64,000 nucleotides of DNA from an uncultured Desulfospira sp. GTDB lineage: Bacteria; Desulfobacterota; Desulfobacteria; Desulfobacterales; Desulfobacteraceae. The position numbers were made by a program, and so were the translations under genes. Where the stretch lies: NCBI GenBank assembly GCA_963663165.1, contig OY760175.1, positions 1,632,001 to 1,696,000 on the forward strand, in the 5' to 3' direction. Shown in pieces: positions 1-64,000 of this stretch. Below the pieces are notes generated by a model. The model did not search any database. It was given only the letters and a program-made list of their open reading frames with translations, and was not told where the DNA came from. How positions within the stretch are numbered: position 1 is the first letter of the stretch; each line of letters begins with the position of its first letter.

Positions 1-675
1 CAAGGTGGCCATCACCACCCCGGGACAGGGGATCAGGCCCATGGCCACCGCTGCGAAAAAACCGAGAACCGGTTTTTCATCCTTAAGTTTTTCATGGGGT
101 TTTGCCCGAAGCCGGATAACGGCATCCGCAAACAGATATACCCCTAAGGCCAGGATCAGGGAGAAACTGACCTGCTGGGTGATCCTTGTAACCTGCTCCA
201 ATGAGGCATTGACAGAATAGTGAAGAACGGCCTTGACCATAATGACCAGCAGCATGCCGGAACCCGCATGGGTAAATGCCAGGATAACGGCAAACAAAAT
301 CCCCCGGGCCAGCCCGGGCCGGGCCCCCACCACATAAGAAGCGGCCGCGGCCTTGCCGTGCCCCGGCCCTGCAGAATGGACCACCCCGTAAACAAACCCC
401 AAAGCCAGCACCAGAGCAACCGGGCCGTATTGGCCGTTTTCCCGGGCACTGCGGATCAGGTAGCTCATCTTTTCACGCAGCAGCTGCTGCCAGCGGACAA
501 TGGTCAGGGACAACCCTGAACCCGGGCCCGGCCCTGCCTTTTCGGTTCTTACAACAGGGGATTGTTTCTGGGTAAAGGGATTGGCACACACCTTTGAATC
601 TGTCAGGAGAATACCGGCCATCAGCAGGCCGGCCATCAGGCCAATGGCCCCGGCATTAAAAAACGTTGAATTCAT
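1..675 (-). CDS. Nickel/cobalt transporter (NiCoT/RcnA-like), runs off the left edge
   Basis: Not in ORF track. Translated by hand from ATG 675 (ATGA overlap with upstream stop): MNSTFFNAG...YGVVHSAGPGHGKAAA...MGLIPCPG. The HxxGPGHGK and PCP motifs are typical of this family; partner is DUF1007. Confidence 0.8.
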   Translation of the reverse strand, partial: MNSTFFNAGAIGLMAGLLMAGILLTDSKVCANPFTQKQSPVVRTEKAGPGPGSGLSLTIVRWQQLLREKMSYLIRSARENGQYGPVALVLALGFVYGVVHSAGPGHGKAAAASYVVGARPGLARGILFAVILAFTHAGSGMLLVIMVKAVLHYSVNASLEQVTRITQQVSFSLILALGVYLFADAVIRLRAKPHEKLKDEKPVLGFFAAVAMGLIPCPGVVMATL

Positions 676-1277
676 GATCCGGCTTTAAAGGTTAAAAACA
701 AGGCATAAGGATTGACCGTGTCATAGTAAATCAGGGTGGATCTGTCAATATCGGCTTTTGAGGTAACGGTAAAATTATCCGCATTTTCAAACATCAGGTA
801 TTCTTTTTCCGGAAAATAAATGGCTGAATAAAATTCCGGGTCATAGGGAGAAATCACAACCTTTTTGGGGGTGGGCAGGGCCGTGACATGGCAGGGAATA
901 AAAAACTCATACACCAGGCTGCCTTTTACCACTTTGGCGTTAAAATCCTTGATAAACGTAACGGCAAAGGGCTTTCCCTCGATTTTAATATGAATGTAAT
1001 AATTGTAAGGGGCAATATAGGAAAATGCCCCTTCCTTGACCGCGGCCACTTCCGTTTGATCCAGGGCACCGTTCCGGTCAAGGTCAAAATCATCCAGGAT
1101 CATGGTGGAAAACATCTCATCAAAGGCCCATTTGACCCGAATTCCGGCCAAGCCATTTTGATCAAACACCACATGGGTCTGCTGGGCAATAAACACGTGG
1201 GGATGGCACATTCCCGTCCCTGCCCCGGCCGCCAGCACTATGATCCCGGCCATTACCGCCGTTAAAATCTGTTTCAT
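672..1277 (-). CDS. DUF1007 family periplasmic metal-binding protein
   Basis: Signal peptide followed by HPHVF motif and W-x-FDEMFS; start moved to MKQILT (1277). Confidence 0.85.
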   Translation of the reverse strand: MKQILTAVMAGIIVLAAGAGTGMCHPHVFIAQQTHVVFDQNGLAGIRVKWAFDEMFSTMILDDFDLDRNGALDQTEVAAVKEGAFSYIAPYNYYIHIKIEGKPFAVTFIKDFNAKVVKGSLVYEFFIPCHVTALPTPKKVVISPYDPEFYSAIYFPEKEYLMFENADNFTVTSKADIDRSTLIYYDTVNPYALFLTFKAGS

Positions 1278-1387
1278 CCTCAATTCCCTAAAATTCCTTT
1301 CCCGGCCTTTATAGTATAGATCAGGGCCGGTTTTCAAGAATTTGGAAACCGGTTCGAGGGAAAGGGCAAAAAAAAGAAATTTTTCTC

Positions 1388-1429
1388 TTGACAGGATATG
1401 ACAACACTTTTATTGTTAGCAAAAACTAA
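1388..1429 (+). promoter_or_regulatory. sigma70 promoter TTGACA-17-TATTGT with palindrome TTAG-CAAAAA-CTAA (1416-1429)
   Basis: Read directly upstream of flavodoxin. Confidence 0.7.
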
Positions 1430-1495
1430 ATAATGGAGCTTCACAAAAAAGTATTAAATAAACGAGACTTTCATCTTAATCAAATGGAGACAAAA

Positions 1496-1939
1496 ATGAG
1501 TACCGCTTTAATTGTTTACGGGTCCACCACAGGCAACACGGAATTCACCGCAGAAACCATTGAAGGCAGCCTTTCGGACAGCGGTTATAATGTGACCGTC
1601 CTCAATGCAGCCAACACCACCCCTTCTGTCCTCAACGATGAGTATGACCTGTATCTTCTGGGCAGTTCCACCTGGGGAGACGATGATATTGAATTCCAGG
1701 AAGACTTTGCCCCATTTTTTGACGACATGGGCGCGGACATCTCCCTGGAGGGGAAGAAATTTGCCATATTCGGGTGCGGGGACTCCACCTATGAATACTT
1801 TTGCGGTGCCGTAGACGCTCTTGAGGAACGGGTCCAGAAAATGGGCGCAAAGCTCATTTGTGATGGCCTTAGAATTGACGGCGACCCCGAAGAAGACGAA
1901 ATCAAAGAATGGGCACAGGACATCATCAATGCCGCATAA
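1496..1939 (+). CDS. fld: Flavodoxin (short chain)
   Basis: YGSTTGNTE, SSTWG, FGCGD and FCGAVD motifs; GGAG RBS before ATG 1496. Confidence 0.95.
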   Translation: MSTALIVYGSTTGNTEFTAETIEGSLSDSGYNVTVLNAANTTPSVLNDEYDLYLLGSSTWGDDDIEFQEDFAPFFDDMGADISLEGKKFAIFGCGDSTYEYFCGAVDALEERVQKMGAKLICDGLRIDGDPEEDEIKEWAQDIINAA

Positions 1940-2318
1940 AAAAAACGATCTTCAAATCAAACATGCCGGCCGGCATGCCGTTTCTCCCAAGCAGTTTAAG
2001 GCCACGCTCAAACTCATCGGCAGCCTGAACCGGACCGGTATGGAAAAGGCAAACCGCGGCCGGTTTGAGCAGGCTTTTCCCGACCTTGAGGATGCCCTGG
2101 GCCTGTCCCGGGATTTAGGCAAAAAATGCCTTGAGGCCAAACTGCTCAACAACCTGGGGATCCTGTATACCATGAGCGGATCCTGGGACAGGGCCATGAT
2201 CCATTATGACAAAGCCCTGACCCTTGTTTTTGACCACTACGGCACAAAGAATTTTCTGTACAAGACGTTACAGAAAAACATCGGCCATATTCTCCATGTG
2301 GCCATTCCGTCTGCATAG
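1929..2318 (+). CDS. Small tetratricopeptide-repeat protein
   Basis: LNNLGILY...WDRAMIHYDKAL TPR pattern; overlaps the fld stop. Confidence 0.8.
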   Translation: MPHKKNDLQIKHAGRHAVSPKQFKATLKLIGSLNRTGMEKANRGRFEQAFPDLEDALGLSRDLGKKCLEAKLLNNLGILYTMSGSWDRAMIHYDKALTLVFDHYGTKNFLYKTLQKNIGHILHVAIPSA

Positions 2319-2339
2319 CCCTCAAGAGCGAGCCCTCCA

Positions 2340-2386
2340 GGGCGGCCCCCGGAAATCTGCTTTCCGGGACCGCCCGCCTTTTTTTT
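2340..2386 (+). terminator. Rho-independent terminator after fld-TPR
   Basis: GC-rich stem (gggcgg..ggaaa / tttcc..ccgccc) followed by T8. The T run overlaps a TTGACG-16-TATAAT promoter (2385-2412) for the next gene. Confidence 0.65.
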
Positions 2387-2429
2387 GACGCGCTGTTTTT
2401 ACATTTTATAATATAAGGAGAATCTCAAA

Positions 2430-3143
2430 ATGAATCGGATTAAACTTGGCATGTGTGTTCTGTTATTAATCTTCGGACTGGCCGGATCAGCCTTTGCAGA
2501 TACTGTAACAGTGAATGCGACCGACAGCCTTAACATTGACGGCACGTCATATAGTTTGGTTTCAGACTCTTATGAAGGCGGCGGCCTGATGTGGGAACCG
2601 TCAGGTACCAGCTATAAAGCCTGCCTGTGCCGAATGGTCGCCTATGGTGCCCTTCAAGCTGTAGCCGGTTACCTTGGCATTACCGACCTGACCTCTTCTG
2701 AAATCAGTATCGTCACCGGATGGAATACCGATGGCCCTGAAGAGTTGTATGAACTTATGGGCTGGACAGGGACAAATTTTTCCTATGCCCAAAACATGAC
2801 CGACAACGCCTCCCTGACCCTGGCGGACGCCTGGTTTGAGTTTACCATTAATGGAACAACTTACAGGGTAACTTCTTCGGCCTTGAACTACGAGTTCACA
2901 GTTGACGGAACTGAGAGCGGCTATGTAGAAGACTATGATTTTTTTGACTACAGAAGCTATGTAAAAAATGGGGGGACCGGGGCTACAAAATCCCTGTTTT
3001 CCAGTAATATCCGCGACCAGATTGCTGACAACCTATCAGGAGTAACCTACTTTGATGTCCAGGCAGTCCCGGTTCCGGGCACAGCCTTTCTCATGGCCTC
3101 AGGCCTTCTGGGACTTTCCGCAATGAACAGAAAAAGAAAATAA
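2430..3143 (+). CDS. Exported protein with PEP-CTERM/VPLPA-CTERM-type sorting signal
   Basis: N-terminal signal peptide; C-terminus AVPVPG + hydrophobic helix + RKRK; AGGAG RBS. Confidence 0.8.
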   Translation: MNRIKLGMCVLLLIFGLAGSAFADTVTVNATDSLNIDGTSYSLVSDSYEGGGLMWEPSGTSYKACLCRMVAYGALQAVAGYLGITDLTSSEISIVTGWNTDGPEELYELMGWTGTNFSYAQNMTDNASLTLADAWFEFTINGTTYRVTSSALNYEFTVDGTESGYVEDYDFFDYRSYVKNGGTGATKSLFSSNIRDQIADNLSGVTYFDVQAVPVPGTAFLMASGLLGLSAMNRKRK

Positions 3144-3145
3144 GA

Positions 3146-3255
3146 CGTAACTGTTCAGCAGTGCCCCATCTTCGCTCATTCAGGCCTTCTCACATAGCAA
3201 CAGTATGCTACGAAGGCCTGACTAAACAAATATGAAGCACTGATGAACAGTTACG
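3146..3255. repeat. Palindromic intergenic element
   Basis: cgtaactgttca (3146-3157) / tgaacagttacg (3244-3255); inner arms caggccttc / gaaggcctg. Confidence 0.75.
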
Positions 3256-3295
3256 GACCCTGGTTTTGCTTAGTTTTCAGCATTAGCTGAATAGT

Positions 3296-3440
3296 TAGTG
3301 TCTGAACGAAAACCTGGAAATTTTGTCGAGTACAAGGCGGGCTGAAATTTTAACCGGAGGAATACATTGAGTATTTTGAGGATTAAAATTTCAGCCCAAC
3401 GCAGTAATCGGCAAAATTTACGGTTTTCGTTCGGGCACTA
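3296..3440. mobile_element. 145-bp MITE/REP-like palindromic element
   Basis: 19-bp terminal inverted repeat with 17/19 match (tagtgtctgaacgaaaacc / ggttttcgttcgggcacta); inner 15-bp stem gggctgaaattttaa / ttaaaatttcagccc; non-coding. Confidence 0.75.
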
Positions 3441-3480
3441 GTTACAATAAGACAAGGTTGAGGGGCCTCACCCCCATCCT

Positions 3481-4977
3481 TCATCCTTCATCCTTCACCC
3501 CTAATTCCAGGGCCTGGTCAATCAAGCGGCAAAGCTGCTCATAAGAGGGGACGCCCACATGGAGTTCCCCGTTGATGATCAGGGTGGGGGTGGATGTAAT
3601 GCCGGCCTGCCGGACGCCCTCAAGCGCCTGGTCCAGTCTTTCAAGTTCTTTGGGGTCAGCCGTGCATTCGTTGAACCGGGCCATGTCCAGGCCCAATTTC
3701 CGGGCATAGGCCAGGGCATCTTCAAAGGCGGGCTTTTCCCCTGAAAACAGCAGATCATGAAACGCCCAGAATTTTCCCTGCTCCTGGGCGCAGCCGGCAG
3801 ACAGGGCAAGCTTTTTGGCCCCGGCATGGATGCTTTCCAACGGGTTGTCTTTGAATACCCATTTAACTTTGTCTTTATAGGTTTCCCTGATCCGTTTGAC
3901 GGTTTCATGGCCCCTCCGGCAGGCGGGGCAAAGATAATCAGACAATTCGACCACCATCACCGGCGCATGGGAAGGGCCGGTTGACGGGCATCCCTCAATA
4001 ACCACGCGAGTGTTTGGCAATGGCGGCTTTTCCAGATGGACGGTTACCGGAAAGGTCTTCTTTAACTGTTCACAATGATTCAGAATCGCTTCGTTTTCCC
4101 CGGCCAGGGTCAGATACTGCCGGATTTTTTGTTTTATCTGCTGTTCACTGCCTGTCCAGTTTCCCCAGCGCCGGTATTGTCTGCTCTGATAATAATATGA
4201 AACGGTTGCATCATCCGGGGCCTTGGCCTTTGATGACAACTCCTTTGTGAGGGCCGCCACCGTAATCCCCTGTTGGGCCGCATCTTTTTCAAGCAGGATT
4301 TCATTGATCCGGTCATCCAGGGCCATTTCTTTCATTCGATAGATCTTGGTCTGCATTTGATAGAGCCTTGTGGTCAAAGGCTGTTCAATCTCTTCTCTGG
4401 TAATTTTTTGCCCATCCACCACGGCCAGGATATCTGACGTCGCTTCCAATGCGGCATGATCGGAAACCGCCCCGTAGGGTGACGCCACCAGGGCATCGGA
4501 AAAGACATAAAAGCAGAGTCCCAGGCTCAACATCCACGGCAGGCGTTTGGGATCAAAAAATGAAAAAAACAGGATGGACATCAGGATAAAATTTACGGCG
4601 CAAAGCACACAGACAAATTTCATCTTCACCATAATCACAATCAGAACCGCCTCGACGCCGCAGCCGGCCATGACGGCAAAAAACAGCCAGGAGGGACGGA
4701 TAAAGTATAAGAGCACAAGAGAAAGGTAATAGGCAATCCCCCACCAGGGAACCGGTATGCCCATCATGGTGTAAGGCACGGTTTCCCGGCACCCGTCACC
4801 AAATGCCCCGCAAAAAGAGGCAATCCATGCCACCCGGGTTTCAAAGGCCGACATGACGGCAGCCGCCACCCCGAGGGCAATCACAATGCCAATGGCCTTT
4901 TTAAAAAATGAAGATCTGTCTTTAAAAGGATTTTTCTGTGTGACGATATTGGGTTGATCTGTTTTGGGCTGCGCCAT
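3481..4977 (-). CDS. VKOR-DsbA/thioredoxin fusion membrane oxidoreductase
   Basis: N-terminal TM domain with loop Cys pair and CVLC; C-terminal DsbA domain with SDYLCPAC and TPT cis-Pro loop. Confidence 0.85.
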   Translation of the reverse strand: MAQPKTDQPNIVTQKNPFKDRSSFFKKAIGIVIALGVAAAVMSAFETRVAWIASFCGAFGDGCRETVPYTMMGIPVPWWGIAYYLSLVLLYFIRPSWLFFAVMAGCGVEAVLIVIMVKMKFVCVLCAVNFILMSILFFSFFDPKRLPWMLSLGLCFYVFSDALVASPYGAVSDHAALEATSDILAVVDGQKITREEIEQPLTTRLYQMQTKIYRMKEMALDDRINEILLEKDAAQQGITVAALTKELSSKAKAPDDATVSYYYQSRQYRRWGNWTGSEQQIKQKIRQYLTLAGENEAILNHCEQLKKTFPVTVHLEKPPLPNTRVVIEGCPSTGPSHAPVMVVELSDYLCPACRRGHETVKRIRETYKDKVKWVFKDNPLESIHAGAKKLALSAGCAQEQGKFWAFHDLLFSGEKPAFEDALAYARKLGLDMARFNECTADPKELERLDQALEGVRQAGITSTPTLIINGELHVGVPSYEQLCRLIDQALELGVKDEG

Positions 4978-5095
4978 TTTTATTTCCCGGTCTGCCTTTA
5001 GCGTCTGTTGAATTTTACAGTAAAGGTCATGTATAGAATTGAATGATTAACGGGTCAAGAAAAAAGTTAGCCTGGCTTAATAGCCCCGATTCTTC

Positions 5096-5386
5096 CTACA
5101 CCCTGTTTTTCCAATGGCCGGGTTTTCGATGCAGAGTCATTACGGCAACGACTCGTATTTCAGGCGTTTTGATTCGATAAAGAACCGCATAAGGGAAATG
5201 GGAAAATAGATGCCTTCGGATATTACCTTCAATAACAGGCCATGTTTCCGGGAACTCAACTATATTCTTAACAGCAATATCCAAATCTTTTAAAAACTTA
5301 AAACCAAGGTTTTCTGCCTGGATTTCGTAATAAATGGCGGCATCCATCATCTCTTCCTCGGCTTCAGGATGATAAATTACTTGCAC
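5096..5386 (-). CDS. RelE/ParE family type II toxin
   Basis: HPEAEEE, FPYAVLYR and HRKPGHW patterns; overlaps the antitoxin. Confidence 0.9.
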   Translation of the reverse strand: MQVIYHPEAEEEMMDAAIYYEIQAENLGFKFLKDLDIAVKNIVEFPETWPVIEGNIRRHLFSHFPYAVLYRIKTPEIRVVAVMTLHRKPGHWKNRV

Positions 5387-5610
5387 GACAACGCCTTGGT
5401 TGCCGATTCCATTACTTCGGCATGGGTTTTACATGTCACTCTACCTGCAGATATCTCGCTATCCCTTCTTTTTGCCTCATCCATCCACAGTCTATTGTGA
5501 CTGACAATATCAACATCCACCAGGCTGTCCAGAAGAACGTCTGCCAGAATGGCCCTTGATTTTGGCGGCAAGGATAATGCTTGAGCCGTGACTTCCTCTA
5601 TAGTCGGCAT
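5377..5610 (-). CDS. Addiction-module antitoxin (TIGR02574-like)
   Basis: ALSLP..RAILA..LLDSL..W..EAKRR; immediately upstream of the toxin. Confidence 0.85.
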   Translation of the reverse strand: MPTIEEVTAQALSLPPKSRAILADVLLDSLVDVDIVSHNRLWMDEAKRRDSEISAGRVTCKTHAEVMESATKALSCK

Positions 5611-5843
5611 TGTAATGCCCTCCCCAAATTTTAGTTATTCAGCATCCCTCCCTTAACCAATCTTCAGAGGGAAAAGCCACCTTTTCCGGAAGCTGGGCTT
5701 ATTATAAATTTTGAAACCGTGAAAGTCAAAACCGTTACAGATCAAAACATCATAGATTTGAAAATGGAAACAGAAGGCCGTATGTTGTTTACTCCCATTT
5801 TTGATAACTCGCCTGGGGTTTGACGGTCTTGCGGTTTTTCGTT

Positions 5844-8060
5844 TTATTTTTTTTCAGGCGGCGGCAGTGCCGGGCGGCCGGACAGGGCGGGGCGGGCCGC
5901 GTTCACCACGGCGGTCAGGGTGACCAGGTTGTGGATCAGGGCCCCGGCCAGGGGCGAGATCATGCCGGCGACCATTAAAGAAAGGACAAGGGCATTGGCG
6001 CCCATGGCAAAGGCATAGCTTTGTTTGATCACGGACAGGGTGTTTTTGCTGGATTCCAGGGTCCAGGCCAGGCTGGACAGTCCGCCCTGCTGAAGGACGA
6101 TGTCGGCATACTCCAGGGTCACGTCTTCGCCGGCCTCGCCCACGGCAAAGCTCAAAGCCGCCCTTGAAAATGCCGGGGTGTCATTGATGCCGTCCCCGGC
6201 CATGGCCACCACGGAACCGGGAAAATCAGCTTTTCTTTTTTCGATCCACCGGGCTTTGTCCTCGGGGGACATGCCCCATTTCACCTCATCAAATTTAAGG
6301 GCACGGGACAGCTCAGTGGTTCCGGCCCGGGTGTCGCCGGTGAGCAGGGCAATGTGGGTGATCCCGGCCTTTCTTAACCGCGCCAGGGTCTTAGGGGTGG
6401 CATCCTTGCGGATCATGTGGGAAGCGTGGATACACCCCAGAAGATGGCCGTCACAGGCCACAAAGACCAGGCTGCCGGAATCATCGGGATCTTTCTCCCC
6501 TGCTCCGTGGCCGTTTTTCAGGATACCCCGGTCTTTCATGAATTTTTTGGAGCCGGCCAGAATGGTCCGGCTGCCCGTGGTTCCGGCAACCTGTGCCTTG
6601 ACCCCGAGTCCCACAAAATACTTTCTGGATTCACAGGCCGGCACCTCCAGGCCTGTTTCATGGGCCTTCCGGGTAACGGCCCGGCTGATGGGATGATTCC
6701 AGGGCTGGAGCGCGGCAGCGGCAAACCCGAGAATGGTCTCTGGTTTGTACCGCCGGTCCATCACCTCAATATCCGTCACACTGGATACAGACTCGGTCAG
6801 GGTTCCGGTTTTGTCCAGGGCCAACGTGTTCACCGTTGCCGCGGTTTCCACATGGGAGCCGCCTTTGATGAGAATCCCGTTGGCAGCGGCATTGCCCATG
6901 GCCGTGGAGATGCCTGTGGATGTGGACAGGCGCAGGACGCAGGGACAGGTGACCATAATAGAGGTAATGGCCAGGAACAGGGACCCGCTCATTAAAAAGA
7001 CAATGGCGGCAAGGCCCAAAGAGACAGGAACCATGGCCTGGGAAACGGAAAGGCTGGTCCGGCCCAGTTCTCCCAAGTCATCCCGGGCCGATTCAATGAG
7101 CCGGATAATGGCGGCCATCCGGGTCTGCTCCCCGGTTTTCTCCACGGTCACCCGGATTTCACCCTCTTCCACCAGGGTTCCGGCCATGACCGGCATGCCT
7201 TCAAGTTTCACCACGGGCAGGCTTTCACCGGTCATGGCCGCCTCGTTGACCAGGGCCGTGCCTGAAAAAACCGTTCCGTCCACGGGGATGGATGCGCCCT
7301 GGCCCAGGACAATGACGTCTCCGGGGACGATATCGGTGATATCCACCTGAACCTGTACTCCGTCCACCAGTTTCCAGACCCGGGTCTGTTTGCCGGTGAG
7401 CATGTCCCGGACCAGGCGGCCGGTATGGTCCTGGATCCTGGATTCCATCCATCCGGACAGGTTGTACAGCCAGGCCACCAGGAGCGCGGTCAGGATATTG
7501 CCGGTAAACAAAGAGACATACAGCAGACCCGTAGAGATCAGGCTCATGTCCACGCGGCCCGTGGCCTTTACGTTTTCCACGGCCTGGCGCTGGATGGGCC
7601 GGGCCAGATAAAGGGTCAAAAGCCCCGGGATGCTGATGATCCCCCCGATAAGGGCGGCAGAGGAAAAGAGGGGGGCGGCGGCCCGCCGGAGCAGAAGAAA
7701 GGAAAGATAAAGCCCGGAAAACAACAAGGTCATGCCGGACACGTGGGACCGGCACAGCTGGGGGTCCTTTTCCGAACCAGACTTAATACTTTTGGAATCT
7801 GCCGTACCTTCCATGAGGCCGGTCAGTTTCCGGGAAAGGCCGTTGACCAGTTCGATGACCTGCCGGACCGGTATATCCCGGTCCGGATGGACCAGAATCA
7901 AAGACCCGGACTTGGGCCTGACCTGGGCCATGGCCACCCCGTCCATCCGGGCCAGTTCTTTTTCCACGGCCTTGCAACAGGCCGGCTGGCCCCGGAAAAT
8001 CGAAAACTGAATCCGGGTCCGGTATGGTTCCGCCTGCCGGATTTTATAACTTAGTGTCAC
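5844..8060 (-). CDS. Heavy-metal P1B-type ATPase (CPC), fez-cluster associated
   Basis: TGES, CPC, DKTGTLT, HP, GDGIND, C-terminal HN; Cys-poor HMA-like N-terminus with RxR. Confidence 0.9.
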   Translation of the reverse strand: MTLSYKIRQAEPYRTRIQFSIFRGQPACCKAVEKELARMDGVAMAQVRPKSGSLILVHPDRDIPVRQVIELVNGLSRKLTGLMEGTADSKSIKSGSEKDPQLCRSHVSGMTLLFSGLYLSFLLLRRAAAPLFSSAALIGGIISIPGLLTLYLARPIQRQAVENVKATGRVDMSLISTGLLYVSLFTGNILTALLVAWLYNLSGWMESRIQDHTGRLVRDMLTGKQTRVWKLVDGVQVQVDITDIVPGDVIVLGQGASIPVDGTVFSGTALVNEAAMTGESLPVVKLEGMPVMAGTLVEEGEIRVTVEKTGEQTRMAAIIRLIESARDDLGELGRTSLSVSQAMVPVSLGLAAIVFLMSGSLFLAITSIMVTCPCVLRLSTSTGISTAMGNAAANGILIKGGSHVETAATVNTLALDKTGTLTESVSSVTDIEVMDRRYKPETILGFAAAALQPWNHPISRAVTRKAHETGLEVPACESRKYFVGLGVKAQVAGTTGSRTILAGSKKFMKDRGILKNGHGAGEKDPDDSGSLVFVACDGHLLGCIHASHMIRKDATPKTLARLRKAGITHIALLTGDTRAGTTELSRALKFDEVKWGMSPEDKARWIEKRKADFPGSVVAMAGDGINDTPAFSRAALSFAVGEAGEDVTLEYADIVLQQGGLSSLAWTLESSKNTLSVIKQSYAFAMGANALVLSLMVAGMISPLAGALIHNLVTLTAVVNAARPALSGRPALPPPEKK

Positions 8061-8407
8061 TTCTTACCCGCGGCTTCTGCCTCCACCTCCGCCTTGGCAT
8101 CCTCATACTTTTCTTTCATCTCTTCAATACCCGCCGAAGTCGCCGCCATCACCTTGGAAAAGGTTTTAACCACGGCTTTTTGAACGGTTTCATTGGTCAC
8201 CAGAAGGGTGACGCCGGCGCCAAGGGCCGCGCCCTTCCAGAAGGTGGCAGAGGTTACATCAAGACTTAAAAAAGAGGTGGGGGCGGGGACATAGGCCTGC
8301 TGCTGTGCCATGGGCTGCTGGGGATACACCGGCACATAGCTGACCTTATCCTGGGCCTGGGCGTAGGTTTGGGCCTGATAGGCCCCCTGGGCTTGATCAA
8401 TACTCAT
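8057..8407 (-). CDS. Small membrane protein with GxxxG motif (YtxH-like/Fez-accessory-like)
   Basis: FWKGAALGAGVTLL hydrophobic segment plus charged helical tail; overlaps the ATPase start. Confidence 0.75.
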   Translation of the reverse strand: MSIDQAQGAYQAQTYAQAQDKVSYVPVYPQQPMAQQQAYVPAPTSFLSLDVTSATFWKGAALGAGVTLLVTNETVQKAVVKTFSKVMAATSAGIEEMKEKYEDAKAEVEAEAAGKK

Positions 8408-8522
8408 CTTGAAATCTCCCTTTCTCGAAAGGATGAAGGCTGACGGATGAAGGATGAAAATGGCTCATCCGGCAGTCTTCGTTACTTTCAAAGTTCATCT
8501 ATTATATTCTGGTCTCTAATAA

Positions 8523-8933
8523 CTAAAACTTATTAATCAAATAACTGACGCCGGTAGCGGCGGCAATGGTGACGGCAAGTCCGGCCACCCCGCCGTTGGT
8601 CAGGGTAGATGAGGCGGCGGTGGCGGTGGCGGCGGCCACGCCGCCGATAGCCCCTTTGGCCAGACTGTCGGTCATGGCCTGGCCCATGGTCATTTCACCC
8701 TTGCCCACCCGGTTCAAATTGGCACCCAAGGTCCCGGTGGTGACCACGATCATGCCGAACATGCCGGCTGCGGCGGCCTGGTTGGCAATGGCCGAAGTGG
8801 TTATTTTAGTGGGGTACTGAACCGGAACGGCCTGCACACTGGTGTTCACCGGTACATACTGGTGCAGCGGCACGGTCTGGTAGGCCATGGTCTGGATGCC
8901 CGAAGGCTGTTGGGTTGCGTATAAATGTTCCAT
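8523..8933 (-). CDS. Gly/Ala-rich small membrane protein
   Basis: Hydrophobic G/A-rich segments; shares a GAN..M..A....AKG pattern with 16388..16816. Confidence 0.75.
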   Translation of the reverse strand: MEHLYATQQPSGIQTMAYQTVPLHQYVPVNTSVQAVPVQYPTKITTSAIANQAAAAGMFGMIVVTTGTLGANLNRVGKGEMTMGQAMTDSLAKGAIGGVAAATATAASSTLTNGGVAGLAVTIAAATGVSYLINKF

Positions 8934-9013
8934 ATATAGTTTCCTTTTTTTTAAGTGATCAGGCTAAAGGGGGTCAGACTGAGGGTTGCCGACGCTCAAT
9001 CAGCATCGCCGCT

Positions 9014-9688
9014 TCATCCTTCATCCTTTTTCACAGTTCCCCCAAAAATTCCGCCAAATGTTTTCCCCATGGCATTTTTGACCGACTTGTTCGTGAGCAG
9101 AACCGTGGCTGCGGCCCCGACCAGGGCGCCTTTCCAGAACTGGTCATCCTGGGAGGTTTCCGAGTACAGGGTCTTGACCACATCGGCTACAGTGGCGTCG
9201 CCTTCGGCAAAATCCTCAACAGATTTAATCACCCGGGCATAATCGGGCGGGGCCTGCTGTGCGGCGGCAGGGTCCTGGGCCTGGTAAGGGGCCTGCCCTA
9301 AAGAGGACTGGACCGCCATTCCCGCCGGCACCGCATAGGTATAATACAACTGGCCGGTGCGGGGGTCCATGACCAGGCCTGTGGGCTGGGCGGCCATGCC
9401 CTGGGCCTGGCCGGTTTCAGGCTGCTGGACACCCGGGGCGGCCTGGGATTGGCCGGCATAGTCCGGGTGAATGCCCTGGGCGGTTGTACCGGCAGGGTTA
9501 ACGGTTTCCCGGGCCTGTCCGGCCGGGGGGGCCTGATGATCGGCGGCTGCGGCCTGACCGGGTGAAACGCCCGGGGCCGGATTCTCCGGAGCCGGGCCGC
9601 CCGGGGCCGCTGCCTGATCCGTGCTGTGGCCAGATTGGGCCTGGCCCGGGGCCTGATGTAAGGTGGGGTTACTGGTTGGGGCTTCCAT
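9014..9688 (-). CDS. Pro/Gln/Ala-rich protein with C-terminal FWKGAxxGA membrane motif
   Basis: AGGAGG RBS; low-complexity N-terminus; C-terminus paralogous to 8057..8407. Confidence 0.8.
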   Translation of the reverse strand: MEAPTSNPTLHQAPGQAQSGHSTDQAAAPGGPAPENPAPGVSPGQAAAADHQAPPAGQARETVNPAGTTAQGIHPDYAGQSQAAPGVQQPETGQAQGMAAQPTGLVMDPRTGQLYYTYAVPAGMAVQSSLGQAPYQAQDPAAAQQAPPDYARVIKSVEDFAEGDATVADVVKTLYSETSQDDQFWKGALVGAAATVLLTNKSVKNAMGKTFGGIFGGTVKKDEG

Positions 9689-9818
9689 GGTTTACCTCCT
9701 GAAGCGCTTCTTTTATCATACTGATTAAACCTGCCGAAAAGAAATCGTCGGGCAGGCTCTTTATGGATTCAATGATGATCAATTAAAAAGGTTGCGAATT
9801 GAAATAGTTATAAAATAT

Positions 9819-10355
9819 TTATCCATCATGCACAAGAACGAATCCCCCCCTGCCCCGGATGTCCACAATATCCCTTACCGTCAGGAAGAGCAGCCTTGGG
9901 GCCTTAAGCCCGTATGCCTTGAACGACCATTTAAAAGCAAGGTCAATGGTTATTTTTCCGGATTCTTTTGCCACATAAAAGGTAATGGGCAATTGCCGGC
10001 GTTCTCCGATAAATTCGAGGACCGCAAGGATGTCGGCCCTGTAACGGCCGTCATCCTGAAGGACGAATTCCTTGCATTCCGTCATCTCAACTGAGGCTTC
10101 CGGGAATTTTTCCTGCTGCATGTAATCGACCATGGCCTTGTTCCGGTCGGCATACCCGGTGTCAAAAAACCGGGTCTGGGCCGTGGCCGAAGCGTTAAGG
10201 ATTTCAAGATGTTGAAAATCTATGCTGATTTGGGCGTCAATGCCCTTGATGCTCCACCCTTTAAAGGTGTGAAAAGGGGCATAGGCCGTAAAATCAACCC
10301 TGAAATCCCGGGACAGGGTATAGGCGTCTAATGTTTTTTCAATTTGGCAAGTCAA
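9819..10355 (-). CDS. YceI-like family protein
   Basis: F.TG..DRN..M..Y...EKFP and YGLKAP patterns; overlaps the ATPase stop. Confidence 0.7.
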   Translation of the reverse strand: MTCQIEKTLDAYTLSRDFRVDFTAYAPFHTFKGWSIKGIDAQISIDFQHLEILNASATAQTRFFDTGYADRNKAMVDYMQQEKFPEASVEMTECKEFVLQDDGRYRADILAVLEFIGERRQLPITFYVAKESGKITIDLAFKWSFKAYGLKAPRLLFLTVRDIVDIRGRGGFVLVHDG

Positions 10356-12657
10356 TCGGTTGTCCTTTCCGGGGGGGGATTTCGCCCTTGGTTTTGCCTG
10401 ACAGGGTATCCGGATTTTTATTTTGTTTCATGGGTTCTGACGGGGGTTCCCAGGTCAGAAGGCGGCCGGAATTGACTAGAATCCCCCCGGTGTGGAAAAT
10501 ATGAATCATCCCGGCCATGACCGGCGAAAGAATGCCCAACATGCCCAGCGCCGCACCAATAAGATCAGTAGATACAGCAAAATAGTGGTTCTGGTCAATA
10601 ACTTTCATGGTCTGGTGGCTTAAATTTCGCACTTTGACCAGCCCTTCCAGGTTGGCATCGGCCAGGGCGATGTCGGCCGCCTCCAGGGCAACTTCAGCCC
10701 CGCCGGCCCCTACGGCCACGCCGATATCGGCCCGGGCAAGGGCCAACGCATCGTTGACGCCATCCCCGATCATGGCCACCATGTGGTCTTTTTTCAATTC
10801 CTCCACCCGATCGGCTTTTTCTTCGGGCAGAAGCGGGGCCCGGCAATCGTCAAAGGGGAATATATCCATCATGGTCTGGGCCACCTCTTTGTTGTCGCCG
10901 GTGACCAGGTGGATGGATCTGACCCCGTCGGCCTTGAGATGGTTCAACACGGCCACGGCTTCAGGCCGGATGGGGTTGGCAATACCCATCATGCCCGTGG
11001 CACTGCCGTTTTTGGATACAAAGATGACCGTTCGGCCCTTGTTTCGTTCAGCCGCCGCCTTTTTATCAAACCAGCGAAGATCCACCTCGTTTTCTTCCAT
11101 GAACTGCCGGTTGCCCACCAGGACCACTTCCTCACAGCCGATATTGCAGGAAACCCCCCGACCGGCCTTGAATTCACAGACGGCGTGGGCCTCAACGTCC
11201 AGGTTTCTCTTTTTGGCTTCAGCCAGGATGGCCCGGGCCATGGGGTGCTGGTTATGGGACTCGGCCGTGGCCGCAAGGGACAGGATCATGTTTTCGGAAA
11301 TGGACGGGGTCCGGCCGGTAATGGTCATGATCTCGGGCAGGTCCTGGGTTAAGGTGCCGGTCTTGTCAAAGCAGAAGACATCGGTTTTGCCCACCCCTTC
11401 AAGATAAAGGCCCCCTTTAATAAGGATGGAGTGTTTGGCGGCATTGGCCAGGGAGGCGGTAACCGCCGACGATGCGGCCAGGACCGTGGCACAGGGACAG
11501 GACATGACCAGCATGACCGTCAGCGCCCGCAGAGGATCCAGGGTAAACACCAGGGTGGCCAGGGTGGCGGCAAGCCCGATCTTAAGCAGCCGGGCCGCCA
11601 GTTCATCGGCCTTGTGTTCGGCCGGGGCCTTGTTGGCCAAAGAATCCTCCACCATTCTCATGATACCGGCAAGGTAGGTGTCTTCTCCGGTTTTTACGGT
11701 CCTTATAAATAAGGTCCCCTGGGAAATAATGGTGCCGGCATAAACCTTGTCCCCGATATTTTTCACCACGGCCTCGGCCCTGCCGTTAATGGTGGCCTCG
11801 TCCACTAAGGCGTCCCCGTCCAGGATTGTACCGTCCACCGGGATCTTCTCCCCGGTATGGGCGGCCACAATATCATCCACGCGGATCTGCGCCACCGGGG
11901 TTTCCACTTCCATGCCGTCGACCATCACATAGGCATTGGGCGGGGTAACGTCCAGGATATCCCTGATGGCCTTGCGGGACCGCTGGGCCACATAGTCTTC
12001 CGTGGTCTCGGCCACATTGTATATCCAGAGGATCTGGATGGCGGAAAAGGCCTCTCCCATGCAGATGGTGGCAATGGCACCGGCGGCCAGAAAGGGTTTA
12101 ACCGTCACCTTTTTCTTTTGGGCCGTATCCGCAATTGCCTCTTTGACCAGGGGAATAGTGCCGGCCATGGCGGCCAGGCCCAAAAAGCTCAAGGGATTCT
12201 GGGCCAGAACCGCACCGAAAACAAACCGGCGGACAACGGCATAAACCATGACAGAGGACAGCCATGCCACTCTTTTTAATTTGGTCCCAAATCCGGCGTC
12301 ACCGGCGCATTCGCACGCCAGGATATCTGCGGCAGGCCCGGCAGCGGGTTCCAGATCGAATTTTTTCGGGGATAATACCTGGCTGAGGATGGCGGCCATA
12401 ATGGTTCGCGCGGTTACTGCCGACGAATCAAAGGTAACAATGACGGACCCGGAAACCGATCTGGCCTCGGCCCCTGTAATTCCGTCAACCCCTTTCAGGT
12501 AAAGGGCCATCCATCCGGATTTTTTTTCATTGTACCGAAGGGCTTTTACCTGAACCCGCATCCGCCCGGCCATGGACTGCCGGACACAGATCCCGTTCTT
12601 GCTCAAAATACTTTTACTGATATAGCTTACACTATTATATTTTTTGTTATTCATCAA
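10339..12657 (-). CDS. P1B-type ATPase-like protein (CPC) with TGE replaced by NGR
   Basis: CPC, DKTGTLT, HP and GDGVND present; the A-domain reads VDEATINGRAE. Confidence 0.9.
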   Translation of the reverse strand: MMNNKKYNSVSYISKSILSKNGICVRQSMAGRMRVQVKALRYNEKKSGWMALYLKGVDGITGAEARSVSGSVIVTFDSSAVTARTIMAAILSQVLSPKKFDLEPAAGPAADILACECAGDAGFGTKLKRVAWLSSVMVYAVVRRFVFGAVLAQNPLSFLGLAAMAGTIPLVKEAIADTAQKKKVTVKPFLAAGAIATICMGEAFSAIQILWIYNVAETTEDYVAQRSRKAIRDILDVTPPNAYVMVDGMEVETPVAQIRVDDIVAAHTGEKIPVDGTILDGDALVDEATINGRAEAVVKNIGDKVYAGTIISQGTLFIRTVKTGEDTYLAGIMRMVEDSLANKAPAEHKADELAARLLKIGLAATLATLVFTLDPLRALTVMLVMSCPCATVLAASSAVTASLANAAKHSILIKGGLYLEGVGKTDVFCFDKTGTLTQDLPEIMTITGRTPSISENMILSLAATAESHNQHPMARAILAEAKKRNLDVEAHAVCEFKAGRGVSCNIGCEEVVLVGNRQFMEENEVDLRWFDKKAAAERNKGRTVIFVSKNGSATGMMGIANPIRPEAVAVLNHLKADGVRSIHLVTGDNKEVAQTMMDIFPFDDCRAPLLPEEKADRVEELKKDHMVAMIGDGVNDALALARADIGVAVGAGGAEVALEAADIALADANLEGLVKVRNLSHQTMKVIDQNHYFAVSTDLIGAALGMLGILSPVMAGMIHIFHTGGILVNSGRLLTWEPPSEPMKQNKNPDTLSGKTKGEIPPRKGQPIDLPN

Positions 12658-12802
12658 ATTAATATCCTTTAAATTGCCAATTTAACAGTCTGATTATATA
12701 GCCTATTTTGTTAGTAAAATCAAACTATTATTTGATAATTTTAAAAGGCCGGGGGGCGTCATAAAGTTACCTATAGTTAAAATCTCCTTTAAAATTAAGA
12801 GG

Positions 12803-12831
12803 TTGACACCCATCAAACCCTGATTTATTAT
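12803..12831 (+). promoter_or_regulatory. sigma70 promoter TTGACA-17-TATTAT
   Basis: Upstream of the two small + strand genes. Confidence 0.7.
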
Positions 12832-12899
12832 ATACCTGACGCTAAAATTAAGTGTCCGAAAGTTCTTAATCAAATTTAAAGCTTTAAAAGGAGGATATT

Positions 12900-13073
12900 A
12901 TGTTTTATCTGCCCCTTACCACAAACCCATTGGGATGGGTAATCCTTGGCGTGGGCGGTTATGCCCTGTACAAGGCTGGAAAGAAAAAAGGTGAGGACGA
13001 GGCAGCTGCCTCCCAGATCACCGAACCTCCTGCCGATGATAAGGCAAAACCAGAAACCAAAGGAGCCAAATAA
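12900..13073 (+). CDS. 57-aa single-TM protein (below ORF-track cutoff)
   Basis: AGGAGG RBS; MFYLPLTTNPLGWVILGVGGYALYKAGKKKG...; TAATG overlap with its paralog. Confidence 0.85.
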   Translation: MFYLPLTTNPLGWVILGVGGYALYKAGKKKGEDEAAASQITEPPADDKAKPETKGAK

Positions 13074-13351
13074 TGAGCGTTCCCGTATATGCCCCCGCAC
13101 TGGCCGTTAACCCCTTAGGATGGGCCGTAATCGGTGCCGCCGGATATGTGACCTATAAAGCCGGGAAAAAAGCCGGTAACAATTCCCAGGAAAAAGCCGT
13201 CAAACCCGGGCTGGCCGACAGGGCCATCAAAGGCGCCATGAAAACTGTTTACCGGGCAAAGAAGAGTGTAAGTGAATCTTTTGGCAAAAGCCGGGAAAAA
13301 TATTCCAGCATGTGGAGTGAAGCCCAGGAAGAAGTTAAAGCAGCAGAATAA
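13073..13351 (+). CDS. Small single-TM protein, paralog of 12900..13073
   Basis: NPLGWAVIGAAGYVTYKAGKK motif plus helical tail. Confidence 0.8.
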   Translation: MSVPVYAPALAVNPLGWAVIGAAGYVTYKAGKKAGNNSQEKAVKPGLADRAIKGAMKTVYRAKKSVSESFGKSREKYSSMWSEAQEEVKAAE

Positions 13352-13420
13352 TCAGCTGCCAGCCATTAGCGGTTAGCCTTTCGTGGTCAGCCGTTTGCTT
13401 AGAATCTTTCTTTAACCGCC

Positions 13421-13472
13421 AAGGCCCCGAGGATGTTCTTAAAATCGCCTTTCATCAACGGGGCCTTTTTTT
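13421..13472 (+). terminator. Probable terminator
   Basis: aaggccccg / cggggcctt stem with a large loop, followed by a T run. Confidence 0.5.
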
Positions 13473-14226
13473 ATTCTCCTGTTCTGACAATCACTGCGCC
13501 GGCTTTTTCGTGGGCCAGGTAAAGTCGCAGCCCTTGAGGGCTGGACACGGTAACGGACTGGGTTCTCGGGGCATGAAGTCCCTGGGCCGCCTCCACGGTT
13601 TCAAGGACCAGGCTCACCCCCGGGGTGACCCCGTGGGTTTTCAAATGGCGGACCCCTTGAGGCCCCCCCATGATATCGGTCACCTCAAAGGCCTGGTTGG
13701 GTTTGGCGAAGTAGAACTGGCTCTTTTGCCCTTTTTCGCAGAATCCCCATATTTTGGCAGCTTCCCCTTCGGACAGCCGGGTCCGTTCCTTCCGGTTGAT
13801 CACGGTGATGTAATCCATGTGGGGCAGGGCCCGTAAAAATTTAATCTGAGTGTCTTCCTTGAGCCCGAGCCGCTCCAGGCTTTCCGCCAAGTACACGCCC
13901 CCGGAATGGATTTCAATATGGGCTTCCTGGTTTTTTTTCATTTCCGTTAAAGGAATGATGTTGCCGTCGTTTAAGTGGGCATAGACCTTTGTGGCCAGGC
14001 CGGCGGGAAGAACCACATCCCCTTTGGGCCCCCTGACCCGGACAGAGTAATAGTTAAAATCCTGGTCATGGCGGGTCAGTTTTCCGCCCACAAACAGGCC
14101 GAGCCGGTTCAGCCAGGTTTCAAGGGAAGGTTCGGTGATCTCCAGGATGACCAGCTCTGTATTGATGGGTGCATCAAGCAAGGATGAATACATGGGTTTT
14201 ATATTTTCCTGATGGTCTGGTTTCAA
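13471..14226 (-). CDS. Tandem FeoA-domain protein
   Basis: Three FeoA-like units (RLGLFVG, RLGLKED, HGVTPG). Confidence 0.75.
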   Translation of the reverse strand: MKPDHQENIKPMYSSLLDAPINTELVILEITEPSLETWLNRLGLFVGGKLTRHDQDFNYYSVRVRGPKGDVVLPAGLATKVYAHLNDGNIIPLTEMKKNQEAHIEIHSGGVYLAESLERLGLKEDTQIKFLRALPHMDYITVINRKERTRLSEGEAAKIWGFCEKGQKSQFYFAKPNQAFEVTDIMGGPQGVRHLKTHGVTPGVSLVLETVEAAQGLHAPRTQSVTVSSPQGLRLYLAHEKAGAVIVRTGE

Positions 14227-14237
14227 GGCACAGGGGC

Positions 14238-16391
14238 TTATTTCTTTTCCCCGGCCTTACGGTTATTTTGTTCCGGGCTTTCACCCGCTTTGGACTGCTG
14301 CTCTTCAATGCCTTTCAAGGGCTGCTTTTCCCTTAACCCCGCATAGGACAGAATCCCCACCGTGCTGGTATTATGAAGGATGGCGGCGGTGACCGGGTTG
14401 ATCAATCCAAAGGTGGCCAGCATCAGGAAGAGCGAGTTAAGCCCCACAGCAGAAACAAAGCTGTGTTTAATGGTATCCTGGCACCGCAGGGCGATTTCCC
14501 GCCCGGCCAACAGACAGTTTAAGTTCTCCTGCATTAATATCACCTGGGCCGACTCCTTGGCAAGGTCCGCCCCTGAGGGCAGGCAGATGCCCACATGGGC
14601 CGATACCAGGGCCGGTGCATCGTTGACCCCGTCGCCGATAAACCCGAGATACGCCCCCTCTTTTTTAAGGTCTTCCACAATGGCGGCCTTGTCCTCGGGC
14701 TTAAGTTCGGCCCTGACCTCGTCCACGGCCGGCAGTTCTTTGGCAAGCGCCTTTGCCGTAACTTCCGTATCCCCGGTAAGAATGATAATCTTTTTAATAC
14801 CTGTTTTTTTCAAATTGTCCAGAACTTTTGGCGCTTCGGGCCGGAGTTCATCCCTTAACCCCAGTATTCCCACAAGCTTTTCTTCCCTTGTCACATAGAG
14901 CAGGCTCTTGCCCTGCTTTTGAAAGGCCAGGGCCGGTTTGTCCACCAGGGAGCAGTCAATGCCTTCATCATCTTCAACAAAATGGCGGGATCCCACCAGG
15001 ATATTGTCGTTGCTGATATAGGCCGACACCCCGTGGGCCACCACAAAGTCCACCTGGCTGGTGGGGGGCAGGTCAAGCCCCTTTTCTCTGGCAGCCCGTA
15101 CCACGGCGCGGGCGGCCGGGTGGGAGTAATGTTCCTCTGCTGAAGCGGCCAGGGCCAGTACCTCATCCGGGGCCATGCCGTTCACCGTGTGAACGTCGGT
15201 CACGGTCAGCTCTCCTTTGGTCAATGTGCCGGTCTTGTCAAAGACCAGGGTATCCAGCCGGGCCAGACTGTCCATGGCCTGGGAGCCTTTGAGCAGAACC
15301 CCCTGCCGGGCCGCCGTGTACATGGCCACCCTTACCGCCACCGGGCTGGACAATTTGATCACACAGGAATAGTCCACGGTAAGAACGGCGGCCGCCTTTT
15401 CCAGATCCCGGGTCAATCCGAAAAGGCCGACCCCCAACCCCAAGGTAACCGGGACCAGCTTGTCGGCGAGTTCATCGCTTTTCTTCTGGGCTTCGGATTC
15501 GTAATTGAGGGAGTCTTCCAAAAATTTGGAAATCCGGGCCACCGAAGTTTCAGCGCCCACTTTCAGGGCCTTGAACACGATCCGCCCGTCTTCAATGACC
15601 GACCCTGAAATCACCTCAGTACCGGGCTTCACATGAACGGGAACAGATTCGCCGGTGACGGAACTCTGGTTCACGGCAGCCTCGCCCCTGACCACCACCC
15701 CGTCCAGAGGAATCATCTCGCCGGGCCCGCAGACCACCTGGTCTCCGATCCTTGCATCATTAAAGGGGATCTGGACCTCCTGGCCGTCCACCTCTATCCA
15801 GATATGTTCGGTCTCGGGCTTGAGCAGGCTTTTCAGCAATTTGTTGGTCCGGTTCTCGCTGAGCGCTTCCAGGTATTCCCCCAGGGAAAGCAAAAATACA
15901 ATGGTTGCGGCCGTAAAATAATCCCTGCGGAACAAGGAAAAGGCCACGGCTGATCCGTCCAGGACCTCCACACTGATTTTACGGTTTACCAGACAGACCA
16001 GGGCATCGATCATAACCGGCAGGGACAGTATCAGGGCGATGGGCATGCAGCCCAGAGCCGGCAGAACCAGACAGCTTGCGGCAAGGGCCCCTTTTGCGGC
16101 CAGATTAATCAAAGACGGGCCGTTTTTCCGGTTGTTTTTCCCGTTAAAGGCATCCAGGGGCAGGTCACTGATACAGGCCAGAATCGAAGACCTTGTTTCA
16201 GGCCGGCCGTCATACCGGGCGATAATGGAGGATGCCCGGGTATTGATCCGGGCATTTTCAACCCCGGGGATGCCTTCAAGGCGAGCCTCCAGAAAATCCG
16301 GGTCCAGTTCCGGGTCCCTTAAAAACCGCCCCTTAAGGCGGATCCGGTGGGGCAGTTCATTGACGATCTGAACCGGACGCGGCGCCATCAT
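14238..16391 (-). CDS. fezB: P1B-6 ATPase, FezB-like (ferrosome ATPase)
   Basis: N-terminal RIR, TGES, membrane DYSC in place of CPC, DKTGTLT, HP, GDGVND, LHN. Confidence 0.8.
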   Translation of the reverse strand: MMAPRPVQIVNELPHRIRLKGRFLRDPELDPDFLEARLEGIPGVENARINTRASSIIARYDGRPETRSSILACISDLPLDAFNGKNNRKNGPSLINLAAKGALAASCLVLPALGCMPIALILSLPVMIDALVCLVNRKISVEVLDGSAVAFSLFRRDYFTAATIVFLLSLGEYLEALSENRTNKLLKSLLKPETEHIWIEVDGQEVQIPFNDARIGDQVVCGPGEMIPLDGVVVRGEAAVNQSSVTGESVPVHVKPGTEVISGSVIEDGRIVFKALKVGAETSVARISKFLEDSLNYESEAQKKSDELADKLVPVTLGLGVGLFGLTRDLEKAAAVLTVDYSCVIKLSSPVAVRVAMYTAARQGVLLKGSQAMDSLARLDTLVFDKTGTLTKGELTVTDVHTVNGMAPDEVLALAASAEEHYSHPAARAVVRAAREKGLDLPPTSQVDFVVAHGVSAYISNDNILVGSRHFVEDDEGIDCSLVDKPALAFQKQGKSLLYVTREEKLVGILGLRDELRPEAPKVLDNLKKTGIKKIIILTGDTEVTAKALAKELPAVDEVRAELKPEDKAAIVEDLKKEGAYLGFIGDGVNDAPALVSAHVGICLPSGADLAKESAQVILMQENLNCLLAGREIALRCQDTIKHSFVSAVGLNSLFLMLATFGLINPVTAAILHNTSTVGILSYAGLREKQPLKGIEEQQSKAGESPEQNNRKAGEKK

Positions 16392-16816
16392 GGGGCCCCG
16401 TCCTTTCCGGCATGGGGTTTGGGCTTCATGGCCCGGTCAATGGCATAGCCGGCCCCGGCCAGAGCCGCTGCGGTCAGGGCAATTTCCCATACGGTCTTTT
16501 TGGGGGTCAGGGATAAAATCACCGTGGCGGCAGCGCCTTTGGCAATGCCGTTGACCACGGCCTTTGTTCCGGTCATGGTGTTGTTCTGCACATCCACCAT
16601 GTTGGCGCCGATGGTGGCGGCACTGGCTATGGCCAGGGTGGCCGCAGCAAATTCCAGGGGGGTGTAGGTATCCTGGGGGATGGGGATGGGGGCAAAAAAA
16701 GGCCCCGGTGCAGGGGTTAACGCAAGCCCGGTTCCATCAGAAGTTAAAAAGACCGGCCGGGCTGATCCGGCGGCGATCCCGGGAGCGCCGCCGGCCGTAT
16801 TCATCTGGGTTTTCAT
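16388..16816 (-). CDS. Ala-rich small membrane protein, paralog of 8523..8933
   Basis: IGANM..M...AVVNGIAKGAAA; overlaps the fezB-like start. Confidence 0.75.
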   Translation of the reverse strand: MKTQMNTAGGAPGIAAGSARPVFLTSDGTGLALTPAPGPFFAPIPIPQDTYTPLEFAAATLAIASAATIGANMVDVQNNTMTGTKAVVNGIAKGAAATVILSLTPKKTVWEIALTAAALAGAGYAIDRAMKPKPHAGKDGAP

Positions 16817-16934
16817 ATTGTTTCCGTGGCTATCAATTTTTTAGAGGCACTTGAAATATTGAATTTAATAAGTTTTAGCAAATTTGAGCCGTAAAAACAA
16901 TTGATAAGTCTAACCGCCCCTTTGCCGTTTGCCG

Positions 16935-17444
16935 CTATACCGCGTCACAGCATATTGATTCACACATGGGTTCCCTGTCCGGTTCGCCAAAAATGCTTAA
17001 AATCCGGTCTGCTGTGACCTTGGCCGCAATGCAGGATTTGGTTTCTGCGGTAATCCCAAGCCGGCCGCCGGTGTCCATGGGCTCATAGCCGTAAGCCGTG
17101 CGCACCACCTTTTCATAGGCGCAACGAAGCTGCCGGAAAGAGGCCTCAACTTCCGGGTATTCATTGGAGGCCCGGAAAGGCAGCCGGATAAAATCCTCAA
17201 TTTCCCCTCTTTTAAAGTGGGGAACACTCAAATAATGGAACCGTTCAGGCTGCCAGCCGGGGCGCCGCTCGTTTGTCCCGGGCATGCAGGTGCTTGAATG
17301 GGAATCGGGCACCACCGGGATGCTGCTCTCGATGCTCACCGCATTGACGGCCAATTTTTTTTCAAAATCCTCAAGGATCAGGGAGTATTTCAGAAAAGGC
17401 CTGAAATTGCCGCGTTTTTTCGTTATGGTCCAGTTGATCTGCAT
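16935..17444 (-). CDS. Hypothetical protein
   Basis: Start MQINW 4 nt after the VWA gene stop; third gene of the AAA-VWA operon. Confidence 0.75.
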   Translation of the reverse strand: MQINWTITKKRGNFRPFLKYSLILEDFEKKLAVNAVSIESSIPVVPDSHSSTCMPGTNERRPGWQPERFHYLSVPHFKRGEIEDFIRLPFRASNEYPEVEASFRQLRCAYEKVVRTAYGYEPMDTGGRLGITAETKSCIAAKVTADRILSIFGEPDREPMCESICCDAV

Positions 17445-17448
17445 AAGT

Positions 17449-18723
17449 TTAACTCTCCAGACAGATGGTGTTGCCAAAGGGCGGTTTACTGCCGCCGGGA
17501 CCGGCCCCGCCGGGACCTGTCTTTACCCAGAGGACCGGGTATGGGGGCCGGTTTGAAGGAAACAATTTACATTCAAGATCGGTCAGGTAAATCAGGCAGG
17601 CCGGGCTGACCCGCTGATCAGCGATAAACTCAAAGGCCGGGCGAAAATCGGTTCCCCCGCCCCCTTTGGGCTCAAACTTTATGGGCAGGTCCCACTGATT
17701 AAACACCTGATACCGGTTCACGGCCATATCCGTATACAACAGGTGAAGCTTGGACGGGAAACATTCCAGAATGGCAGATAGTTCTGCGGCAAACTGGTCC
17801 AGTTCTTCGGGCAGGACAGACCCTGAGGTATCAAGGGCCACAGCCAGTTCGCTCAACTCATGGGTGTTCAAAGAGGGAAAATAAAGGTTCTGGTGAATAT
17901 ACCGCCGGTTGGGCGTGGTCCAGGAGTAATCCGACCGGGCTGAATTCTGGATAAACCGGGACAAAAGCTGCCGCCACCCCAGTTTGGGATTAATCCTTTC
18001 CTGGACCAGCCGCTCCAGCCCCTTTGGCAGCTTTCCCATGCGCCGGGCATTGGCCGCGGCCTGGACCAGGGCCTGGTCCCAGTCAATGTCCTCATCTTCC
18101 CCGGTTCCCGGCGCATCTTCCAGGTCCCGGACCTCGCCGGCCATGCCCGGATCAGTTCCGGGATCTTCCTGATTTTCATCCTGGCCGGTATTTCCCGGGT
18201 CATCAAGTGGCAACGGGTTTCGGCCCTGTTCGGGATCTGTCTCTTTCAGGGCTTCACTGTTGGGGTCGCCGACTTGCCCACCCCTGTCCTCTTCATTTTT
18301 CTCATCCGCCAGGGTCTGATAAACCGCATCGGCGCTTTTGTTCCGGAACCTGTCATCAAACAAAAACCCGTCGGGCAGGTCCATGCCCGCGTCCAAAAGA
18401 ATGGGATTAACGGCATAATCACAGGCCCGGTTCCACAGATCCTTGTCCCGGCTGCCGCGCCGTATGTGGTGGCCGCAGGCCGGGTGCATGACCGTATGGG
18501 CGCAAAGGCCGATGAGCTTTTGCCTTGGCAGGGTGCTGATGTAAGAAGGGTTATAGGCAAATACCCGGCCGTCGGTCCAGGCGGTGTGGCAGGAAGGGTC
18601 CGGCGTGACCTTTAACCTAAGGGCCAGGGACGCAAAAAACGGCTGGGCCATGACCATGGAAATCCTGGCCCGGACCACCCGGTCATGGGCAGACTGTTCT
18701 ATGGAGGAAAGGGGCTTGATCAT
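17449..18723 (-). CDS. DUF2201-type metallopeptidase-like/VWA domain protein
   Basis: TAWTDG, HTVMH...H, WN.ACDYAVN, acidic linker, MIDAS DTSGS, GGGGTDF, YLTD; ATGA overlap with the AAA gene. Confidence 0.85.
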   Translation of the reverse strand: MIKPLSSIEQSAHDRVVRARISMVMAQPFFASLALRLKVTPDPSCHTAWTDGRVFAYNPSYISTLPRQKLIGLCAHTVMHPACGHHIRRGSRDKDLWNRACDYAVNPILLDAGMDLPDGFLFDDRFRNKSADAVYQTLADEKNEEDRGGQVGDPNSEALKETDPEQGRNPLPLDDPGNTGQDENQEDPGTDPGMAGEVRDLEDAPGTGEDEDIDWDQALVQAAANARRMGKLPKGLERLVQERINPKLGWRQLLSRFIQNSARSDYSWTTPNRRYIHQNLYFPSLNTHELSELAVALDTSGSVLPEELDQFAAELSAILECFPSKLHLLYTDMAVNRYQVFNQWDLPIKFEPKGGGGTDFRPAFEFIADQRVSPACLIYLTDLECKLFPSNRPPYPVLWVKTGPGGAGPGGSKPPFGNTICLES

Positions 18724-19703
18724 ACCAGAACTTGGGCATGGCATGAGGCCCAGTCTGCGAAGGCCGGGGTCCGGACCAGGCCGGCATGTTTACGGACCGC
18801 CTCCCGAACCAGGAGAACGGAAAATTCTACGGGCAGCCGGGATGCCCAGGCCATGACGGGGTCGGCGGTATCTTCTTTAAGGGCATGGCTCATCATTTCG
18901 CACAGGGCAAAGAGGACCGCCGGATCTTTGGGGATCTCAATGCCCTCAGGGTCTTCTATAATATCGGCGGCTTCGGGAAGGCAATGCCAGATTTTTAGAA
19001 ATCCTGAAAACTCTGCGGCAGCGCCCTTGCCCACGGCACCGGCCACCATGGAACCAAGAAGGCCCGGGTCAGGAGCGGCCTTTACCAGCCTTGAGACAAA
19101 TTCCCAGGACCTTGGGGAAGGAAAGGCCCGGTCGTCTTTTTCAGGATCAAAATCGTGGAGCAGGGCGGGCCGGAAACGAATAAAGGCAACGACCTCCGGT
19201 GCAATGGCATTGGCACCGGCCCAGGTGAGCCAGTCCGGCACATCCACCTCAAATTCCAGATGAACAAACCGGTTGGCCAGGGCCGAGGGCATGCGATGGG
19301 AAACGGCCCGGTCCTGCTCCCGGTTGCCGGCAGCGATCACAGACCAGCCTTCAGGGAGCTCATACTCCCCTAACCGGCGGTCAAGGACTAACTGGTAACA
19401 GGCCGCCTGAACCAGGGGAGGCGCCGCGTTCAGTTCATCCAAAAACAGCACCCCCCTGCCCTGCCGGGGAAGAAAGCCCGGGGCGCACCATTGGGAGACC
19501 CCGTCCGGGGTGATCTTAGGGATTCCCCGTAAATCCACAGGGTCCAGGAGAATGGCCCGGATGTCAATGAGGGAGAGGGACAAAGCATCGGCGGTCTGCC
19601 GGACCACCTGGCTCTTTCCAATGCCCGGCGGACCCCAGAGAAACGCGGGCTGCCGGATGTCAAGCAAGGTATTCAGGGCCGTTGAAATTTGGGATGGCTT
19701 CAT
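18720..19703 (-). CDS. MoxR/AAA_5-type AAA+ ATPase
   Basis: GPPGIGKS, LFLDELN, AAGN, ALANRF, SPRSW. Confidence 0.9.
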   Translation of the reverse strand: MKPSQISTALNTLLDIRQPAFLWGPPGIGKSQVVRQTADALSLSLIDIRAILLDPVDLRGIPKITPDGVSQWCAPGFLPRQGRGVLFLDELNAAPPLVQAACYQLVLDRRLGEYELPEGWSVIAAGNREQDRAVSHRMPSALANRFVHLEFEVDVPDWLTWAGANAIAPEVVAFIRFRPALLHDFDPEKDDRAFPSPRSWEFVSRLVKAAPDPGLLGSMVAGAVGKGAAAEFSGFLKIWHCLPEAADIIEDPEGIEIPKDPAVLFALCEMMSHALKEDTADPVMAWASRLPVEFSVLLVREAVRKHAGLVRTPAFADWASCHAQVLV

Positions 19704-19785
19704 GTTTTAAAACATTACTTTTATTATATTAAAATTTTTTAGTTATTCAATTCGTAGATTTGTTAATATTAAAAATACTATTTTT

Positions 19786-19813
19786 TGTCAATCTAAATGT
19801 TAGGGATCTCTAA
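19786..19813 (-). promoter_or_regulatory. -35 TTGACA with upstream palindrome TTAG-GGATCT-CTAA (19800-19813)
   Basis: Read directly upstream of the AAA gene. Confidence 0.65.
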
Positions 19814-19888
19814 CGTAAAATTTTCCTGTATCGGATATGGTTCCCTTGGTTTAAATTGTTTTCTTTGGATTTTGTGGATTCAGGAGTT

Positions 19889-19985
19889 TAATGTATAAAA
19901 TTGGGACTTGGGATATGGGACTTGGGACTTGGGGAGGCCGTGGATGCCGCAATCCCCAGGTCCCATATCCCAAGTCCCAAGTCCA
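19889..19985. repeat. 97-bp GGGACTT/AAGTCCC heptamer palindromic repeat, copy 1
   Basis: Near-identical inverted copy at 34868-34964. Confidence 0.9.
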
Positions 19986-20023
19986 TTTTTTTGGAGATTT
20001 AATTGAATGAATTCCCCCGGCCC

Positions 20024-20179
20024 AAAAGCAGAGAGGCAGCGTCCGCCAACCGGATGCTGCCTCTCTTAAGGCAAAATAAAGTAACATTAAGGAGGTTTTG
20101 CTTAAGCCGCTGTGACCTCAAAGGTGGAATGGCTTTTGAAGTCATCATGGGGTGAGGATGAAAGCAATACCCTTATGGT
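20024..20179 (-). ncRNA. Candidate sRNA (~155 nt)
   Basis: TTGACA-17-TAGAGT promoter (20213-20185), internal hairpin, ACCUCCUUA motif, 16-bp terminal hairpin (20030-20066). Confidence 0.55.
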
Positions 20180-20231
20180 GAGTCACTCTATATTAAAAAA
20201 TACTGCGTGTCAAGGAAAAGTTTTATAAAAC

Positions 20232-20486
20232 TTATTTTTTTATTTCCGTCTCATTTTCAAGTGCTTTCTGCTGCTTTTTGACTCTTTTTTCAGGCTGGTA
20301 CAAGAAGTGATGCCAGAGGGCGGCCCCGGCCAGCAGGGCACCGGCACCGGTGTGGATGTTTTTTAAAGTCCTGGAACGGTTCCCCTTTAAAAACGGAGCC
20401 GTGATGACGGCCACCCCGAGGGAGGCGGTCATGGCAATTTTGGCAATTTCTTTTTTAGTCTCGAGATCGAGCGGCTTTTCTGGCAT
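20232..20486 (-). CDS. Small two-TM membrane protein
   Basis: MPEKPLD...AKIAMTASL...IHTGAG...WHH; His residues in the TM segments. Confidence 0.75.
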   Translation of the reverse strand: MPEKPLDLETKKEIAKIAMTASLGVAVITAPFLKGNRSRTLKNIHTGAGALLAGAALWHHFLYQPEKRVKKQQKALENETEIKK

Positions 20487-20598
20487 TTCTTCGTTTTTTT
20501 CTCTGGATGGTTTTTTTAGTGCCTTTCCCGGTTTCAACAGCAAGGGCACAGGTCAGTACGGTTGCAACCCCACAGACGATAGGAATAAATGGTGCCAT
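20455..20598 (-). CDS. 47-aa hydrophobic/basic peptide (not in ORF track)
   Basis: GGAGG RBS; MAPFIPIVCGVATVLTCALAVETGKGTKKTIQRKKRRNARKAARSRD. Confidence 0.65.
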   Translation of the reverse strand: MAPFIPIVCGVATVLTCALAVETGKGTKKTIQRKKRRNARKAARSRD

Positions 20599-20668
20599 AT
20601 TTCCTCCCAAAATGCAATATCAAGTTCTTCGCCCGAAAAACCCCGGGTCGGATTATTTATTCCCGGCT

Positions 20669-20697
20669 ATATTAGTTTTAACTAAATTAATAGTCAA
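20669..20697 (-). promoter_or_regulatory. Promoter TTGACT-17-TAATAT overlapped by TTAG-TTTTAA-CTAA (20672-20685)
   Basis: Read directly from the sequence. Confidence 0.7.
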
Positions 20698-20864
20698 CTC
20701 TTTATTTTATATAATTTAATTTTATTTATATCATATATATAACTTTTTTAAATATTAACAACAATTCAGGGATACTGAAAGAATAATAAATATGACAGAA
20801 TTGATATATCCACCATACCCTAAAGGGCAGAAACCGGGACGGCTTGGGTTATCCAACCAAGCAC

Positions 20865-20941
20865 CGCCCACAACAAAGCTGTTGTGACAATTCCAGATCT
20901 TTCCGCAACGCATCAGATGGGTGGCTTTCCGTCCAAACACC
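20865..20941. repeat. Degenerate right half of the 33490-33614 element
   Basis: gcaacgcatcagatgggtggctttccgtccaaacac matches gcaacgcagcagatggatggcttttcgttcaaacac. Confidence 0.7.
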
Positions 20942-20945
20942 GCAT

Positions 20946-20990
20946 AAAAAAGCAGACCCGCCATGGATCAAAGTCCATGGCGGGTCTGCT
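20946..20990 (-). terminator. Rho-independent terminator of feoAB
   Basis: Perfect stem gcagacccgccatgga / tccatggcgggtctgc followed by U6 on the minus strand. Confidence 0.9.
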
Positions 20991-21019
20991 GCCGGTCAAT
21001 ATTGTTTTTGGCGGTTGGG

Positions 21020-23551
21020 TTACCGGGTACTTAACTCCGGCATTCCTTCGGAAGGCTCAATGGCCTGGGGCCTGGGTTTAAAGAGCCCCACCACAATGGT
21101 AAGAATCACCACAAAGCAGTAGAATGCGGCCATCATCTGAATTCCGGTAAGCCCCAAAAGGTTTCCGCCGGTAAAAATGACGGATGCCGTGATAAAGCCC
21201 AGAAGCGTGGGAAATATAACAGAAAAGAGCATCCACTTGTATGATCCGGTCTGGACCTTAATCATGATGGTGGTGGCCAGACACGGCGGGTACATGGCAA
21301 AAAAGATCATGATGGCCAGGGCATGGAGGGGAGAAAAATCCGTTTCCCCGGCTTCGGCCCCCATCCGCTCTTCAAGGCTCTTATTTTCATCAGCCCCCTG
21401 CTGGTACAGCACACCAATGGTGGCGACACTGGACTCCCGGGCGGCAAAAGACGACAGGATGGCCACGTTGACTTTCCAGGAGAACCCGGCCCACTGGGTC
21501 AAGGGCTCCAGAGACCGTCCGATCTTCCCCATAAAGCTGGTCCGGATCTGTTCTTCCTTGATCTCCCGGCGCAGGGATTTTCGGGTGGATACCACATCTC
21601 TTAATGCCTTGTTGACTTTTTTGGCGTCCTTGTCCCCTTTGGGCTTTAAAAATTTAAAAAGATCCGGGTAGTTTTTCTCAAACCTTTCATCCAGGGCTTT
21701 TGCGGCATCTGCACCCGAAGCGGTCAGCCGGGCGGTTTTAAAGTCGTCATAGGCATTGATCAGGGATAGAAGCGTTGTGTCATCACCACTGAACTGACCG
21801 GCATAGGCAGTGGATTGAATTTTTTTGTGGAAACCGGTCACGGCCTGGTCCATTTGGGTCTGAAAATCAGCTTCCCGGTCATCGGTGAGGCCTGGAAACT
21901 GCAAAAGCGTAAACACACAGACCGAAACGGCCACCACAATAGAGCCGACCTTTTTGATATACTGCCAGGTCCGCTCAATGGCCCGCTGCCCCACCCCGAA
22001 AATGGTGGGGGGATGGTATTTGGGCAGTTCCATGACAAAGGGCGCGGTTTCCATGGTTTTAAGGACAGTGGATGTAAGCAGCCGTGCCACCAGAAGGGCC
22101 ACAAAAATGGTAAAGGTGGACAAAAAGAGCATAACCCAGGATTTATAGGGCACAAAAAACACATTGATGAGCAGGGTATAAAAGGGAATCTTGGCCAGGC
22201 AGTTCATATAGGGAACCGTTAAAATGGTAGCCATCCGGGAGCGTTCATCGGGAATCCCCTTGGTGGACATGACCCCGGGCACCGCACACCCGCCGGCAAA
22301 TACCCCGCCCAGAATATACGGCAGGGTGGACTGGCCATGCAGTCCGAATGAGTGGAACAGCCGGTCCAGGACAAAGGCGATCCGGGCCATGTACCCCGAG
22401 TCTTCCAAGATAGCAATCAAAGAAAATAAAATTAAAAAGATGGGAATATAGTTGAGCAGGGCATTGGCCGAGTCAACCATCCAAAGGCCCATGGACCGGA
22501 TATAAGGATCGTGGAGCATGCCGGCATCGGGCAGGACCCCGGCGATGATTTCCCTTATTTTGGCCAGTACCGGCCACCAGTACTGGGTTAATTCATACCC
22601 TTTGACAATGGAGAGCTGGTAGATAATAAACACCGAGGCCACCAGGAAAACCGGGGCGGCAAACCGGTTTAAAACCACCTTGTCGATCATCTCGGTGATC
22701 CTGTCCTTGCCGTCATGTTCTTCGGTGACGCAGGATTCGATGATGGAGGTGGCCAGACGGTCCCGGCACCCCACCATGTAATCGGCCACGTTCATGTAGT
22801 GGTCCTGTTCAAACTGTTCCCGGATCTCTTTGGCCGACTTGAGGATTTCATGGTCTTGACCGAATCTCTCACCAACAACCTTCCAGGCTTCGGAATCGCC
22901 TTCAATGAGCTTAACGGCCAGCCACCGGCCCGGATAGGTTTTGACAAGGTCGGTGGCGTCGATGATTCCCTGGAGGGCCGCGACCTTGGGCTCCAGGTCT
23001 TCGTAAGCGATATGGAGGGTGTTGTGTTCCCGGCGCCGGGAGGTTTCCAGAATAGCATCCCGAAGTTCGTTTTTACCTTTTCGTTTACGGCCCACCGTGG
23101 GAATCACATTGACGCCCAGGCGGTGTTCAAGCTTTTCCACATCAATGCGGGTCCCGTTTCGCTTGGCCACATCCATCATATTAAGGGCCACGACCACGGG
23201 AAAACCCATTTCCATGACCTGAAAGGTAAAATAAAGGCTTCTTTTCAAGGAGGAGGCATCCACCACATTGGCGATGACATCGGGTTTTTCCAGAATTAAA
23301 AAATCCCGGGCCACCCGTTCTTCAAGGGAAAAAGAGGTCAGGCTGTAGGTTCCGGGAAGGTCCACGACCTCCACCCGGACATCCTTGTACCGGTAGACCC
23401 CGGACTTTTTGTCCACCGTGACCCCGGGATAGTTGGCAATGTGCTGGTTGGCACCGGTAAGCATGTTAAAGGTGGTGGATTTACCAGCGTTCTGCTGGCC
23501 GGCCAGGCCGATGAGCAGACGGGTTCTTTCAGATTCAGATGATTCTGTCAT
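21020..23551 (-). CDS. feoB: Ferrous iron transporter B
   Basis: GQQNAGKS, NYPGVTV, DLPGTYSL, NMMD, LEDSGYMAR, Gate cysteines. Confidence 0.97.
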   Translation of the reverse strand: MTESSESERTRLLIGLAGQQNAGKSTTFNMLTGANQHIANYPGVTVDKKSGVYRYKDVRVEVVDLPGTYSLTSFSLEERVARDFLILEKPDVIANVVDASSLKRSLYFTFQVMEMGFPVVVALNMMDVAKRNGTRIDVEKLEHRLGVNVIPTVGRKRKGKNELRDAILETSRRREHNTLHIAYEDLEPKVAALQGIIDATDLVKTYPGRWLAVKLIEGDSEAWKVVGERFGQDHEILKSAKEIREQFEQDHYMNVADYMVGCRDRLATSIIESCVTEEHDGKDRITEMIDKVVLNRFAAPVFLVASVFIIYQLSIVKGYELTQYWWPVLAKIREIIAGVLPDAGMLHDPYIRSMGLWMVDSANALLNYIPIFLILFSLIAILEDSGYMARIAFVLDRLFHSFGLHGQSTLPYILGGVFAGGCAVPGVMSTKGIPDERSRMATILTVPYMNCLAKIPFYTLLINVFFVPYKSWVMLFLSTFTIFVALLVARLLTSTVLKTMETAPFVMELPKYHPPTIFGVGQRAIERTWQYIKKVGSIVVAVSVCVFTLLQFPGLTDDREADFQTQMDQAVTGFHKKIQSTAYAGQFSGDDTTLLSLINAYDDFKTARLTASGADAAKALDERFEKNYPDLFKFLKPKGDKDAKKVNKALRDVVSTRKSLRREIKEEQIRTSFMGKIGRSLEPLTQWAGFSWKVNVAILSSFAARESSVATIGVLYQQGADENKSLEERMGAEAGETDFSPLHALAIMIFFAMYPPCLATTIMIKVQTGSYKWMLFSVIFPTLLGFITASVIFTGGNLLGLTGIQMMAAFYCFVVILTIVVGLFKPRPQAIEPSEGMPELSTR

Positions 23552-23608
23552 AATGATTTAAAGACCTTCCTGGAAGGGTTACACTTCACTCTTTCTTACG
23601 GCAGGGGA

Positions 23609-23902
23609 TTAATCGTCCTGATCTACTTCAATGAGAGCGGCTTCAGAACCTCTTAAAGCCACTTTGTAATTGGCCACCCGGCATTCGATTGGATCGCCTA
23701 AGGGGGCCCTTCGAATAACGTCCACTTCGGTATTTGGAACAAAGCCAAGATCAAGCAGTCGCTGGCGAATCGCCCCGTTGGCATGATGGCAGTGGATTCT
23801 GGCACGGCAACCGGGTTTTATCTGGTTCAGCATACAACAATTACCCCTGTGGCGTTTTCTTTGTCTGGTCATTTCTACCTCTGTAAATATATGTTGTTCC
23901 AT
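23609..23902 (-). CDS. feoA: Ferrous iron transport protein A
   Basis: RLLDLGF..APLGDPI..ALR..EA; start may be at 23872. Confidence 0.95.
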   Translation of the reverse strand: MEQHIFTEVEMTRQRKRHRGNCCMLNQIKPGCRARIHCHHANGAIRQRLLDLGFVPNTEVDVIRRAPLGDPIECRVANYKVALRGSEAALIEVDQDD

Positions 23903-23995
23903 AAGTTATGTTTTTTACGCCAATCAAAACGAAGAGTCAATCCCTTTTTACACACATATTACTATCTTCGCCAAAAAAATATATTTTAGTAAGAA

Positions 23996-26212
23996 CTAAC
24001 TCAATGCCTCAAGACGGCTTCCCATGCTATGTTCCATGAACTGCTCGGCCTCATCTCCGGACAAAGGCTTTGAAAAATAATACCCTTGTGCAAACCCGCA
24101 TTCCAGCCGGGACAACGCTGTCAGCTGATCCAAAGTTTCTACGCCTTCAGCAACACTGCTCAAGCCCAGGCTCTTTCCTAGCAGAAGGATGGATTTAACA
24201 ATTTCAAAGCTTTCTTCATTTTCGGTCAAAGAGCCGATAAAGGAACGGTCGATCTTGATCTGGTCAATGGGAAAGCGCTGAAGGTAGGACAAGGAAGAAT
24301 AACCGGTCCCAAAGTCATCAATGGCCAGGATAAACCCGGCTTCCTTCAAGGCATTGAGCTTTTCAACAGCCCATTCCCGGTGCTCCATGAGCAGGGTTTC
24401 GGTAAATTCCAGCTTGATGTCCCAGGGGTTAAGGCCATTCCGGTTAACCGCCGCCATGATCTTTTCAGAAAAATCCGCCTCAATGAACTGCTTGACGGAA
24501 ATATTGATGTTCATGGTCAGGTCAAGGGCAAACCGGTCCTTCCAAAGCGCCATCACGGTACAGGCCTGTTCGGTGATCCACTGCCCCATGGGGATGATCA
24601 GGCCCGTATCTTCGGCAATGGGAATAAACTTATCGGGCAGCACCAGCCCCTGAGTGGGGTGAGCCCACCGGACCAGGGCTTCAAACCCTTTAATATGCTG
24701 GTCTCTGGTACAGACAATGGGCTGAAAAAACAGCACCAGTTCCTCTTTTTCAATGGCCTTTCTCAACTCCTGCTCAATGGTGACCGTGGCCATCAGCCGC
24801 TCATGCATTCCCGGTGAAAAAAACTTAAACTGGGCCTTGCCCGAATCCTTTGCATGGTACATGGCAAGGTCCGCATCCCGGATCAGCTGGCCGGCATCTT
24901 CATAAGGGCGGGTGTCCATGACAATACCGATGGAGGCTGAAATATGAATGTCCCGGTTCTGGATGGGAAAGGGGGCCTCCACCGCATCCCTGATCCGTGA
25001 GGCAATCCGTGTAACCGTTTCCCGGTCATGGGTTTGGGGCAGCAGAACGGCAAACTCATCTCCCCCCAGCCGGGCCAGGGTGTCGTTGGTTCTAAGACAG
25101 TCCCGGATCCTTGCGGATACGGCCTTGAGCAGCTCATCCCCGGCCGGATGCCCCATGGTGTCATTAACGCCTTTAAACCGGTCCAGGTCTATGAGCATCA
25201 CACTGAAATAATCATCCGGGGTGGTCCCCTGCTTTGAAAGCGCATAATTCAGGCGCTCACTGAACAACAGCCGGTTGGGGATTCCGGTCAAGGCATCATG
25301 GTAGGCCTGATGCTTGAGCTGCTCTTCAAACATTTTGCGCTGGGAAATATTTTCATAAAAGACAAACACCCCCTGGACCCGCCCGTTCACCTTGACCGGG
25401 TAAGCCAGGGAACTGACCGGAATCTGAAATCCCCGCCGGTGAACGCACCGGGATTCCATGGACACGGTCTGTCCGGCCAGGGCCCGCTGGATTAAATCGT
25501 TCTGGGCTTTTTTTCTTTCCTCGCTGATAAAAAAATCCGGCCTTTCCCGGTCCATAATTTCCCGTCCCGAATACCCCAGAAGCTTTGATGCGCTGTCGTT
25601 GACATTGATGATCCGGCCATGGGTTCCCACCAGCACAATGGCATGGGGCGAATTCATGAACAGCTCCCTGAAATAAGCCTGATGCTTGTGGGCGGCGGCC
25701 TGGCGGTCCTTCAAGTCTCCGGTCATCCGGGTGACCTTGTCCTTTTCTTCCTGGAGCTGGACAATGGAATGGTTGATCCGGCAGTCCTTTTCTTCCACCA
25801 TCCGGGACAGGCGGTCCCGGTGGTGTTTGAGTTCCAAATGGGACCTGATCCGTGCCAGGGTGACTGCCGGGGTGACGGGTTTGCGGATATAGTCCACGGC
25901 CCCGACCTCAAACCCGTAAGCTTCGTCTGAATCATCGACCTTGGCCGTGACAAAGATAATGGGGATGCTTTGGGTTTTATGGTGGGATTTGAGGTGCCGG
26001 GCCACTTCATATCCGTCCATTTCCGGCATCATGATGTCCAGCAGAATCAGGGCCGGGGGTCGGTCGGATTTGGAAATCTCAAGGGCCGCCATGCCGTTGA
26101 CCGCCACGCTGACGGCATAATACTCCGACAGCATGGCCCCTAACACCTCAATATTGGCCGGGGTATCGTCCACAATCAGTATCCGGTCTCTTTCAGTGCC
26201 GCAAGTTGTCAT
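23996..26212 (-). CDS. REC-PAS-GGDEF-EAL response regulator
   Basis: IVDD, LDIMMP, GGDEF, EAL, DDFGTGYSS. Confidence 0.95.
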   Translation of the reverse strand: MTTCGTERDRILIVDDTPANIEVLGAMLSEYYAVSVAVNGMAALEISKSDRPPALILLDIMMPEMDGYEVARHLKSHHKTQSIPIIFVTAKVDDSDEAYGFEVGAVDYIRKPVTPAVTLARIRSHLELKHHRDRLSRMVEEKDCRINHSIVQLQEEKDKVTRMTGDLKDRQAAAHKHQAYFRELFMNSPHAIVLVGTHGRIINVNDSASKLLGYSGREIMDRERPDFFISEERKKAQNDLIQRALAGQTVSMESRCVHRRGFQIPVSSLAYPVKVNGRVQGVFVFYENISQRKMFEEQLKHQAYHDALTGIPNRLLFSERLNYALSKQGTTPDDYFSVMLIDLDRFKGVNDTMGHPAGDELLKAVSARIRDCLRTNDTLARLGGDEFAVLLPQTHDRETVTRIASRIRDAVEAPFPIQNRDIHISASIGIVMDTRPYEDAGQLIRDADLAMYHAKDSGKAQFKFFSPGMHERLMATVTIEQELRKAIEKEELVLFFQPIVCTRDQHIKGFEALVRWAHPTQGLVLPDKFIPIAEDTGLIIPMGQWITEQACTVMALWKDRFALDLTMNINISVKQFIEADFSEKIMAAVNRNGLNPWDIKLEFTETLLMEHREWAVEKLNALKEAGFILAIDDFGTGYSSLSYLQRFPIDQIKIDRSFIGSLTENEESFEIVKSILLLGKSLGLSSVAEGVETLDQLTALSRLECGFAQGYYFSKPLSGDEAEQFMEHSMGSRLEALS

Positions 26213-28902
26213 AAACCTTCCTTAATTTCCAAGGCCGCCACCCCGGCCTGAAACTGTTCATAAACCTGTCTGGCCTGGCCAAAATCAAACCGCTTGAGTC
26301 TGGATTCAATGGCCTGGGCCTGGCCGGACAATGGGGTGGCTGAAAATTTTACAGCCAGAAGCCTGGAATACTTTTTGGCATCCAGGCTGTTTTCATCAAT
26401 AAGCCGGCCCATTTCCCGGACCATGTCCAGGGTTTCCCGGTCCGGCAAAAAGGCCTGGGATGGGGCCTGCCCGGCCCGGTCCGATGCCGGTGCCGGTTTT
26501 TTCCCTTCCCGGTCTTTGGTAATCCGGCCGGCGGTCCGGACAATGGTCTCAAATGCGGTTTGGGCCCGGTCAAGAAGCTTATCCAGGGTGCCGTCATCCA
26601 GGGAACCATTGACCCTGTCAAGGCCGTATTCGAGTTGTTCTAGGTTTTCGGCCAGTTCATCGGCAGACAGGTTCCGGCTGACCCCTTTGAGCTTATGGAC
26701 CAGGGCCCTGGCCTCCTGGTGCCGCCCCGATAGCAGAGAATGACGAATTTTTCCAAAATTATCCCGGTTTTCTGCCACAAACTCAATCACCAGTTCATAC
26801 AGCAGGTCCATTTCCTGGTTGAGCCGGTGGGCAGCGGTTTTGACATTGATCCCGGGAAGGGCGGGCAAAGCGGCCTGTTGGCCGGGGGCCTCCCTGTCCG
26901 GCAGAGACCTTGGGGCTATCGGGCCTGCCCCCGCCACGGTAACCAGGGATAACAGGGCTTCAAACAGGCGGCCGGCCTCCACGGGTTTGGTGATATATTC
27001 GTCCATGCCCGCCTGAACCCCTTTTTGCCGGTCGTGCGCCATGGCATTGGCGGTCATGGCAATAATGGGCAGATCCTTTGCCTTGGGCAGGGCCCGGATC
27101 TGACGGGTGGCCTCATACCCGTCCATTCCCGGCATCTGGATATCCATGAGCACGGCATGGAACAACTGGCCGGATACCAGTTCAACCGCCTGGGTTCCTG
27201 AATCGGCAATGACCGGGTCAATGCCCCGGGTCCTTAAAATCTGGGCCGCCACCTTCTGGTTGACCTTGTTGTCTTCCACCAGCAAAATCCTAGCACCGGC
27301 CAGGGGGAAGGGATCGGCTTCGCCAGGGGTTAGCCCCGTATCCCGTGGATTTTCCAGGACCTCGGCAATGGCGTCATACAGCTGGGACTGCTTGACCGGT
27401 TTGGGGACCAGGGCTTTTGCCCAGGACGGTGCCCTGCCCTGCCGGCCGAACCGGCCTAATGCCACCACGGGAAAGGGCATGGGGTCAAACCAGGCCGTAT
27501 CCAGAAAGCCCGGACCTGCCGGATCCGGCAGATCCGCATCCAAAAGTGCCAGGGCAAAGGGGGTTTCCCCCTGCTCACCGGCCCTGCTCCAGGCGCTCAA
27601 GGCCTGGGAAAAGGTCCCGTGGGAAGAAACGTTGAGGCCAAAATCCGTTAAGAACCGTTCCATCACCTTTCTGGCATTTTCGTTGCCGGCCGCCAAAAGA
27701 ACCCGCCGGCCGCAAAGGGTCTCCGGAAGGACCAGACATGGAGACCCTGGTTCCACCACTTGAACGGTAAGGGAAAATGAAAAGGTTGAGCCCTTGCCTG
27801 TTTCACTTTCAACGGTTATATCCCCTCCCATGAGGTTGACGAGTTTACGTGAAATGGCAAGTCCCAGGCCGGTTCCGCCAAATTGCCGGGAAGTGGACCC
27901 GTCGGCCTGGGTAAAGGCGGAAAACAGCTTGTCCATGACCTCGGGCGCCATGCCCACTCCGGTATCCCGGACACTGAACTCCAGGACCGCTGTCTGATCA
28001 TCATGGCTCACCACCGCCGCCCGGACACAAATCTCCCCTTCCCGGGTGAATTTAACGGCATTGGATATGAGGTTGACCAGGACCTGGCGCAGCCTCATGG
28101 GATCACTTAAAATTTTGGCCGGAAGGGCCGGGTCAAGGTCCAGGATAAATTCCACATTTGAATCAGCGGCCTGGTGGCGGAACATGTCCGTGATCTCCTC
28201 GAACAGGGCCTTGAGATTCACGGCAATTTTTTCAATGTCCAGCCTTCCTGCATCCATCTTGGAAAAATCCAGGATATCGTTGAGGATGTTGAGCAACGCC
28301 TTGGATGACGAGTTGATAATGGTCAGCTGTTCTTTCTGGGAAGGGGTCAGATCCGCTTGAAGAACCAGATCGCTCATACCGATCACCGCGTTCATGGGGG
28401 TCCGGATTTCATGGCTCATGGTGGCCAGAAACTGGCTTTTGGCACGGGCTGAGGCATTGGCCTCGTCCCGTGCCTTGATCAGGGCCTGGTTGGTTTCTTC
28501 AAGGTCCCGGGTCCGCTGGGCCACCCGTTTTTCCAAATCCATTTCCCGGGCTTCAATCTGATGGACCATCCAGTTCATGTTCCGCTTCAGCCCGGCCATT
28601 TCATCTTCATCTTCCCTGAGGGCCGGCTCATTGCCAAGGTCAAAATAGGTATACACCCCTTTTTTAATGCCGTCACACATGCGGTCAATTTCACGCATCC
28701 GGTCTAAAAACAGCCAGTTCAACCCCATCATCAGGGGGGAACAGGCCACCACAAGGGTCATCAACGTGATGCACAGGATCAGGCCGGCCTGAAATCCCGA
28801 ATCCAGGAACAGGGGAGAATCCTTGACAAAAAATAAAATTATCCCCAGGGGGACCGCCATGTAAAGGGCAATGACCAACCTGAATTTTGATCTGATTTTC
28901 AT
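26209..28902 (-). CDS. Hybrid histidine kinase with REC and HPt domains
   Basis: SHEIRTP, G-boxes, MDIQMP, HKLKG; two TMs with a very short external loop. Confidence 0.95.
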   Translation of the reverse strand: MKIRSKFRLVIALYMAVPLGIILFFVKDSPLFLDSGFQAGLILCITLMTLVVACSPLMMGLNWLFLDRMREIDRMCDGIKKGVYTYFDLGNEPALREDEDEMAGLKRNMNWMVHQIEAREMDLEKRVAQRTRDLEETNQALIKARDEANASARAKSQFLATMSHEIRTPMNAVIGMSDLVLQADLTPSQKEQLTIINSSSKALLNILNDILDFSKMDAGRLDIEKIAVNLKALFEEITDMFRHQAADSNVEFILDLDPALPAKILSDPMRLRQVLVNLISNAVKFTREGEICVRAAVVSHDDQTAVLEFSVRDTGVGMAPEVMDKLFSAFTQADGSTSRQFGGTGLGLAISRKLVNLMGGDITVESETGKGSTFSFSLTVQVVEPGSPCLVLPETLCGRRVLLAAGNENARKVMERFLTDFGLNVSSHGTFSQALSAWSRAGEQGETPFALALLDADLPDPAGPGFLDTAWFDPMPFPVVALGRFGRQGRAPSWAKALVPKPVKQSQLYDAIAEVLENPRDTGLTPGEADPFPLAGARILLVEDNKVNQKVAAQILRTRGIDPVIADSGTQAVELVSGQLFHAVLMDIQMPGMDGYEATRQIRALPKAKDLPIIAMTANAMAHDRQKGVQAGMDEYITKPVEAGRLFEALLSLVTVAGAGPIAPRSLPDREAPGQQAALPALPGINVKTAAHRLNQEMDLLYELVIEFVAENRDNFGKIRHSLLSGRHQEARALVHKLKGVSRNLSADELAENLEQLEYGLDRVNGSLDDGTLDKLLDRAQTAFETIVRTAGRITKDREGKKPAPASDRAGQAPSQAFLPDRETLDMVREMGRLIDENSLDAKKYSRLLAVKFSATPLSGQAQAIESRLKRFDFGQARQVYEQFQAGVAALEIKEGL

Positions 28903-28923
28903 TGCAGCAACCCGCCCCTGGAC

Positions 28924-29304
28924 CTAAGACCGCTTAGACGAGGTCTGGCCGCAGGTACAACTCCGGCACTTGCCGGTGCATTCATGGGCCTCCAGGGTCA
29001 TGGAACACCCTTCCGGGGCCAGGTCCCCGGCACAGGGGCCTGAAAAATGCAGGCAGGCCCGGTGGCGGTTTTTAGGGAGCCTTGCTTCAAGGACGGCCTT
29101 GCCAAAGGGCAGGGTCCGGGTCACGGCGTTGGTGTCAATGAAGATATGCCGGATCGGATTTTTTTCTTGTTTCATGTCCGAATCCATTTGCCTTTCAATA
29201 CAGTTAACCAGTTCATGGGCTGAAGAGCCGTCAAACACACCTTGCAAATCCAAGTGAAGGCCGTTTTCCCGAAAAGAGGCTTTGATATTGAAGCTCATCC
29301 GCAT
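28924..29304 (-). CDS. STAS-like small protein with Cys-rich tail
   Basis: LHLDLQGVFDGSSA..IFIDT; C-terminal HECTGKCRSCTC. Confidence 0.65.
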   Translation of the reverse strand: MRMSFNIKASFRENGLHLDLQGVFDGSSAHELVNCIERQMDSDMKQEKNPIRHIFIDTNAVTRTLPFGKAVLEARLPKNRHRACLHFSGPCAGDLAPEGCSMTLEAHECTGKCRSCTCGQTSSKRS

Positions 29305-29512
29305 TCTTTTTTAAGTTTGGGTTGACTTATCTTTTTCGATAACTTAAATATCGAGATCCGGCTTGCTTGTCAAGCCAAAAATCGAAATCCATACCAAAAA
29401 TGGCTGATTCATTTCACTTAGAGTTTACATCGACCATAAAATAAGATATAGGCTTTAAAGTTATCTTAAGCTTATCAAAATATCCATGACATATAATAAA
29501 GAGGAGATACCC

Positions 29513-31432
29513 ATGGGACTTAAAGAAGAACTGGAAGAAAAAGCCTCGGCATGTGACGCCCCCGAAGAGTATATTGAGGTGGCCAAAGAAATTGCAGACG
29601 GTCTGTCAGACAAGGACTGGGCCAGGGAATTGCTCGAAGAAGGCGCGGAATGGGCCCAAACCTATGAAGATGCCGTGGCCTATGCCAGGGCGGGGATAGA
29701 CGTTCTTGGGGACGAGGAGGCGGCCGCAGCCTTTCTGGCCCAGGGCCAGACCCTGTGCATGACCATGGATGACTTTCTGGATCTTGCCGCCAAAGCCCTT
29801 GAACTTAACCTTGAAGAGGCATCCCGGCAGGTTTTCAATGCCGCAGGGACCAAGTGTGTTAAAATTTCCGATTACCTGGCCTTAAGCGAAAAGATTTCAA
29901 CGGTCCTCAATGACCAGGACCTGGCCGGACAGACCGTGGATAAAGCCTTCGGCAAATGCAATAAGGCCGAAGACTTCGTGGCTTTTGCCAAATCGGTTCT
30001 GGACATGTTCAATGACAAACCCCGTGCGGCGGCGGTCTATGACAAGGCCGTGGAAAAGGCCGCCAAAGCCGAGGATTTTGTTGGCCTGGCCCGGGGAGCG
30101 GCAACCGATCTTGAAGATCCGGACCTTGCCCGGTCCATATACGACAAAGCCCTCTCCTGTCTTGAATCCGGAAACGAGCTGCTCAAATTTGCCGAAACCG
30201 TCAAGGAAAAAAGTGATGACAAGACTTTCCTGATGTCGGTTTACCAGAAAGCGGCATCGGTATTTACGGGTTTCTCCGACTACCTGAAACTGGCCAAGGC
30301 CGCATTTGAAAACACCGGTGATGCGGCATTTTCTTCAGGCGTTTACCAGAAGGCGGCGGCCACCAATCCCGACTGCGGTCAGCTGGTGGACCTGGCCAAT
30401 GCCCTGGCCAAAGACCTTAAAGATACGGATGCGGCGGTTAAGGTGTTAAAACAGGCCGAGCAGGCCGTTAAAAACAATGCCGATTTCATCAAAACCGCCA
30501 CAGCCATAAAAGAAATTGTTACCAATGATGACGCATGGACCAACGCCGTGGCCTTTCAGGTGGAAAAAAGAGAAGAATTCAAGGCGCTTTACAGCGACTT
30601 TATCTTAAGGGAACAGGAATATAAAACCTGCGCCCCCATGCGCCGCCTGGCCCATGAGGTCTTTGAAAAAACCGGCGATATTTATTATGCGGCAAAACTG
30701 TACCGGCTTTCCCAGGGCCTGACCGTTAATTTCAACGACTTTATCAAGCTTGCCGCCGGGATCCATGCCGATCTCGGGGACAAGGAATGGGTAACGCAGA
30801 TTTACCAGGACCTGCTGCCCCAATGCGTCAGCCTGAGCTACACCGAGGAACTGACCCGTGCCATTGCGGACACCCTCAAGGACCAGGAATGGATAAAACA
30901 GATATACAAAGACGTGGAAAACAGCAGCCGCGATATCAGTGACCTGGTGACCCTGGCCTATATTGCCGTGAGAAAATTTGACGACCGGCAATGGGTATCA
31001 GACCTGCTGGGCAAAGCCGAATCAAAATGCAGCACCATGCAGGATTATGCCCTGGTGGCCGGTGCCCTTTACAACTGCACCGGAGACCGGGACCTGACCC
31101 AGAGGCTCTACCAGGCCGCCCAGGATCTTTGCCAGACCCCGCGGGAATACCGCACCCTGATTTCCCTGGCCAACCAGTCGGCAGGGGAAAAGTCCTTTCT
31201 GATGGACATCATCCATTCGGCGAAATCCAAATTAACCTCTTTTAATGATTTGATTTTTCTGGCTGAAATCACCATGGTGTATGCCGAAGACAAGGATATG
31301 GCCAGCGGACTCTACCAGGAAGCCGAGGAAAAAGCCCTGTCCAATGCCATGCTCTCCGCCCTGGCCACCAGCATCGGCAGCCGGCTGGGTGAGGCCCAGT
31401 GGGCGTCCCGGGTGTTAAGAAAGATTCATTGA
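29513..31432 (+). CDS. All-helical repeat (TPR-like) protein
   Basis: Recurring ~36-aa unit DY/F..LA......D...A..Y.KA; GAGGAG RBS before MGLKEE. Confidence 0.8.
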   Translation: MGLKEELEEKASACDAPEEYIEVAKEIADGLSDKDWARELLEEGAEWAQTYEDAVAYARAGIDVLGDEEAAAAFLAQGQTLCMTMDDFLDLAAKALELNLEEASRQVFNAAGTKCVKISDYLALSEKISTVLNDQDLAGQTVDKAFGKCNKAEDFVAFAKSVLDMFNDKPRAAAVYDKAVEKAAKAEDFVGLARGAATDLEDPDLARSIYDKALSCLESGNELLKFAETVKEKSDDKTFLMSVYQKAASVFTGFSDYLKLAKAAFENTGDAAFSSGVYQKAAATNPDCGQLVDLANALAKDLKDTDAAVKVLKQAEQAVKNNADFIKTATAIKEIVTNDDAWTNAVAFQVEKREEFKALYSDFILREQEYKTCAPMRRLAHEVFEKTGDIYYAAKLYRLSQGLTVNFNDFIKLAAGIHADLGDKEWVTQIYQDLLPQCVSLSYTEELTRAIADTLKDQEWIKQIYKDVENSSRDISDLVTLAYIAVRKFDDRQWVSDLLGKAESKCSTMQDYALVAGALYNCTGDRDLTQRLYQAAQDLCQTPREYRTLISLANQSAGEKSFLMDIIHSAKSKLTSFNDLIFLAEITMVYAEDKDMASGLYQEAEEKALSNAMLSALATSIGSRLGEAQWASRVLRKIH

Positions 31433-31759
31433 TGGTTAGCTTTTAGCTTTTAGCCATTAGCATCAAGCGGTTGGGCAATTCCCAGCCCTTGATGCTGATG
31501 GCCTCGCCCCTTTTTCCTGCATTCCAGCATTCTCAGACCGGTTTTCCGTTTTTTTCCGGCCGAAAGTCTCCTTTCTTGCCCCAAATCAGTTGCAGGATTT
31601 GTGTTCGATCTTCCCTTCTGATATATTCATTTTTTACATATAACGGCCAATAAAAAATAATGAAAGCGCCTGAAAGGATATCAGGTAAACTTTCAGTGAA
31701 AAGGAAGCCCATTTGCGCCTTATCAAAATCGAATCTTTTAAAAACGGAAAAACCTGTCC

Positions 31760-32860
31760 ATGACCCAAAACGCAAATTTTTTTAAACTCGGTCTGTTTGT
31801 CATTCTTTCATTTGTCCTGTTTGCCGGTTTTCTGATTGCATTCGGCGCAGGTCAGTTCTTGAAAAAGGAACTCATCGCCGAGACCTGTTTTGACGAGTCG
31901 GTCCAGGGCCTGGATATCGGCTCTGAGGTCAAATTCCAGGGCATGGAAATCGGCAAGGTCAAATCCATCACCACCCCGGCCCGGATTTACCAGACCGAAT
32001 CCAGCTATGTTCTGGTTAGATTTTCCATCAGCGATGAAAGCTACGTGGGCCAGGTGGGCAAAACCAGCCAGGAAAGAATGGAAAAAGCCATTGCTAAAGG
32101 CTTGAGAATCAACTTGGCTTTTAAAGGATTAACCGGTGCCGCATACCTTGAAACCAATTACTTTCCCGATGAAACGGCTTCTTTAAATATCTCCTGGGAA
32201 CCGGAGCATCTGTACATCCCATCCCGAAAAAGCCGGATGAAACGGCTGGAAAGCACCCTGACCGGCATTCTGGAAAACCTTTCCCAGATCAATATCAACG
32301 GGATCACCAATGATCTTGAAACCCTGGTGAAAACACTGAACCAGAAACTCTCAGCCGTCCATACCGCCAGGATCTCCGATCAGGCTGAAAATCTGCTCAA
32401 AGAACTGCGGCAGACCAACCAGGGGATTTCAGACACCTTAAAATCAGACCGCCTGAAGACCATTCTTGAAGATTCCCAGACCGCACTGGCATCTTTGAAA
32501 ACCATATTGCAAAATGCCGGTCCTCCCATGGATTCTGGCCTTAAGGACTTTCAGGCAACCCTTGGCAATGTCAAAAACCTGACCAGTGAACTGGATGTAA
32601 AACTATCCAGCCAGCTCACAGATATGGGAACCCGCATCGATACCCTGCTGGAAAGCATCAACAAAACAGCCAAAATGCTGGAAAACGTGGTCTGGCTGAA
32701 TTCAGACGCTGTCAACCAGACCATTGGCAACCTTGAACAGACCTCGGAAAACCTGAAACAGCTGACCCACGAACTCATCCGGTACCCCGGCCGGCTGCTC
32801 CTTGAAAAACCGCCTGAAAAATTCACCCCTGAAACCGAAACCCCAGAGGAAACCAAATGA
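31760..32860 (+). CDS. MlaD/MCE family protein
   Basis: KLGLFV TM, SVQGLDIGSEVKFQG, GLTG, coiled coil. Confidence 0.9.
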   Translation: MTQNANFFKLGLFVILSFVLFAGFLIAFGAGQFLKKELIAETCFDESVQGLDIGSEVKFQGMEIGKVKSITTPARIYQTESSYVLVRFSISDESYVGQVGKTSQERMEKAIAKGLRINLAFKGLTGAAYLETNYFPDETASLNISWEPEHLYIPSRKSRMKRLESTLTGILENLSQININGITNDLETLVKTLNQKLSAVHTARISDQAENLLKELRQTNQGISDTLKSDRLKTILEDSQTALASLKTILQNAGPPMDSGLKDFQATLGNVKNLTSELDVKLSSQLTDMGTRIDTLLESINKTAKMLENVVWLNSDAVNQTIGNLEQTSENLKQLTHELIRYPGRLLLEKPPEKFTPETETPEETK

Positions 32861-33480
32861 CCGCCTTGCTGAAAAGATTAGAGATCAGCCTTGTTCTTAT
32901 GGGCCTTTTCCTGACGGCCGCCTGTTCGGGCATTAAAACCGATTTCCAGCAGCCCAGCCAGTTCAGGCTCACCCTGTCCCCAGGCGCCCATGGCCCGGAA
33001 AACATCGGAAAAGGAGACGGGCTGCTGGTCAGGCTTTTTGACGTATCCCCTGAGTTTGACTTTGAGTCGCTAACCTACCGGGTTGCCGCAGACCGGTATG
33101 AAACCGATTTCTACAATAAATTCATGACCTCCCCCGGCCGGATGATCACCCAGGTGATCAAAGAAGGCCTGTATGCCTCCAGCCACTTTACCAGTGTCAC
33201 GGCCAATGATCCGGAAAATATCCGGTACCGCCTGCGGGGAACGGTTCTTGAGCTATACGGCGATGCCATGGTCAAAAACAGGCCAATGGCGGTCATGACC
33301 ATTCGATTCAAACTTGAAAAGCAGGATCAGGATGGATTCTCCCCTGTTGTCACCAAGACGTATTCACAACAAATCGGTTTGGAAACCCTGAACGCACAAC
33401 ATCTTATCCAGGCATGGAATCAATGCATTGAACAGATCCTGACAGACTTTTTAAAAGATACAGCAACGGCAGTCAAATAA
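32857..33480 (+). CDS. PqiC/ABC-transport auxiliary lipoprotein
   Basis: Lipobox LTAAC; coupled to the MCE gene. Confidence 0.8.
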   Translation: MTALLKRLEISLVLMGLFLTAACSGIKTDFQQPSQFRLTLSPGAHGPENIGKGDGLLVRLFDVSPEFDFESLTYRVAADRYETDFYNKFMTSPGRMITQVIKEGLYASSHFTSVTANDPENIRYRLRGTVLELYGDAMVKNRPMAVMTIRFKLEKQDQDGFSPVVTKTYSQQIGLETLNAQHLIQAWNQCIEQILTDFLKDTATAVK

Positions 33481-33489
33481 CGAAAACCT

Positions 33490-33614
33490 GTGTTTGGACG
33501 AAAAGCTGCCCAGATGCAAGGCGCCGAAAAAATGGCAACCGGAGCAACCTTACGGTTGTGAGGATTGCCATTTTTTCGGCAACGCAGCAGATGGATGGCT
33601 TTTCGTTCAAACAC
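33490..33614. mobile_element. 125-bp MITE/REP-like palindromic element
   Basis: Terminal repeat gtgtttggacgaaaagc / gcttttcgttcaaacac; inner stem ccgaaaaaatggcaa / ttgccattttttcgg; fills the gap between convergent genes. Confidence 0.75.
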
Positions 33615-33617
33615 CAG

Positions 33618-34718
33618 CTATTCATCCGTGATCTGAACGTTCTTCATGGCACGATACCCCACCGGAGGCTCATAATTCCAGTCATTGGTCTGGATAATTT
33701 CCTTGCCGTTGGTGAAATTGCGCTCATACCCCATGTCAATGAGATACCGGGCCCCGGTCCCGGTATCTTCATACTTATCCTCCCCCATCAGGGTGTTGTG
33801 TTCATGTTCCTGTATCACAGATCGGGTCTGGTCCCGGCTGGCCACGATCTCATTGTCGATCCGGTTGATCTCCTGCTGCACCTTTCGCAGCTTCTCAGAA
33901 ATCTTTCTGTCCATGTCACGGATTTGGGCCTGGGTGGCGGCCACCCCTTTGGTGCATTTTTCAAATGCGGCCGAAGTCCTTGCAAGCCAGCCCGAATCCA
34001 TGCGAAAGGATGTCATCACCGCTTTGAGAACCGGCGACAGCTGGTCTGCCTTGTCTAACGGCACCCGCGCGGCCACCGTAAAGTCCGGCATCCATATGGT
34101 GCTGCTGTATACGGTAACGCTGGTGATCAGGGAGGTCCACAATTCGCCGAAACGCACTCCGCCGTGGTCATAGGCCACTTCAATGGATTGGGCAGCCATC
34201 TGCGGGGTGACCGGGTCATCGGCATGAAAGGCTTTTTGCCAGGCCAAGGCCAGGGAGGACAGCGATTTCATCTCCCCCCACTGAACGTTCCTTACACCGG
34301 CGCGTTCCGAAGGGAACACCACCTGGCGCACGTAAGCCACAGGCGACAGCACCTGGGGCATCTGGACCATCCCGTTGAGAACCTGGCCTGCCGGAATCTG
34401 GAAAACAGCTGTCCCCGGGGCCTGGGTGGCGTACATTTCCATTGGGAAATATGTGATGCCGGCCTGGGTCACCGGATCATAGATGGAAAAATAAAGTTTC
34501 TTTCCGCACCCGTCCACAACCGTCCGGATCTGGTTGGGGGCAATGTTCATGATCCCGCCCCTGACCTGCCATCCTTTGGGAACCATCACCGTAAATGCCT
34601 TTTCAGTGGTGTCCTGGTAGAGCTGGTACTGATACACAGGCCCTTTGGCCCCGGATAAAGCCGGTAAGCAAAGAATCAAAACCAGAAATAAACAATTGGC
34701 TGCAGCTATGCGTCTCAT
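33618..34718 (-). CDS. Exported hypothetical protein
   Basis: GGAGG RBS, signal peptide, VPKGW motif, coiled coil near the C-terminus. Confidence 0.75.
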   Translation of the reverse strand: MRRIAAANCLFLVLILCLPALSGAKGPVYQYQLYQDTTEKAFTVMVPKGWQVRGGIMNIAPNQIRTVVDGCGKKLYFSIYDPVTQAGITYFPMEMYATQAPGTAVFQIPAGQVLNGMVQMPQVLSPVAYVRQVVFPSERAGVRNVQWGEMKSLSSLALAWQKAFHADDPVTPQMAAQSIEVAYDHGGVRFGELWTSLITSVTVYSSTIWMPDFTVAARVPLDKADQLSPVLKAVMTSFRMDSGWLARTSAAFEKCTKGVAATQAQIRDMDRKISEKLRKVQQEINRIDNEIVASRDQTRSVIQEHEHNTLMGEDKYEDTGTGARYLIDMGYERNFTNGKEIIQTNDWNYEPPVGYRAMKNVQITDE

Positions 34719-34867
34719 TGTCCCGTCCTCCGTGTACCAAAAATGATATCCCGTCATCGTCAGTGTGGTGCGAGTGCAAGTTGACTATATGGGGTTATCC
34801 AGATCACTGTCAACCCATTTGCTCTGCAGGGTAACCGCATTGGAATATTACACTTGATCTCCAATTG

Positions 34868-34964
34868 TGGACTTTGGACTTGGGATATGGGACTTGGGGA
34901 TTGCCGTATCCATGGCCTCCCCAAGTCCCAAGTCCCATATCCCAAGTCCCAATTTTATACATTA
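34868..34964. repeat. Heptamer palindromic repeat, copy 2
   Basis: Reverse-complement copy of 19889-19985. Confidence 0.9.
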
Positions 34965-35139
34965 AATTCACAAACGATATCAAAATATCATGCCGAATTA
35001 CAAATGCTGTTTCCCTGATTTGCTCGGCTTTCAATGGGTTGTGGGGATAAAAACATAGAGACCGGAAACCGGATATTGCGAATCCTTAGAGTTTACGCTT
35101 CCGGTCTGCGGCCTGCCGTCTTCCGGTCTCCTTTCCAGC

Positions 35140-36366
35140 TTAATTCAAAATCATCTGATTCTGGCTGTCCGGGACAAACAGGGCGTTGGAAACCGCGGAC
35201 AGACTTGAGCTGCTCAGAATTTTCAATTCAATATTATGGCGCGTGCAAAGCTGTTTCACCTTAAGGCAGGCCGTGTGGCTGTTGCAGTTGACCGGACACA
35301 GGACCAGGTCCGAGCGTTTTACCCGGGCTTCAAGGTTGGCCGTGGTGTTCTTAAGGTAACCGTCATGGTAATCAAACTGCCCCCCGGCCTTTTCAATGAT
35401 ATCTTTATAATAGGCTTTCATCTTGGTGATGCCGCCGACCATGAAAACCCTTTTGGCGCAAAGCCGGTATCGTTCACAGGCTTCTTTTAAACACCGGTTA
35501 TCCTCACAGGGAAGGCCTGGGGCATGGTCCGGGTCTTCCTTGGCGGCAAACCGGCCAAAATTCTCAACCAGGGCCGTGAATTCATTTTTAAGGGTTTGAT
35601 TTTCGTTTTCCAGACTGAAGGCCTGAATCTGAAGCTTTCTTTTCTCTCTTTCCACAAGGCGATACTTTTCGTTCAGGTCCCGGAGCTTAAGTTCCAGGGA
35701 ATCCATCTGTTGTTTTAATTCGAGGACCTCCGGGCGAACATGGCATGGTGTGCCGGCCTGCTGCCCAAGCGCCCTGGCCCGGGTTTCCAGGTTCCGGTTT
35801 TCGGCTTCCAAAGCGGCCGTCCTTGCGGCATCGGCTTTTCTGATTTTAACCAGCTCCTTGATCCGGCCTTCCTTTTCCCGGACCCGCTGCTGTTCTCTGG
35901 CCAGAACTTCATTGTTTTTCACCAGCTGCTTTTGCATGTCAAACACCCGGGTCATATTGGCATGGGACAGCATGTGGACCTCGCCGTACACATCGCAAAG
36001 CAGGTCAACATCAGACTCTTTACAGGCGACGATGGCAAACATCATGGGCCCTACGTTTCCGGACTCCCTGGCCTCATCCCACAGTTGCCTTGCTTTGTTT
36101 TCATCGGCCCCGGCCACCTGGACCATGGATCTGCGGCAATTGCTTTTAATAAAATTATTGACCTTAATGGATACGGCGTTCCTGTCTGAAAGTTTCATCA
36201 TGATCTGCTGATGGTACTCATAGGGTTTGAGCCCTGAAACATCATACCCGCATTTTTCAAGAAGTGTCCGGTGTTTTTCGGCTGAAAGCATGGCCCCGAC
36301 AACCGGGCATTTAAAATGTGGTTCGATTTCCCATATGTCCATGAATCCGGATAAATCACACGCCAT
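35140..36366 (-). CDS. DUF2325 domain protein with coiled coil
   Basis: IWE...CPVVG N-terminus, GEVHM, C-terminal VGG..HDG..CPVNCNSH.AC. Confidence 0.85.
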   Translation of the reverse strand: MACDLSGFMDIWEIEPHFKCPVVGAMLSAEKHRTLLEKCGYDVSGLKPYEYHQQIMMKLSDRNAVSIKVNNFIKSNCRRSMVQVAGADENKARQLWDEARESGNVGPMMFAIVACKESDVDLLCDVYGEVHMLSHANMTRVFDMQKQLVKNNEVLAREQQRVREKEGRIKELVKIRKADAARTAALEAENRNLETRARALGQQAGTPCHVRPEVLELKQQMDSLELKLRDLNEKYRLVEREKRKLQIQAFSLENENQTLKNEFTALVENFGRFAAKEDPDHAPGLPCEDNRCLKEACERYRLCAKRVFMVGGITKMKAYYKDIIEKAGGQFDYHDGYLKNTTANLEARVKRSDLVLCPVNCNSHTACLKVKQLCTRHNIELKILSSSSLSAVSNALFVPDSQNQMILN

Positions 36367-36411
36367 TGTTTTGCTCCTTTAAAATTTAAAGCCAGACTAT
36401 AATTTTACCGG

Positions 36412-36461
36412 ACAATACAAGACAATTTATAAGATGTCAATAAAAAGTTAGTGCTGACTTA
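36412..36461 (-). promoter_or_regulatory. Promoter TTGACA-17-TATTGT with upstream TTAG-TGCTGA-CTTA (36448-36461)
   Basis: Same -35 and -10 hexamers as the fld promoter. Confidence 0.65.
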
Positions 36462-36618
36462 GAGTTTTATATTTGTCAAAAAAACGGGCGTCAAACCATC
36501 ACTGACCCGCCAGGCAAGCCAGTGTCCTGATCCTCCCCAAGATTTCACCTTTACTTTATCCATGATTTTACATACATTCAAAACAATTTGATTTAGGACT
36601 ATTTCCACGGGAACTGCC

Positions 36619-38520
36619 ATGAGAAACCGTGCCCTGGCGGCCATGATCCTCGTTTGGACAATTATTTTTGCCCCTTTGTCCGGTGCTGGACAGCAAAAGG
36701 TCATTTATGTGGATTCCCTTCAGCCCGGATGCCAGTGGGGTGCCCAGATTTCCCGGGGGATCAGTTCGGTATTACAAAACCGATCCGATGTGGACCTGAA
36801 AATTCTCAGGATGGACATCAAAGAAAATGCGTCTGATGCGCAAAAACAAGCGGCGTCCCTTGAAGCCAGAAACACCATTGAGGCCTTTGGCCCCGATGTG
36901 GTAATTGCCTCGGGGGATACCGCCGCCAAATACCTGATCCTGCCCTACTACAAGTCAGGCCCCCTGCCCGTTGTTGTCTGCGGCATTCTCTGGGATGTGT
37001 CCGGGTTCGGGTTCCCGGCAAAGAATGTGGCCGGCGTGGTGCAGAAAATCTCTTTTGGGTCTGCCATCAAAACCCTGAAGCAATTTTCAAAAGGCGACCG
37101 GATTGGATTTATATCCGCTGACACCGGCGGCGCGCACAAAACCCTTCAATGTCTGTCCACCTTATTTGATGTTCAGTTTAATGCCCGGTTTGTCACCTCT
37201 TTTGACGAGTTCAAACATGCATTTTTAAACCTGGAAGAGGCATGTGACATGCTGCTGATCGGGCAATGCCTTTCACTTAAAGGGTATTCCCCTGGCCAGA
37301 TGACTGATTTTATCCGTATCAAGACCTGTATTCCCACCCTTTCGTTAGACAGCCGCCTGGCCGAGTATGCCCTTTTGACCTACGCCCCCACAGGAACGTT
37401 CCAGGGGAAGAAGGCGGCCCGGACCGCCCTTGGAATCCTGTCCGGCCGGCCTTTGGAAACCTTTGGCCTTATGGTGAACCAGGATACCCAGGTTTATCTG
37501 AACATGGCCCTTGCCAAAAAACTGAACATCAAATTTCCCATTGACCTCATGGAATATGCCCGGCTCACCGGCATTGAGAAAAAAAAGCTGTTTTTCATCA
37601 ACTCTTATCACCAGGGATTCTCATGGAGCGACGACATTGAAACCGGTCTTGCCAAAGCCCTGGACATACGCATCAATCCGGACCGTTCCCTGGATATGTC
37701 CCAGGCCCGGGTGGATTTAAAAATTTTCCGCATGGATACCAAGCGCAACCCGTCTGAATCATTTATTAAAGGCGCTGCCCTCAAAGCCAAAGAAATGATT
37801 GACGCCTGGCAGCCGGATATTCTGGTGGCCGGTGATGACGGTGCCGTCAAATACGTGATTGCCCCGTATTACGTTAACTCAGACTTAAACGTGGTCTTTT
37901 GCGGATTAAACGGCAAGGTGTCGGAATATGGGATATCGGCCCCCAATATCACCGGAATGGTTGAATCCGCCCCCTATGACCAGACCCTTATCCTGCTCCA
38001 AAAATTTGCCAAAGGGAACCGGGTTGCCGTCATTGGTTCAGACGCTTACTGCAACCGGAAAGAATTTGCCAAACCCGAGCGAAAACAGATCCTCCAGGAC
38101 GGGGAGATGCGGCTGGTCAATAATTATGAATCATGGAAAACCGCCTACCTGGAACTCCAGGACAAAGCCGATATGCTTGTCCTGCTGGACCTGGAAGGCA
38201 TTAAAAACTGGAACAGCCAAACCGTCAGGCAGTTTATTCTGGAGAATACCAAAATAGTGACCGGGGCCTTTTTTGATTGTGAGATCCAATATGCCCTGAT
38301 GGGATGGACCGCCATTGCCGAAGAACATGGCTGGTGGTCAGGCAAAACCGCCTTGAAAATCCTGAACGGGGCCTGCCCGGCCGACATTCCCATTACCATC
38401 AACCGGCACTCAAAACTCTATCTGAATCTGGAGCTGGCCGACCGCCTTGGCATCAAATTTCCCGTTGACCTGATGGAACAGGCCAATTTTATCCCCCCAT
38501 TGAGAAAAAAGAGACCTTAA
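36619..38520 (+). CDS. Periplasmic substrate-binding-like protein with internal duplication
   Basis: Signal peptide; two homologous halves each ending YLN..LA..L.IKFP.DLME.A. Confidence 0.8.
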   Translation: MRNRALAAMILVWTIIFAPLSGAGQQKVIYVDSLQPGCQWGAQISRGISSVLQNRSDVDLKILRMDIKENASDAQKQAASLEARNTIEAFGPDVVIASGDTAAKYLILPYYKSGPLPVVVCGILWDVSGFGFPAKNVAGVVQKISFGSAIKTLKQFSKGDRIGFISADTGGAHKTLQCLSTLFDVQFNARFVTSFDEFKHAFLNLEEACDMLLIGQCLSLKGYSPGQMTDFIRIKTCIPTLSLDSRLAEYALLTYAPTGTFQGKKAARTALGILSGRPLETFGLMVNQDTQVYLNMALAKKLNIKFPIDLMEYARLTGIEKKKLFFINSYHQGFSWSDDIETGLAKALDIRINPDRSLDMSQARVDLKIFRMDTKRNPSESFIKGAALKAKEMIDAWQPDILVAGDDGAVKYVIAPYYVNSDLNVVFCGLNGKVSEYGISAPNITGMVESAPYDQTLILLQKFAKGNRVAVIGSDAYCNRKEFAKPERKQILQDGEMRLVNNYESWKTAYLELQDKADMLVLLDLEGIKNWNSQTVRQFILENTKIVTGAFFDCEIQYALMGWTAIAEEHGWWSGKTALKILNGACPADIPITINRHSKLYLNLELADRLGIKFPVDLMEQANFIPPLRKKRP

Positions 38521-38522
38521 AA

Positions 38523-40502
38523 TTGAAACTTTACTCCCTTACCGCCAAACTGCTTTTTTTAATTGCCTGCACCTTTATCATCACTACTGCGGCGATCCTG
38601 ATTCTGGCGGATATGGAACTGACAAGGATCATTGACGCCGGGCAAAAGGCCATTAATCAACATCGGATAACGGTCATTGCCGGGTATCTGGAGGTCACCT
38701 ACAATAAACTGTTAAAGACAGGCCTGGTGGACGCCTACGAAGCAGAGTACAAAGCACTGGCCATAGAAAACCTTCACAAATACGTCAAAGTATCGGAAAA
38801 AGACGCCATGGAAGTGTTTATCCTGGACGCCGACGGAAAAAATATTTTCAACCACCGGCTGCCCCAGGGGGAAATCGCGCCCATTGTGGCCCAGTCCAAA
38901 GGCCGGCTCATGGAAGAAAGCCACGGAGATTTTGATTACACGGCCCACGGGGAACCGCGCTGGTGTATTTTCAAACAATTTGACCCCTGGCACTGGACCA
39001 TCGGGTACACCATGCCCCTTGACCTTAAATACGCCAGCGTCAAAACCTTTTCAAAATTTTTGTTTTTCATCATGGCCGGCATCGGCCTGGCCGCTATTTT
39101 GCTTCTCTCCTTTGTAGTGGCCCGGTTCACCCGGCCCATTACCCGGTTAACCCATATTTCAATGCAAATGGCCCAGGGCGATCTGAACCAGGAAATCAAA
39201 ATCAGCAGCCGGGATGAAATCGGGGTCCTGGCCCGGTCTTTTGAGGCCATGCGCGATGCCATTGCCAGGGACATCACCCAAAGAAAAGCACATGAACTGG
39301 AATTAAAGCGCCTTCGCAATTATTTGTCCAATATCATTGATTCCATGCCCTCAATTCTCATCGGCGTGGACAAGGACGGCATGGTCACCCAGTGGAACAA
39401 AACCGCCGAAAAGACCACAGGCATAGACGAGACATCCGCTATCGGCTGTTCCCTGGCCGATGTATTTCCCAAAATGGCCGATGAAATCAGCCAGATCAAT
39501 GACAGCATCCGGTCAGGCCAGCCCAGTCAGAAAAGAAAACTGATCAGCCACCCCGAGAAAGGGACCCTTTATCAGGATATGACCATTTACCCGCTTATTG
39601 CCGACGGCGTGGAAGGCGCTGTGATCCGGGTGGATGACGTCACGGAAAAGGTCAGGCTCGAAGAGATGATGGTCCAGTCTGAAAAAATGCTTTCCGTGGG
39701 GGGGCTGGCTGCGGGCATGGCCCATGAAATCAACAATCCCCTGGCCGGCATGCTCCAGACGGCCAATGTTCTGGAAAGGCGCCTTTCCTGCAGCGAGACC
39801 CTGCCCGCTAATATCCGGGCCGCTGAAAAAAACGGGATCAGCCTGGAAAGCCTGAATGGCTACATGAATGACCGGGGCATCCCCAAAATGCTTTATGCCA
39901 TCAAGGAATCCGGCGTCAGAATGGCCGGGATTGTCCAGAACATGCTCAGTTTTTCCAGGAAAAGCGATGCTCAAATTTGCCTTTGCGCCCTTGACGAGGT
40001 CATGGATAAAACCCTGGAACTGGCTGCCACAGATTATGATATGAAAAAAGAGCATGATTTTAAGCTCATCCACATCATAAAAGAATATGAACCCGTGCCA
40101 AAGGTTCCCTGTGAGCAGGGCAAGATCCAGCAGGTGCTGCTCAATATTTTAAGAAACGGGGCCCAGGCCATGCAGGAAGCAGGCATTGCCGCACCGAGCT
40201 TTACCTTGAGAATATACCTTCAACCCATTTTAAACCTGGTCTGCATGGAAATTGAAGACAACGGGCCGGGCATGGACGAAAAGACCCGCAAGCGGATATT
40301 TGAACCTTTTTTTACGACCAAGCCCGTTGGCATCGGCACCGGCCTTGGCTTGAGCGTGTCTTATTTTATCATCAAAGAAACCCATAAAGGCGACATATGG
40401 GCGCAGTCCCATCCCGGAAAGGGGACCAAATTTTATATCTGCCTTCCGGTAAAGACGGACATAGGGAGACCGGAGATAGGAGACCGGGGGCCGGAAGCCT
40501 AA
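38523..40502 (+). CDS. HAMP-PAS histidine kinase
   Basis: AHEINNPL, DNGPG, FFTTK, GTGLGL. Confidence 0.95.
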   Translation: MKLYSLTAKLLFLIACTFIITTAAILILADMELTRIIDAGQKAINQHRITVIAGYLEVTYNKLLKTGLVDAYEAEYKALAIENLHKYVKVSEKDAMEVFILDADGKNIFNHRLPQGEIAPIVAQSKGRLMEESHGDFDYTAHGEPRWCIFKQFDPWHWTIGYTMPLDLKYASVKTFSKFLFFIMAGIGLAAILLLSFVVARFTRPITRLTHISMQMAQGDLNQEIKISSRDEIGVLARSFEAMRDAIARDITQRKAHELELKRLRNYLSNIIDSMPSILIGVDKDGMVTQWNKTAEKTTGIDETSAIGCSLADVFPKMADEISQINDSIRSGQPSQKRKLISHPEKGTLYQDMTIYPLIADGVEGAVIRVDDVTEKVRLEEMMVQSEKMLSVGGLAAGMAHEINNPLAGMLQTANVLERRLSCSETLPANIRAAEKNGISLESLNGYMNDRGIPKMLYAIKESGVRMAGIVQNMLSFSRKSDAQICLCALDEVMDKTLELAATDYDMKKEHDFKLIHIIKEYEPVPKVPCEQGKIQQVLLNILRNGAQAMQEAGIAAPSFTLRIYLQPILNLVCMEIEDNGPGMDEKTRKRIFEPFFTTKPVGIGTGLGLSVSYFIIKETHKGDIWAQSHPGKGTKFYICLPVKTDIGRPEIGDRGPEA

Positions 40503-43027
40503 CCCTTCCCCGGATCATCCGGCCACGCATGTTTGGGATACCGTCCCATCAGGTCTTTTTTAACCTCTTTATAGGTGTTGGCCCAAAAATTTTCCAGATC
40601 CCTGGTGATTTGGACGGGCCTGCCTGCCGGAGACAGCAGCTGGATGGTCAGGGGTATCCCGCAAACCTCCGGGGTCCGGGCAAGCCCGAACATCTGCTGG
40701 ACCCGGGCCGCCAAAACCGGCGCGTCCAGAACCCGGCCGGCGTCTGAATAGCTTAAGGCAATTTTAGCCCCGGACGGAACCTGAATATGGGTGGGGGCAT
40801 TTTTCTCAATAAACTGCCGGTCCTTAAAACTGATCAGGGCCGTGAGGGCCGAAAAAAGATCGACCTTCTTTAATCCGGCGGCTGACCGGATCCCGTCAAG
40901 AAAGGGGGCAAGCCAGATTTCAAGGCCCCGCGCAAGCCCGGAATCAGACAGGTCCGGCAACTGGGTTTGCCCTGCCTTTTCCCGTAAAAAAACAACCCGC
41001 CAGCGAAAACTCTCCGCTTTTTTTGTCCAGGCCAGACGGTTTATCCCCATCAACCGGACCCCCTTGATCAGTGCGGCGGTTACCTTCCCGGGATCAGCCC
41101 CTTCCATGGGCGCCTCTTTTAAAACAAGGTGTTGATAACAGGTCCGGCGAACCGCCCGGACCATTAACCGGTCCTGGTCCCATGTCACATCTTCGATAGT
41201 GGTAAGGGCGTCTTTAAAATCGGACATCAGGTCCGCCAGGGCATAGGGTGCCCCAAGGAAAATGGCGGCGTTCCGGGGATTGCCGTCCACCTGGGCGGCC
41301 ACGATCAGCTCATATTCCGATATGCTGTTGACGCTTTTAAAACAGGCCCCGCCCCCCGAGGCCATGACATAGGAAAGGGGCTGCCGTTTCTGGGCCACCC
41401 GGTCGGGATAGGCAAAGGCCAGCAAAGCCCCGGCCTGGTTGATATCCGGTTTCCCGGAATTGATTTTCATTTTTTTTTGAAGAAACCCGGCGGTTTTCAA
41501 AACATTCCGGGCAGGCCCCATTTTCACATCTTTGCCGGCCATTTTGTCAGGGTTTTGCTGAATTTTTTCAAGAACTTCCAGGCGCAGCCGGATATCCGGA
41601 TCAGCCATGTTCCCATAAAAATCCATTATATCAGAAGATTCCAAAAGGGCCGCCAGCCAACAGGCCAGATCGCCAATGCCCCTTTCCTCAGCCTTTAAAA
41701 TCATCCGGGCAAGCCGGGGATGGACACCGGACCGGGCCATTTTTCGGCCATGGTCCGTGATCCTCCCTGTCCGATCCAGGGCGCCCAGGCTTTCCAGCAG
41801 TTCCCGGGCCTGGCTCACGCCGGCGTCAGGGGGCGGGTCCAGCCATTTTAACTCATTTGGATCTGTCACCCCCCAAAGGGCCAGTTCCAGAACAAGGGGG
41901 GCCAGGTCTTCACTCAGGATTTCAGGCCGGGTATAGGGAACCAGCCCCTTGTGGACATGGGCAGACCAGATCCGGTAACAGGTCCCGGAATCGGTCCGTC
42001 CGGCCCGGCCCCGGCGCTGATCAGCCGAGGCCTTTGACACCGGAACGGTTTCAAGGCGGCTCATGCCGGTTCCCGGAAAAAACCTTGGCAGGCGCATCAG
42101 CCCCGCATCCACCACCACCCGGATGCCCTCAATGGTCAACGAAGTTTCGGCCAGGGAGGTGGACAGAACCACTTTCCGTTTTCCCGGTTCAGGCAAGGAT
42201 ATGGCCCGGGTCTGCGCTTTAAGGGAAAGGGCACCGTAAAGGGGAAGAATAAGGGTATCCGCCTTAGCCCGGGAACAAAGAACCCTTTGCACCTGACGAA
42301 TTTCAGACTGTCCGGGAAGGAATACCAGAATATCCCCGGGATCATTGTCAAGGGCGGTCTCCACCGCTTTTATACAGCCGTCCAGAATATGGGAAAAGGG
42401 CCCGTAGAACCCGAAAAAGGACGGCCCGCCCTGAACGGGCCTGGGCAGAACATGGGCGGTGGCCACCGGGAATACCTTTCCGGTGGACTGAATCACCGGG
42501 GCATTGTCCATAAGGCCGGAGACCGCCCCCACATCCATGGTGGCGGACATGACCAGAATTCTTAAATCCGGCCTGAAAACCGCAGAGGCTTCAAGGCTTA
42601 AGGCCAGCCCCAGGTCCGAATGGATATGGCGCTCGTGAAACTCATCAAAAATAACCAGACCGGTTCCCTCAAGAGAAGGGTCTGACTGAATCATCCGGGT
42701 TAAAATCCCCTCGGTAATGATCAATATCCGGGTGGACGGAGCGGATTTGTTTTCCATCCGGATCCGGTATCCCACGGTCTTTCCCACGCTCTCGTTGAGC
42801 ATTTCTGCCATGTAGTGGGCGCAGGACCGGGCCGCAAGCCTTCTGGGTTCGAGCATCAGGATCTGCTGGTCCCCAAGCCAGGGTTCCCGGCAAAGGGCCA
42901 AAGGCACCCGGGTGGTTTTGCCGGCCCCGGGCTGGGCCTGAAGCACGGCTCTTTTCCGGTCTGAAAGTGCGGCCTTGACATCCGGGATGACCTGATCAAC
43001 CGGCAGGATGGGGCTGGGTTTAATAAT
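40499..43027 (-). CDS. hrpB: ATP-dependent helicase HrpB
   Basis: PGAGKTT, DEFH, SAT, QRRGRAGR, GRYPKH.WP. Frame extends 27 codons upstream of the ORF-track GTG to an ATT behind GAGGT. Confidence 0.9.
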   Translation of the reverse strand: MIKPSPILPVDQVIPDVKAALSDRKRAVLQAQPGAGKTTRVPLALCREPWLGDQQILMLEPRRLAARSCAHYMAEMLNESVGKTVGYRIRMENKSAPSTRILIITEGILTRMIQSDPSLEGTGLVIFDEFHERHIHSDLGLALSLEASAVFRPDLRILVMSATMDVGAVSGLMDNAPVIQSTGKVFPVATAHVLPRPVQGGPSFFGFYGPFSHILDGCIKAVETALDNDPGDILVFLPGQSEIRQVQRVLCSRAKADTLILPLYGALSLKAQTRAISLPEPGKRKVVLSTSLAETSLTIEGIRVVVDAGLMRLPRFFPGTGMSRLETVPVSKASADQRRGRAGRTDSGTCYRIWSAHVHKGLVPYTRPEILSEDLAPLVLELALWGVTDPNELKWLDPPPDAGVSQARELLESLGALDRTGRITDHGRKMARSGVHPRLARMILKAEERGIGDLACWLAALLESSDIMDFYGNMADPDIRLRLEVLEKIQQNPDKMAGKDVKMGPARNVLKTAGFLQKKMKINSGKPDINQAGALLAFAYPDRVAQKRQPLSYVMASGGGACFKSVNSISEYELIVAAQVDGNPRNAAIFLGAPYALADLMSDFKDALTTIEDVTWDQDRLMVRAVRRTCYQHLVLKEAPMEGADPGKVTAALIKGVRLMGINRLAWTKKAESFRWRVVFLREKAGQTQLPDLSDSGLARGLEIWLAPFLDGIRSAAGLKKVDLFSALTALISFKDRQFIEKNAPTHIQVPSGAKIALSYSDAGRVLDAPVLAARVQQMFGLARTPEVCGIPLTIQLLSPAGRPVQITRDLENFWANTYKEVKKDLMGRYPKHAWPDDPGKG

Positions 43028-43206
43028 AGTGATACCTCTCTATTAGGGATTTAGGCTGAAAGGGGTTAGGCTGAAGGATATTGCCTTCCACCTTCAGTCT
43101 TCAGTCTAATTAGCTAACCGTATTCATATATCGACTAAGGAAAAATTGGTAAAGGACAAATTAACCGGGAAATTGCATGTAAAAATAAGTTAGATCTCCA
43201 ATCAAA

Positions 43207-43550
43207 GGGACTTGGGATATGGGACCTGGGACTTGGGGATTGCAGCGCCCGTGGCCTCCCCAAATCCCAAGCCGGTAGTTAGCATGGCCCCGTTTAATTT
43301 ACCCTTCACAAACAACATGTTATATGGACAATGGTGGGCAACGCTTTAAAAAAACTCTCGCAACGGCGCAAAGCTTAACTTCCCTTGGGCAATAGTATTC
43401 TTTACGCCTTAGCGCCTTTGGGTGAGAATATAAAAAAAGAGGGCGAAGCCCTCAATTTTAGGATGACAGAGCAAGGAGAAAAGCATTCCATACATTGGGA
43501 ACCTCTTGCTACCCCATATCCCAAGTCCCAAGTCTCAATTCTATACATTA
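43207..43550. repeat. Heptamer palindromic repeat, copy 3, split by ~240 bp
   Basis: Left part 43207-43271; right part 43513-43550 ending in the shared tatacatta. Confidence 0.75.
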
Positions 43551-43649
43551 TTATCCATCCTCATATTTCCAACAGATGACAGATGATGCCCCTGGACAAA
43601 TTAGCCTATTGTCCTGACGGGTATTTTAAGATACAACCGTTATAAACCG

Positions 43650-44129
43650 ATGGGACGCAAATATATGGGACCGGAACCAAAACAAATCATTGTGCCAAAA
43701 GAGAATGCGGTTTTCTGGCTGGACAAAAACGGGGTCTGGCACAATGAGCATGGCCGGCTTGAACACCCTAAAATCATCCGGTACTTTCATAAGTCCATTC
43801 AAAAGGACGAAAACGGATACCATTTATGCCAGACCCGGGACGGTTTTCTGGAAAAGGTCTATTTCCCCCATGAAGAAACGGCCCTGTTCGTTTTTGACCT
43901 GAAAAAAAAAGAAACCGGCCTTGTCCTGATCCTGAACACCGGCAACACCCTGGACATGGATCCGGAACAGCTCTTTTCAAGAAACGACCAGCTTTATCTG
44001 AAAACGCCGGAACACTTAATCAAATTCGCCCCGGATGCCCTGGTTAAGCTGTCCCGCTTCATGGGCGACGATGAAGACCGGCTCACCCTCTGCCTTGACG
44101 AAAACACATTTATCATTCCCGAAGAATAG
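43650..44129 (+). CDS. Hypothetical protein (DUF1285-like)
   Basis: LDKNGVWHNEH..EHPKI..YF pattern. Confidence 0.7.
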   Translation: MGRKYMGPEPKQIIVPKENAVFWLDKNGVWHNEHGRLEHPKIIRYFHKSIQKDENGYHLCQTRDGFLEKVYFPHEETALFVFDLKKKETGLVLILNTGNTLDMDPEQLFSRNDQLYLKTPEHLIKFAPDALVKLSRFMGDDEDRLTLCLDENTFIIPEE

Positions 44130-44440
44130 TTTGGTGCTATTGGCTTTCAACTCGCACCTGCCGCCATGACCGCTTAACCCCATGGACTAAAAGCCCTCAA
44201 CAAGCCATACAAGATCGCGAAACATGCAGCCCTAAAAGTCTTCAGCCTATACCCCCTCCACCTTTCAAATAAAATTGAGTTGCCCTGAAAACCAAACCTC
44301 AGTATAGTAAATCCATTACCACTAACATCCCCTTTGAAAATTTTCTTTCACCGGGCCGGTGGACACCGCATCCTGGATCCTGAAAAAAACCTGAGCGAAA
44401 CGCTCATGGGGTTTTACATTGTAACAAGGACCGATAATTT

Positions 44441-45775
44441 ATGGCGAAAATCCCTTCTTCCCTCTCATCTGATCCCGTCTTTAATGAGGCGGTTAGCGTA
44501 CTGCAAGGCAAGTCTGATGTTCTGGACAATATCATGAGTTCCATGGGGGACGGCCTGAGCATTCAGGACCGGAATATGCGCATTGTTTACCAGAACAAAT
44601 TCATGGTGGACGCCTTTGGATCCCATATCGGGGCGTATTGTTACAACGTATACGAAAACCGTGACACCCTGTGTGAAAACTGCCCGGTTGTTGAGGCATA
44701 TGAAACTGAAAATACCGTCAAAGCGTTGCGCATCGCCACCACTAAAGAAAAAGAGCGTTTCCGTTTTGAAAACATCGCCTCGGTGCTTCGCAACAGCAAG
44801 GGCAAAATTGTCGCCGGAATAGAACCGGTCCGGATTGTCGAAGAGCGGGAGCGGGCTTTGGAAGAGCTTCGGGCGGCCATGGAAAAACTATCTTTGGCCA
44901 AAGCCGTTTATGAAAGCAGTTCCGAAGGCATTATGGTGATGGACCAGGATGACCGCATCATCTCCATCAATCCGGCCTTTGAACGGATTACCGGCTACAG
45001 CCATGATGAGGTGGTCGGAATCGACCCGGGCATTCTTCGTTCCGGCCGCCACTCCCAAGCGTTTTACAATGAAATCAAACGATCCTTGGACGAAATCGAT
45101 ACCTGGCAGGGAGACCTGTGGAACAAACGCAAAGACGGCCAGATATACGCCCAGTTTATGCGGATCGACACGGTTCGAAGCGATGACGGAACCGTCACCA
45201 AGCGGGTCTGTATTTTTTCCGACACCACAGAAAAAAAGCTGGAAGAAGAACAGATCAAGTATATGGCACTGCACGACGCCCTCACCGACCTGCCCAACCG
45301 GACCCTTTTCACGGACCGGCTACACCAGGCACTCACCGTGGCCCAGCGCAACAAAGCCAGTGCGGCACTGCTTTACATCGACCTTGACGAGTTCAAGCCC
45401 GTTAACGACCGTTACGGCCATAAGATGGGAGACCTGCTGCTCAAAGCCGTCGCCCAGCGGCTGACAAAATCATTGAGAAAATCAGAAACCATTTCCCGGC
45501 TGGGGGGGGATGAATTTGCCGTGCTTTTACCGGAAATTGCCTTCCCCAAAGATGCCCTGATCGTAGCGGAAAAAATTCGCAGCCAGCTTGAAGACCCTTT
45601 TATCATCAACGGCAAAGAACTTAAGATCTCCTCCAGCATCGGCTGTGCTGTTTACCCCGATGACGGACAGGATGACATCACCCTTACCCAGAACGCAGAC
45701 CAGGCCATGTACAAGGCAAAGCAAAACGGCCGCAACCGGGTCTATTCCGCCGCAGGAGAACCCCACGCCAATTAA
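44441..45775 (+). CDS. PAS-PAS-GGDEF diguanylate cyclase
   Basis: Cys-containing PAS (CY..C..CP), second PAS, HDALT, GGDEF. Confidence 0.95.
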   Translation: MAKIPSSLSSDPVFNEAVSVLQGKSDVLDNIMSSMGDGLSIQDRNMRIVYQNKFMVDAFGSHIGAYCYNVYENRDTLCENCPVVEAYETENTVKALRIATTKEKERFRFENIASVLRNSKGKIVAGIEPVRIVEERERALEELRAAMEKLSLAKAVYESSSEGIMVMDQDDRIISINPAFERITGYSHDEVVGIDPGILRSGRHSQAFYNEIKRSLDEIDTWQGDLWNKRKDGQIYAQFMRIDTVRSDDGTVTKRVCIFSDTTEKKLEEEQIKYMALHDALTDLPNRTLFTDRLHQALTVAQRNKASAALLYIDLDEFKPVNDRYGHKMGDLLLKAVAQRLTKSLRKSETISRLGGDEFAVLLPEIAFPKDALIVAEKIRSQLEDPFIINGKELKISSSIGCAVYPDDGQDDITLTQNADQAMYKAKQNGRNRVYSAAGEPHAN

Positions 45776-45847
45776 CGGCAGGATAAGGCCACCGGCAATA
45801 ATGTAGAAAAGGTAATTAGGCCGAAGTGGGTTAAGCTTCCATAACAC

Positions 45848-47587
45848 TTAAACCGAACCGCCCTTGGATAATTTGTTGATATTCTCCCTGGCAAAATCAA
45901 TGGAAGGATCAATTTCAAGGGCGGTTTCATAGTATTTTATCGCCGTTTCCACGACCCCAAGCTCCCGGTAGCAGGACCCGATATTGGCGTAGTTGATGGC
46001 AAGGGACGGGTCGATTTTGATGGCTTTTTCAAAGGCGATAACGGCCTTGTCAAAGGTTTTGGACATGAAATGACAGGCCCCCACGGTGTTGAACAGGTCC
46101 GGGCGCTGGGGATCCACGGCAAGGCCCTTTTCGCACACCTTGACAGCCCTTTCATACTGGCCAAGGTCCTTGAGGCAGGCCCCGGTATGGGAGCAGATAT
46201 CCGGCAGGTTCAAGGGTTCGGGGTCCCGGTCCAGGGAGGTCTCAAATTCCGCTAAGGCCGCTTCCTGGTCATACAGGGCATTGTGCATCAGCCCCTTGTA
46301 AAAGCTGGTATAATACCGGCCCGGGAGCGCGGTTTCAAGGTCATCAAGCCTTGCCAATGCCTGGACCGGGTCCAGGGTTTCGGTGATCAGGCGGCAAAGA
46401 AACATGCCCACACTGGCCCTGGCAGCCCGCTCCCTGAAATGGGCCCCGGGGATGATGTTGTACAGGGCCGGCACCTGAAGGTCTTTGTGGGTGGTGTTCA
46501 CGGACAGGACCCGAAACCCCTTTTTTTCAAGGGTGGCGATCAGATTTTCCGCCTCAACCCGGATGTTGTCGGCGGACAGGTCCGGCAGGTCTGAAGCATT
46601 GACCATGGCGGAAGGGCCGGTGATGAAACCGGCATCCTCTATGCGGGTAAACTTGGGCAGGCCTGAGGCCACGTAATTGGAACCGGTGTTAAAGTCACCG
46701 GCCAGCTGGGCGGTTTCCGACAACGCCCGGCTCATGGCCTTTTCAGGATCAGGGGCCGTGCCCGCAGTCCAGACAATCTCGCTGGTTTCAGGGAAAGTGG
46801 ACGGATCCCAGGCCAGAACCCCCACCGTTGAAATCCCCGTATCCAGGGAAAAATCACTGGCATACACCTTGATTCCCTGGCGCTCATACTTTTGGAGCAT
46901 CTCCTTGACCAGGGGATCGGTAAAAGAAGAGAGCCGGATCCCCGGGACATCAAGCTTCCCATGGCTGATGATGGACGAGACATGCCGCTCCACAATCTCA
47001 CAGACGCCCTGGATCAATGCCTCTTCAATGCAGTTTCCGGCCGAGGGACCGTTGAATTCGTTGATCATGTAAAACCAGTCAAAGGGAATCAGGACCTCCT
47101 GCCGGGTGGTCATATTGTACCCCCGGGTCCACTTGAGGGGAAGTTTATCAAAGATGGGTTTTACCGCAAGGGCATCTGCTTCGTTGTCATGGACGGATTG
47201 AATGATCCGGTCATAGCCTAAGGCCTTGTCGCCGACTTCGGCATAAGGGGCATAAAAAAAATTATCCTCATTGTCGGCAAAGGAAAAAAAGCTGAACCGT
47301 TCGGCCAGCTCCATAACCGCACTGGCCTCGGATTGTTCCGGGGTGCCGCCCTTTCCCATCTGCTTGTTGGTCCGGGTAATCCGCCGGGCATCTTCCCCGC
47401 ACTCGCTGAAAAAAACCGGGATGCCCAGCCGTCCGTTATCAATGCGCCGGGTCCCTTTCAAAATATCCAGATCCATTTTTTCCAGCCGCTGTTTAAACCG
47501 CTTTACGGTTTCTTCAGGGGAAATCAGTTTATCCTGGTCATAGGTATACCCTTTGCCGGCATCTTTGAGTTCAATTTTGTACGCCAT
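45848..47587 (-). CDS. YcaO-like protein with C-terminal TPRs
   Basis: GKG..Q..ASA.ME.AER, NG.SAGN..EEA..Q..EI.ERH; TPR tail. Confidence 0.9.
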   Translation of the reverse strand: MAYKIELKDAGKGYTYDQDKLISPEETVKRFKQRLEKMDLDILKGTRRIDNGRLGIPVFFSECGEDARRITRTNKQMGKGGTPEQSEASAVMELAERFSFFSFADNEDNFFYAPYAEVGDKALGYDRIIQSVHDNEADALAVKPIFDKLPLKWTRGYNMTTRQEVLIPFDWFYMINEFNGPSAGNCIEEALIQGVCEIVERHVSSIISHGKLDVPGIRLSSFTDPLVKEMLQKYERQGIKVYASDFSLDTGISTVGVLAWDPSTFPETSEIVWTAGTAPDPEKAMSRALSETAQLAGDFNTGSNYVASGLPKFTRIEDAGFITGPSAMVNASDLPDLSADNIRVEAENLIATLEKKGFRVLSVNTTHKDLQVPALYNIIPGAHFRERAARASVGMFLCRLITETLDPVQALARLDDLETALPGRYYTSFYKGLMHNALYDQEAALAEFETSLDRDPEPLNLPDICSHTGACLKDLGQYERAVKVCEKGLAVDPQRPDLFNTVGACHFMSKTFDKAVIAFEKAIKIDPSLAINYANIGSCYRELGVVETAIKYYETALEIDPSIDFARENINKLSKGGSV

Positions 47588-47755
47588 TCTGGTTCGCTCT
47601 GCTCAGTTAACGGTTATGCCCTTTGGTTCAGTTATTTTCCAGGGCCGTATGCCAACATCATATACCACTTTTGCGGTTACTTGGAAACCTGCCCGTTCAC
47701 CCCGGCACCAACATAACGGTTGACGTTATTATCGGATTGCGTTATCAATTTACCC

Positions 47756-48037
47756 ATGATAAAATCTTTTCAAGATAAAGAAACGGAAAAGATATTCAAC
47801 CGGCAGATTTCAAAAAAACTGCCCCAGGATACCCAGCGTGTGGCACGCAAAAAATTGCTTATTCTTGATGCTGCGGTGCAATTAAATGATCTGCAAATAC
47901 CACCGGGCAATCGACTGGAAGCCTTGAAAGGAAATCGGAAAGGGCATCACAGCATACGAATCAATGACCAATGGCGGCTTTGTTTTAAATGGCAGGATGG
48001 AAATGCACATAACGCTGAAATAGCAGATTATCATTAG
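47756..48037 (+). CDS. higB: HigB family toxin
   Basis: MIKSF, PPGNRLEALKG, SIRINDQWR, DYH end. Confidence 0.92.
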   Translation: MIKSFQDKETEKIFNRQISKKLPQDTQRVARKKLLILDAAVQLNDLQIPPGNRLEALKGNRKGHHSIRINDQWRLCFKWQDGNAHNAEIADYH

Positions 48038-48045
48038 GAGGATAT

Positions 48046-48351
48046 ATGAACCAAAAACTTGCCCCCATCCATCCCGGTGAAATTCTGATGGAAGAATTTT
48101 TAGAGCCCATGGGAATCAGCCAGTATCGGCTGGCCAAAGATATAAGCGTTCCCCCAAGGCGTATCAATGAAATTGTCCATGGAAAAAGATCCATTACCGC
48201 AGATACCGCGCTCAGACTCGGGCGTTTTTTTGGGATGTCGGCTCAATTCTGGCTGAATCTCCAGATAAGATACGACCTTGAAACAACTGAAAACGCTTTA
48301 GCACATAGACTTGATACTGAAGTTCAAGCGCTTCATGCCCAGGCGGGCTGA
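48046..48351 (+). CDS. higA: HigA family antitoxin
   Basis: HPGEIL, RINEI, ITADTALRL, FWLNLQ. Confidence 0.95.
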   Translation: MNQKLAPIHPGEILMEEFLEPMGISQYRLAKDISVPPRRINEIVHGKRSITADTALRLGRFFGMSAQFWLNLQIRYDLETTENALAHRLDTEVQALHAQAG

Positions 48352-48570
48352 ACGTTAATCGGATTGACTCCCATCCAAAAACCTTTTTCATGAACCAGAC
48401 AAAACCGGTCCAAAGGACGGGACGGCTTGCCGCTACCGTCAGGCGTTGTTGTTCTGGCTCAACTGCATCCCCAAGCTGATTGATCAAGGGCAGCTGCATT
48501 TGGAATAATATGTTCGATCTTCAATTACGTTGAATTTTCAGCGTGCCGATTCAAACAGGGGTACCGTTCG

Positions 48571-48712
48571 AAATCGAAATCTAAATCGATATCGAAATCG
48601 GAAAATAAAGGTTACCGCATTATAAGTTTTATAGGCAGCGCCTGAAATGGTGATGGTGCCCGGATTGTGAGACACCGTCCACGTTTTGAACCGATTTCGA
48701 TTTCGATTGCGA
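48571..48712. repeat. Inverted hexamer (AATCGA/TCGATT) tandem arrays
   Basis: aaatcgaaatctaaatcgatatcgaaatcgg ... ccgatttcgatttcgattgcga. Confidence 0.65.
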
Positions 48713-48779
48713 CTGTCCAGTCGGAATATACATTTACCCAAAAGCTTTCTGCGGCCCTGCCGTTCTATACCCCCAAGTC

Positions 48780-50384
48780 TTATGGCTCTGAAAGCTTAAC
48801 CTGTTCAAACGCATGGACTGGAAGGGAAACCGCTTCGGGCAAAATAGCGGCCATGCCCGGTGTGCCGATTCGATGCAGCCGAACCGCCGGATAGGAGTGC
48901 CCCTGTTCATCAAAATACGACAGATACACCCGGGTCAGCCGGGAGTCATCGGGTTTTGACGAGAACACCAGCCACCGGCCGTTGGGTGAAAAGCTGTGCC
49001 ATGAATTAAGCTCCGGCCGGTTGCATCGCATGATCCGCGGGGTGCCCCCGGCGGCCGGCAGGACCACCAGTTTGCTGCCGGGCTGGGAAACCAGGCCGGT
49101 ATCGCATTGACAAAATACAATCCAGCGGCCGTCCGGGGAATACCGGGGGAAATAATTACTTTTTTGGTTGGCGCAGGCCCCTTGTAAAGGGGTGGCCTGT
49201 CCGCCTTCACCATCGGCAAAAGGGACCTGCCATAAATCAAAGTGCATCCGGTATTTCTGATTTAAAAAATCAATGGTTTGGCCTGGGGCCGCATCCAGCA
49301 GGGGTTTATTTCCCAATGCCTGCCAAAGGTTATCCGGCGACTGGGCCCGGGCAAAAACAATGGTCCGGCCGTCCGGGCTCCATGCCGGGCTGGTTTGAAT
49401 TACATTGGGATCATCAGCACCCTTCAAAGGCGTAATCTTGCCGGTCAGCCGGGAATAAAACGCCAGGTATCCGGTCAAGGGGAAAAACAGCTGAGAATAA
49501 GCCGGATCATCAATCCGGATCAGAAAGGGCTTGTCTTTAACGGTGGCGATCACATGTTCGCCATCCGGTGATATCCTGGCAAACAGGCCGCGGCTGACCT
49601 GCCCTTCCCCCCGCTGATGATCATTCCAGGAAATAATATCTTCCCGGTGCAGATCCATTTGGGGCTTAACATCGGTAAGCACATACCCGCCCCGGTCTTT
49701 CCGGTAATCCATATCCATGCCAAAGGTTGTCCCGTCCCGGGAAAAGGTATGGCAGCAGCCGCAGTACGGCAGGCCCGTCAAAACGGTTTGGGGCGGTTCC
49801 AAAGATGCCGGCTCAAAGGTGCGCCAGGCAAACCGGTCCACATGCTTTGCCGCGTAATTAAAGGGGACCGGCAGTTCCTGATACACCACCCGGCAGGCCA
49901 GGGGCTCCGGCGAGACGCAAAAATGAACCTTGCCGTGGCTGGCCACCTTACGGTCTTTAATCTGCATCACGGTGACGGTCAGCGGTTCCCCCAAGGCCAG
50001 ATTTTTAATACGCTCCCAGTCTTCGGGGATTGGCTGCCAGGGGTTTTTAGAGACCCTGAGAAACAGCAAACGGCCCTGTGCCTCAACCCGGACCAGCCAG
50101 CGGCCGGATGAGGGTCCCTGCCATGAAAACAGGGGCGGTGCCAGGTCTATGGGATAAACGGCCCCGTCTGCGGGTTCATTGATCACCAGAGGTCCTGTTG
50201 TATCGCCGGTCTCCATTTTAGCCAGGTTCGCGGGGTCAATGATTTCGGTCTTTGATGCCAGCTGCAAGGCACACCCGGCTATCAGCCCGGCCAAGAGCAG
50301 CAGCAGGCCGAAAACCAGTCCATCCTTTTTTGAGAAATGTTTAACCATTACCATTTTTCTGTCTTTCCGGAGCATTACCCCCAT
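48780..50384 (-). CDS. TolB-like beta-propeller lipoprotein with CxxCH
   Basis: Lipobox-like IAGC, CGCCH, repeated SPDG/SPNG blades; start uncertain. Confidence 0.8.
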   Translation of the reverse strand: MGVMLRKDRKMVMVKHFSKKDGLVFGLLLLLAGLIAGCALQLASKTEIIDPANLAKMETGDTTGPLVINEPADGAVYPIDLAPPLFSWQGPSSGRWLVRVEAQGRLLFLRVSKNPWQPIPEDWERIKNLALGEPLTVTVMQIKDRKVASHGKVHFCVSPEPLACRVVYQELPVPFNYAAKHVDRFAWRTFEPASLEPPQTVLTGLPYCGCCHTFSRDGTTFGMDMDYRKDRGGYVLTDVKPQMDLHREDIISWNDHQRGEGQVSRGLFARISPDGEHVIATVKDKPFLIRIDDPAYSQLFFPLTGYLAFYSRLTGKITPLKGADDPNVIQTSPAWSPDGRTIVFARAQSPDNLWQALGNKPLLDAAPGQTIDFLNQKYRMHFDLWQVPFADGEGGQATPLQGACANQKSNYFPRYSPDGRWIVFCQCDTGLVSQPGSKLVVLPAAGGTPRIMRCNRPELNSWHSFSPNGRWLVFSSKPDDSRLTRVYLSYFDEQGHSYPAVRLHRIGTPGMAAILPEAVSLPVHAFEQVKLSEP

Positions 50385-50401
50385 TTGTTGTCGGGTGCCG
50401 A

Positions 50402-51037
50402 TCAGTATCCGCCATCACTGTCATTACCGCCATTGCTTTGACTGCCAAAGCTGCCGGATTTGCTGCTGTTTGCGCTGGCAGCACCCTTAATGGCGTTTTC
50501 CACTTCAGCGATTTCCTTTTCCTTACGTTCGATATAGCCTTCGATGGTCCGCTTCTGAGCGGTGGCCTCTGCGACCTGGGCCAGCTGTTCGGCAATGCCG
50601 GCGGTAAAGCCCTGGTTCTGGACATAGCTTTTATGAAATTCAATGATGGTATCAATTTCATCGGGTTTGTATATTCCCGCGTTTTCGTATTCCTTGCGCA
50701 GGTTTTCAAAATTCATTTTCCAATGTTTGCTCGGGCTGTGCGAAACCCCTCCGGCAGTGGTGACCAGCCCGTTGGGATCCGCTTTGACACGCCCCACCTT
50801 CTCCACCGTACTGGTCATGTTCTGGGCCATTTCAGCCTTGGCTGTGGCAATCTGGTCATTCACAATTTTTTTCAAGTTTTTCAGATTTTGCAGCTCTTTT
50901 GCCTTTTTCTGCTTCTGTGCCTCCAGGTCGCTCATATGCTGTCCGATTTGACTGGTTGGCCAGGCCTGAACCAAGGGGGGTGAAACATACAGGAACAAAA
51001 ATGCCAGAACAGCCGCTATCGTTTTTGCCTTCATCAT
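50402..51037 (-). CDS. Exported coiled-coil hypothetical protein
   Basis: AGGAGG RBS, signal peptide, Ser/Gly-rich tail. Confidence 0.7.
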   Translation of the reverse strand: MMKAKTIAAVLAFLFLYVSPPLVQAWPTSQIGQHMSDLEAQKQKKAKELQNLKNLKKIVNDQIATAKAEMAQNMTSTVEKVGRVKADPNGLVTTAGGVSHSPSKHWKMNFENLRKEYENAGIYKPDEIDTIIEFHKSYVQNQGFTAGIAEQLAQVAEATAQKRTIEGYIERKEKEIAEVENAIKGAASANSSKSGSFGSQSNGGNDSDGGY

Positions 51038-51043
51038 AACCTC

Positions 51044-51871
51044 CTACATCAACCGGTTCACGGGACCAAAGACGATTCGCCGGTAAAGATGCCGCAGCAG
51101 GGCCGCATCCACTATACCGGTGACCGCAATTTGCTGATCTCTTTGAAACTGCTGGACAGCGCTTCTGGTCCCGGACCCCGGAATTCCGTCAATGGCAGAT
51201 TTGTAATACCCCAGAGACTTTAAAGCGGTCTGGGCCCGTTTGACCCGCTGCTGATACTCAAGCTTGGGATCAAATGGCGGCAGGGGACCTGAACCGGCCA
51301 GAACCTCCGCCTTTGTCCATTCCTTTGGGATATCTTCGCCATGGTCGGCCGCCTGTTTGTACCAGTAAGCTGCGGCTTCGGGATTGCGGGAAGACCCATG
51401 CCCCGTGTAGTAAAGGTAACCTAACGTCATCATGGACAGTGTATCCCCGCTTCTGGCCGCCTGTTCCAGAAAAGAAACCCCCTGTCCCGGATCCCGGGGA
51501 CATCCGAAGTCTGCGTTCAAAAGATAGGTGCCAAGGTCCCTTGACGCTTCCACATGCCCCTGGGCCGCTGCCTTTTTGAGCCACTGAACGCCCTGGGCAT
51601 AATCGGCAGGGATCCCGTCATTGAATAACAGCATCTGGGCAACCTGGTATTGGGCGCCCGGATCGCCTTTCTGGGCCGCTTGCTTATATATCTGGTACGC
51701 CCGCGGCTTATCGTCGGTAAAATAAGATGCCTCTGCCTGGGGATTCTCATATTGCGGCGTACTCTGGCTCTGTGTCATACTTTGAACACAGCCGGAGGCC
51801 AGCAGGGCGCATCCGAACATTCCACACCAAATGATTATCTTGTTAAACACCTGGCTTTTTCTCCTTTTCAA
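51044..51871 (-). CDS. Sel1-repeat lipoprotein with peptidoglycan-binding domain
   Basis: Lipobox ASGC, AA.QG repeats, L..LGYY...DG..G..T..AV..FQ. Confidence 0.85.
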   Translation of the reverse strand: MKRRKSQVFNKIIIWCGMFGCALLASGCVQSMTQSQSTPQYENPQAEASYFTDDKPRAYQIYKQAAQKGDPGAQYQVAQMLLFNDGIPADYAQGVQWLKKAAAQGHVEASRDLGTYLLNADFGCPRDPGQGVSFLEQAARSGDTLSMMTLGYLYYTGHGSSRNPEAAAYWYKQAADHGEDIPKEWTKAEVLAGSGPLPPFDPKLEYQQRVKRAQTALKSLGYYKSAIDGIPGSGTRSAVQQFQRDQQIAVTGIVDAALLRHLYRRIVFGPVNRLM

Positions 51872-52108
51872 AAACAGGCCTCATCCCGGCGTCATGGGGT
51901 AGAAATCGGGTAAACATGCCGGCGGGATAACAAAAACAGTGAGTTAAAAATTGATTTAATAGATAAGGGAGGAATTTTTTTCTGTCAAGAAATATGTATT
52001 TTGGGACACAATTTTCGCTAAAATGGTATCCCCGTGGGATAATATGTGATTGATCATGGCCTCAGGCACTGGTGCCCCATAGTATCCATGAGAACCTGTT
52101 TTAGGATT

Positions 52109-52756
52109 TCAGGTTAAACAGCCCCCCCTGGTCACCAGCCTTTCTAAGGCTTCGTAAGGTCTTGCCCCCACCAGGCGATCCGTTCCCATGATAAAGGTTG
52201 GGGCCGCAACCAGCCCAAGCTTTTTTGAAAGGGCCCAGTCCCGGTCAACGGCCGGGGCAAACGATCGCTGTTCAAGGACCTGCCTGCCTTTGCCCGCATC
52301 CAGTCCGGCTGAGGCCATCAGGTCAAGAAGCACCTCCTTTCCGGAAATATTTCGCCCGTCCACAAAATAGGCCTTAAAGGCCGCATCATGAAATGCTTCG
52401 GCCCGGCCGCACGCCTGTGCCCAGAGGCCAGCCTCCTGGGCCAGCCGGGAGTTGTACACCATTTTGTTTCCCCCAAAGGGGACCTTGAAGCGTTCAGCCG
52501 TTTCTTTGAGACTGGCCGTGACCTGGTCCGCATTGACCGGCACCCCTTTTTTTTCAAGCACCGTTTCAAGGGGGATTCCCTCATCAGGGACATCCGGCTG
52601 CAGCGGGTAAGCCCGCCACAGCAGGGCAATATCGTAATTTTTTCTTAACCGTTCAATGCTCCCGGCAATGAAGTAGCACCAGGGTCAAATATAATCAGAA
52701 AAAATTTCCAGAATTTTTCGATCAGGGCCTGATTCTGCGGTTTCATTTGCTTTCAT
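52109..52756 (-). CDS. DsbA/FrnE-like oxidoreductase, predicted selenoprotein (UPWC)
   Basis: In-frame TGA (52685-52687) in FSDYI-U-PWCY; frame is continuous into ORF 52109..52561; hairpin downstream of the TGA. Confidence 0.85.
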
Positions 52757-53077
52757 ATTGTTTCGCTTTGGGCTTTTGTTTTGTTTATTTTTCACCGGGC
52801 ATGACGGGTTGGTTGCTCACCATGCCCCGTCTGTTTTACACGATTTGCAGTACCAAATTCAAATGAATCCTGAGCAAGGCTGAATATTAAAATATTGCCC
52901 CTGGTCACCTTGCTGTCTTTGATTTATGGAGACCGGAAACGGAAGACCGGAATGCAAAACCCGAGGAGGACGCGATTACCGGTCTCCGGTCTTTAAAAAT
53001 TCACCTGTAAAAAGAATATGTTTGGGTTACGAATTTCGGTGTGTTTTTAAACAACCGGCGGCCGTATCAGCGGCCCG

Positions 53078-55363
53078 TTATTCTTCAAGGGCCGCTTTGA
53101 CGCTCAGGGCAATGGTTTCAAAACTGTAGGGTTTTTTGATAAACCGGCGGACCCCGAGGGCCATGGCCTTTTGAATCCGGCGGGTTTTGGAATACCCGCT
53201 GGCAATCACGGCTTTCTGGCCGGGATGAAGGGCGATGATCCGCTTATAGGTTTCAAGCCCGTCAATACCCGGTTCCATAATCATGTCCAGCACCACCAGG
53301 TCCACTGAACGGGTTTTCAAGACTTCCACGGCTTTTTCCCCGCTTTCCACGGCCACCGGGTTATATCCAAGGGTTGTGAGTATGGTCAGGGCAATGTCCC
53401 GCTGTTCCTTTAAATCATCGACCACCAGAATGGCCTGGCCGTTTCCCCGGCAGGATTCTATGGACAGGACCGCATGGGATCCGGTGTCTGCGGTTTTCCG
53501 GGTTACCGGAAAATACAGGTCAAACCGGGTTCCCTTCCCAAGGGCCGTGGTCACGTCAATGTATCCGTTATGGTCTTTTACCGTCCCCCATACCACTGAC
53601 ATGCCAAGGCCTGTGCCGCTTCTGCCCATGATCTTCCGGGTATAAAAGGGTTCAAATATTTTCTCGCACTCCTCCGGGGCCATCCCGGTTCCCGTGTCGG
53701 CCACACTCAGGCGGATATACTCCCCCGCTTCTATTTTGTCGGTGTTGCCCAATGGCTCGCCGATGTAAAAGCTTTTTGTGGAAATGGTGACGGTGCCGCC
53801 CCCGGGCATGGCCTCGGCCGCGTTGGTGACCAGATTCATGATTGTTTTTGACAGATGGACCGGAGAGCCCATAATATTGAAAGGACCCTGTTCAAGATCT
53901 GTTTTGACCCGGACATTATCGTGGTAAGTCAGAAGCTTGAGATGCTCAGGGCTTTGCAGGTAGCTTTTGATGATGGTGTTCAAATGAAGGACTTCGTTGG
54001 CCACCACCCCCCTGCGGGCCAGGGTCAGCAGGTCCCGCACAACAGCAGCGGCTTTCTGGCCCGATTCTTTGATGGTCAAGAGCGGTTCCTTAAGGGAGCT
54101 GTCTTCGGGGACCTGCATGAGCAGAAGGTCCGGGTAACTGACAATGCTGGTGAGGATGTTGTTCAGGTCATGGGCCACCCCGCCGGCCAGAAGGCCGATG
54201 GCCTCCATTTTCTTGCCCCGCTGGATATGGGCTTCGAGTTTTATCCGGGCGGCTTCCAGCCGTTTGCTCTCGGCCATCTGGGCCTGTAGCTGTTCGTTTT
54301 TAAGGGCAATGTCCTTTTCCCGCCGGGCTGCTTCCCTTACCTGGGCCTTTAATACCAGATTCCGGGTAAAGACGGCCATAATGACAATGGCGGCCCCCAA
54401 CAGAACCGCAAACACAAGAATCATTGCCAACAGCAGTTGTTGTGGAGACTGGGTGCCGATGATCTTTGTTAAAGAGGCGATTTCCCGAAGTTCCAGGCGG
54501 GTATCCCCCACGTTGCAGGAAAGCGCCAGAACCTCTTCAGAGGCTTTGAAAGCTGACAGCCACCGGGGGTAAAGGTGATCCGGAAAAAGGATTTGCCCGT
54601 TGGCCGGGGGAAAGGGTGCGGCAGCCCCATCCCCTGAGCCGATCAGATGGCCGGACGGGGCAAACAATCCGGTAAACAGGCCCCCCTGGACCGGAACCAG
54701 AAACCTGGACCGGAGGAGGGCCGTGGAAAATACGGCAATCCCATGGGCGGCGTACCGGCCTTTATAATGATAGGGAAAGGCCATAAAAAAAACAGACGGC
54801 GGGGTGCCCGGCTCCCTGTCCCGTATCTGACAGGCGTAAAACCCTTCGGGCAGCTGCAACAGGGATTTTGGCCATAACGGATCATCAGGCAGAACCGGTG
54901 CGGCCCCGTCACTTTGGGCCACCATGGCACCACGGGTATCGTAGATGGCCACCCCTTTAAAAACCGGTTCACCATCAAACCGCACCTTGTCCACCAGTTC
55001 ATTTAATTCCACGGTCAGGGCCGTGAGGTTGAACCCCAGCCCATACCGCAGGGACATGCCCAGGGCTTTGTTCTCAAAATAAAGGGGCAATTGGCTTTTT
55101 TCAGCGGCGCCGCATTTTATACGCCTGCCATTGATGTCCAGAAAATTGGCCAGGCTTAGTCCCCGGGAATTGAATTCATGTTTGTACTGGTTCAGGGCAG
55201 CGGCTTGGAGTTTCATTAAAGACCGGTAATTGGCAAACAGCAAAAAGCCCACAAATCCCATGAGGATCAGGGAAATCCCCAAAAGGGCCGCCCATCCTTT
55301 CCGGGCCTGGAACCTTGACGATTGGGGCATGGCCATTCCCCCCCTTTCATTACCGGGGTTCAT
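53078..55363 (-). CDS. Hybrid sensor histidine kinase/response regulator
   Basis: AHDLNN, DTGTG, GTGLG, VVDD/LDM; start may be ~55334. Confidence 0.93.
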   Translation of the reverse strand: MNPGNERGGMAMPQSSRFQARKGWAALLGISLILMGFVGFLLFANYRSLMKLQAAALNQYKHEFNSRGLSLANFLDINGRRIKCGAAEKSQLPLYFENKALGMSLRYGLGFNLTALTVELNELVDKVRFDGEPVFKGVAIYDTRGAMVAQSDGAAPVLPDDPLWPKSLLQLPEGFYACQIRDREPGTPPSVFFMAFPYHYKGRYAAHGIAVFSTALLRSRFLVPVQGGLFTGLFAPSGHLIGSGDGAAAPFPPANGQILFPDHLYPRWLSAFKASEEVLALSCNVGDTRLELREIASLTKIIGTQSPQQLLLAMILVFAVLLGAAIVIMAVFTRNLVLKAQVREAARREKDIALKNEQLQAQMAESKRLEAARIKLEAHIQRGKKMEAIGLLAGGVAHDLNNILTSIVSYPDLLLMQVPEDSSLKEPLLTIKESGQKAAAVVRDLLTLARRGVVANEVLHLNTIIKSYLQSPEHLKLLTYHDNVRVKTDLEQGPFNIMGSPVHLSKTIMNLVTNAAEAMPGGGTVTISTKSFYIGEPLGNTDKIEAGEYIRLSVADTGTGMAPEECEKIFEPFYTRKIMGRSGTGLGMSVVWGTVKDHNGYIDVTTALGKGTRFDLYFPVTRKTADTGSHAVLSIESCRGNGQAILVVDDLKEQRDIALTILTTLGYNPVAVESGEKAVEVLKTRSVDLVVLDMIMEPGIDGLETYKRIIALHPGQKAVIASGYSKTRRIQKAMALGVRRFIKKPYSFETIALSVKAALEE

Positions 55364-56231
55364 TGGGTTGAAAAAAATCAGGAAAGTAGCCGGCGGCGCC
55401 CGGATAATAGGTCTGGACCAGTTCCATATACCGGCCGTTTTCCTGAAGTGTTTTCAGGTATTGGTTAAACGTTTCCCGCAGACCGGCATCGGATTTGCGA
55501 AAGCCGCATCCCATCTTCTGGGGAGGGGAAACCGGACCAATCACTTTAAGCTGTCCCGGCCACTTTTCCAGAGAAAGCAGGGCCACTGGAACATCCAGAA
55601 GACTGCATTCAGCTTCACCGTTAATCACGGCCGGCACAAATTCACACATTTTCAGGTTCAAGGAGACAAAGTTGGCCCCGGTGGTATGAAACCCGTATAG
55701 TTCAGGATCAAGACAGGTCCCGGGCATGGCCAGGACGGTGATCCCTTTGATCAGTGATTTTACCGCTTCAATGTCCGTTTTGATCCCATTGCCCGGCTGA
55801 ATGGGCGAAAGACGGGAATCAGCCCGGGCAACCAGCCAGACCCCGCTTGGAAAGGTGGGGATTGAATAATCAATAAGCTCCCGGCGCCAGGGCAGAATGG
55901 TCATGCCGCTGGCAATGATGTCCCCCTTGACGGGGCACTGCCCGGTCAGGGTTGCCTTCCCCTTTTCAAGGGCATAGGTTTTCCCGGTCAAATCCTGAAT
56001 CACCGTTGTCCAGGTGGAGGGCACATATTCATAATCCACATTCAGGGAAGCGGCAAACCCTTTGACCAGGTCCGCGCAAAGCCCGTCGCAGCTGCCAATG
56101 GAAAACCGGGCATAGGAAACCCCCAGGTGGCGGAGGACGCCTTTTTCCCTGATCTCATCAAGGCCTGCCAGGAGGGCATGGGCCTGAAAAAAAATGAGCA
56201 GTACAGCCCAAAAAGCAATTCTCATGAACAC
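55350..56231 (-). CDS. Family 3 extracellular solute-binding protein
   Basis: Signal peptide, LDEIREKG.LR, GMTILPWR; overlaps the kinase gene. Confidence 0.85.
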   Translation of the reverse strand: MFMRIAFWAVLLIFFQAHALLAGLDEIREKGVLRHLGVSYARFSIGSCDGLCADLVKGFAASLNVDYEYVPSTWTTVIQDLTGKTYALEKGKATLTGQCPVKGDIIASGMTILPWRRELIDYSIPTFPSGVWLVARADSRLSPIQPGNGIKTDIEAVKSLIKGITVLAMPGTCLDPELYGFHTTGANFVSLNLKMCEFVPAVINGEAECSLLDVPVALLSLEKWPGQLKVIGPVSPPQKMGCGFRKSDAGLRETFNQYLKTLQENGRYMELVQTYYPGAAGYFPDFFQPNEPR

Positions 56232-56332
56232 GGTTAAACTTTTTTAAAAAGTGAATAATGCTTAACTGTCCGGTGGCCTTTTTGCCCTTTCTTAGTGAAC
56301 TTTTTTAATATTTGTCAAGGCGGATATAAAAA

Positions 56333-59300
56333 TTACCCGTATTTATGGACCCCCAGTTTTTTCATCCGTGCCGCCAGGGTCGTCCGTTTCATTCCCAATA
56401 CCTCAGCGGCACCGCCTTTTCCGCTGATCCGGCCGTTTGTTATGTCAAGCACATAGGAAATATACCGCTGCTGCAGTTCATCCATGGTGGGCAGGTCTTC
56501 GAAGGGATTGCCGGCGGGGTTTATGTCTGCCTTTGGAAAAAGGTCTGTTCCCAAAAGGTTATCAGAGGAGAGCAGCACAGCGCATTCGACCACATTTTTC
56601 AACTCCCGGATATTGCCCGGCCAGTGATACTGTAAAAAATTGGCCTGGGCTTTTTCGCTGAACTGCAAGCTGGTTTTGCCATGTTTTTTTGAAAAATGCT
56701 TGAGAAAATGATTGGCCAGAAGCAGGATATCATCGCCCCGGTCCCGCAGGGGCGGCACTTTTATGGGAACCACATTGATCCGGTAAAACAGGTCTGCCCG
56801 GAACCTTCCCAAAAGCACGTCCTGTTCCAGATCCTGATTGGTGGCGGCCAAAAGCCTGAAATCCGTTTTTACGGTATTGGTCCCCCCCACGCGCACAACG
56901 CTTTTCTCCTGAAGCGCCCGCAGCAGTTTGCTTTGAATGGTGAGGGGGATATTGCCGATTTCATCAATAAACAGCGTGCCGCCGTTGGAAAGTTCCAGCC
57001 GCCCGAGCTTTCTTTGATCCGCGCCGGTAAATGCGCCCTTTTCATAGCCGAACAATTCACTTTCGATCAATGATTCGGCAATATTGCTGACATCCACCAC
57101 ATGGAAGGGTCCACTGCCCCGTTTCCGGTTCATCCGGTGCAGCCTTTGGGCCAGCAGTTCCTTGCCCACACCGGTTTCCCCCAAGATGAGAATGGAGGCA
57201 TCGGAGTCCGCGGCCTTGTCCGCCAATGACAGCAGTTTTTTCATTATGGGGCTTTCAGCCTTGAGTTCGCTGCCCGGAGAATGGCCGGCCGTGCTGGTCT
57301 GAACCGCTTTTTCATATGAAGACGCCATGATGCCTTCAAAATAGGTGGTCACACAGCTGATCAGGCGGCCCATGTACTGGCAGAGCACATCCAGTTCATT
57401 GCCGGACAGGCGGTCAAACGCCTTCTCGTCATAGGCATTGTCATAATAGAAAACCCCTTTGACCTGCCCGTCAATTTCCAGGGGCATGCACAGCACGGCC
57501 AACGGTGTGGTTTTAAGGTTCCGGGCCGATTTAAGCGCCTTTCGAATCAGAATGGTGCTGTTTTGCCTGAATGTTTTTTGAATGGCCAGCAGACTGTTCC
57601 GAAAGTCCTGTCTTAATGACTCTTCTTCAGACAGATTGTAGCCGACTTTATAGGCGGCCTTTTTGGGGTCAGGCGCGTCTTTCCAGAAAACGGCGCCCCG
57701 GGCCGCGCCAAAAAAATTGCCCACAATGGACAAAACCCGTTGAAGGAAAGAGTCCACATTGTGGCTTAAAATAAGCTTGTCCAGCGCATCAATAATTTTA
57801 TCCAGGTGGTTGTCCGCCGGCGGGGGCTGGTAAAAAACCGGCTGATCCACTTTTCTTTCAAGGGCCGGTCTTAAGTCCGGCGGAAAAAGGGCCGGATTAA
57901 CGCCGGTAAGCGACTCCCGCGCCATCAAAGAATAATTCCATGCCGACTCAAACTGTTTTTTTCTTAATTTAAACCGGGCGATTTCCACCAGGGTCTTACC
58001 AAGTTCTATGGGGTTCCCGGACTGTCTTAAATACTGCTCGCTGCGTTTAAACAAGGCCGCCACTTTCCGGGAATCATTATGCTGAAAAATGGCTTCCTTG
58101 GCCTTGAGCCTGAGGGCGACACCCCGCAGCATGACATTGGAACCGCCGGCTTTTGTTTCCAGCTCGCTTTCATAATCAAAGGCCGGTAAGGGACCGTATT
58201 TGAGCCGGTTGAACCCATACAGCATTTCAAGAAACCAGGGCCATGTGTACTGCCGGAACAGACAATTGTGGTCCATGGCCTCCGTCACCGCCTCCTGCAT
58301 CAGCTGATGGGCCTCCCGGGGCCTGTTTTCAAGATAATGAAAATAGGCAATGCCTATTTTTCCCCAGAGAATGGCATGCCGGTTTCCCCGGCTCTTTGCC
58401 CCCTCAAGCATTTCGCTCAGATGCCGGTAGGCCTCATCCGTTTTACCGGCGATCAGCAGGACGATGCCAAGATCACTTCTGAAGTGGTCGGCCAGGGCCG
58501 GTTCAGACCGGTATTGCGCCCTTCGAAAATTGGTGTCAAACACGCCGATGGCCCGATGAAACTGGCCGGTATAGGCGGCACATAAACCCAGCCAGTGGGG
58601 AATTAAAAAGGCCACCGGCCGGTCCTGGTTCAGCTCCACCCGTTGAAAGGCCTCTTCAAAAAAGGTGAGGGCTTCCTTGTGCATGCCCTTGAAAAAGTAA
58701 TATACCCCGGTAAATTCCGTTGACAAGGACTGGAAATCATCGCCCAGTGTCTTGGCAATATCCAGGGCTTTGCGGCTGGTTTCAATGGCCTCTTCAAACC
58801 GGTTCTCATGGCAGATATGCCTGACCTTATGCAGTTCGAGCAGGACGTTGGTATGGGTGTCCTTTCGCTGTACCGCGGCCTGCTGGGCCATATTCAACAA
58901 CTCAGGAATTTCATTGAGCCCTTCACCGGAGCAAAACCGAAGGTGAGACAGCTGCAGCACCGCCGAGGTAAATAAGTGCTGCTGTTTTAAATCTTCTCCC
59001 GGGGAGGGAATCCATGCCAGGGTCTGTTCAAAATGCGTCAGGGCTTTCCCAAGGTGCCCCTTTTCAAGGGCTTTATACCCGATCTCGTTTTCAATGGTGG
59101 CCGCTTCGGTGATTTTTCCGGACCAGTAATACAGGCTGGCCTGTATTTCCATATCCTCAGCTTCGGGCAGATCGGATTTTAACAGGCGGTCAAGAAAGGT
59201 GTCGGCAAGGTCGGGTGTACAGACTGAGGACAGTTTTGTTTGGACGGCGTCAGCAAGCTTTGAAGAAATGATATGGCATCCGCTGGGGGCTTCCCGGATG

Positions 59301-59461
59301 TAATTCATTTCAATGCCGCGGGTGATCAGCTCATTGAGCTTTGACGGCAAAAGCTTTGCCAGGACGGCAAGGACATCCGCTGATAACGGCCGGCCCAGCA
59401 TCCGCATGGCCGCAACCGCATGCCATTGGGAGACGGAGAATTCAAAACGGTGGGTTGACAT
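56333..59461 (-). CDS. sigma54-dependent activator (TPR-like - GAF - AAA+ - HTH)
   Basis: GETGVGKE, GAFTGA, FIDEIG, WPGNIREL, C-terminal HTH. Confidence 0.93.
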   Translation of the reverse strand: MSTHRFEFSVSQWHAVAAMRMLGRPLSADVLAVLAKLLPSKLNELITRGIEMNYIREAPSGCHIISSKLADAVQTKLSSVCTPDLADTFLDRLLKSDLPEAEDMEIQASLYYWSGKITEAATIENEIGYKALEKGHLGKALTHFEQTLAWIPSPGEDLKQQHLFTSAVLQLSHLRFCSGEGLNEIPELLNMAQQAAVQRKDTHTNVLLELHKVRHICHENRFEEAIETSRKALDIAKTLGDDFQSLSTEFTGVYYFFKGMHKEALTFFEEAFQRVELNQDRPVAFLIPHWLGLCAAYTGQFHRAIGVFDTNFRRAQYRSEPALADHFRSDLGIVLLIAGKTDEAYRHLSEMLEGAKSRGNRHAILWGKIGIAYFHYLENRPREAHQLMQEAVTEAMDHNCLFRQYTWPWFLEMLYGFNRLKYGPLPAFDYESELETKAGGSNVMLRGVALRLKAKEAIFQHNDSRKVAALFKRSEQYLRQSGNPIELGKTLVEIARFKLRKKQFESAWNYSLMARESLTGVNPALFPPDLRPALERKVDQPVFYQPPPADNHLDKIIDALDKLILSHNVDSFLQRVLSIVGNFFGAARGAVFWKDAPDPKKAAYKVGYNLSEEESLRQDFRNSLLAIQKTFRQNSTILIRKALKSARNLKTTPLAVLCMPLEIDGQVKGVFYYDNAYDEKAFDRLSGNELDVLCQYMGRLISCVTTYFEGIMASSYEKAVQTSTAGHSPGSELKAESPIMKKLLSLADKAADSDASILILGETGVGKELLAQRLHRMNRKRGSGPFHVVDVSNIAESLIESELFGYEKGAFTGADQRKLGRLELSNGGTLFIDEIGNIPLTIQSKLLRALQEKSVVRVGGTNTVKTDFRLLAATNQDLEQDVLLGRFRADLFYRINVVPIKVPPLRDRGDDILLLANHFLKHFSKKHGKTSLQFSEKAQANFLQYHWPGNIRELKNVVECAVLLSSDNLLGTDLFPKADINPAGNPFEDLPTMDELQQRYISYVLDITNGRISGKGGAAEVLGMKRTTLAARMKKLGVHKYG

Positions 59462-59559
59462 AAGGATTCACCAGCCATTGCGATTGAGGGGGTATGAATA
59501 AAATGAGCATTGATAACAAAAAGATAATGACCATATATTGGCATTATGATGGTTGGCGG

Positions 59560-59805
59560 CCAAAGTCAAGGCAAAAATGGAATCCGTTTCCGCCTGGGCG
59601 GCACCGGGCAGCACTATGCCGGCAACGGCCTGGGCCGCAGGGGTCATGAACTTGTCATGGACCACGCTAAAGAACCGCTTGCGCACGGTTTCACAATGCC
59701 GTTTGGAATCTTGGGCCGTGCCGTCTACAAAGGGGCTGGTAAACCAAAAGAGCGCCTTAATGGGGGTAAGGGCTGCCGCTTTCCATCTGTTCCAGGACGG
59801 TCCCT
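59560..59805 (-). pseudogene. Remnant of a molybdopterin (DMSO-reductase family) oxidoreductase
   Basis: VLEQMESGSPYP / frameshift / IKALF...FSVVHDKFMTPAAQAVAGIVLPGAAQAETD. Confidence 0.65.
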
Positions 59806-59822
59806 GGTAACGGATAAATCAA

Positions 59823-61094
59823 TCATCGCCCATGGGTACCCGTGGCTTTGCCCGCTTTTTCCCAGGCCTTTTCCATGGCCGCAATCAACGGCAGTTTATC
59901 ACCGCTAAGAAAGCGCACCATGGCCCCGCCGGCGGTGCAGATGTAATCAATCTTTGAAAGATCAGTGAACCGGGATGCGGCACTCACACTGTCTCCGCCG
60001 CCAATAATACTGTAACCGGGCGCATCGGCAATGGCTCGCCACAGCTGCCTTGTGCCGGCGGCCCATTTGTCATCTTCAAAAGCGCCGGCAGGGCCGTTGA
60101 CAAAAACGGTGCCGGCCGTTGCAATGACCTGCCGGTATCGGTCAATGGTCCCGCTGCCGATATCCGGAAACAATACCGGCGGCAATGCCGCGGCAACGCC
60201 CGTTTCAGCCCGGCCTCCGTTGCCGTCATCGTATGCCAGGTCCTCAGGGAAGCGGATTTTCCCGGGGTAAGCGTTCAGATACTGCCTGGCCGGCCGGATA
60301 AACAGATCCAGGCTGCGCTTTTCTAAAAAGTCCTTGACGGCAGGGCCTAAATCTATGCCATGGGCCATGAGAAACACCAGGCCCGTGACACCGGCGGTCA
60401 GGATCATGTCCGCACTGCCGTTGGACAGGACCTGTTCCATCATTCCAAAGGCATCGGAAATCTTAGCCCCGCCAAGCAGAAAGACCGTCGGCCTGGCAGG
60501 CCTTTCCATCAGCGAGGACAGCACGCTGACCTCTTCAAAAAAGAGCCGGCCGGCCGCCGAGGGCAGCACCTCCTGAAAGGCCACCATACTCGGGGCATTC
60601 CGGTGGGCCGCCGCAAACGCGTCATTGACATAACAGTCAAACAATGGCGAAAGGCTGCGGACAATCCAGGTGCCGGCCATTTCTCCGGCTGTCAGGGGGA
60701 CATTGTTTTCAAAGGTGCTGACCTCTTCGGTCAGATACCGCAGGTTTCCTAAAATTACCAGGTCCCCGGGACCAAGTGCGGCCACGGCTTCTCTGGCAGC
60801 CGGCCCGCACACATCGTCGATATAGCCGACATGCCGCCCCAATAATCGGGTCAGGCGCGCCGCATGTTCAGCTAAGGGAATCAGGTTCTGATAGTCCAGG
60901 GTATCTCCCTGGTGGGCAATGATGGCGACGGCCGCCCCCTGGCCGATAAGGTATGCCAGGGTGGGCAGGCTTTTTTTAAGTCGGTTGTCATTGACAATGG
61001 TTTTGGTCTCAGGCTCCAGGGGAGAATTGATGTCAAGGCGGACCAGGACCTTTTTTTGGTACACATCAAGTTGTTTCAGGCTTAAAATTTTCAT
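59823..61094 (-). CDS. pgk: Phosphoglycerate kinase family protein
   Basis: RLDINSP, NDAFAAAHR, LGGAK, NGP.G.FE, GGGDS, TAGGA; start MKILSL. Confidence 0.9.
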   Translation of the reverse strand: MKILSLKQLDVYQKKVLVRLDINSPLEPETKTIVNDNRLKKSLPTLAYLIGQGAAVAIIAHQGDTLDYQNLIPLAEHAARLTRLLGRHVGYIDDVCGPAAREAVAALGPGDLVILGNLRYLTEEVSTFENNVPLTAGEMAGTWIVRSLSPLFDCYVNDAFAAAHRNAPSMVAFQEVLPSAAGRLFFEEVSVLSSLMERPARPTVFLLGGAKISDAFGMMEQVLSNGSADMILTAGVTGLVFLMAHGIDLGPAVKDFLEKRSLDLFIRPARQYLNAYPGKIRFPEDLAYDDGNGGRAETGVAAALPPVLFPDIGSGTIDRYRQVIATAGTVFVNGPAGAFEDDKWAAGTRQLWRAIADAPGYSIIGGGDSVSAASRFTDLSKIDYICTAGGAMVRFLSGDKLPLIAAMEKAWEKAGKATGTHGR

Positions 61095-61407
61095 GTCAGT
61101 TCCATGCCCGCAGGGCAATCATATGTGACCTTGCTACTGTTTAACTTTACCCAATGCCATGTCAGTGCGCAGCACGGACACGCTGTCCTGCTCAACTCCA
61201 AAAGTTTAAAATTTTGTTAAGCTTATTTTGGGGGAAATAATATCTCCAATTAAGCAGGGAGACCGGAAACCGGAGACAGCGGACCGGATAGCAAATTCGT
61301 CGGATTGGCATCTTGCTCTGAATAGTTTGAGCAAGGGCAAGAAAACCAACCTTGTTGAGCGGGCCAAGCCCACAATTTATAAAACCAGGGGGTTAAAGAA
61401 GCATAAA

Positions 61408-62892
61408 TCAACCTTTTAATATGTCATACCAGGGTTTTTCAACTTCCCCGGTGGTGTCGATATAGATATGTTTGGTCAGGGTGTACTCTTCCAGAACCAT
61501 TTTGGACAGGTCCTTGCCCCAGCCCGATTCCTTGCACCCGCCCCATGGGGTATCGCAAAAAACAATCAGGTGCTCATTGATCCAGACGGTGCCGGCCTTG
61601 ATCTGCCCGGCCAGCCGGATGGCCGTTGCCGTATTTTTGCTCCAGACCGATGCCGACAACCCAAACGGTGTATCGTTCACCATGTTTACGGCATCTTGGG
61701 TCTCTTTGAACTTACAAAGCCCGGCCACAGGCCCGAAGATTTCCTCTCGCATAAACGGGGCGTTGTGGTCACAGTCTTTGAATATGGTGGGGGCCACAAA
61801 AAATCCGTCCTGGGTCTGTTCGGTTGCCGGGCGTTCTCCGCCCAACAGCAATGTGGCCCCGCTTTGTCTGGCATTTTCAATATAGCCTTCGACTTTATCC
61901 CTGTGGGCCTCATAAGCCACAGGCCCGATAACGGTTTCCATTTTTTCAGGATCACCCATCACCAGTTTTTTGGCCTCATCCGCAAATTTCTGGGCAAAGG
62001 ACTCATAAACGGATTCATGAATGTAAAACCGGCTGGCAGCGGCGCACACCTGTCCTGAATTGAAAAAAGCCCCAAAAACAGCCCCCTGAACCGCGGCATC
62101 CACATCAGCATCCGCCAGGACCACAAATGCGTTTTTCCCGCCCAGTTCCAGCCCGACCGGTTTGACATTATCGGCCGCCAGAGCCATGATCCGTTTTCCC
62201 GTGGACGTGTCTCCGGTAAAACCGATTTTGGCCACTTTGGGGTGTTTCACCAGGGCTTCGCCGATTTTGGCCCCGGGTCCGGGGATCACATTCACCACCC
62301 CGGCAGGGGCCCCGGCCTCGGTAAAGATCTCAGCCAGCTTCAAGGTGGTCAGCGGCGCAATGGACGGCGGTTTGATCACGCAGGTATTCCCGGTGACCAG
62401 GGCCGCACCAAGCTTCCAGACCACCATCAGGGCCGGAAAATTCCAGGGGGTAATCAGACCGACCACCCCTAAGGGCTCGTGAACCGTGGCGGACAGGCAC
62501 CAGGGACCCACGGGCAGGGTATCCCCGGTCATGGCCCGGGCCACACCGGCAAAATATTCAAGCTGCTCCGCACAAAGGGGCACATCAAAGTTCATGGTCT
62601 TGCGCAAGGGAGAGCCGTGCTCCATGGTCTCAAGCCTGGCCAGTTCCTCTTGTTTTTCCATGATCAGTTCAGAGGCTTTGAGCAATACTTTTGACCGGTC
62701 CGCCACCGGCGTGTCTGCCCATGCCGTGCCGCTCTTTTGAGCCGCGTCAACCGCCTTGTTCAAATCATCAATGCCGCAGCAGGCGACCCGGGCAACAACC
62801 TTCCCGTTGGCCGGATTGATAACGGGCGTCTTTTGTCCGTCCGTTGCGTCCACCCAGCAGCCGTTGATAAATGCCTTGTAATATTCCGTCAT
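61408..62892 (-). CDS. NAD-dependent aldehyde dehydrogenase
   Basis: PWNFP, FTG, LELGGK, GQVCAA, EEIFGPV. Confidence 0.95.
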   Translation of the reverse strand: MTEYYKAFINGCWVDATDGQKTPVINPANGKVVARVACCGIDDLNKAVDAAQKSGTAWADTPVADRSKVLLKASELIMEKQEELARLETMEHGSPLRKTMNFDVPLCAEQLEYFAGVARAMTGDTLPVGPWCLSATVHEPLGVVGLITPWNFPALMVVWKLGAALVTGNTCVIKPPSIAPLTTLKLAEIFTEAGAPAGVVNVIPGPGAKIGEALVKHPKVAKIGFTGDTSTGKRIMALAADNVKPVGLELGGKNAFVVLADADVDAAVQGAVFGAFFNSGQVCAAASRFYIHESVYESFAQKFADEAKKLVMGDPEKMETVIGPVAYEAHRDKVEGYIENARQSGATLLLGGERPATEQTQDGFFVAPTIFKDCDHNAPFMREEIFGPVAGLCKFKETQDAVNMVNDTPFGLSASVWSKNTATAIRLAGQIKAGTVWINEHLIVFCDTPWGGCKESGWGKDLSKMVLEEYTLTKHIYIDTTGEVEKPWYDILKG

Positions 62893-62927
62893 TGTCTCTT
62901 CCTTCCTTTAGGGTATGGCCGTTGTAT

Positions 62928-63953
62928 TTATCGTGGGCAAAGGTTCAGGTACTGGTTGGTTTTGGCAAGCCCGTCCTCTCTTATGGTCTGCATTTTTGTG
63001 GCAGCCCGGACCGCATCAATGTTTTCCGGAATCACCACCGCTTCCTGGGGAATGTTGATGGCGAACATGATGTCGGCACCGGATTTAACCACACTTTCCT
63101 CAAAGACCGCAATTTCATACATATCCCCCCGGGGATTGCCCAGATCCCGGGCATATTTAAACAAACTGGCATTGCCCAAAAAGCCGTCTTCAATGCGCAC
63201 CACCCGGATCCGGGAATGGGCCCGGAAAATCTCTATCAATTTTTCTTTTGAGATATCCTGTCTGGTGGTGACCACGGGAACAATAATATGGCCGCATGTC
63301 ACCGGGGTATGGACCAGAATACCGGTGGCATCCACATGGGGCATGATGGTTTTCAGGTCCACGGCCTGATGATTGGGCGCCGGATCAACCTTCAGGGCAT
63401 CGGTCAGCCCGCGGTGGTAGTCGCCGGGATCAGACACCCGCCGGATAATGGTGATGGCGGTCTTAACGACCCCGGCTTCCCGGTCAATGGCGTCAATGGC
63501 CCGGATCAGGCCCGTGGTGTTGCAGCTGGTCAGTTTGAGATAATCCGCGCCCACGCCTTTTTCGTAATTGGCATACCCATGGAAAAAAATGTCCGCCACC
63601 TCGTTTTTCTCTCCGCCCTGAAACACGGCTTTGGTGTTGTACTGTTGATACACGGTTTTGTTTTTGGCCCCGATACCGGCGCTGGCGGCGTCCAGCATGA
63701 TGTCGGCCTCCTGAACCAGCGCCTCAAGGGTGCCGCTGACCGTGACGCCGGTCCGGGTCAGCAGGTCTATGTTTTCAGGTTGCGCGGTAAAAAATTTATA
63801 GGGCATGCCCCGTTCGGCAAGGGCGCGCACCGGCAGGGTCGGCGCGATATCCGCCACGCCGATAAGTTCCATGTCCTCCTGACGGCTGACACCGTCAGCC
63901 AGACGCTGTCCGATGACGCCGTAACCGGCGACACCGACTTTTACTTTGGTCAT
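62928..63953 (-). CDS. Type II (archaeal-type) glyceraldehyde-3-phosphate dehydrogenase family protein
   Basis: GYGVIG.R.AD, FQGGEK, SCNTTGL, RR..DP, PENIDA.RA. Confidence 0.9.
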   Translation of the reverse strand: MTKVKVGVAGYGVIGQRLADGVSRQEDMELIGVADIAPTLPVRALAERGMPYKFFTAQPENIDLLTRTGVTVSGTLEALVQEADIMLDAASAGIGAKNKTVYQQYNTKAVFQGGEKNEVADIFFHGYANYEKGVGADYLKLTSCNTTGLIRAIDAIDREAGVVKTAITIIRRVSDPGDYHRGLTDALKVDPAPNHQAVDLKTIMPHVDATGILVHTPVTCGHIIVPVVTTRQDISKEKLIEIFRAHSRIRVVRIEDGFLGNASLFKYARDLGNPRGDMYEIAVFEESVVKSGADIMFAINIPQEAVVIPENIDAVRAATKMQTIREDGLAKTNQYLNLCPR

Positions 63954-64000
63954 GTTATCTGTCTCCTGAATTTTTTTTGGTTCAGGCTCAATGGGTGAAA

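Follow-up and report, generated by a model that had tools for sequence, protein, structure and literature searches.

Three P1B-type ATPases and paired small membrane proteins in a putative composite fez-type (ferrosome) gene cluster of an uncultured Desulfospira sp.

Described systems closest to the locus

Ferrosomes are organelles that were discovered in bacteria only recently. According to the available text of the preprint by Grant and Komeili (10.1101/2020.01.10.902569), ferrosomes need fez operons in R. palustris, S. putrefaciens and D. magneticus. The fez clusters described there code for FezB, the GxxxG proteins FezA, FezE and FezG, FezF, FezC/FezD, FezH and a FeoA-domain protein; the second pump FezH and the FeoA-domain protein occur in the larger clusters. 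FezB has an arginine-rich N-terminus with an RxR motif and no CxxC domain, and the marks given for P1B-6 ATPases are D[Y/F]SCA in transmembrane helix 4 (TM4) and HNxxT in TM6.

A second comparison is with the "effluxosomes" of M. tuberculosis, in which small single-pass PacL proteins stabilize and cluster CtpC-like exporters (PMC13460109). In that review, the PacL build is one small-xxx-small helix followed by an E/A/K-rich cytoplasmic helix. Mycobacterial CtpC is described there as a plasma-membrane exporter of zinc that combines CPC in TM4 with an H-N-x-(S/T) or HNxxT motif after TM5 and is grouped with P1B-6.

The locus analyzed here (5844-16816) lies in a window of 64,000 nucleotides, by which the whole stretch of DNA under study is meant. 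It shares with the fez clusters a pump with FezB motifs and an arginine-rich N-terminus, a triad homologous to three R. palustris fez small proteins, another arginine-rich pump whose TM motifs differ, a protein with a FeoA domain and a nearby feoAB. It differs from the clusters as outlined in the preprint by a pump of a third clade (CPC plus HNxxT) and by several extras: a YceI-like protein, the s57/s92 pair and a second, divergent MamC-like gene. It also lacks a separate arginine-rich protein of the FezC/FezD type; none was found in the genome, where HMA_2 matches were confined to the N-terminal parts of ATP2 and FezB. With the PacL-Ctp effluxosomes, as far as the article portrays them, it shares a CPC pump near P1B-6 that lacks a CxxC N-terminal domain, small-xxx-small single-pass proteins with an E/A-rich cytoplasmic part that are encoded just upstream of a pump, and the joint occurrence of several pumps and several small proteins. 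It differs from them in that its genes lie in a single unbroken cluster, FezB and MamC-like proteins included, and in that its small proteins have no DUF1490 membership by HMM; ATP1 may be called CtpC-like by its motifs. We consider it fairly likely (probability about 0.6) that this stretch forms a fez-type (ferrosome) gene cluster of composite make-up with three transcription units, as known here from its genes.

Cluster layout and the three pumps

The sequence-only reading had named three P1B ATPases in this region, together with small proteins that form three paralog pairs. All of them were found as intact ORFs at the positions given, and the pairs were recovered by blastp within a 13-protein database of the cluster (8057/9014, E 9e-10; 8523/16388, E 9e-7; 12900/13073, E 3e-11). 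Unit A (minus strand, 16816 to 13471) has the order s142, FezB, triple-FeoA gene. Unit B (plus strand, 12900 to 13351) consists of s57 and s92, and unit C (minus strand, 12657 to 5844) has the order ATP2, YceI-like gene, s224, s136, s116, ATP1. Consensus scans placed a promoter-like site (TTGACA-17-TATTAT, plus strand, 12803-12831) upstream of s57 and a terminator-like hairpin (13447-13464) downstream of s92. A 56-aa ORF at 12703-12873 was rejected as a gene; it lies in an AT-rich divergent promoter region and matched only the sister species (G001, see below). A scan of the window with the E. coli Fur-box 19-mer gave 10 sites of at least 13/19, compared with 6.0 in shuffles. No E. coli-type site of at least 14/19 was found in the intergenic regions of the cluster, and the sole 14/19 site is inside the FezB gene.

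All three pumps match the heavy-metal P-type ATPase model TIGR01525 (432-493 bits; cut-off 346), and they are only 27-32% identical to each other. ATP3 (14238-16391, minus strand, 717 aa) has DYSCV in TM4, HNTST in TM6, an arginine-rich stretch (HRIRLKGR) at residues 15-22 and a weak HMA_2 match at its N-terminus. Among its 120 closest homologs, DYSC is present in 119 (DYSCA in 77, DYSCV in 42), HNxxT in all 120, and RxR within the first 40 residues in 117. The position after DYSC is Val in the window protein and Ala in the published motif, which counts against our reading. Because both published motifs and the phylogeny agree, the pump is assigned, on sequence evidence, as FezB (P1B-6). The sequence-only reading had also taken it for a P1B-6 ATPase, and a placement outside that group was not obtained in the trees.

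In a FastTree phylogeny of 105 rows, the three window pumps fall within a superclade of 44 rows (support 100) that stands apart from the CopA-, ZntA-, CPH-, P1B-4- and P1B-5-like rows; FezB is in a clade of 26 rows (support 99) together with R. palustris FezB. A second tree (IQ-TREE quick, 58 rows) has a FezB core of 18 rows that includes ATP3 and the FezB of R. palustris strain XCP (support 100), while the experimentally tested strain is CGA009. The ATP1 clade (11 rows, support 99), the ATP2 clade (18 rows, support 100) and the FezB clade are joined with support 97. By these trees, ATP1, ATP2 and FezB each represent a clade, and the three are sisters within a single superclade of pumps whose N-terminal domain is arginine-rich and not of the CxxC type. 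Three sister pumps that differ in metal-site residues and are encoded in one operon set represent a natural experiment on specificity.

ATP2 (10339-12657, minus strand, 772 aa) carries SCPCA and HIFHT (CPC plus HxxH), and its N-terminus has GRMRVQ and an HMA_2 match (E 4e-10). Both pumps are present in 12 genomes of the phylum sample, and 8 of these encode a member of the ATP2 clade 2-5 kb from FezB on one contig. ATP2 agrees with the description of FezH in the available preprint text (a second P1B ATPase in a fez cluster, with an arginine-rich N-terminus and TM metal sites unlike those of FezB), and it is probably the published FezH, matched here to that description and not to a named sequence.

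ATP1 (5844-8060, minus strand, 738 aa) has RTRIQF at the N-terminus, TCPCV in TM4 and HNLVT in TM6. The latter fits HNxxT and not the H-N-x-(S/T) printed in PMC13460109. The combination of CPC and HNxxT is found in 98 of 106 family members. A search of Mycobacterium barrassiae for a pump with this pair found none.

Small membrane proteins

The pair 8057/9014 consists of GxxxG proteins (GAALG and GALVG), a family with 58 ORFs in the mapped loci. The longer protein, s224 (9014-9688, minus strand), has a P/Q/A-rich N-terminus and the helix FWKGALVGAAA; the shorter, s116 (8057-8407, minus strand), has a conserved E/K/A-rich C-terminal helix, and its stop codon overlaps the start of ATP1. By blastp, s116 matches the R. 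palustris protein encoded just upstream of FezB (E 4e-18), and s224 matches a 103-aa protein of that species (E 3e-4). On these sequence matches, the pair shares homology with a GxxxG protein that the fez operon of R. palustris encodes. The order s224, s136, s116 is that of the triad preceding FezB in this operon: a GxxxG protein, a MamC-like two-helix protein and a GxxxG protein with a charged C-terminal helix. The triad is found beside superclade pumps in 15 further mapped loci. We refer to its members as FezE-, FezF- and FezG-like, names that were taken from gene order and from the one-line descriptions in the available preprint text, not from named sequences.

The pair 8523/16388 comprises s136 (8523-8933, minus strand), a MamC-like membrane protein with two helices, and s142 (16388-16816, minus strand), a divergent MamC-like (FezF-like) small membrane protein whose stop codon overlaps the start of FezB. 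Magnetosome MamC contacts the mineral through a conserved loop between its helices. The NCBIfam MamC model (NF038051) matched s136 with 16.8 bits, below the equivalog cut-off of 100, and gave no direct match to s142; the s136/s142 family is therefore one homologous to MamC and not MamC itself. The same model was matched by 9 of 12 family members (E 5.6e-15 to 0.006; R. palustris member 3e-5) and by 136 of 150 database members (best E 1.6e-27), and the alignment of the s136 family spans model positions 5-94, nearly the whole model. An HMM built from these 150 database members recovered s142 with E 4e-17, and hhalign of A2 against A7 gave a probability of 99.7 for the MamC-like superfamily. In the ESM Atlas, the nearest clusters were of the "MamC family" (0.89, 182 of 256 features), which the Atlas names as Pfam PF26373; the local Pfam gave no MamC match for the family. 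Blastp of s136 and s142 against the 160-aa R. palustris protein gave no alignment, and the link to that protein rests on the alignment and the HMMs. From these profile comparisons, the family belongs with MamC as a homolog and has a member in the R. palustris fez operon. Like MamC, the s136 family has two hydrophobic helices and a conserved loop; unlike MamC, its scores are all below 100 bits and its genes are located in fez-type clusters of non-magnetotactic bacteria. No true MamC was found in the genome. A Fez-cluster family homologous to MamC is a membrane link between ferrosomes and magnetosomes. A literature search, including papers that name both subjects, found no MamC-Fez family homology in print. 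The sister species has lost the gene for s142 and can thus do without it.

The third pair, s57 (12900-13073, plus strand, NPLGW..GxxG..YKAGKK) and s92 (13073-13351, plus strand, K/E/A-rich cytoplasmic helix), consists of single-TM proteins and is a narrow family of PacL-like build. Both are conserved together in the sister species and in two further loci (L011 and L012), and s92 has 18 homolog clusters and no Pfam assignment. The PacL family DUF1490 (PF07371) did not match s57 or s92 at E up to 10 and matched 2 of the 22 family members (best E 0.04); the ESM Atlas lead from s57/s92 to PacL/DUF1490 reached only 0.83. The window region of the genome itself had no DUF1490 match, and a search of 14 control and 5 actinobacterial genomes yielded nothing usable. 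Homology of the s92 and s116 families was not accepted (hhalign probability 11%), and s92 did not match the 103-aa R. palustris protein. Thus, the earlier proposal that the small proteins are Fez-related held for the two pairs with homologs in the R. palustris fez operon, but not for 12900/13073, which matched no known Fez family.

Distribution, proposed function and iron context

The whole cluster recurs with its gene order unchanged in the sister species G001 and in a Desulfobulbaceae MAG (L012). The order FezB-ATP2-ATP1 on one contig was found in 8 of the 101 sampled Desulfobulbaceae genomes. As this order recurs, and as FezH and a FeoA-domain protein of larger fez clusters were already published, the view of the cluster as "unusually elaborate" was overstated. 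Clusters resembling unit C stand in five genomes without a FezB-type match; unit C thus need not serve FezB, and the cluster combines two modules, one built around FezB and one with two pumps that is also seen where FezB is lacking.

For a composite fez-type cluster, we envisage the small proteins as builders and scaffolds of a membrane compartment inside the cell, or of a membrane domain, into which FezB would pump Fe(II) from the cytoplasm, to be stored there as a mineral. The FeoA-repeat protein may couple the FezB pump to the cellular Fe(II) supply or its regulation. ATP1 and ATP2 would load the same compartment, either by bringing in Fe(II) when conditions differ or by supplying another metal such as Mn, Zn or Co, and the MamC-like proteins may contact the mineral via their conserved inter-helix loop. 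Points against this reading are the missing FezC/FezD-type protein, the lack of such Fur boxes between the genes, the unit C-like clusters in FezB-free genomes and the loss of s142 in G001. A wider proposal, doubtful at present, is that ferrosomes, mycobacterial effluxosomes and MamC draw on one shared toolkit of arginine-rich superclade pumps and small GxxxG/MamC-like proteins, that the ATP2/ATP1 module with the FezE/F/G-like triad forms a storage compartment of its own that does not depend on FezB and might hold a metal different from iron, and that its union with the FezB module yields a three-pump compartment here. FezB-less clusters would be missed by surveys led by FezB, and therefore the range of such compartments may exceed that reported.

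A role as exporters in the plasma membrane would suit the two CPC pumps equally well. The locus might hold two systems side by side, unit A (with B) as a minimal ferrosome module and unit C as a plasma-membrane "effluxosome" platform that exports Zn, Mn, Co or Cd, an arrangement that we regard as unlikely on balance. ATP1, with CPC and HNxxT, comes close to the motif pair given for CtpC in PMC13460109, which counts against a purely fez-type reading; its homologs carry the source name "manganese/zinc-transporting P-type ATPase C", unit C-like clusters occur without FezB, and s116, encoded directly upstream of ATP1, has the PacL build, as has s92. However, the triad of unit C is that of the R. 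palustris fez operon, which experiments link to ferrosomes, the small proteins are not matched to DUF1490 as described above, and in class II loci the triad lies between an ATP2-type pump and FezB, which ties ATP2 to FezB.

A heavy-metal resistance island that spans the entire cluster, with three exporters of different specificity and membrane chaperones but no organelle, appears improbable. Generic heavy-metal P-type ATPase models do match all three pumps, a ParE/antitoxin pair adjoins the cluster, and a mobile island would fit the presence of a close FezB in only G001 among 24 genomes of the same family and the GC content of 56.3% (genome, 50.05%). GC was, however, rejected as a weak sign of transfer, because the other P1B genes of the genome are likewise GC-rich (53.7 and 58%). 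Moreover, FezB groups with R. palustris FezB, and the companions are iron-uptake genes and a FeoA-repeat protein rather than metal-resistance regulators. A decaying duplication without present function in part of the cluster would be consistent with the paralogy of the pumps and the loss of s142 in G001, but it is highly improbable: all ORFs are intact, the pumps share 42-66% identity with their respective counterparts in L012 as opposed to 27-32% with their neighbors, and 8 sampled Desulfobulbaceae genomes have retained the order.

The interleaved YceI-like and triple-FeoA genes reported earlier were recovered above the Pfam cut-offs. The YceI-like protein (9819-10355, minus strand; PF04264, 33.5 bits, cut-off 23.7) lacks a signal peptide, and its gene, which overlaps the end of ATP2, was confined, across the mapped loci, to the window, G001 and L012. 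The cytoplasmic protein encoded at 13471-14226 (minus strand) has three FeoA-like (SH3-like) repeats. PF04023 (FeoA) matches residues 91-160 (48.7 bits, cut-off 23), and when the thirds were scanned singly, only FeoA was matched (E 0.12, 5e-7 and 0.03). An AlphaFold2 model (pLDDT 87.5) has three beta-rich repeats; its best folds by VIA-align are FeoA proteins (2k5f FeoA, Z 11.8, rmsd 1.8, 72 aligned), and Foldseek against the PDB returned nothing at E up to 0.001. In 10 other loci, a FeoA-repeat gene follows FezB. The feoAB genes and the flavodoxin gene mentioned as neighbors are at 21020-23902 (minus strand; feoB, 21020-23551; feoA, 23609-23902) and at 1433-1939 (plus strand; PF00258, E 2e-32), an iron-related setting that speaks for the fez-type reading. 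Since dsrA of the genome scores above its cut-off (603 and 393 bits, respectively), the view of the host as a sulfate reducer is reasonable in the form "sulfate/sulfite reducer".

Gene arrangement and surroundings

The cluster at 5844-16816 contains 12 intact genes. On the minus strand lie s142, a small protein gene (16388-16816), the P-type ATPase gene ATP3 (14238-16391), a gene for a FeoA-repeat protein of 251 residues (13471-14226), ATP2 (10339-12657), a YceI-like gene (9819-10355), s224 (9014-9688), s136 (8523-8933), s116 (8057-8407) and ATP1 (5844-8060). Two small genes, s57 (12900-13073) and s92 (13073-13351), are on the plus strand; by pattern scan alone, they are preceded by a near-consensus promoter-like site (TTGACA-17-TATTAT, 12803-12831) and followed by a terminator-like hairpin (13447-13464). 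Stop and start codons overlap at three junctions (s142/ATP3, ATP2/YceI and s116/ATP1). The anatomy given in the sequence-only reading was correct in every item, including feoAB (21020-23902), a flavodoxin gene (1433-1939) and three paralog pairs, which blastp recovers with E-values of 9e-10, 9e-7 and 3e-11 (13-protein database). The genome is a single contig of 6.74 Mb, and its dsrA scores above the curated cut-off.

Between the cluster and feoAB (17449-19703) are a DUF2201 metallopeptidase/VWA-like gene and a MoxR-like AAA_5 ATPase gene, which in a Desulfobulbaceae MAG (L012) do not adjoin the cluster. A 180-residue ORF (16935-17477) has no family match and is conserved in the sister species alone (91% identity). 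A ParE toxin and an "addiction module" antitoxin gene (5096-5610) are directly downstream of ATP1. The flavodoxin gene adjoins a metal-transport pair (NicO-like transporter and DUF1007 gene, 1-1337), and directly upstream of feoA (23996-28902) are a response regulator with PAS-GGDEF-EAL and a hybrid histidine kinase. A YcaO cyclodehydratase domain is fused to TPR repeats at 45848-47587.

Three related pumps

Pairwise identity among ATP1, ATP2 and ATP3 is 27-32%, and each of them matches the general model for heavy-metal P-type ATPases. ATP3 carries DYSCV (TM4), HNTST (TM6) and RxR near the N-terminus. The P1B-6 subgroup, which includes FezB, is marked by D[Y/F]SCA, HNxxT and an R-rich N-terminus, according to the accessible text of the preprint that defined the ferrosome genes (10.1101/2020.01.10.902569). 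Among the best 120 ATP3 homologs (54-100% identity), the TM4 motif is DYSCA in 77, DYSCV in 42 and neither in one; HNxxT is found in all 120, and RxR within the first 40 residues in 117. ATP2 has SCPCA and HIFHT, corresponding to (A/S)CPCA and H-x-x-H among its relatives. ATP1 (TCPCV and HNLVT) belongs to a sharply bounded family of 106 clusters, which reaches down to E 5e-128 and is followed by a gap to 5e-101; CPC with HNxxT occurs in 98 of these clusters and RxR in 100.

A FastTree phylogeny was computed from 105 P1B ATPases of the window and fetched loci, excluding near-identical sister-species copies and ORFs of more than 1000 residues. The three pumps fall into one 44-row group (support 100), separate from rows with CopA-, ZntA-, CPH-, P1B-4- and P1B-5-type motifs. 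A quick IQ-TREE search (site-mixture model, 58 selected rows, SH-aLRT support) yielded one superclade (97) that contains three clades. The FezB core has 18 rows, among them ATP3 and the Rhodopseudomonas palustris strain XCP FezB (100); the ATP1 clade has 11 rows (99), and the ATP2 clade has 18 (100). ATP1 and ATP2 are sisters with a support of just 86. The clades are firm and their branching order is not, because these are SH-aLRT values from a short search and several outgroup branches are long. The trees thus bear out the earlier reading of the DYSC pump, ATP3, which by motifs and tree is the FezB of this cluster: a position outside P1B-6 was checked and not found.

Two further pumps were encountered. 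One (L095, G018, 7319-10461) is a deep-branching DYSCA/HNLGT pump with an adjoining flavodoxin gene and a 95-residue GxxxG protein upstream. The other (L096, G027, 1410-4009; DYSCG/HNATT) lies near the ATP1/ATP2 clades rather than the FezB core, and is encoded beside a 124-residue R-rich protein.

Small proteins and their relatives

Ferrosome formation in R. palustris requires a six-gene fez operon, as stated in the preprint text (10.1101/2020.01.10.902569). At the R. palustris locus, the first of six consecutive genes encodes an R-rich protein of 118 residues; it is followed by genes for proteins of 103 residues (containing FWTGVAIG), 160 residues (two hydrophobic stretches) and 199 residues, then by FezB and finally by the gene of a membrane protein that is R-rich. 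The closest counterpart of s116 there is the 199-residue protein (E 4e-18), s224 matches the 103-residue protein over the helix (E 3e-4), and the core of s136 aligns gap-free with the 160-residue protein. Therefore, the order s224-s136-s116 (the triad) is that of the operon. The set described for S. putrefaciens comprises FezD (soluble), FezE and FezG (GxxxG), FezF (two helices), FezB and FezC (10.1101/2020.01.10.902569, accessible text). From gene order and these descriptions, we infer that s224, s136 and s116 are FezE-, FezF- and FezG-like. In an iterative HMM search of all ORFs of the fetched loci, the triad was repeatedly found beside these pumps.

s136 matches the NCBIfam model of the magnetosome protein MamC weakly (E 0.006). 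Nine of 12 family members from fez-type loci match it over nearly the full model length (E 5.6e-15 to 0.006; R. palustris member 3e-5); the three without a match are s142 and the two members nearest to it. Built from all 12 members, a profile retrieved 374 representatives among 1.84 billion at E <=0.001 (215 at 1e-10), and 136 of the best 150 match MamC at E <=0.001 (best 1.6e-27). An HMM from these 150, which may include the window's own cluster representative and is not fully independent, was run against the whole genome and hits two ORFs and no others, s136 (1.3e-29) and s142 (4.2e-17). Independently, the nearest clusters in a protein-language-model atlas are "MamC family" (0.89, 182/256 features). 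Judged by sequence, the s136/s142 family is homologous to MamC and not MamC itself, because all MamC-model scores of the family stay below the equivalog threshold and a true MamC is absent from the genome. The preprint (10.1101/2020.01.10.902569) never names MamC, and the searched literature naming both MamC and ferrosomes does not connect them; the journal version and supplements, beyond this search, may note the link.

The s57/s92 family is narrow: its 18 homolog clusters come from Desulfobacter, Desulfobulbus and Desulfocicer, and no Pfam domain is present in any of them. One N-terminal helix (NPLGW..GAAGY) is followed by KAGKK, and s92 adds a K/E/A-rich helix. The mycobacterial PacL proteins are alike, being described with the same build in the accessible part of a review (PMC13460109). 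s57 and s92 do not match DUF1490 (PacL family), and comparison with the s116 family gave no support for homology. The FeoA-repeat identity of the 13471-14226 protein was confirmed; it follows FezB in most Desulfobacterota loci, in agreement with the "FeoA-domain containing" protein among published fez-cluster proteins (10.1101/2020.01.10.902569, accessible text). The YceI-like protein has no signal peptide and, among the mapped loci, its gene is limited to the window, the sister species and L012.

Layouts, distribution and proposed function

The mapped loci fall into four layouts. Layout I has the triad and FezB (R. palustris, Halochromatium). Layout II has an ATP2-type pump, triad, FezB and FeoA-repeat protein (six loci, Desulfovibrionaceae and others). 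Layout III has ATP2-type and ATP1-type pumps and the triad (G003, G305 and G409; partial in G244 and G407), and these genomes have no FezB-type match at E 1e-120. Layout IV is that of the window, shared with the sister species (G001) and L012. As far as its sequence tells, the cluster is a composite of two modules. Loci with the triad and ATP2- and/or ATP1-type pumps in genomes lacking a FezB-type match at that threshold (L094, G003; L099, G305; L100, G409; L101, G407; L098, G244) are of a kind that FezB-centred surveys would overlook.

Across 401 genomes sampled evenly from the phylum, FezB-type and ATP2-type pumps occur in at least 23 genomes each and ATP1-type pumps in at least five, lower bounds since two candidates were scored per genome. 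FezB and ATP2 types occur together in 12, in eight of these on one contig, 2-5 kb apart. From the family to which L012 belongs, 101 genomes were sampled: 17 have FezB-type, 13 ATP2-type and 11 ATP1-type pumps; all 11 of the latter also have FezB, and 10 have ATP2. The order FezB-ATP2-ATP1 on one contig is found in eight of the 101. Compared by eye, 19 ATP1-family clusters apparently share their source assembly with a listed ATP3 homolog, an indirect sign of more three-pump-like clusters in Desulfobacter and Desulfobulbus.

Fez clusters with several pumps have already been described, as have FeoA-domain partners and GxxxG proteins (10.1101/2020.01.10.902569, accessible text), so the cluster belongs to a known kind of system. 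As far as our searches reach, the new elements are a third clade of pumps within fez clusters, a three-pump layout that recurs, triad-bearing clusters without FezB and the MamC homology of a conserved Fez-cluster family.

FezB and the triad are homologous to a fez operon experimentally tied to ferrosomes, the three pumps are sisters, and gene order is conserved. On this basis, we favour a ferrosome-type compartment (probability about 0.6). The triad would shape or scaffold an internal membrane compartment, FezB would load it with Fe(II), and the FeoA repeats may connect it to the supply or control of iron. The other two pumps, ATP2 and ATP1, which retain the TM6 histidine and add CPC, might transport a different metal, or Fe(II) in different conditions. 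The main rival, which is less probable, is that the genes from ATP2 through the YceI-like gene and triad to ATP1 (12657 to 5844) encode a plasma-membrane efflux platform resembling the PacL-Ctp effluxosome. The precedent is CtpC, which is reported to have CPC, group with P1B-6, export zinc and depend on a small upstream membrane protein binding its N-terminal domain (review PMC13460109, accessible part). A compartment and an efflux platform differ in pump location and in the effect of deletion.

The distribution is patchy, because a close FezB occurs in the sister species alone out of 24 genomes from the window's own family. The GC content of the cluster (56.3%, versus 50.05% for the genome) argues only weakly for transfer, as other P1B genes of this genome are GC-rich too. 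The sister species has lost s142 by deletion, and the first codons of s142 now lead into FezB. Upstream, about three tandem copies of a unit of ~75 bases are inserted (L093 15090-15560, compared with window 16350-17000).

Follow-up and report, generated by a model that had tools for sequence, protein, structure and literature searches.

A conserved AAA+/DUF2201 VWA/orphan gene triad linked to metal-homeostasis genes in sulfate-reducing bacteria

A 64,000-nt stretch of DNA from an uncultured Desulfospira sp. (contig OY760175.1; hereafter the window) carries at positions 16935-19813, on the minus strand, a translationally coupled triad of genes for an AAA+ ATPase, a VWA protein and a 169-aa orphan protein. 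A homolog search gave 515 hits, and in a neighbourhood census of 80 related loci the triad was kept in 65, mostly in Desulfobacterales, Desulfobulbales and Desulfovibrionales. In three orders of sulfate reducers, this conserved module appears to belong to the genes used under iron starvation. On balance we lean, if only slightly, towards the view that the three proteins would work as one machine, induced by iron starvation, that remodels a metalloprotein or a metal transporter.

Gene structure and candidate operators

The first gene of the triad (18720..19703, minus strand) encodes a 327-aa ATPase of the AAA_5 class, assigned by its Pfam match, with GPPGIGKS as Walker A and FLDELN as Walker B. 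At 18720-18723 the sequence ATGA combines its stop codon with an in-frame ATG of the VWA gene. The VWA gene (17449..18744, minus strand), identified by its DUF2201_N and DUF2201 matches, encodes 431 aa, and its start may instead be the ATG at 18723 in the overlap, which matches a 424-aa database record. Only 4 nt separate the VWA stop from the ATG of the third gene. The open reading frame of the latter was listed as 16935-17477 from a TTG; all 29 aligned homologs start at the ATG at 17444, giving a gene at 16935..17444 (minus strand) and a protein of 169 aa. Downstream, in the same orientation, follow genes for a FezA-like hydrophobic protein of 142 aa (16388..16816, minus strand), a FezB-type P1B-ATPase (14238..16391, minus strand; TIGR01525, E 1.7e-147) and a FeoA-domain protein. 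ORFs, domains and overlaps thus agree with the initial annotation, which had placed three coupled genes directly upstream of, and co-oriented with, a fezB-like operon. The window's FezB has orthologs in other triad genomes (52-74% identity), and a homolog of the FezA-like protein adjoins FezB in locus L019; the FezA-like label itself follows the description of FezA in a ferrosome preprint (bioRxiv 10.1101/2020.01.10.902569).

A perfect palindrome, GTTAG-N6-CTAAC (GTTAGAGATCCCTAAC, 19799..19814), is a candidate iron-responsive operator of the triad. Its core, TTAGGGATCTCTAA (19800-19813), ends at 19813, the end coordinate that the initial annotation had given for the whole region. The palindrome lies 7 nt upstream of a promoter-like site, TTGACA-17-TATTAA (19763..19791, minus strand), recognized by reading the sequence. 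The spacer of this site holds a second perfect palindrome, AAAAATA-G-TATTTTT (19771-19785), which occurs once in the window versus 2.14 times expected and is therefore no more than chance would give; a promoter scan lists a second site, TTGAAT-16-TATAAT, at 19750-19723. Three sister operators were found: TTAGTTTTAACTAA (20672..20685), within the promoter (TTGACT-17-TAATAT) that serves the fez cluster's genes for small membrane proteins; TTAGTAAGAACTAA (23986..23999), in the feoA-feoB promoter; and TTAGCAAAAACTAA (1416..1429), directly upstream of a flavodoxin gene (1433-1939). TTAG-N6-CTAA therefore matches four times in the window, against 0.29 expected and a count of four reached in 0 of 100 shuffles, and each of the four is followed by genes tied to iron starvation: flavodoxin, feoAB, the small genes of fez, and the triad itself. 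Across the 6.74-Mb genome there are only 19 matches, no more than other spacings give (20-29), and none of 10 other intergenic occurrences examined adjoins an iron gene; the minimal pattern is unspecific by itself. In seven Desulfobulbales or Desulfomonilaceae loci the AAA+ gene is likewise preceded by this core, in three of them as three tandem copies; in three loci, coordinates suggest that the core also stands before feoA. A gene for a DtxR-family repressor is located 13 kb before the window.

In Desulfovibrionales-type loci we looked for the delta-type Fur-box consensus (PMC545781) in the 200 nt preceding the AAA+ gene. Boxes with up to three mismatches were present in 12 of 23 loci compared to 24 of 317 control upstream regions from the same loci (Fisher p 1.9e-7), and boxes with up to two mismatches in 7 of 23 compared to 3 of 317; no good Fur box was seen in 11 of the 23. 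Candidate repressor operators are thus conserved in sequence across species. From these operator and Fur-box sites the triad looks like a member of an iron-starvation regulon and is apparently regulated by iron.

Linkage to metal and iron genes

Metal genes within 10 kb were counted in the 48 triad loci of at least 15 kb. Metal-homeostasis genes were found in 30 of these long loci and none in the other 18, compared to 0 of 10 loci of relatives that lack the third gene. The neighbours comprise FeoB, FeoA, P1B-ATPases, Fur, flavodoxin, DUF4198 and MntP, as well as ZnuA/ABC-3, TonB receptors and Peripla_BP_2 proteins, and the linkage recurs in three orders with differing neighbours. For the close clade, the proposed link to iron thus withstood the possibility that homologs lie mostly in phage or defence contexts with no iron genes. 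The co-occurrence with fezB or feoB that had been suggested was partial: feoAB or a fez-type P1B-ATPase was present in 17 of the 48 loci (feoAB in 11, a P1B-ATPase in 11) and neither in 31.

These neighbourhoods bear on the idea that the triad is dedicated to assembling or maintaining the ferrosome (Fez) system or FeoB, by loading, activating or recycling FeoB or the Fez P1B-ATPases or by remodelling ferrosome membrane proteins. The window triad lies inside the fez cluster, between the gene for a small GxxxG protein and the fezA-like gene and fezB; a terminator scan of the 118-nt gap between the third gene and the fezA-like gene listed none, and the operator core found before the triad recurs before feoA and before the fez small genes. 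Elsewhere, Fez-type ATPases with 53-66% identity to the window's FezB (L019, L072, L073 and L076) or FezH-like ATPases (L018, L029, L036, L041 and L056) adjoin the triad, and the feoAB linkage points the same way. Against this, the 31 long loci without feoAB or P1B-ATPase form the larger part, and the triad and the fez genes are arranged differently from locus to locus. Furthermore, a FezB-like gene was far from the triad in four of five triad genomes checked: in Desulfobacter, Desulfosarcina and Maridesulfovibrio, 0.2 to 4 Mb separate the triad from the FezB ortholog, and no ortholog was found in the Desulfoluna draft genome, where the best P1B match is 32% identical. With a P1B-ATPase near 11 of 48 long loci, the triad did not qualify as a regular component of fez clusters in the triad loci and genomes surveyed. 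The main text of the ferrosome preprint names no AAA+ or VWA gene in or near fez; the terms AAA, VWA and von Willebrand occur in it 0 times (bioRxiv 10.1101/2020.01.10.902569). The specific role in ferrosome or Feo assembly that the initial annotation had put forward was therefore not upheld by the linkage counts and the distant FezB genes, and we consider such a dedicated factor rather unlikely.

Protein families, the missing glutamate and phage relatives

The AAA+ protein scored 30.3 bits with Pfam AAA_5 (PF07728; cut-off 22) and 24.2 bits with AAA_3 (PF07726, MoxR-proper; cut-off 27), and membership of MoxR-proper was rejected. The earlier name 'MoxR-type' is accordingly loose, appropriate for the AAA_5 (MoxR/midasin/dynein-like) group but not for MoxR-proper. 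Walker A (G24-S31), Walker B (D89/E90) and N127 were invariant in 29 AAA+ sequences. The best PDB match to the AAA+ profile was midasin (E 1.9e-12), and no solved MoxR, NorQ, CbbQ or RavA chain was matched at E<=0.01. In gene arrangement the triad corresponds to a MoxR-VWA pair, the AAA+ gene being adjacent to a VWA gene with an intact MIDAS.

The VWA protein belongs to the DUF2201 family (PF13203 and PF09967; 175.7 and 91.9 bits, both above cut-off), matching DUF2201_N with E 1.9e-51 and the DUF2201 VWA-like domain with E 4.4e-26. In this protein an acidic, disordered linker (about residues 157-216) joins a zincin-like N-domain to a VWA domain at the C-terminus. The AlphaFold2 model of the protein has a mean pLDDT of 79.9, falling below 50 in the linker, and a VWA fold that matches the CLCA1 VWA domain (Z 12.5) as well as integrin I-domains. 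The family's HExxH motif is HTVMH in the window (residues 83-87, followed by PAC-G-HH; HTVMHPACGHH), and the protein was rejected as an active zincin-type metallopeptidase, its catalytic Glu being absent. This loss, first noticed in the window, proved to be clade-wide: all 120 nearest homologs have T, V, L, I or S at this position. Conservation of HTxxH, which had been proposed for checking, therefore holds for the absence of Glu but not for the Thr that replaces it. The retention of His ligands and MIDAS was confirmed, as H83, H87, H92, H93 and the MIDAS residues (DTSGS 305-309, T365 and D389) were invariant in 30 clade members, and C90 was conserved in at least 90% of them. Since Glu is absent throughout the clade while these residues are invariant, a non-proteolytic, metal-binding role is reasonable for the Glu-less proteins. 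In a 108-row tree they form a single clade (50 rows, support 88), with HExxH triads basal to it and prophage-type pairs farther out. Because basal triads keep HExxH, some of them adjoining fez genes, the loss of Glu is not the defining feature of the iron-linked module.

It could be argued that the triad is a regulated protease or an iron-sparing disassembly system, whose ancestral form, with HExxH, breaks down iron-rich or iron-regulatory proteins under starvation and whose Glu-less form has residual activity through another base or is an unfoldase only. DUF2201_N is indeed a zincin-like domain, HExxH is kept in 133 of 149 wider relatives and in 11 triad loci, some of which adjoin fez ATPases (L056, L072 and L073), and AAA+ partners commonly feed proteases. 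In the Glu-less clade, however, the Glu position is variable and mostly hydrophobic among the 120 nearest homologs, which argues that no replacement base is found there. A full-text literature search revealed no functional study of DUF2201, and hence no protease activity, by title or abstract, and the family is without a solved structure. We therefore regard a protease or disassembly role as unlikely.

The third protein had no family match in Pfam, NCBIfam, PHROG or PADLOC, and its 54 homologs are all unnamed. The AlphaFold2 model (pLDDT 91.6) contains a five-stranded sheet and two long helices; a structure search gave no Foldseek match at E<=1e-3, and the best VIA Z, 4.0, was unconvincing. 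Within this orphan family the gene is always directly 3' of the VWA gene.

The wider family is common in lytic phages, and the triad could be a domesticated or remnant phage or defence module without an iron role, placed beside iron genes when it inserted into variable genomic islands. Full-length matches link the AAA+ protein to phrog_1297 (E 2.2e-99) and the VWA protein to phrog_1314 (E 1.1e-90), and homologs are encoded in 721 of 50,697 phage records, where the form is a Glu-bearing two-gene pair. Alphaproteobacterial relatives adjoin a phage DAM-like methylase, and the stretch from the fez small gene to the AAA+ gene is about 5.4 kb longer in the 93%-identical Desulfospira locus L001 than in the window. 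The triad itself is rare and patchy, occurring in 3 of 151 sampled genomes of the phylum including the window's own, a spread that fits a mobile accessory module. Nevertheless, phage homologs are at most 31.5% identical to the triad proteins, and no phage genes were seen among those adjoining the window triad. PADLOC gave no meaningful match (IetA at best, E 0.001 over only 35 residues of the P-loop; the IteA model reached 18.1 bits versus a cut-off of 510). The Fur boxes and TTAG-N6-CTAA operator directly upstream, together with metal-gene linkage across three orders, also make a module with no iron role improbable. Least probable of all is a chelatase-like system of the BchI/BchD or CobS/CobT type placing Fe(II) into a tetrapyrrole or other cofactor: class I chelatases have an AAA+/VWA architecture, the AAA+ protein matches phrog_249 'porphyrin biosynthesis' (CobS-like; E 6.6e-11) and a BchD VWA model matches the VWA domain (Z 9.8), but the phrog_249 match is limited to one half of the ATPase, that with the P-loop, the third protein is only 169 aa long, and no CobN/BchH-type large substrate-binding subunit or tetrapyrrole gene is among the recurrent neighbours.

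Proposed action and comparison with known systems

MoxR-VWA chaperone pairs often serve metal-cofactor insertion or the remodelling of complexes, and by analogy the triad is probably a remodelling chaperone. In the reading that we favour, of one starvation-induced remodelling machine, the AAA_5-class ATPase with its intact catalytic motifs would be the motor, and the C-terminal VWA/MIDAS domain of the DUF2201 adaptor would grip an acidic residue of a client. The zincin-like N-domain, which kept its His cluster (H83, H87, H92 and H93) and C90 and lost the general-base Glu, would in the Glu-less clade bind metal or client instead of cutting. The private 169-aa subunit may be a specificity factor or the client itself. 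As to origin, an AAA+/HExxH-VWA gene pair common in phages would have gained the third gene in sulfate reducers, which would then have put the module under an iron repressor: Fur in Desulfovibrionales and, in the window organism, probably a DtxR-type repressor bound at TTAG-N6-CTAA. By analogy with NorQ/NorD and other MoxR-VWA pairs, remodelling of a metalloprotein or metal transporter would let iron be inserted, extracted or handed over under iron scarcity.

We also entertain, as a distinctly long shot, the idea that the dead zincin domain has become an Fe(II) site (His83, His87, His92/93 and Cys90) and that the triad is an ATP-driven ferrous-iron chaperone. Under starvation it would collect Fe(II) at FeoB or from dissolving ferrosomes (Fez ATPases) and pass it to priority clients, with the 169-aa protein as docking or selectivity subunit. 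For the traffic of ferrous iron among Feo uptake, ferrosome storage and iron-demanding enzymes in anaerobes, we know of no established cytosolic Fe(II) chaperone machine. If the idea is true, the triad would be without precedent among cytosolic machines for Fe(II) trafficking in anaerobes, and would exemplify a phage protease module turned metallochaperone. The very large DUF2201 family (18,798 cluster representatives), which has no known function, gains from our analysis a first physiological context, in one branch. The parts, the proposed phage-pair origin with its added orphan subunit, a datable loss of Glu and candidate operators are now set out, and cultivable hosts of the module, among them Desulfosarcina variabilis, Desulfobacter and Pseudodesulfovibrio, would allow a direct test.

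The phage AAA+/DUF2201 pairs (phrog_1297 and phrog_1314; for instance in N4-like, rV5-like and jumbo phages) have the same two full-length families in adjacent genes. Unlike the window triad, phage and prophage-type pairs keep HExxH and lack the third gene, and they have no iron-gene neighbours (0 of 10 loci); a 287-aa gene lying between the two in some of them shows no homology to the third gene (hhalign probability 1.1%). With described fez clusters the comparison is mixed. The window triad is embedded in an enlarged fez cluster, several relatives adjoin Fez-type ATPases, and the triad and fez genes apparently have an iron-responsive promoter element in common. However, most triads do not adjoin fez genes, and the triad is not among the conserved fez genes described in the preprint's text, namely FezA-H, DUF4405, FeoA-domain and DUF2202 (Grant et al., bioRxiv 10.1101/2020.01.10.902569).

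The initial annotation knew of no description of a role in ferrosome or Feo assembly. A probably related operon has been reported, however: Rodionov et al. (2004; PMC545781) listed a Desulfovibrio three-gene hypothetical operon with an AAA+ and a VWA-type protein and tandem Fur boxes upstream, and left its role in iron homeostasis open. It is probably the same operon, and its published Fur-box string had no match in 401 sampled Desulfovibrionaceae genomes. What is new here is the conservation of the triad, the clade-wide loss of Glu, the metal-gene linkage, the Fur boxes found and the sister TTAG-N6-CTAA sites, and the triad may explain a Fur-regulated operon unexplained since 2004.

CbbQ/CbbO, RavA/ViaA, CoxD/CoxE, BchI/BchD and CobS/CobT likewise have an AAA_5/MoxR-like motor and a MIDAS VWA adaptor side by side. 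We know of none among them with a zincin-like domain on the adaptor or a 169-aa third protein, and the triad AAA+ differs in missing the AAA_3 model. To our knowledge NorD, too, has no zincin-like DUF2201_N domain such as the triad adaptor carries. NorQ/NorD is a MoxR-class AAA+/VWA pair reported to insert non-heme iron (FeB) into cNOR (PMC9976466, PMC13036017). The triad AAA+ is not detectably close to NorQ by sequence, its third gene is obligatory and no nor genes lie nearby. Nevertheless, the two systems have a two-gene AAA+/VWA-MIDAS architecture, a link to iron and a similar VWA fold (NorD chain 9qh8_G; Z 10.3, rmsd 3.1 over 136 residues), and non-proteolytic remodelling is assumed for both.

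Gene organization and domains of the triad

The triad consists of three minus-strand genes, encoding an AAA+ ATPase (18720-19703, minus strand; 327 aa), a DUF2201 VWA protein, or adaptor (17449-18744, minus strand; 431 aa), and a third, orphan protein (16935-17444, minus strand; 169 aa). The AAA+ stop codon overlaps an in-frame ATG of the VWA gene in an ATGA at 18720-18723, about where P0005, a 424-aa database record of the VWA protein, starts, and the VWA stop codon lies only 4 nt from the ATG of the third gene. The triad genes are translationally coupled, and the initial annotation of coupled AAA+, DUF2201-type VWA and hypothetical genes was borne out by the ORFs, their domains, the overlap and the 4-nt gap. 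The listed ORF of the third gene opens at a TTG at 17477; because the ATG at 17444 marks where 29 of 29 homologs in the alignment start (MxIxWxIxKKRGN...), the shorter frame was adopted. At its C-terminus the window's third protein carries a Cys-rich tail (…EPMCESICCDAV, 16935-16975) that is missing from these 29 homologs.

The AAA+ protein matched the Pfam model AAA_5 at 30.3 bits (cut-off 22), while it fell below the model for MoxR proper, AAA_3 (24.2 bits against a cut-off of 27), so that the earlier label 'MoxR-type' is loose. When its profile was compared with solved structures, the best relative was midasin (E 1.9e-12), and no MoxR, NorQ, CbbQ or RavA chain was found at E<=0.01. The VWA protein contains DUF2201_N (E 1.9e-51), labelled 'putative metallopeptidase domain', and a DUF2201 VWA-like domain (E 4.4e-26). 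Residues 79-93 read GLCAHTVMHPACGHH, and the MIDAS is formed by DTSGS 305-309 with T365 and D389, which agrees with the earlier observation of an HTVMH motif that lacks Glu beside a retained MIDAS. Clade alignments revealed that Walker A, Walker B and N127 of the AAA+ protein are invariant, as is the MIDAS of the VWA protein.

Structural comparison placed the C-terminal domain of the adaptor in the VWA fold (VIA Z 12.5 to the CLCA1 VWA, 10.3 to the NorD VWA and 10.2 to the MDN1 MIDAS domain), and Foldseek matched the adaptor model to VWA domains at E 6.5e-5 and weaker. Fold searches with the whole 431-aa model were taken up by matches to its VWA part, and the best match of the DUF2201 profile among sequences of solved structures had an E of 0.25. 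Between the two domains runs a strongly acidic linker of ~60 residues, which is disordered (pLDDT <50). The third protein had no family match in Pfam, NCBIfam, PHROGs or PADLOC. Its model (pLDDT 91.6) shows a five-stranded sheet and two long helices, for which Foldseek gave no PDB match at E<=1e-3, a wide VIA-align search gave generic beta-sandwich-like rows at best (Z 4.0), and the ESM Atlas gave unnamed clusters (best score 0.88). No convincing structural relative thus emerged for the model, which leaves no family assignable and is not proof of a new fold.

Distribution, neighbouring genes and upstream sites

When species-representative genomes were searched with a VWA-protein profile, the best 80 of 515 confirmed matches were taken as loci, and in 65 of these 80 a tblastn comparison with the window proteins placed the third gene immediately behind the VWA gene. 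The 65 triad loci belong to Desulfobacterales, Desulfobulbales, Desulfovibrionales and a few other groups, including Desulfomonilaceae, one Oceanispirochaeta MAG and MAGs labelled Thiotrichaceae. Cultivable carriers of the triad include Desulfosarcina variabilis, Desulfobacter vibrioformis, Pseudodesulfovibrio pelocollis and Desulfoluna butyratoxydans, at loci L057, L038, L027 and L009 respectively. Even sampling of the phylum to which the window belongs gave 151 genomes, of which 3, counting that of the window, contain the third gene; the triad is rare and patchy. A collection of 5.8 billion proteins held 54 homologs of the third protein, all unnamed and without Pfam domains and, where labelled, from Thermodesulfobacteriota or Desulfobacteraceae. 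The distance between the fez (ferrosome) small gene and the AAA+ gene is ~5.4 kb in a Desulfospira MAG with 93% identity (L001:3614-9042); the matching gap in the window (19704-20232) is ~0.5 kb, which places an insertion or deletion at exactly that junction.

The 15 loci without the third gene include three whose contigs are short or end just past the VWA gene and so would not show it (L052, L060, L065) and eight alphaproteobacterial loci with prophage features. A 287-aa gene lies between the AAA+ and VWA genes in 6 of these 8, and a phage DAM-like methylase stands beside 7 of the 8; a relative of the 287-aa gene occupies the same position in L064 and L078. The 287-aa protein had no PHROG match, and homology between it and the third protein was rejected (hhalign probability 1.1%). 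The remaining two, L069 and L074, are second copies in one Desulfosarcina MAG, HExxH-type AAA+/VWA pairs that accompany the triad locus L051, so that domesticated and mobile forms coexist in one genome.

All ORFs of the 80 loci were clustered, and clusters recurring in at least 4 loci were annotated. The most recurrent outside the triad were FeoB (12 loci) and P1B-ATPases (11), alongside FeoA (8), DUF4198 (7 and 6), flavodoxin, Fur and MntP (6 each); an AraC-type regulator also recurred, as did Peripla_BP_2 proteins, ZnuA/ABC-3 and TonB-dependent receptors. Frequent clusters with no obvious metal link were chemoreceptors (10 loci), ABC-type ATPases (9) and GGDEF proteins (7). At least one metal gene was present in 30 of the 48 triad loci of at least 15 kb, with feoAB or a P1B-ATPase in 17 of 48 and no metal gene in 18, while 0 of 10 loci lacking the third gene had those genes. 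The iron link proposed in the initial annotation was thereby upheld for the close clade against a mainly phage or defence context; for the wider family, on the other hand, it would not be upheld, with homologs in 721 of 50,697 phage records (identity <=31.5%) and full-length matches of the AAA+ and VWA proteins to phrog_1297 and phrog_1314.

Upstream regions pointed in the same direction in one group of loci. The delta-proteobacterial Fur box WTGAAAATNATTTTCAW was derived by Rodionov et al. 2004, whose available text reports it absent from Desulfotalea (PMC545781). Scoring this consensus in the 200 nt that precede the AAA+ gene, we found a box with <=3 mismatches in 12 of 23 Desulfovibrionales-type loci compared to 24 of 317 control regions (Fisher p 1.9e-7), and with <=2 mismatches in 7 of 23 compared to 3 of 317, the controls being the regions ahead of other genes from these loci, feoAB and fur included. 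No enrichment was found in the other triad loci (2/37 against 10/399 controls), and for this organism a delta Fur box of the classical kind ahead of the triad was rejected, the best match in the window's promoter having 4-5 mismatches. The same study describes in Desulfovibrio alaskensis G20 an operon, genes 392971-69, of three hypothetical proteins behind tandem Fur boxes (PMC545781). This operon is probably the triad, and in that case the regulation of the triad was partly anticipated in 2004. A 23-nt string from the overlapping boxes of that operon had 0 matches in 401 sampled Desulfovibrionaceae genomes, a sample that may omit the G20 species, and full-text literature on Dde_0492-0494 and Dde_0499-0501 yielded one proteomics study and nothing relevant.

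In the window, the 'perfect operator' of the initial annotation was confirmed as an exact inverted repeat, a 5-6-5 palindrome GTTAGAGATCCCTAAC at 19799-19814, whose core TTAGGGATCTCTAA ends at 19813, the end coordinate first assigned to the operon. It sits 7 nt upstream of a promoter-like TTGACA-17-TATTAA. TTAG-N6-CTAA has four matches in the window against 0.29 expected, and 0 of 100 shuffles gave four. The other three lie at 23986-23999, within a promoter-like site of feoA-feoB; at 20672-20685, within the TTGACT-17-TAATAT that precedes the fez cluster's genes for small membrane proteins; and at 1416-1429, directly before a flavodoxin gene (1433-1939, plus strand), so that each of the four stands ahead of one or more genes for which a response to iron starvation is expected. 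The flavodoxin gene diverges from a DUF1007 gene (672-1337, minus strand), their shared region containing the site, and the 'iron island' reaches the left end of the window. Another candidate operator, the AT-rich palindrome AAAAATAGTATTTTT, is unique in the window but at chance level and was rejected. The stretch separating the AAA+ promoter from a terminator at 20030-20066 contains an imperfect 39-nt inverted repeat at 19897-19991 (79% complementary, 17-nt loop, GGGACTTGGGA-like units), which is possibly a structured or REP-like element.

Across loci, TTAG-N6-CTAA occurs at most 600 nt ahead of the AAA+ gene in seven (L006, L007, L013, L018, L019, L023, L039). L019 also has it in its fez region, and judged by coordinates, sites of L001, L036 and L041 fall in or close to the region upstream of feoA. 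Three tandem copies each precede the triad in L013, L018 and L019, spaced ~60 and 120 bp in the latter two, which suggests cooperative binding of the predicted iron repressor. These are Desulfobulbus-type loci, from an order in which the available text of Rodionov et al. reports the delta Fur box missing (PMC545781). The density was 33 per 1.39 Mb in the loci compared to 19 per 6.74 Mb in the window's genome, where other spacings gave 20-29 copies, so that the genome-wide count is not elevated. None of 10 other intergenic copies examined in that genome adjoins iron genes; the minimal motif is thus too short to define a regulon and was rejected as a genome-wide marker. IdeR/DtxR boxes have a TTAGG...CCTAA character. 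The DNA 13 kb ahead of the window encodes a DtxR-family repressor of 129 aa with Fe_dep_repress and Fe_dep_repr_C domains (L082:1486-1875), and two Fur-family genes occur elsewhere in the genome. Judged by analogy with the box character and by the remark in the ferrosome preprint of Grant et al. that genes for DtxR and Fur often neighbour fez clusters (bioRxiv 10.1101/2020.01.10.902569), a DtxR-type protein may bind the palindrome at 19799-19814. The general reading, which is the best supported and which we favour with moderate confidence, is that the triad is an AAA+/VWA remodelling module of an iron-starvation regulon.

Relation to ferrosome and Feo genes

The initial annotation had gone further and inferred a role of the triad in ferrosome or Feo assembly. 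The window's triad does lie inside an enlarged fez cluster with FezA-like, GxxxG and FeoA-domain proteins and P1B-ATPases (5844-8060, 10339-12657 and 14238-16391), and Fez-type ATPases adjoin the triad in ~10 loci. Their relative position varies, however, and among five triad genomes with no adjacent fez gene that were examined for FezB, three carry an ortholog elsewhere (a Desulfobacter MAG, 74% identity; Desulfosarcina variabilis, 53%; a Maridesulfovibrio, 52%), 0.2 to >4 Mb from the triad. The Nitratidesulfovibrio genome gave a 42% match and the draft Desulfoluna genome none above 32%. Furthermore, AAA+, VWA and von Willebrand are mentioned nowhere in the main text of the preprint as available, and its legend on fez neighbours names FeoA, FeoB, receptors, ABC transporters, Fur and DtxR and likewise no AAA+/VWA gene (bioRxiv 10.1101/2020.01.10.902569). 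Because FezB orthologs are distant or were not found and the preprint's available text is silent, we hold a ferrosome/Feo-specific role as a minority reading and a rather unlikely one. In the fez cluster, an 84-aa GxxxG-type membrane-protein gene (20232-20486, minus strand) has homologs that accompany FezB in L018, L019, L072, L073 and L076, and its start is overlapped by a 46-aa ORF (20458-20598, minus strand) with a good Shine-Dalgarno, a hydrophobic N-terminal half and an Arg/Lys-rich tail.

Absence of the glutamate and a candidate mechanism

The conservation of the altered zincin motif was confirmed in the 120 nearest homologs of the VWA protein, all of which read H[T/V/L/I/S]V(M/L)H, with PAC-x-HH coming next in almost every case and with Glu in 0 of 120. 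The residue at that position is variable and mostly hydrophobic and therefore offers no substitute base. H83, H87, H92 and H93 are invariant and C90 is kept in at least 90% of sequences of the clade alignment. Further cysteines of the window's VWA protein (P0001), C52, C108, C383 and C392, are invariant in 30 clade members, C108 being part of the WNxACDY motif found throughout the family; these cysteines may form a second metal or redox site.

HExxH was found in 133 of 149 more distant representatives (36-56% identity), drawn from 18,798 cluster representatives with E<=1e-3, in all prophage-type loci with a readable motif among the 80, and in 11 triads with the third gene (L056, L061, L062, L066, L068, L070, L072, L073, L075, L079, L080). 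A FastTree tree of 108 rows was built from the window, locus proteins of at least 330 aa and every fourth full-length representative, leaving out shorter rows and 8 loci with an ORF outside the main cluster. All Glu-less proteins formed a single clade (50 rows, SH-like support 88), adjoined by the HExxH triads, with prophage and other forms beyond; the motif state changed twice, and one of these changes stems from a row in which the pattern missed the motif. The simplest reading of this unrooted order would be that an HExxH pair gained the third gene and then lost Glu once. Since HExxH is retained in a basal group of triads, proteolysis may have been the ancestral activity, which supports iron-sparing proteolysis by the triad, a reading that we consider improbable.

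Returning to the remodelling module, we propose that the three proteins would form one complex, for which a joint model of the VWA and third proteins (score 0.00, mark 0.32) spoke neither for nor against binding. In other MoxR-VWA pairs the VWA/MIDAS domain binds a client carboxylate, and by analogy that of the triad may do the same. The Glu-less zincin domain would bind metal or client with no cleavage, and the module might act in iron insertion, extraction or hand-over. NorQ/NorD, as described in the available text of two reports, inserts FeB into cNOR (PMC9976466, PMC13036017).

A full-text search on DUF2201 found no functional work by title or abstract, and one joining Desulfovibrio, Fur, MoxR and von Willebrand found NorQD work only. 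The triad gives this very large family its first physiological context, in one branch, and offers a conserved, well-defined and testable module in the poorly understood ferrous-iron handling of anaerobes. Collectively, the triad is of the same general kind as MoxR-like AAA+/VWA systems, but is set apart from them by its zincin-derived adaptor, its orphan third subunit and its predicted membership of an iron regulon.

Follow-up and report, generated by a model that had tools for sequence, protein, structure and literature searches.

A candidate anti-Shine-Dalgarno small RNA gene in Desulfospira and its apparent derivation from a small peptide gene of the Desulfobacteraceae

On the minus strand of a 64,000-nt stretch of DNA from an uncultured Desulfospira sp. 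(GCA_963663165.1, contig OY760175.1, positions 1,632,001 to 1,696,000; this whole stretch is called the window, and its source genome G000) lies an element that we read as a genuine small-RNA gene, the product of which is probably a non-coding, Hfq-independent riboregulator that pairs with ribosome-binding sites (RBSs) of the UUAAGGAGG type. We give this reading a probability of roughly 0.55. Its own sigma-70-type promoter, an A/T-rich element upstream of that promoter and its own intrinsic terminator would yield a minus-strand RNA of about 155 nt. The full form of the RNA family to which it belongs would consist of a peptide of 45–49 aa followed by a 3′ UTR with the block (A/C)CCUCCUUAAU, the sequence UAUUUUGCC and the terminator, and in the window and at 16 other loci the peptide ORF appears truncated or broken with the promoter, the 16S-like motif and the terminator kept; it is this combination of a lost ORF and retained signals that makes the window copy most likely a non-coding riboregulator. 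A largely unpaired ACCUCCUUAAU would pair with AUUAAGGAGG(U)-type RBSs of foreign mRNAs, and such pairing may block the initiation of translation with no need for Hfq. In two Desulfospira genomes the gene would have moved from the side of DUF2231-DOMON to a place downstream of feoAB and two fezA-like genes. We infer transcription, the trans-acting occlusion of Shine-Dalgarno (SD) sequences and the physiological role from sequence.

The features of the locus are collected in Table 1. The promoter, the 5′ hairpin with its U-G wobble, the motif ACCUCCUUA and the 16-bp terminator with a U tail, all pointed out in the initial annotation, are present on the minus strand. The promoter TTGACA-17-TAGAGT is the best promoter-like site in a scan of positions 18500–21500 (10/12 matches), and the one U-G pair of the 5′ hairpin becomes an A-C mismatch if the other strand is transcribed. 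The C-rich hairpin loop is likewise there as described, with its conservation limited to G000 and a second Desulfospira genome, G001. For the 161-nt RNA the predicted folding energy is −54.8 kcal/mol (z = −3.76; 1 of 200 dinucleotide shuffles was as good), and the predicted fold combines a 10-bp 5′ hairpin, a long-range stem (GGGU.UUGCUU/AAGCAA.ACCU) that closes on the first CC of the CCUCC motif, and the terminator. The sequence ACCTCCTTA has 27 occurrences on both strands of the 6.74-Mb genome. Both in its fold energy and in the rarity of ACCTCCTTA, the locus exceeds chance expectation. Judged by its layout, a variable 5′ hairpin followed by a conserved seed and a terminator is the anatomy expected of a base-pairing sRNA. 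A plus-strand gene that would use TAAGGAGGT as its SD was rejected: a start codon at a usable distance is lacking, and the 38-codon GTG frame amounts to only 12 codons in G001.

Table 1. Features at the locus on the minus strand, in window coordinates
Feature	Position	Strand	Remarks
Upstream neighbours (not part of the RNA)	20232..20598	−	47-aa ORF 20455–20598; 84-aa ORF 20232–20486
A/T-rich promoter-upstream element, including palindrome AAGTTTTATAAAACTT	20218..20240	−	Overlaps the stop of the 84-aa ORF
Palindrome AAGTTTTATAAAACTT	20233–20218	−	Ends 4 nt before the −35; overlaps the TAA of the 84-aa ORF
Sigma-70-type promoter	20185..20213	−	TTGACA 20213–20208, 17-nt spacer, TAGAGT 20190–20185
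Predicted transcript, about 155 nt	20022..20178	−	Start inferred from the −10, end from the terminator
21-codon remnant TTG...TAA of the family's 45–49-aa peptide ORF	20102..20167	−	Frame-aligned stop
5′ hairpin UGACUUCAAAAG/CUUUGAGGUCA, 10–11 bp, loop CCAUUCCAC	20113..20144	−	From sequence and fold
Anti-SD-like block AACCUCCUUAAU	20086..20097	−	Contains ACCUCCUUA at 20096–20088
A/U-rich block UUUAUUUUGC(C)	20071..20080	−	Directly before the terminator; conserved
Intrinsic terminator	20022..20066	−	15–16-bp G+C-rich stem 20066–20030, then short U tail GCUUUUGG
49-aa ORF	19999–20148	−	Preceded by UCAUCCUCACCCC, without SD; runs through the terminator stem

In G001 the element is 95% identical, the whole of 20022–20814 91.5% and the 3′ part of feoB 88.8%. 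A run of 79 nt (20070–20148) is free of substitutions between G000 and G001, and the chance of such a run is 1e-4 to 9e-4 at a flank divergence of 8.5–11%. High conservation in G001 is seen at the promoter region of the upstream ORFs as well, and the divergence between the two genomes is small. The −35 hexamer of G001 is identical and its −10 reads TAGGGT. At the single position of the terminator stem that is substituted in G001, an A-U pair becomes G-U if the minus strand is transcribed and a C-A mismatch if the plus strand is; as the change is compatible with pairing on the minus strand only, it supports transcription from that strand. Of 147 positions of the element, 5 differ in a contig from marine sediment, and of 212 positions of the neighbouring 84-aa ORF, 22 differ in a second contig, the two being of low depth and possibly from different organisms. 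A search for sequencing runs that contain the locus listed no RNA run, the contigs compared being of DNA or of unrecorded kind. A BLAST-type search of 41 relatives returned G001 as the sole match, and an exact 23-mer had no match in a metagenome collection.

More distant relatives were reached with covariance models. A model built from G000 and G001 only (R1) matched the genome G408 at E = 2.5e-5 and gave weak matches in other genera of the family, these matches sharing the blocks ACCCUCCUUAAU and UAUUUUGCCUC and the terminator. A second model built from 8 sequences (R2) matched 62 of the 151 genomes of the family at E <= 0.01, among them a third Desulfospira genome, G002, at E = 7e-11. The 30 best R2 loci were aligned, and they comprise 28 members, one paralogous peptide gene (L077) and one non-member (L078). 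The promoter architecture AAAAAGTTAG-N8-AAACTTTTT-nn-TTGACA with a conserved spacer is found in 28/30 aligned loci, and the 28 members share the (A/C)CCUCCUUAAU block, UAUUUUGCC and a terminator with compensatory changes. The sequence TATTTTGCC is invariant in the 8-sequence alignment and nearly so among the 30 sequences, and the three Desulfospira copies have little in common beyond the anti-SD block, the A/U-rich stretch and the terminator. The family occurs in at least nine genera, including Desulfobacter, Desulfobacula and Desulfospira, which are labelled Desulfobacteraceae. The initial annotation had proposed looking for covariation in relatives and had held that a lack of conservation would speak against a small RNA; the architecture is shared by 28 loci, and in an alignment that was itself fitted to the covariance model 9 of the 13 terminator pairs changed on both sides, a score that none of 500 shuffles reached. 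Six of the eight pairs of helix 1 covary in the same alignment, which may be codon wobble because this region is the C-terminal coding part of a peptide ORF in relatives, where it also forms a hairpin; helix 2 (GCAGGAUA with UAUUUUGC) is nearly invariant. The terminator is the sole clean structural covariation.

The three best R2 matches outside the family show the hairpin and terminator only, without the middle block. An exact-pattern scan of one genome per species gave 13 loci, 10 of them labelled Desulfobacter, Desulfobacula, Desulfobacteraceae or Desulfobacterales. Rfam searched by cmscan at gathering thresholds gave no match for the window and 13 homologous loci, and in E-value mode over 19600–20700 there was no plausible sub-threshold match over the element and no iron sRNA family. 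The E-value mode returned mostly miRNA-type matches on a neighbouring REP hairpin and a few weak ones that overlap the element. By all these searches the element appears to represent an undescribed RNA family, found here only in the GTDB family of the window; at the level of abstracts, the literature search found no characterised regulatory RNA for Desulfobacteraceae. The Hfq gene was not found in the G000 genome, which is 96.7% complete, and on this ground an Hfq-binding module was ruled out.

The motif ACCUCCUUA had been described as a mimic of the 16S rRNA 3′ end. The 16S rRNA of G000 itself ends GGAUCACCUCCUUUC, so that the identity holds for 8 nt (ACCUCCUU) and not for the full 9 nt. Across the alignment the anti-SD-like motif appears as the best-conserved unpaired block of the family. 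Its mean unpaired probability in predicted ensembles is 0.44 in G000 and 0.40–0.89 in the other short forms, in several of which a 5′ sequence of the AAGG type is predicted to pair with the seed. At the equivalent position CCUCCUUAA is kept in 17 of the 28 family loci, with 13/17 of the ORF-less and 4/11 of the ORF-intact loci carrying it (Fisher p = 0.053, among kin that are not independent). In two ORF-intact loci that the script scored as motif-positive, the only nonamer is one at the terminator base. With decay of the motif in 11/28 loci, it is no universal requirement of the family.

Possible targets were sought among the RBSs of G000, where 34 ORFs carry UUAAGGAGG at RBS distance. The longest complementarity is found at RBSs that include those of an [FeFe]-hydrogenase, an HgdD-type dehydratase and a glycogen-debranching enzyme, and 20 ORFs chosen for RBS complementarity include the same hydrogenase and dehydratase together with a TonB-dependent receptor, rubrerythrin and an Fe-ADH. 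The [FeFe]-hydrogenase was rejected as a conserved target, its 13-nt RBS match, the one match followed into G002, being present in G000 and G001 and lost there, and so was the start region of DUF2231, which shows no preference (z above −2 at 18 of 19 loci). RNAduplex run with a 45-nt region gave uninformative long duplexes. No target is supported among the candidate RBSs.

The genomic setting bears on whether the element is a gene of its own. The element is preceded on its own strand by genes for a GGDEF/EAL response regulator, by feoA and by feoB, the last of which has a strong terminator; then come a promoter (20697–20669) and two overlapping ORFs for small membrane proteins of 47 and 84 aa. 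The 84-aa ORF stops with TAA at 20234–20232, and there is no terminator between the two ORFs and the RNA promoter; read-through would therefore make the RNA the 3′ end of that operon too. Homologues of the 84-aa ORF were found in 20 of the 301 genomes of the order, and in 12 of 18 scanned loci they are followed by an E1-E2 ATPase, 6 of these ATPases also matching HMA_2. The fezA-fezB order described for ferrosome clusters matches this arrangement of the 84-aa ORF and the ATPase (10.1101/2020.01.10.902569). From feoAB and the fezA-like/ATPase arrangement, the label "feo/fez island" given by the initial annotation is reasonable.

One could suppose from this setting that the element is only the 3′ UTR and terminator of the small-ORF operon downstream of feoB, serving as an mRNA end or stability element and perhaps folding back on its own RBS. 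Such a reading accommodates the open end of the operon, the overlap of the upstream element with the stop codon, and the synteny between G000 and G001, which extends from feoB across the element and stops directly behind the terminator at 20022. However, the unit of promoter, motif and terminator occurs by itself in 26 other loci, where the genes upstream are unrelated and DUF2231 is usually the divergent neighbour; in all, 20 of the 28 family loci are divergent from a DUF2231-DOMON operon, with YqeC-XdhC or a thioesterase-ETF pair in convergent orientation on the downstream side. Elsewhere, homologues of the 84-aa ORF are directly followed by the ATPase gene without the element, and blastn-short and nhmmer searches with the element against 20 loci carrying such homologues gave nothing. 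With the GGGAGGAAAU RBS of the 47-aa ORF the motif can form only about 6 bp. We consider it unlikely that the element is no more than an mRNA end.

The origin of the RNA can be traced in its relatives. In 11 of the 28 loci, which are the type-A loci and the ones with intact ORFs, the transcript encodes a conserved acidic Cys/His peptide of 45–49 aa with a good RBS, and the motif lies in its 3′ UTR. The peptide follows the consensus MSEY....NYIESDEEREAGHVDTRHLNFECETFDSIGCDTGVDVAG and has a pN/pS of 0.38, with pN below pS in 35 of 36 pairs among nine ORFs (eight of type A and the type-B copy L077); a dual-function character with a peptide ORF under purifying selection thus holds for 11 relatives and not for the window copy. 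Searches placed the peptide in no Pfam or NCBIfam family and gave no usable match in the ESM Atlas; in a large protein collection it falls into 27 clusters that are called "hypothetical" where named. In the other 17 loci, including the window, the ORF is truncated or broken and the promoter, the motif and the terminator persist. The promoter lies 30–84 nt from the C-terminal remnant in 15 of these 17, as against 176–204 nt in the ORF forms, and in two ORF-less long forms a frameshift or an in-frame TGA interrupts the reading frame. The ORF-less loci are spread over six genera, and loss of the ORF looks recurrent because three of these genera (g3, g11, g13) also hold ORF-intact members, so that both forms coexist there. 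In the window a 21-codon frame is left, and in the alignment its stop falls, in frame, on the TAG/TAA that ends the relatives' peptide ORF. The frame has a single SD-like sequence, UAAGGG, which stands 2 nt away from the TTG, and both Cys residues are gone; judging from these features it is probably not translated. The derivation of the RNA from a small peptide gene had escaped the initial annotation. That annotation was right that the 49-aa ORF lacks an RBS, as UCAUCCUCACCCC holds no SD, and it erred in taking this ORF for the sole one, the 21-codon TTG frame being the remnant of a conserved peptide gene.

The same history could be read as plain decay, the element being a functionless pseudogene of the small peptide gene that was brought in by a rearrangement. 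The ORF is indeed down to 21 codons with no usable RBS, peptide paralogues exist elsewhere in the family genomes, including an intact type-B copy in G000, and the region is rich in repeats, with a REP-like repeat at 19880–20008 and a high-copy repeat at 20803–20893. But in G001 and in the sediment contig alike the element has changed less than the coding DNA on its flanks, the promoter, the motif and the terminator have been retained in 17 ORF-less loci of six genera, and the motif is retained more often where the ORF has been lost. Decay without function is to our judgment decidedly unlikely, and the riboregulator remains the reading that we prefer.

The initial annotation had gone further and proposed an analogue of the iron-sparing sRNAs. 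Such an RNA would be repressed by Fur or another iron regulator and would silence the mRNAs of iron proteins through the anti-SD motif. The part of this proposal that finds support is a minus-strand locus that looks like an independently promoted and terminated small RNA with a conserved anti-SD-like motif; the iron role is not supported. The iron link comes from the position beside feoAB and fezA-like genes, which is found in 2 of the 28 loci, G000 and G001 only, 20 of the 28 lying beside DUF2231-DOMON. The DUF2231-DOMON site is without the RNA in all three Desulfospira genomes, and in G002 the RNA lies between a MarR gene and an ArsR-methyltransferase gene. The family-wide context therefore shows no demonstrable relation to iron. 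Iron-related proteins do occur among the 20 RBS-complementary ORFs; as Fe-S proteins are common in sulfate reducers, however, 5 such candidates among 20 need not amount to an enrichment, and the hydrogenase match is absent from G002. The Rfam/Infernal search that had been suggested as a check gave no match to an iron-sparing sRNA family (RyhB, PrrF, FsrA, IsrR).

The same annotation had placed the palindrome AAGTTTTATAAAACTT where other promoters of the island carry their operator, which is not confirmed. The palindrome does sit just upstream of the −35; the genome holds no second copy of it with up to 1 mismatch, and 16-mers compared between five island promoter regions match at 12–15/16 positions, barely above the 13–14 of the best shuffles, and as an island operator it was rejected. 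It is in part the family-wide promoter-upstream element, since the G000 upstream sequence aligns to that element, and the latter is present in non-iron contexts too. A similar sequence, AAACTTTTTTA-TTGACA, precedes a tRNA gene and rRNA promoters carry A-tracts at the equivalent place, and the element may therefore be an UP element and not an operator. No E. coli-type Fur box was found, the best match being 11/19 in the promoter and 14/19 in the whole window, the latter inside a gene, with a 19-nt E. coli-type consensus that may not be that of this lineage. One observation on the side of an iron role is a 13–14-nt spacer stretch, GTATTTTT(T)AATA, which is rare genome-wide and recurs in the AAA/VWA/P1B-ATPase promoter 425 nt downstream; the core promoter of G000 and G001 also differs from the family's ATGnnCAT-type spacer. 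The recurring spacer motif and the divergent core promoter could reflect local rewiring, or merely chance in A/T-rich sequence. As far as can be read from the sequence, the iron link of the RNA is weak, and an iron-sparing function seems improbable.

A micro-protein as the functional product is the least probable reading. The 21-codon frame does keep the register of the conserved peptide and its aligned stop, and its two substitutions in G001 are one synonymous and one His to Tyr change; yet it has no adequately spaced SD and keeps little of the conserved peptide. The 49-aa ATG frame, translation of which the initial annotation had named as a competing explanation of the locus, lacks an SD and crosses the terminator stem, and in G001 an indel of 1 nt at 20067/20068 shifts it out of frame.

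Several known systems resemble the candidate riboregulator in one respect or another. FsrA and IsrR are iron-sparing sRNAs that block SD sequences with C-rich motifs, and the analogy drawn to them by the initial annotation is mechanistically reasonable for a C-rich, Hfq-independent RNA, the Hfq gene not having been found; its extension to iron sparing is not supported. With IsrR, FsrA, RoxS and RsaE, the C-rich, Hfq-independent and SD-blocking sRNAs of Firmicutes, the element shares its own promoter and terminator and a C-rich anti-SD-like block that could pair with RBSs. It differs in that it belongs to a different phylum, has no sequence or structure match in Rfam and derives from a peptide gene; it has one long block identical to 16S rRNA whereas theirs are several CCC/UCCC loops, and no E. 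coli-type Fur box was found here, although the motif of this lineage may differ. SgrS/SgrT, RNAIII/hld and SR1/SR1P are dual-function sRNAs, and the 11 ORF-intact family loci resemble them in joining a peptide ORF to a conserved non-coding block, whereas in the window the ORF is lost and loci with and without the ORF stand side by side in three genera. DapZ, MicL and CpxQ are sRNAs derived from 3′ UTRs, Hfq-dependent and with known targets. As in these, a coding gene of relatives has the conserved block and the terminator as its 3′ UTR, and the window RNA lies in the 3′ region of an upstream operon with an internal promoter; unlike them, the short forms here arose by loss of the coding part and not by processing or by an internal promoter in an intact gene.

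The element is a conserved and easily testable candidate with a strong promoter, a seed identical to the anti-SD, no Hfq gene found in its genome, and variants with and without the ORF, and the family offers a natural series for the conversion of a small protein gene into a riboregulator. A further-reaching version holds that a family derived from the mRNA of a 47-aa Cys/His peptide has repeatedly shed its ORF, in at least three genera where ORF-bearing members persist, with a seed that copies the anti-SD of 16S rRNA, and that its transplantation behind feoAB and the fezA-like genes in Desulfospira couples global SD occlusion to iron uptake and storage. This version is tentative, and we find it unlikely; should the placement in Desulfospira be functional, the RNA would be the first regulator at the RNA level with a link to feo and the ferrosome (fez) genes.

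Downstream of the element, the REP-like palindromic repeat of about 110 nt has about 17 copies in G000 and 16 in G001. Beyond it come a second promoter and genes for an AAA ATPase and a DUF2201/VWA protein, for two unknowns and for a P1B-type ATPase that matches HMA_2 weakly. A role as leader or riboswitch of the AAA gene was rejected because synteny with G001 ends exactly after the terminator; the genes downstream of the family's other loci are variable and often convergent.

The promoter of the candidate anti-Shine-Dalgarno RNA shares a spacer motif with that of the AAA/VWA/P1B-ATPase cluster downstream, and 12-13-mers of this motif have just 2-3 occurrences genome-wide. In most genera the RNA gene is divergent from a DUF2231-DOMON operon. 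In eight loci (L038, L039, L042, L044, L045, L079-L081) the CTTGACTTG promoter of this operon is conserved, its 5' UTR spans approximately 100-200 nt and contains conserved blocks, and its ribosome-binding site is AAAGGUGAU.

Features around the candidate RNA gene and elsewhere in its genome (window coordinates unless a genome, G000, or locus, L126, is named)
Feature	Position	Strand	Remark
AGTATTTTT(T)AATAT	19766-19779 and 20190-20204		between TTGACA and -10 region
Palindromic REP/MITE-like repeat, ~110 nt, GGACTTGGGACTTGGGATATGGGA...	19880-20008		
Two overlapping small membrane-protein ORFs	20232-20598		downstream of feoB
Putative high-copy repeat	20803-20893		between feoB terminator and small-ORF promoter
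GCTAAC(C/A)G heptamer-like repeat run	G000:C1 ~3096210-3096270		upstream of [FeFe]-hydrogenase gene, in 5' region
Intact 47-aa type B paralogue, ...NFECDHPDKHLGCDPGIDVAG	G000:C1:3143544-3143687 (L126 4545-4688)	+	

Repeats lie near the RNA gene. The REP/MITE-like element is present in ~17 copies in the genome of the window and in ~16 copies in a second Desulfospira genome (G001), and the Rfam miRNA matches on it are spurious. At 20803-20893 the contig depth in DNA runs is extreme, reaching a summed word depth of ~3e5, with many loose ends, and this indicates a high-copy repeat; compared with the window, G001 has insertions around the same segment.

The peptide family encoded on transcripts of the RNA family is multi-copy, with four copies in a third Desulfospira genome (G002) and tandem pairs in both G002 and another surveyed genome (G395), and the type B paralogue listed in the table has its own terminator. 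No Pfam or NCBIfam model was found for the family. At one family locus (L053, genome G379), the peptide remnant has TGA (GGA TGA ACC) in place of its second conserved Cys codon, and the frame past it continues to a TAA within CCTCCTTAA. The TGA may mean that a non-coding remnant is decaying, or it may mark a Cys/Sec exchange.

The repeat run 5' of the [FeFe]-hydrogenase gene also occurs in G001, and the comparison of the three Desulfospira genomes found G002 to be without it. Of the two small ORFs behind feoB, the one of 47 aa encodes a single TM helix and a strongly basic tail. In 12 of the 18 scanned loci, an E1-E2 ATPase (often HMA_2) comes immediately 3' of the homologue of the 84-aa ORF, the same order as that of fezA and then fezB.
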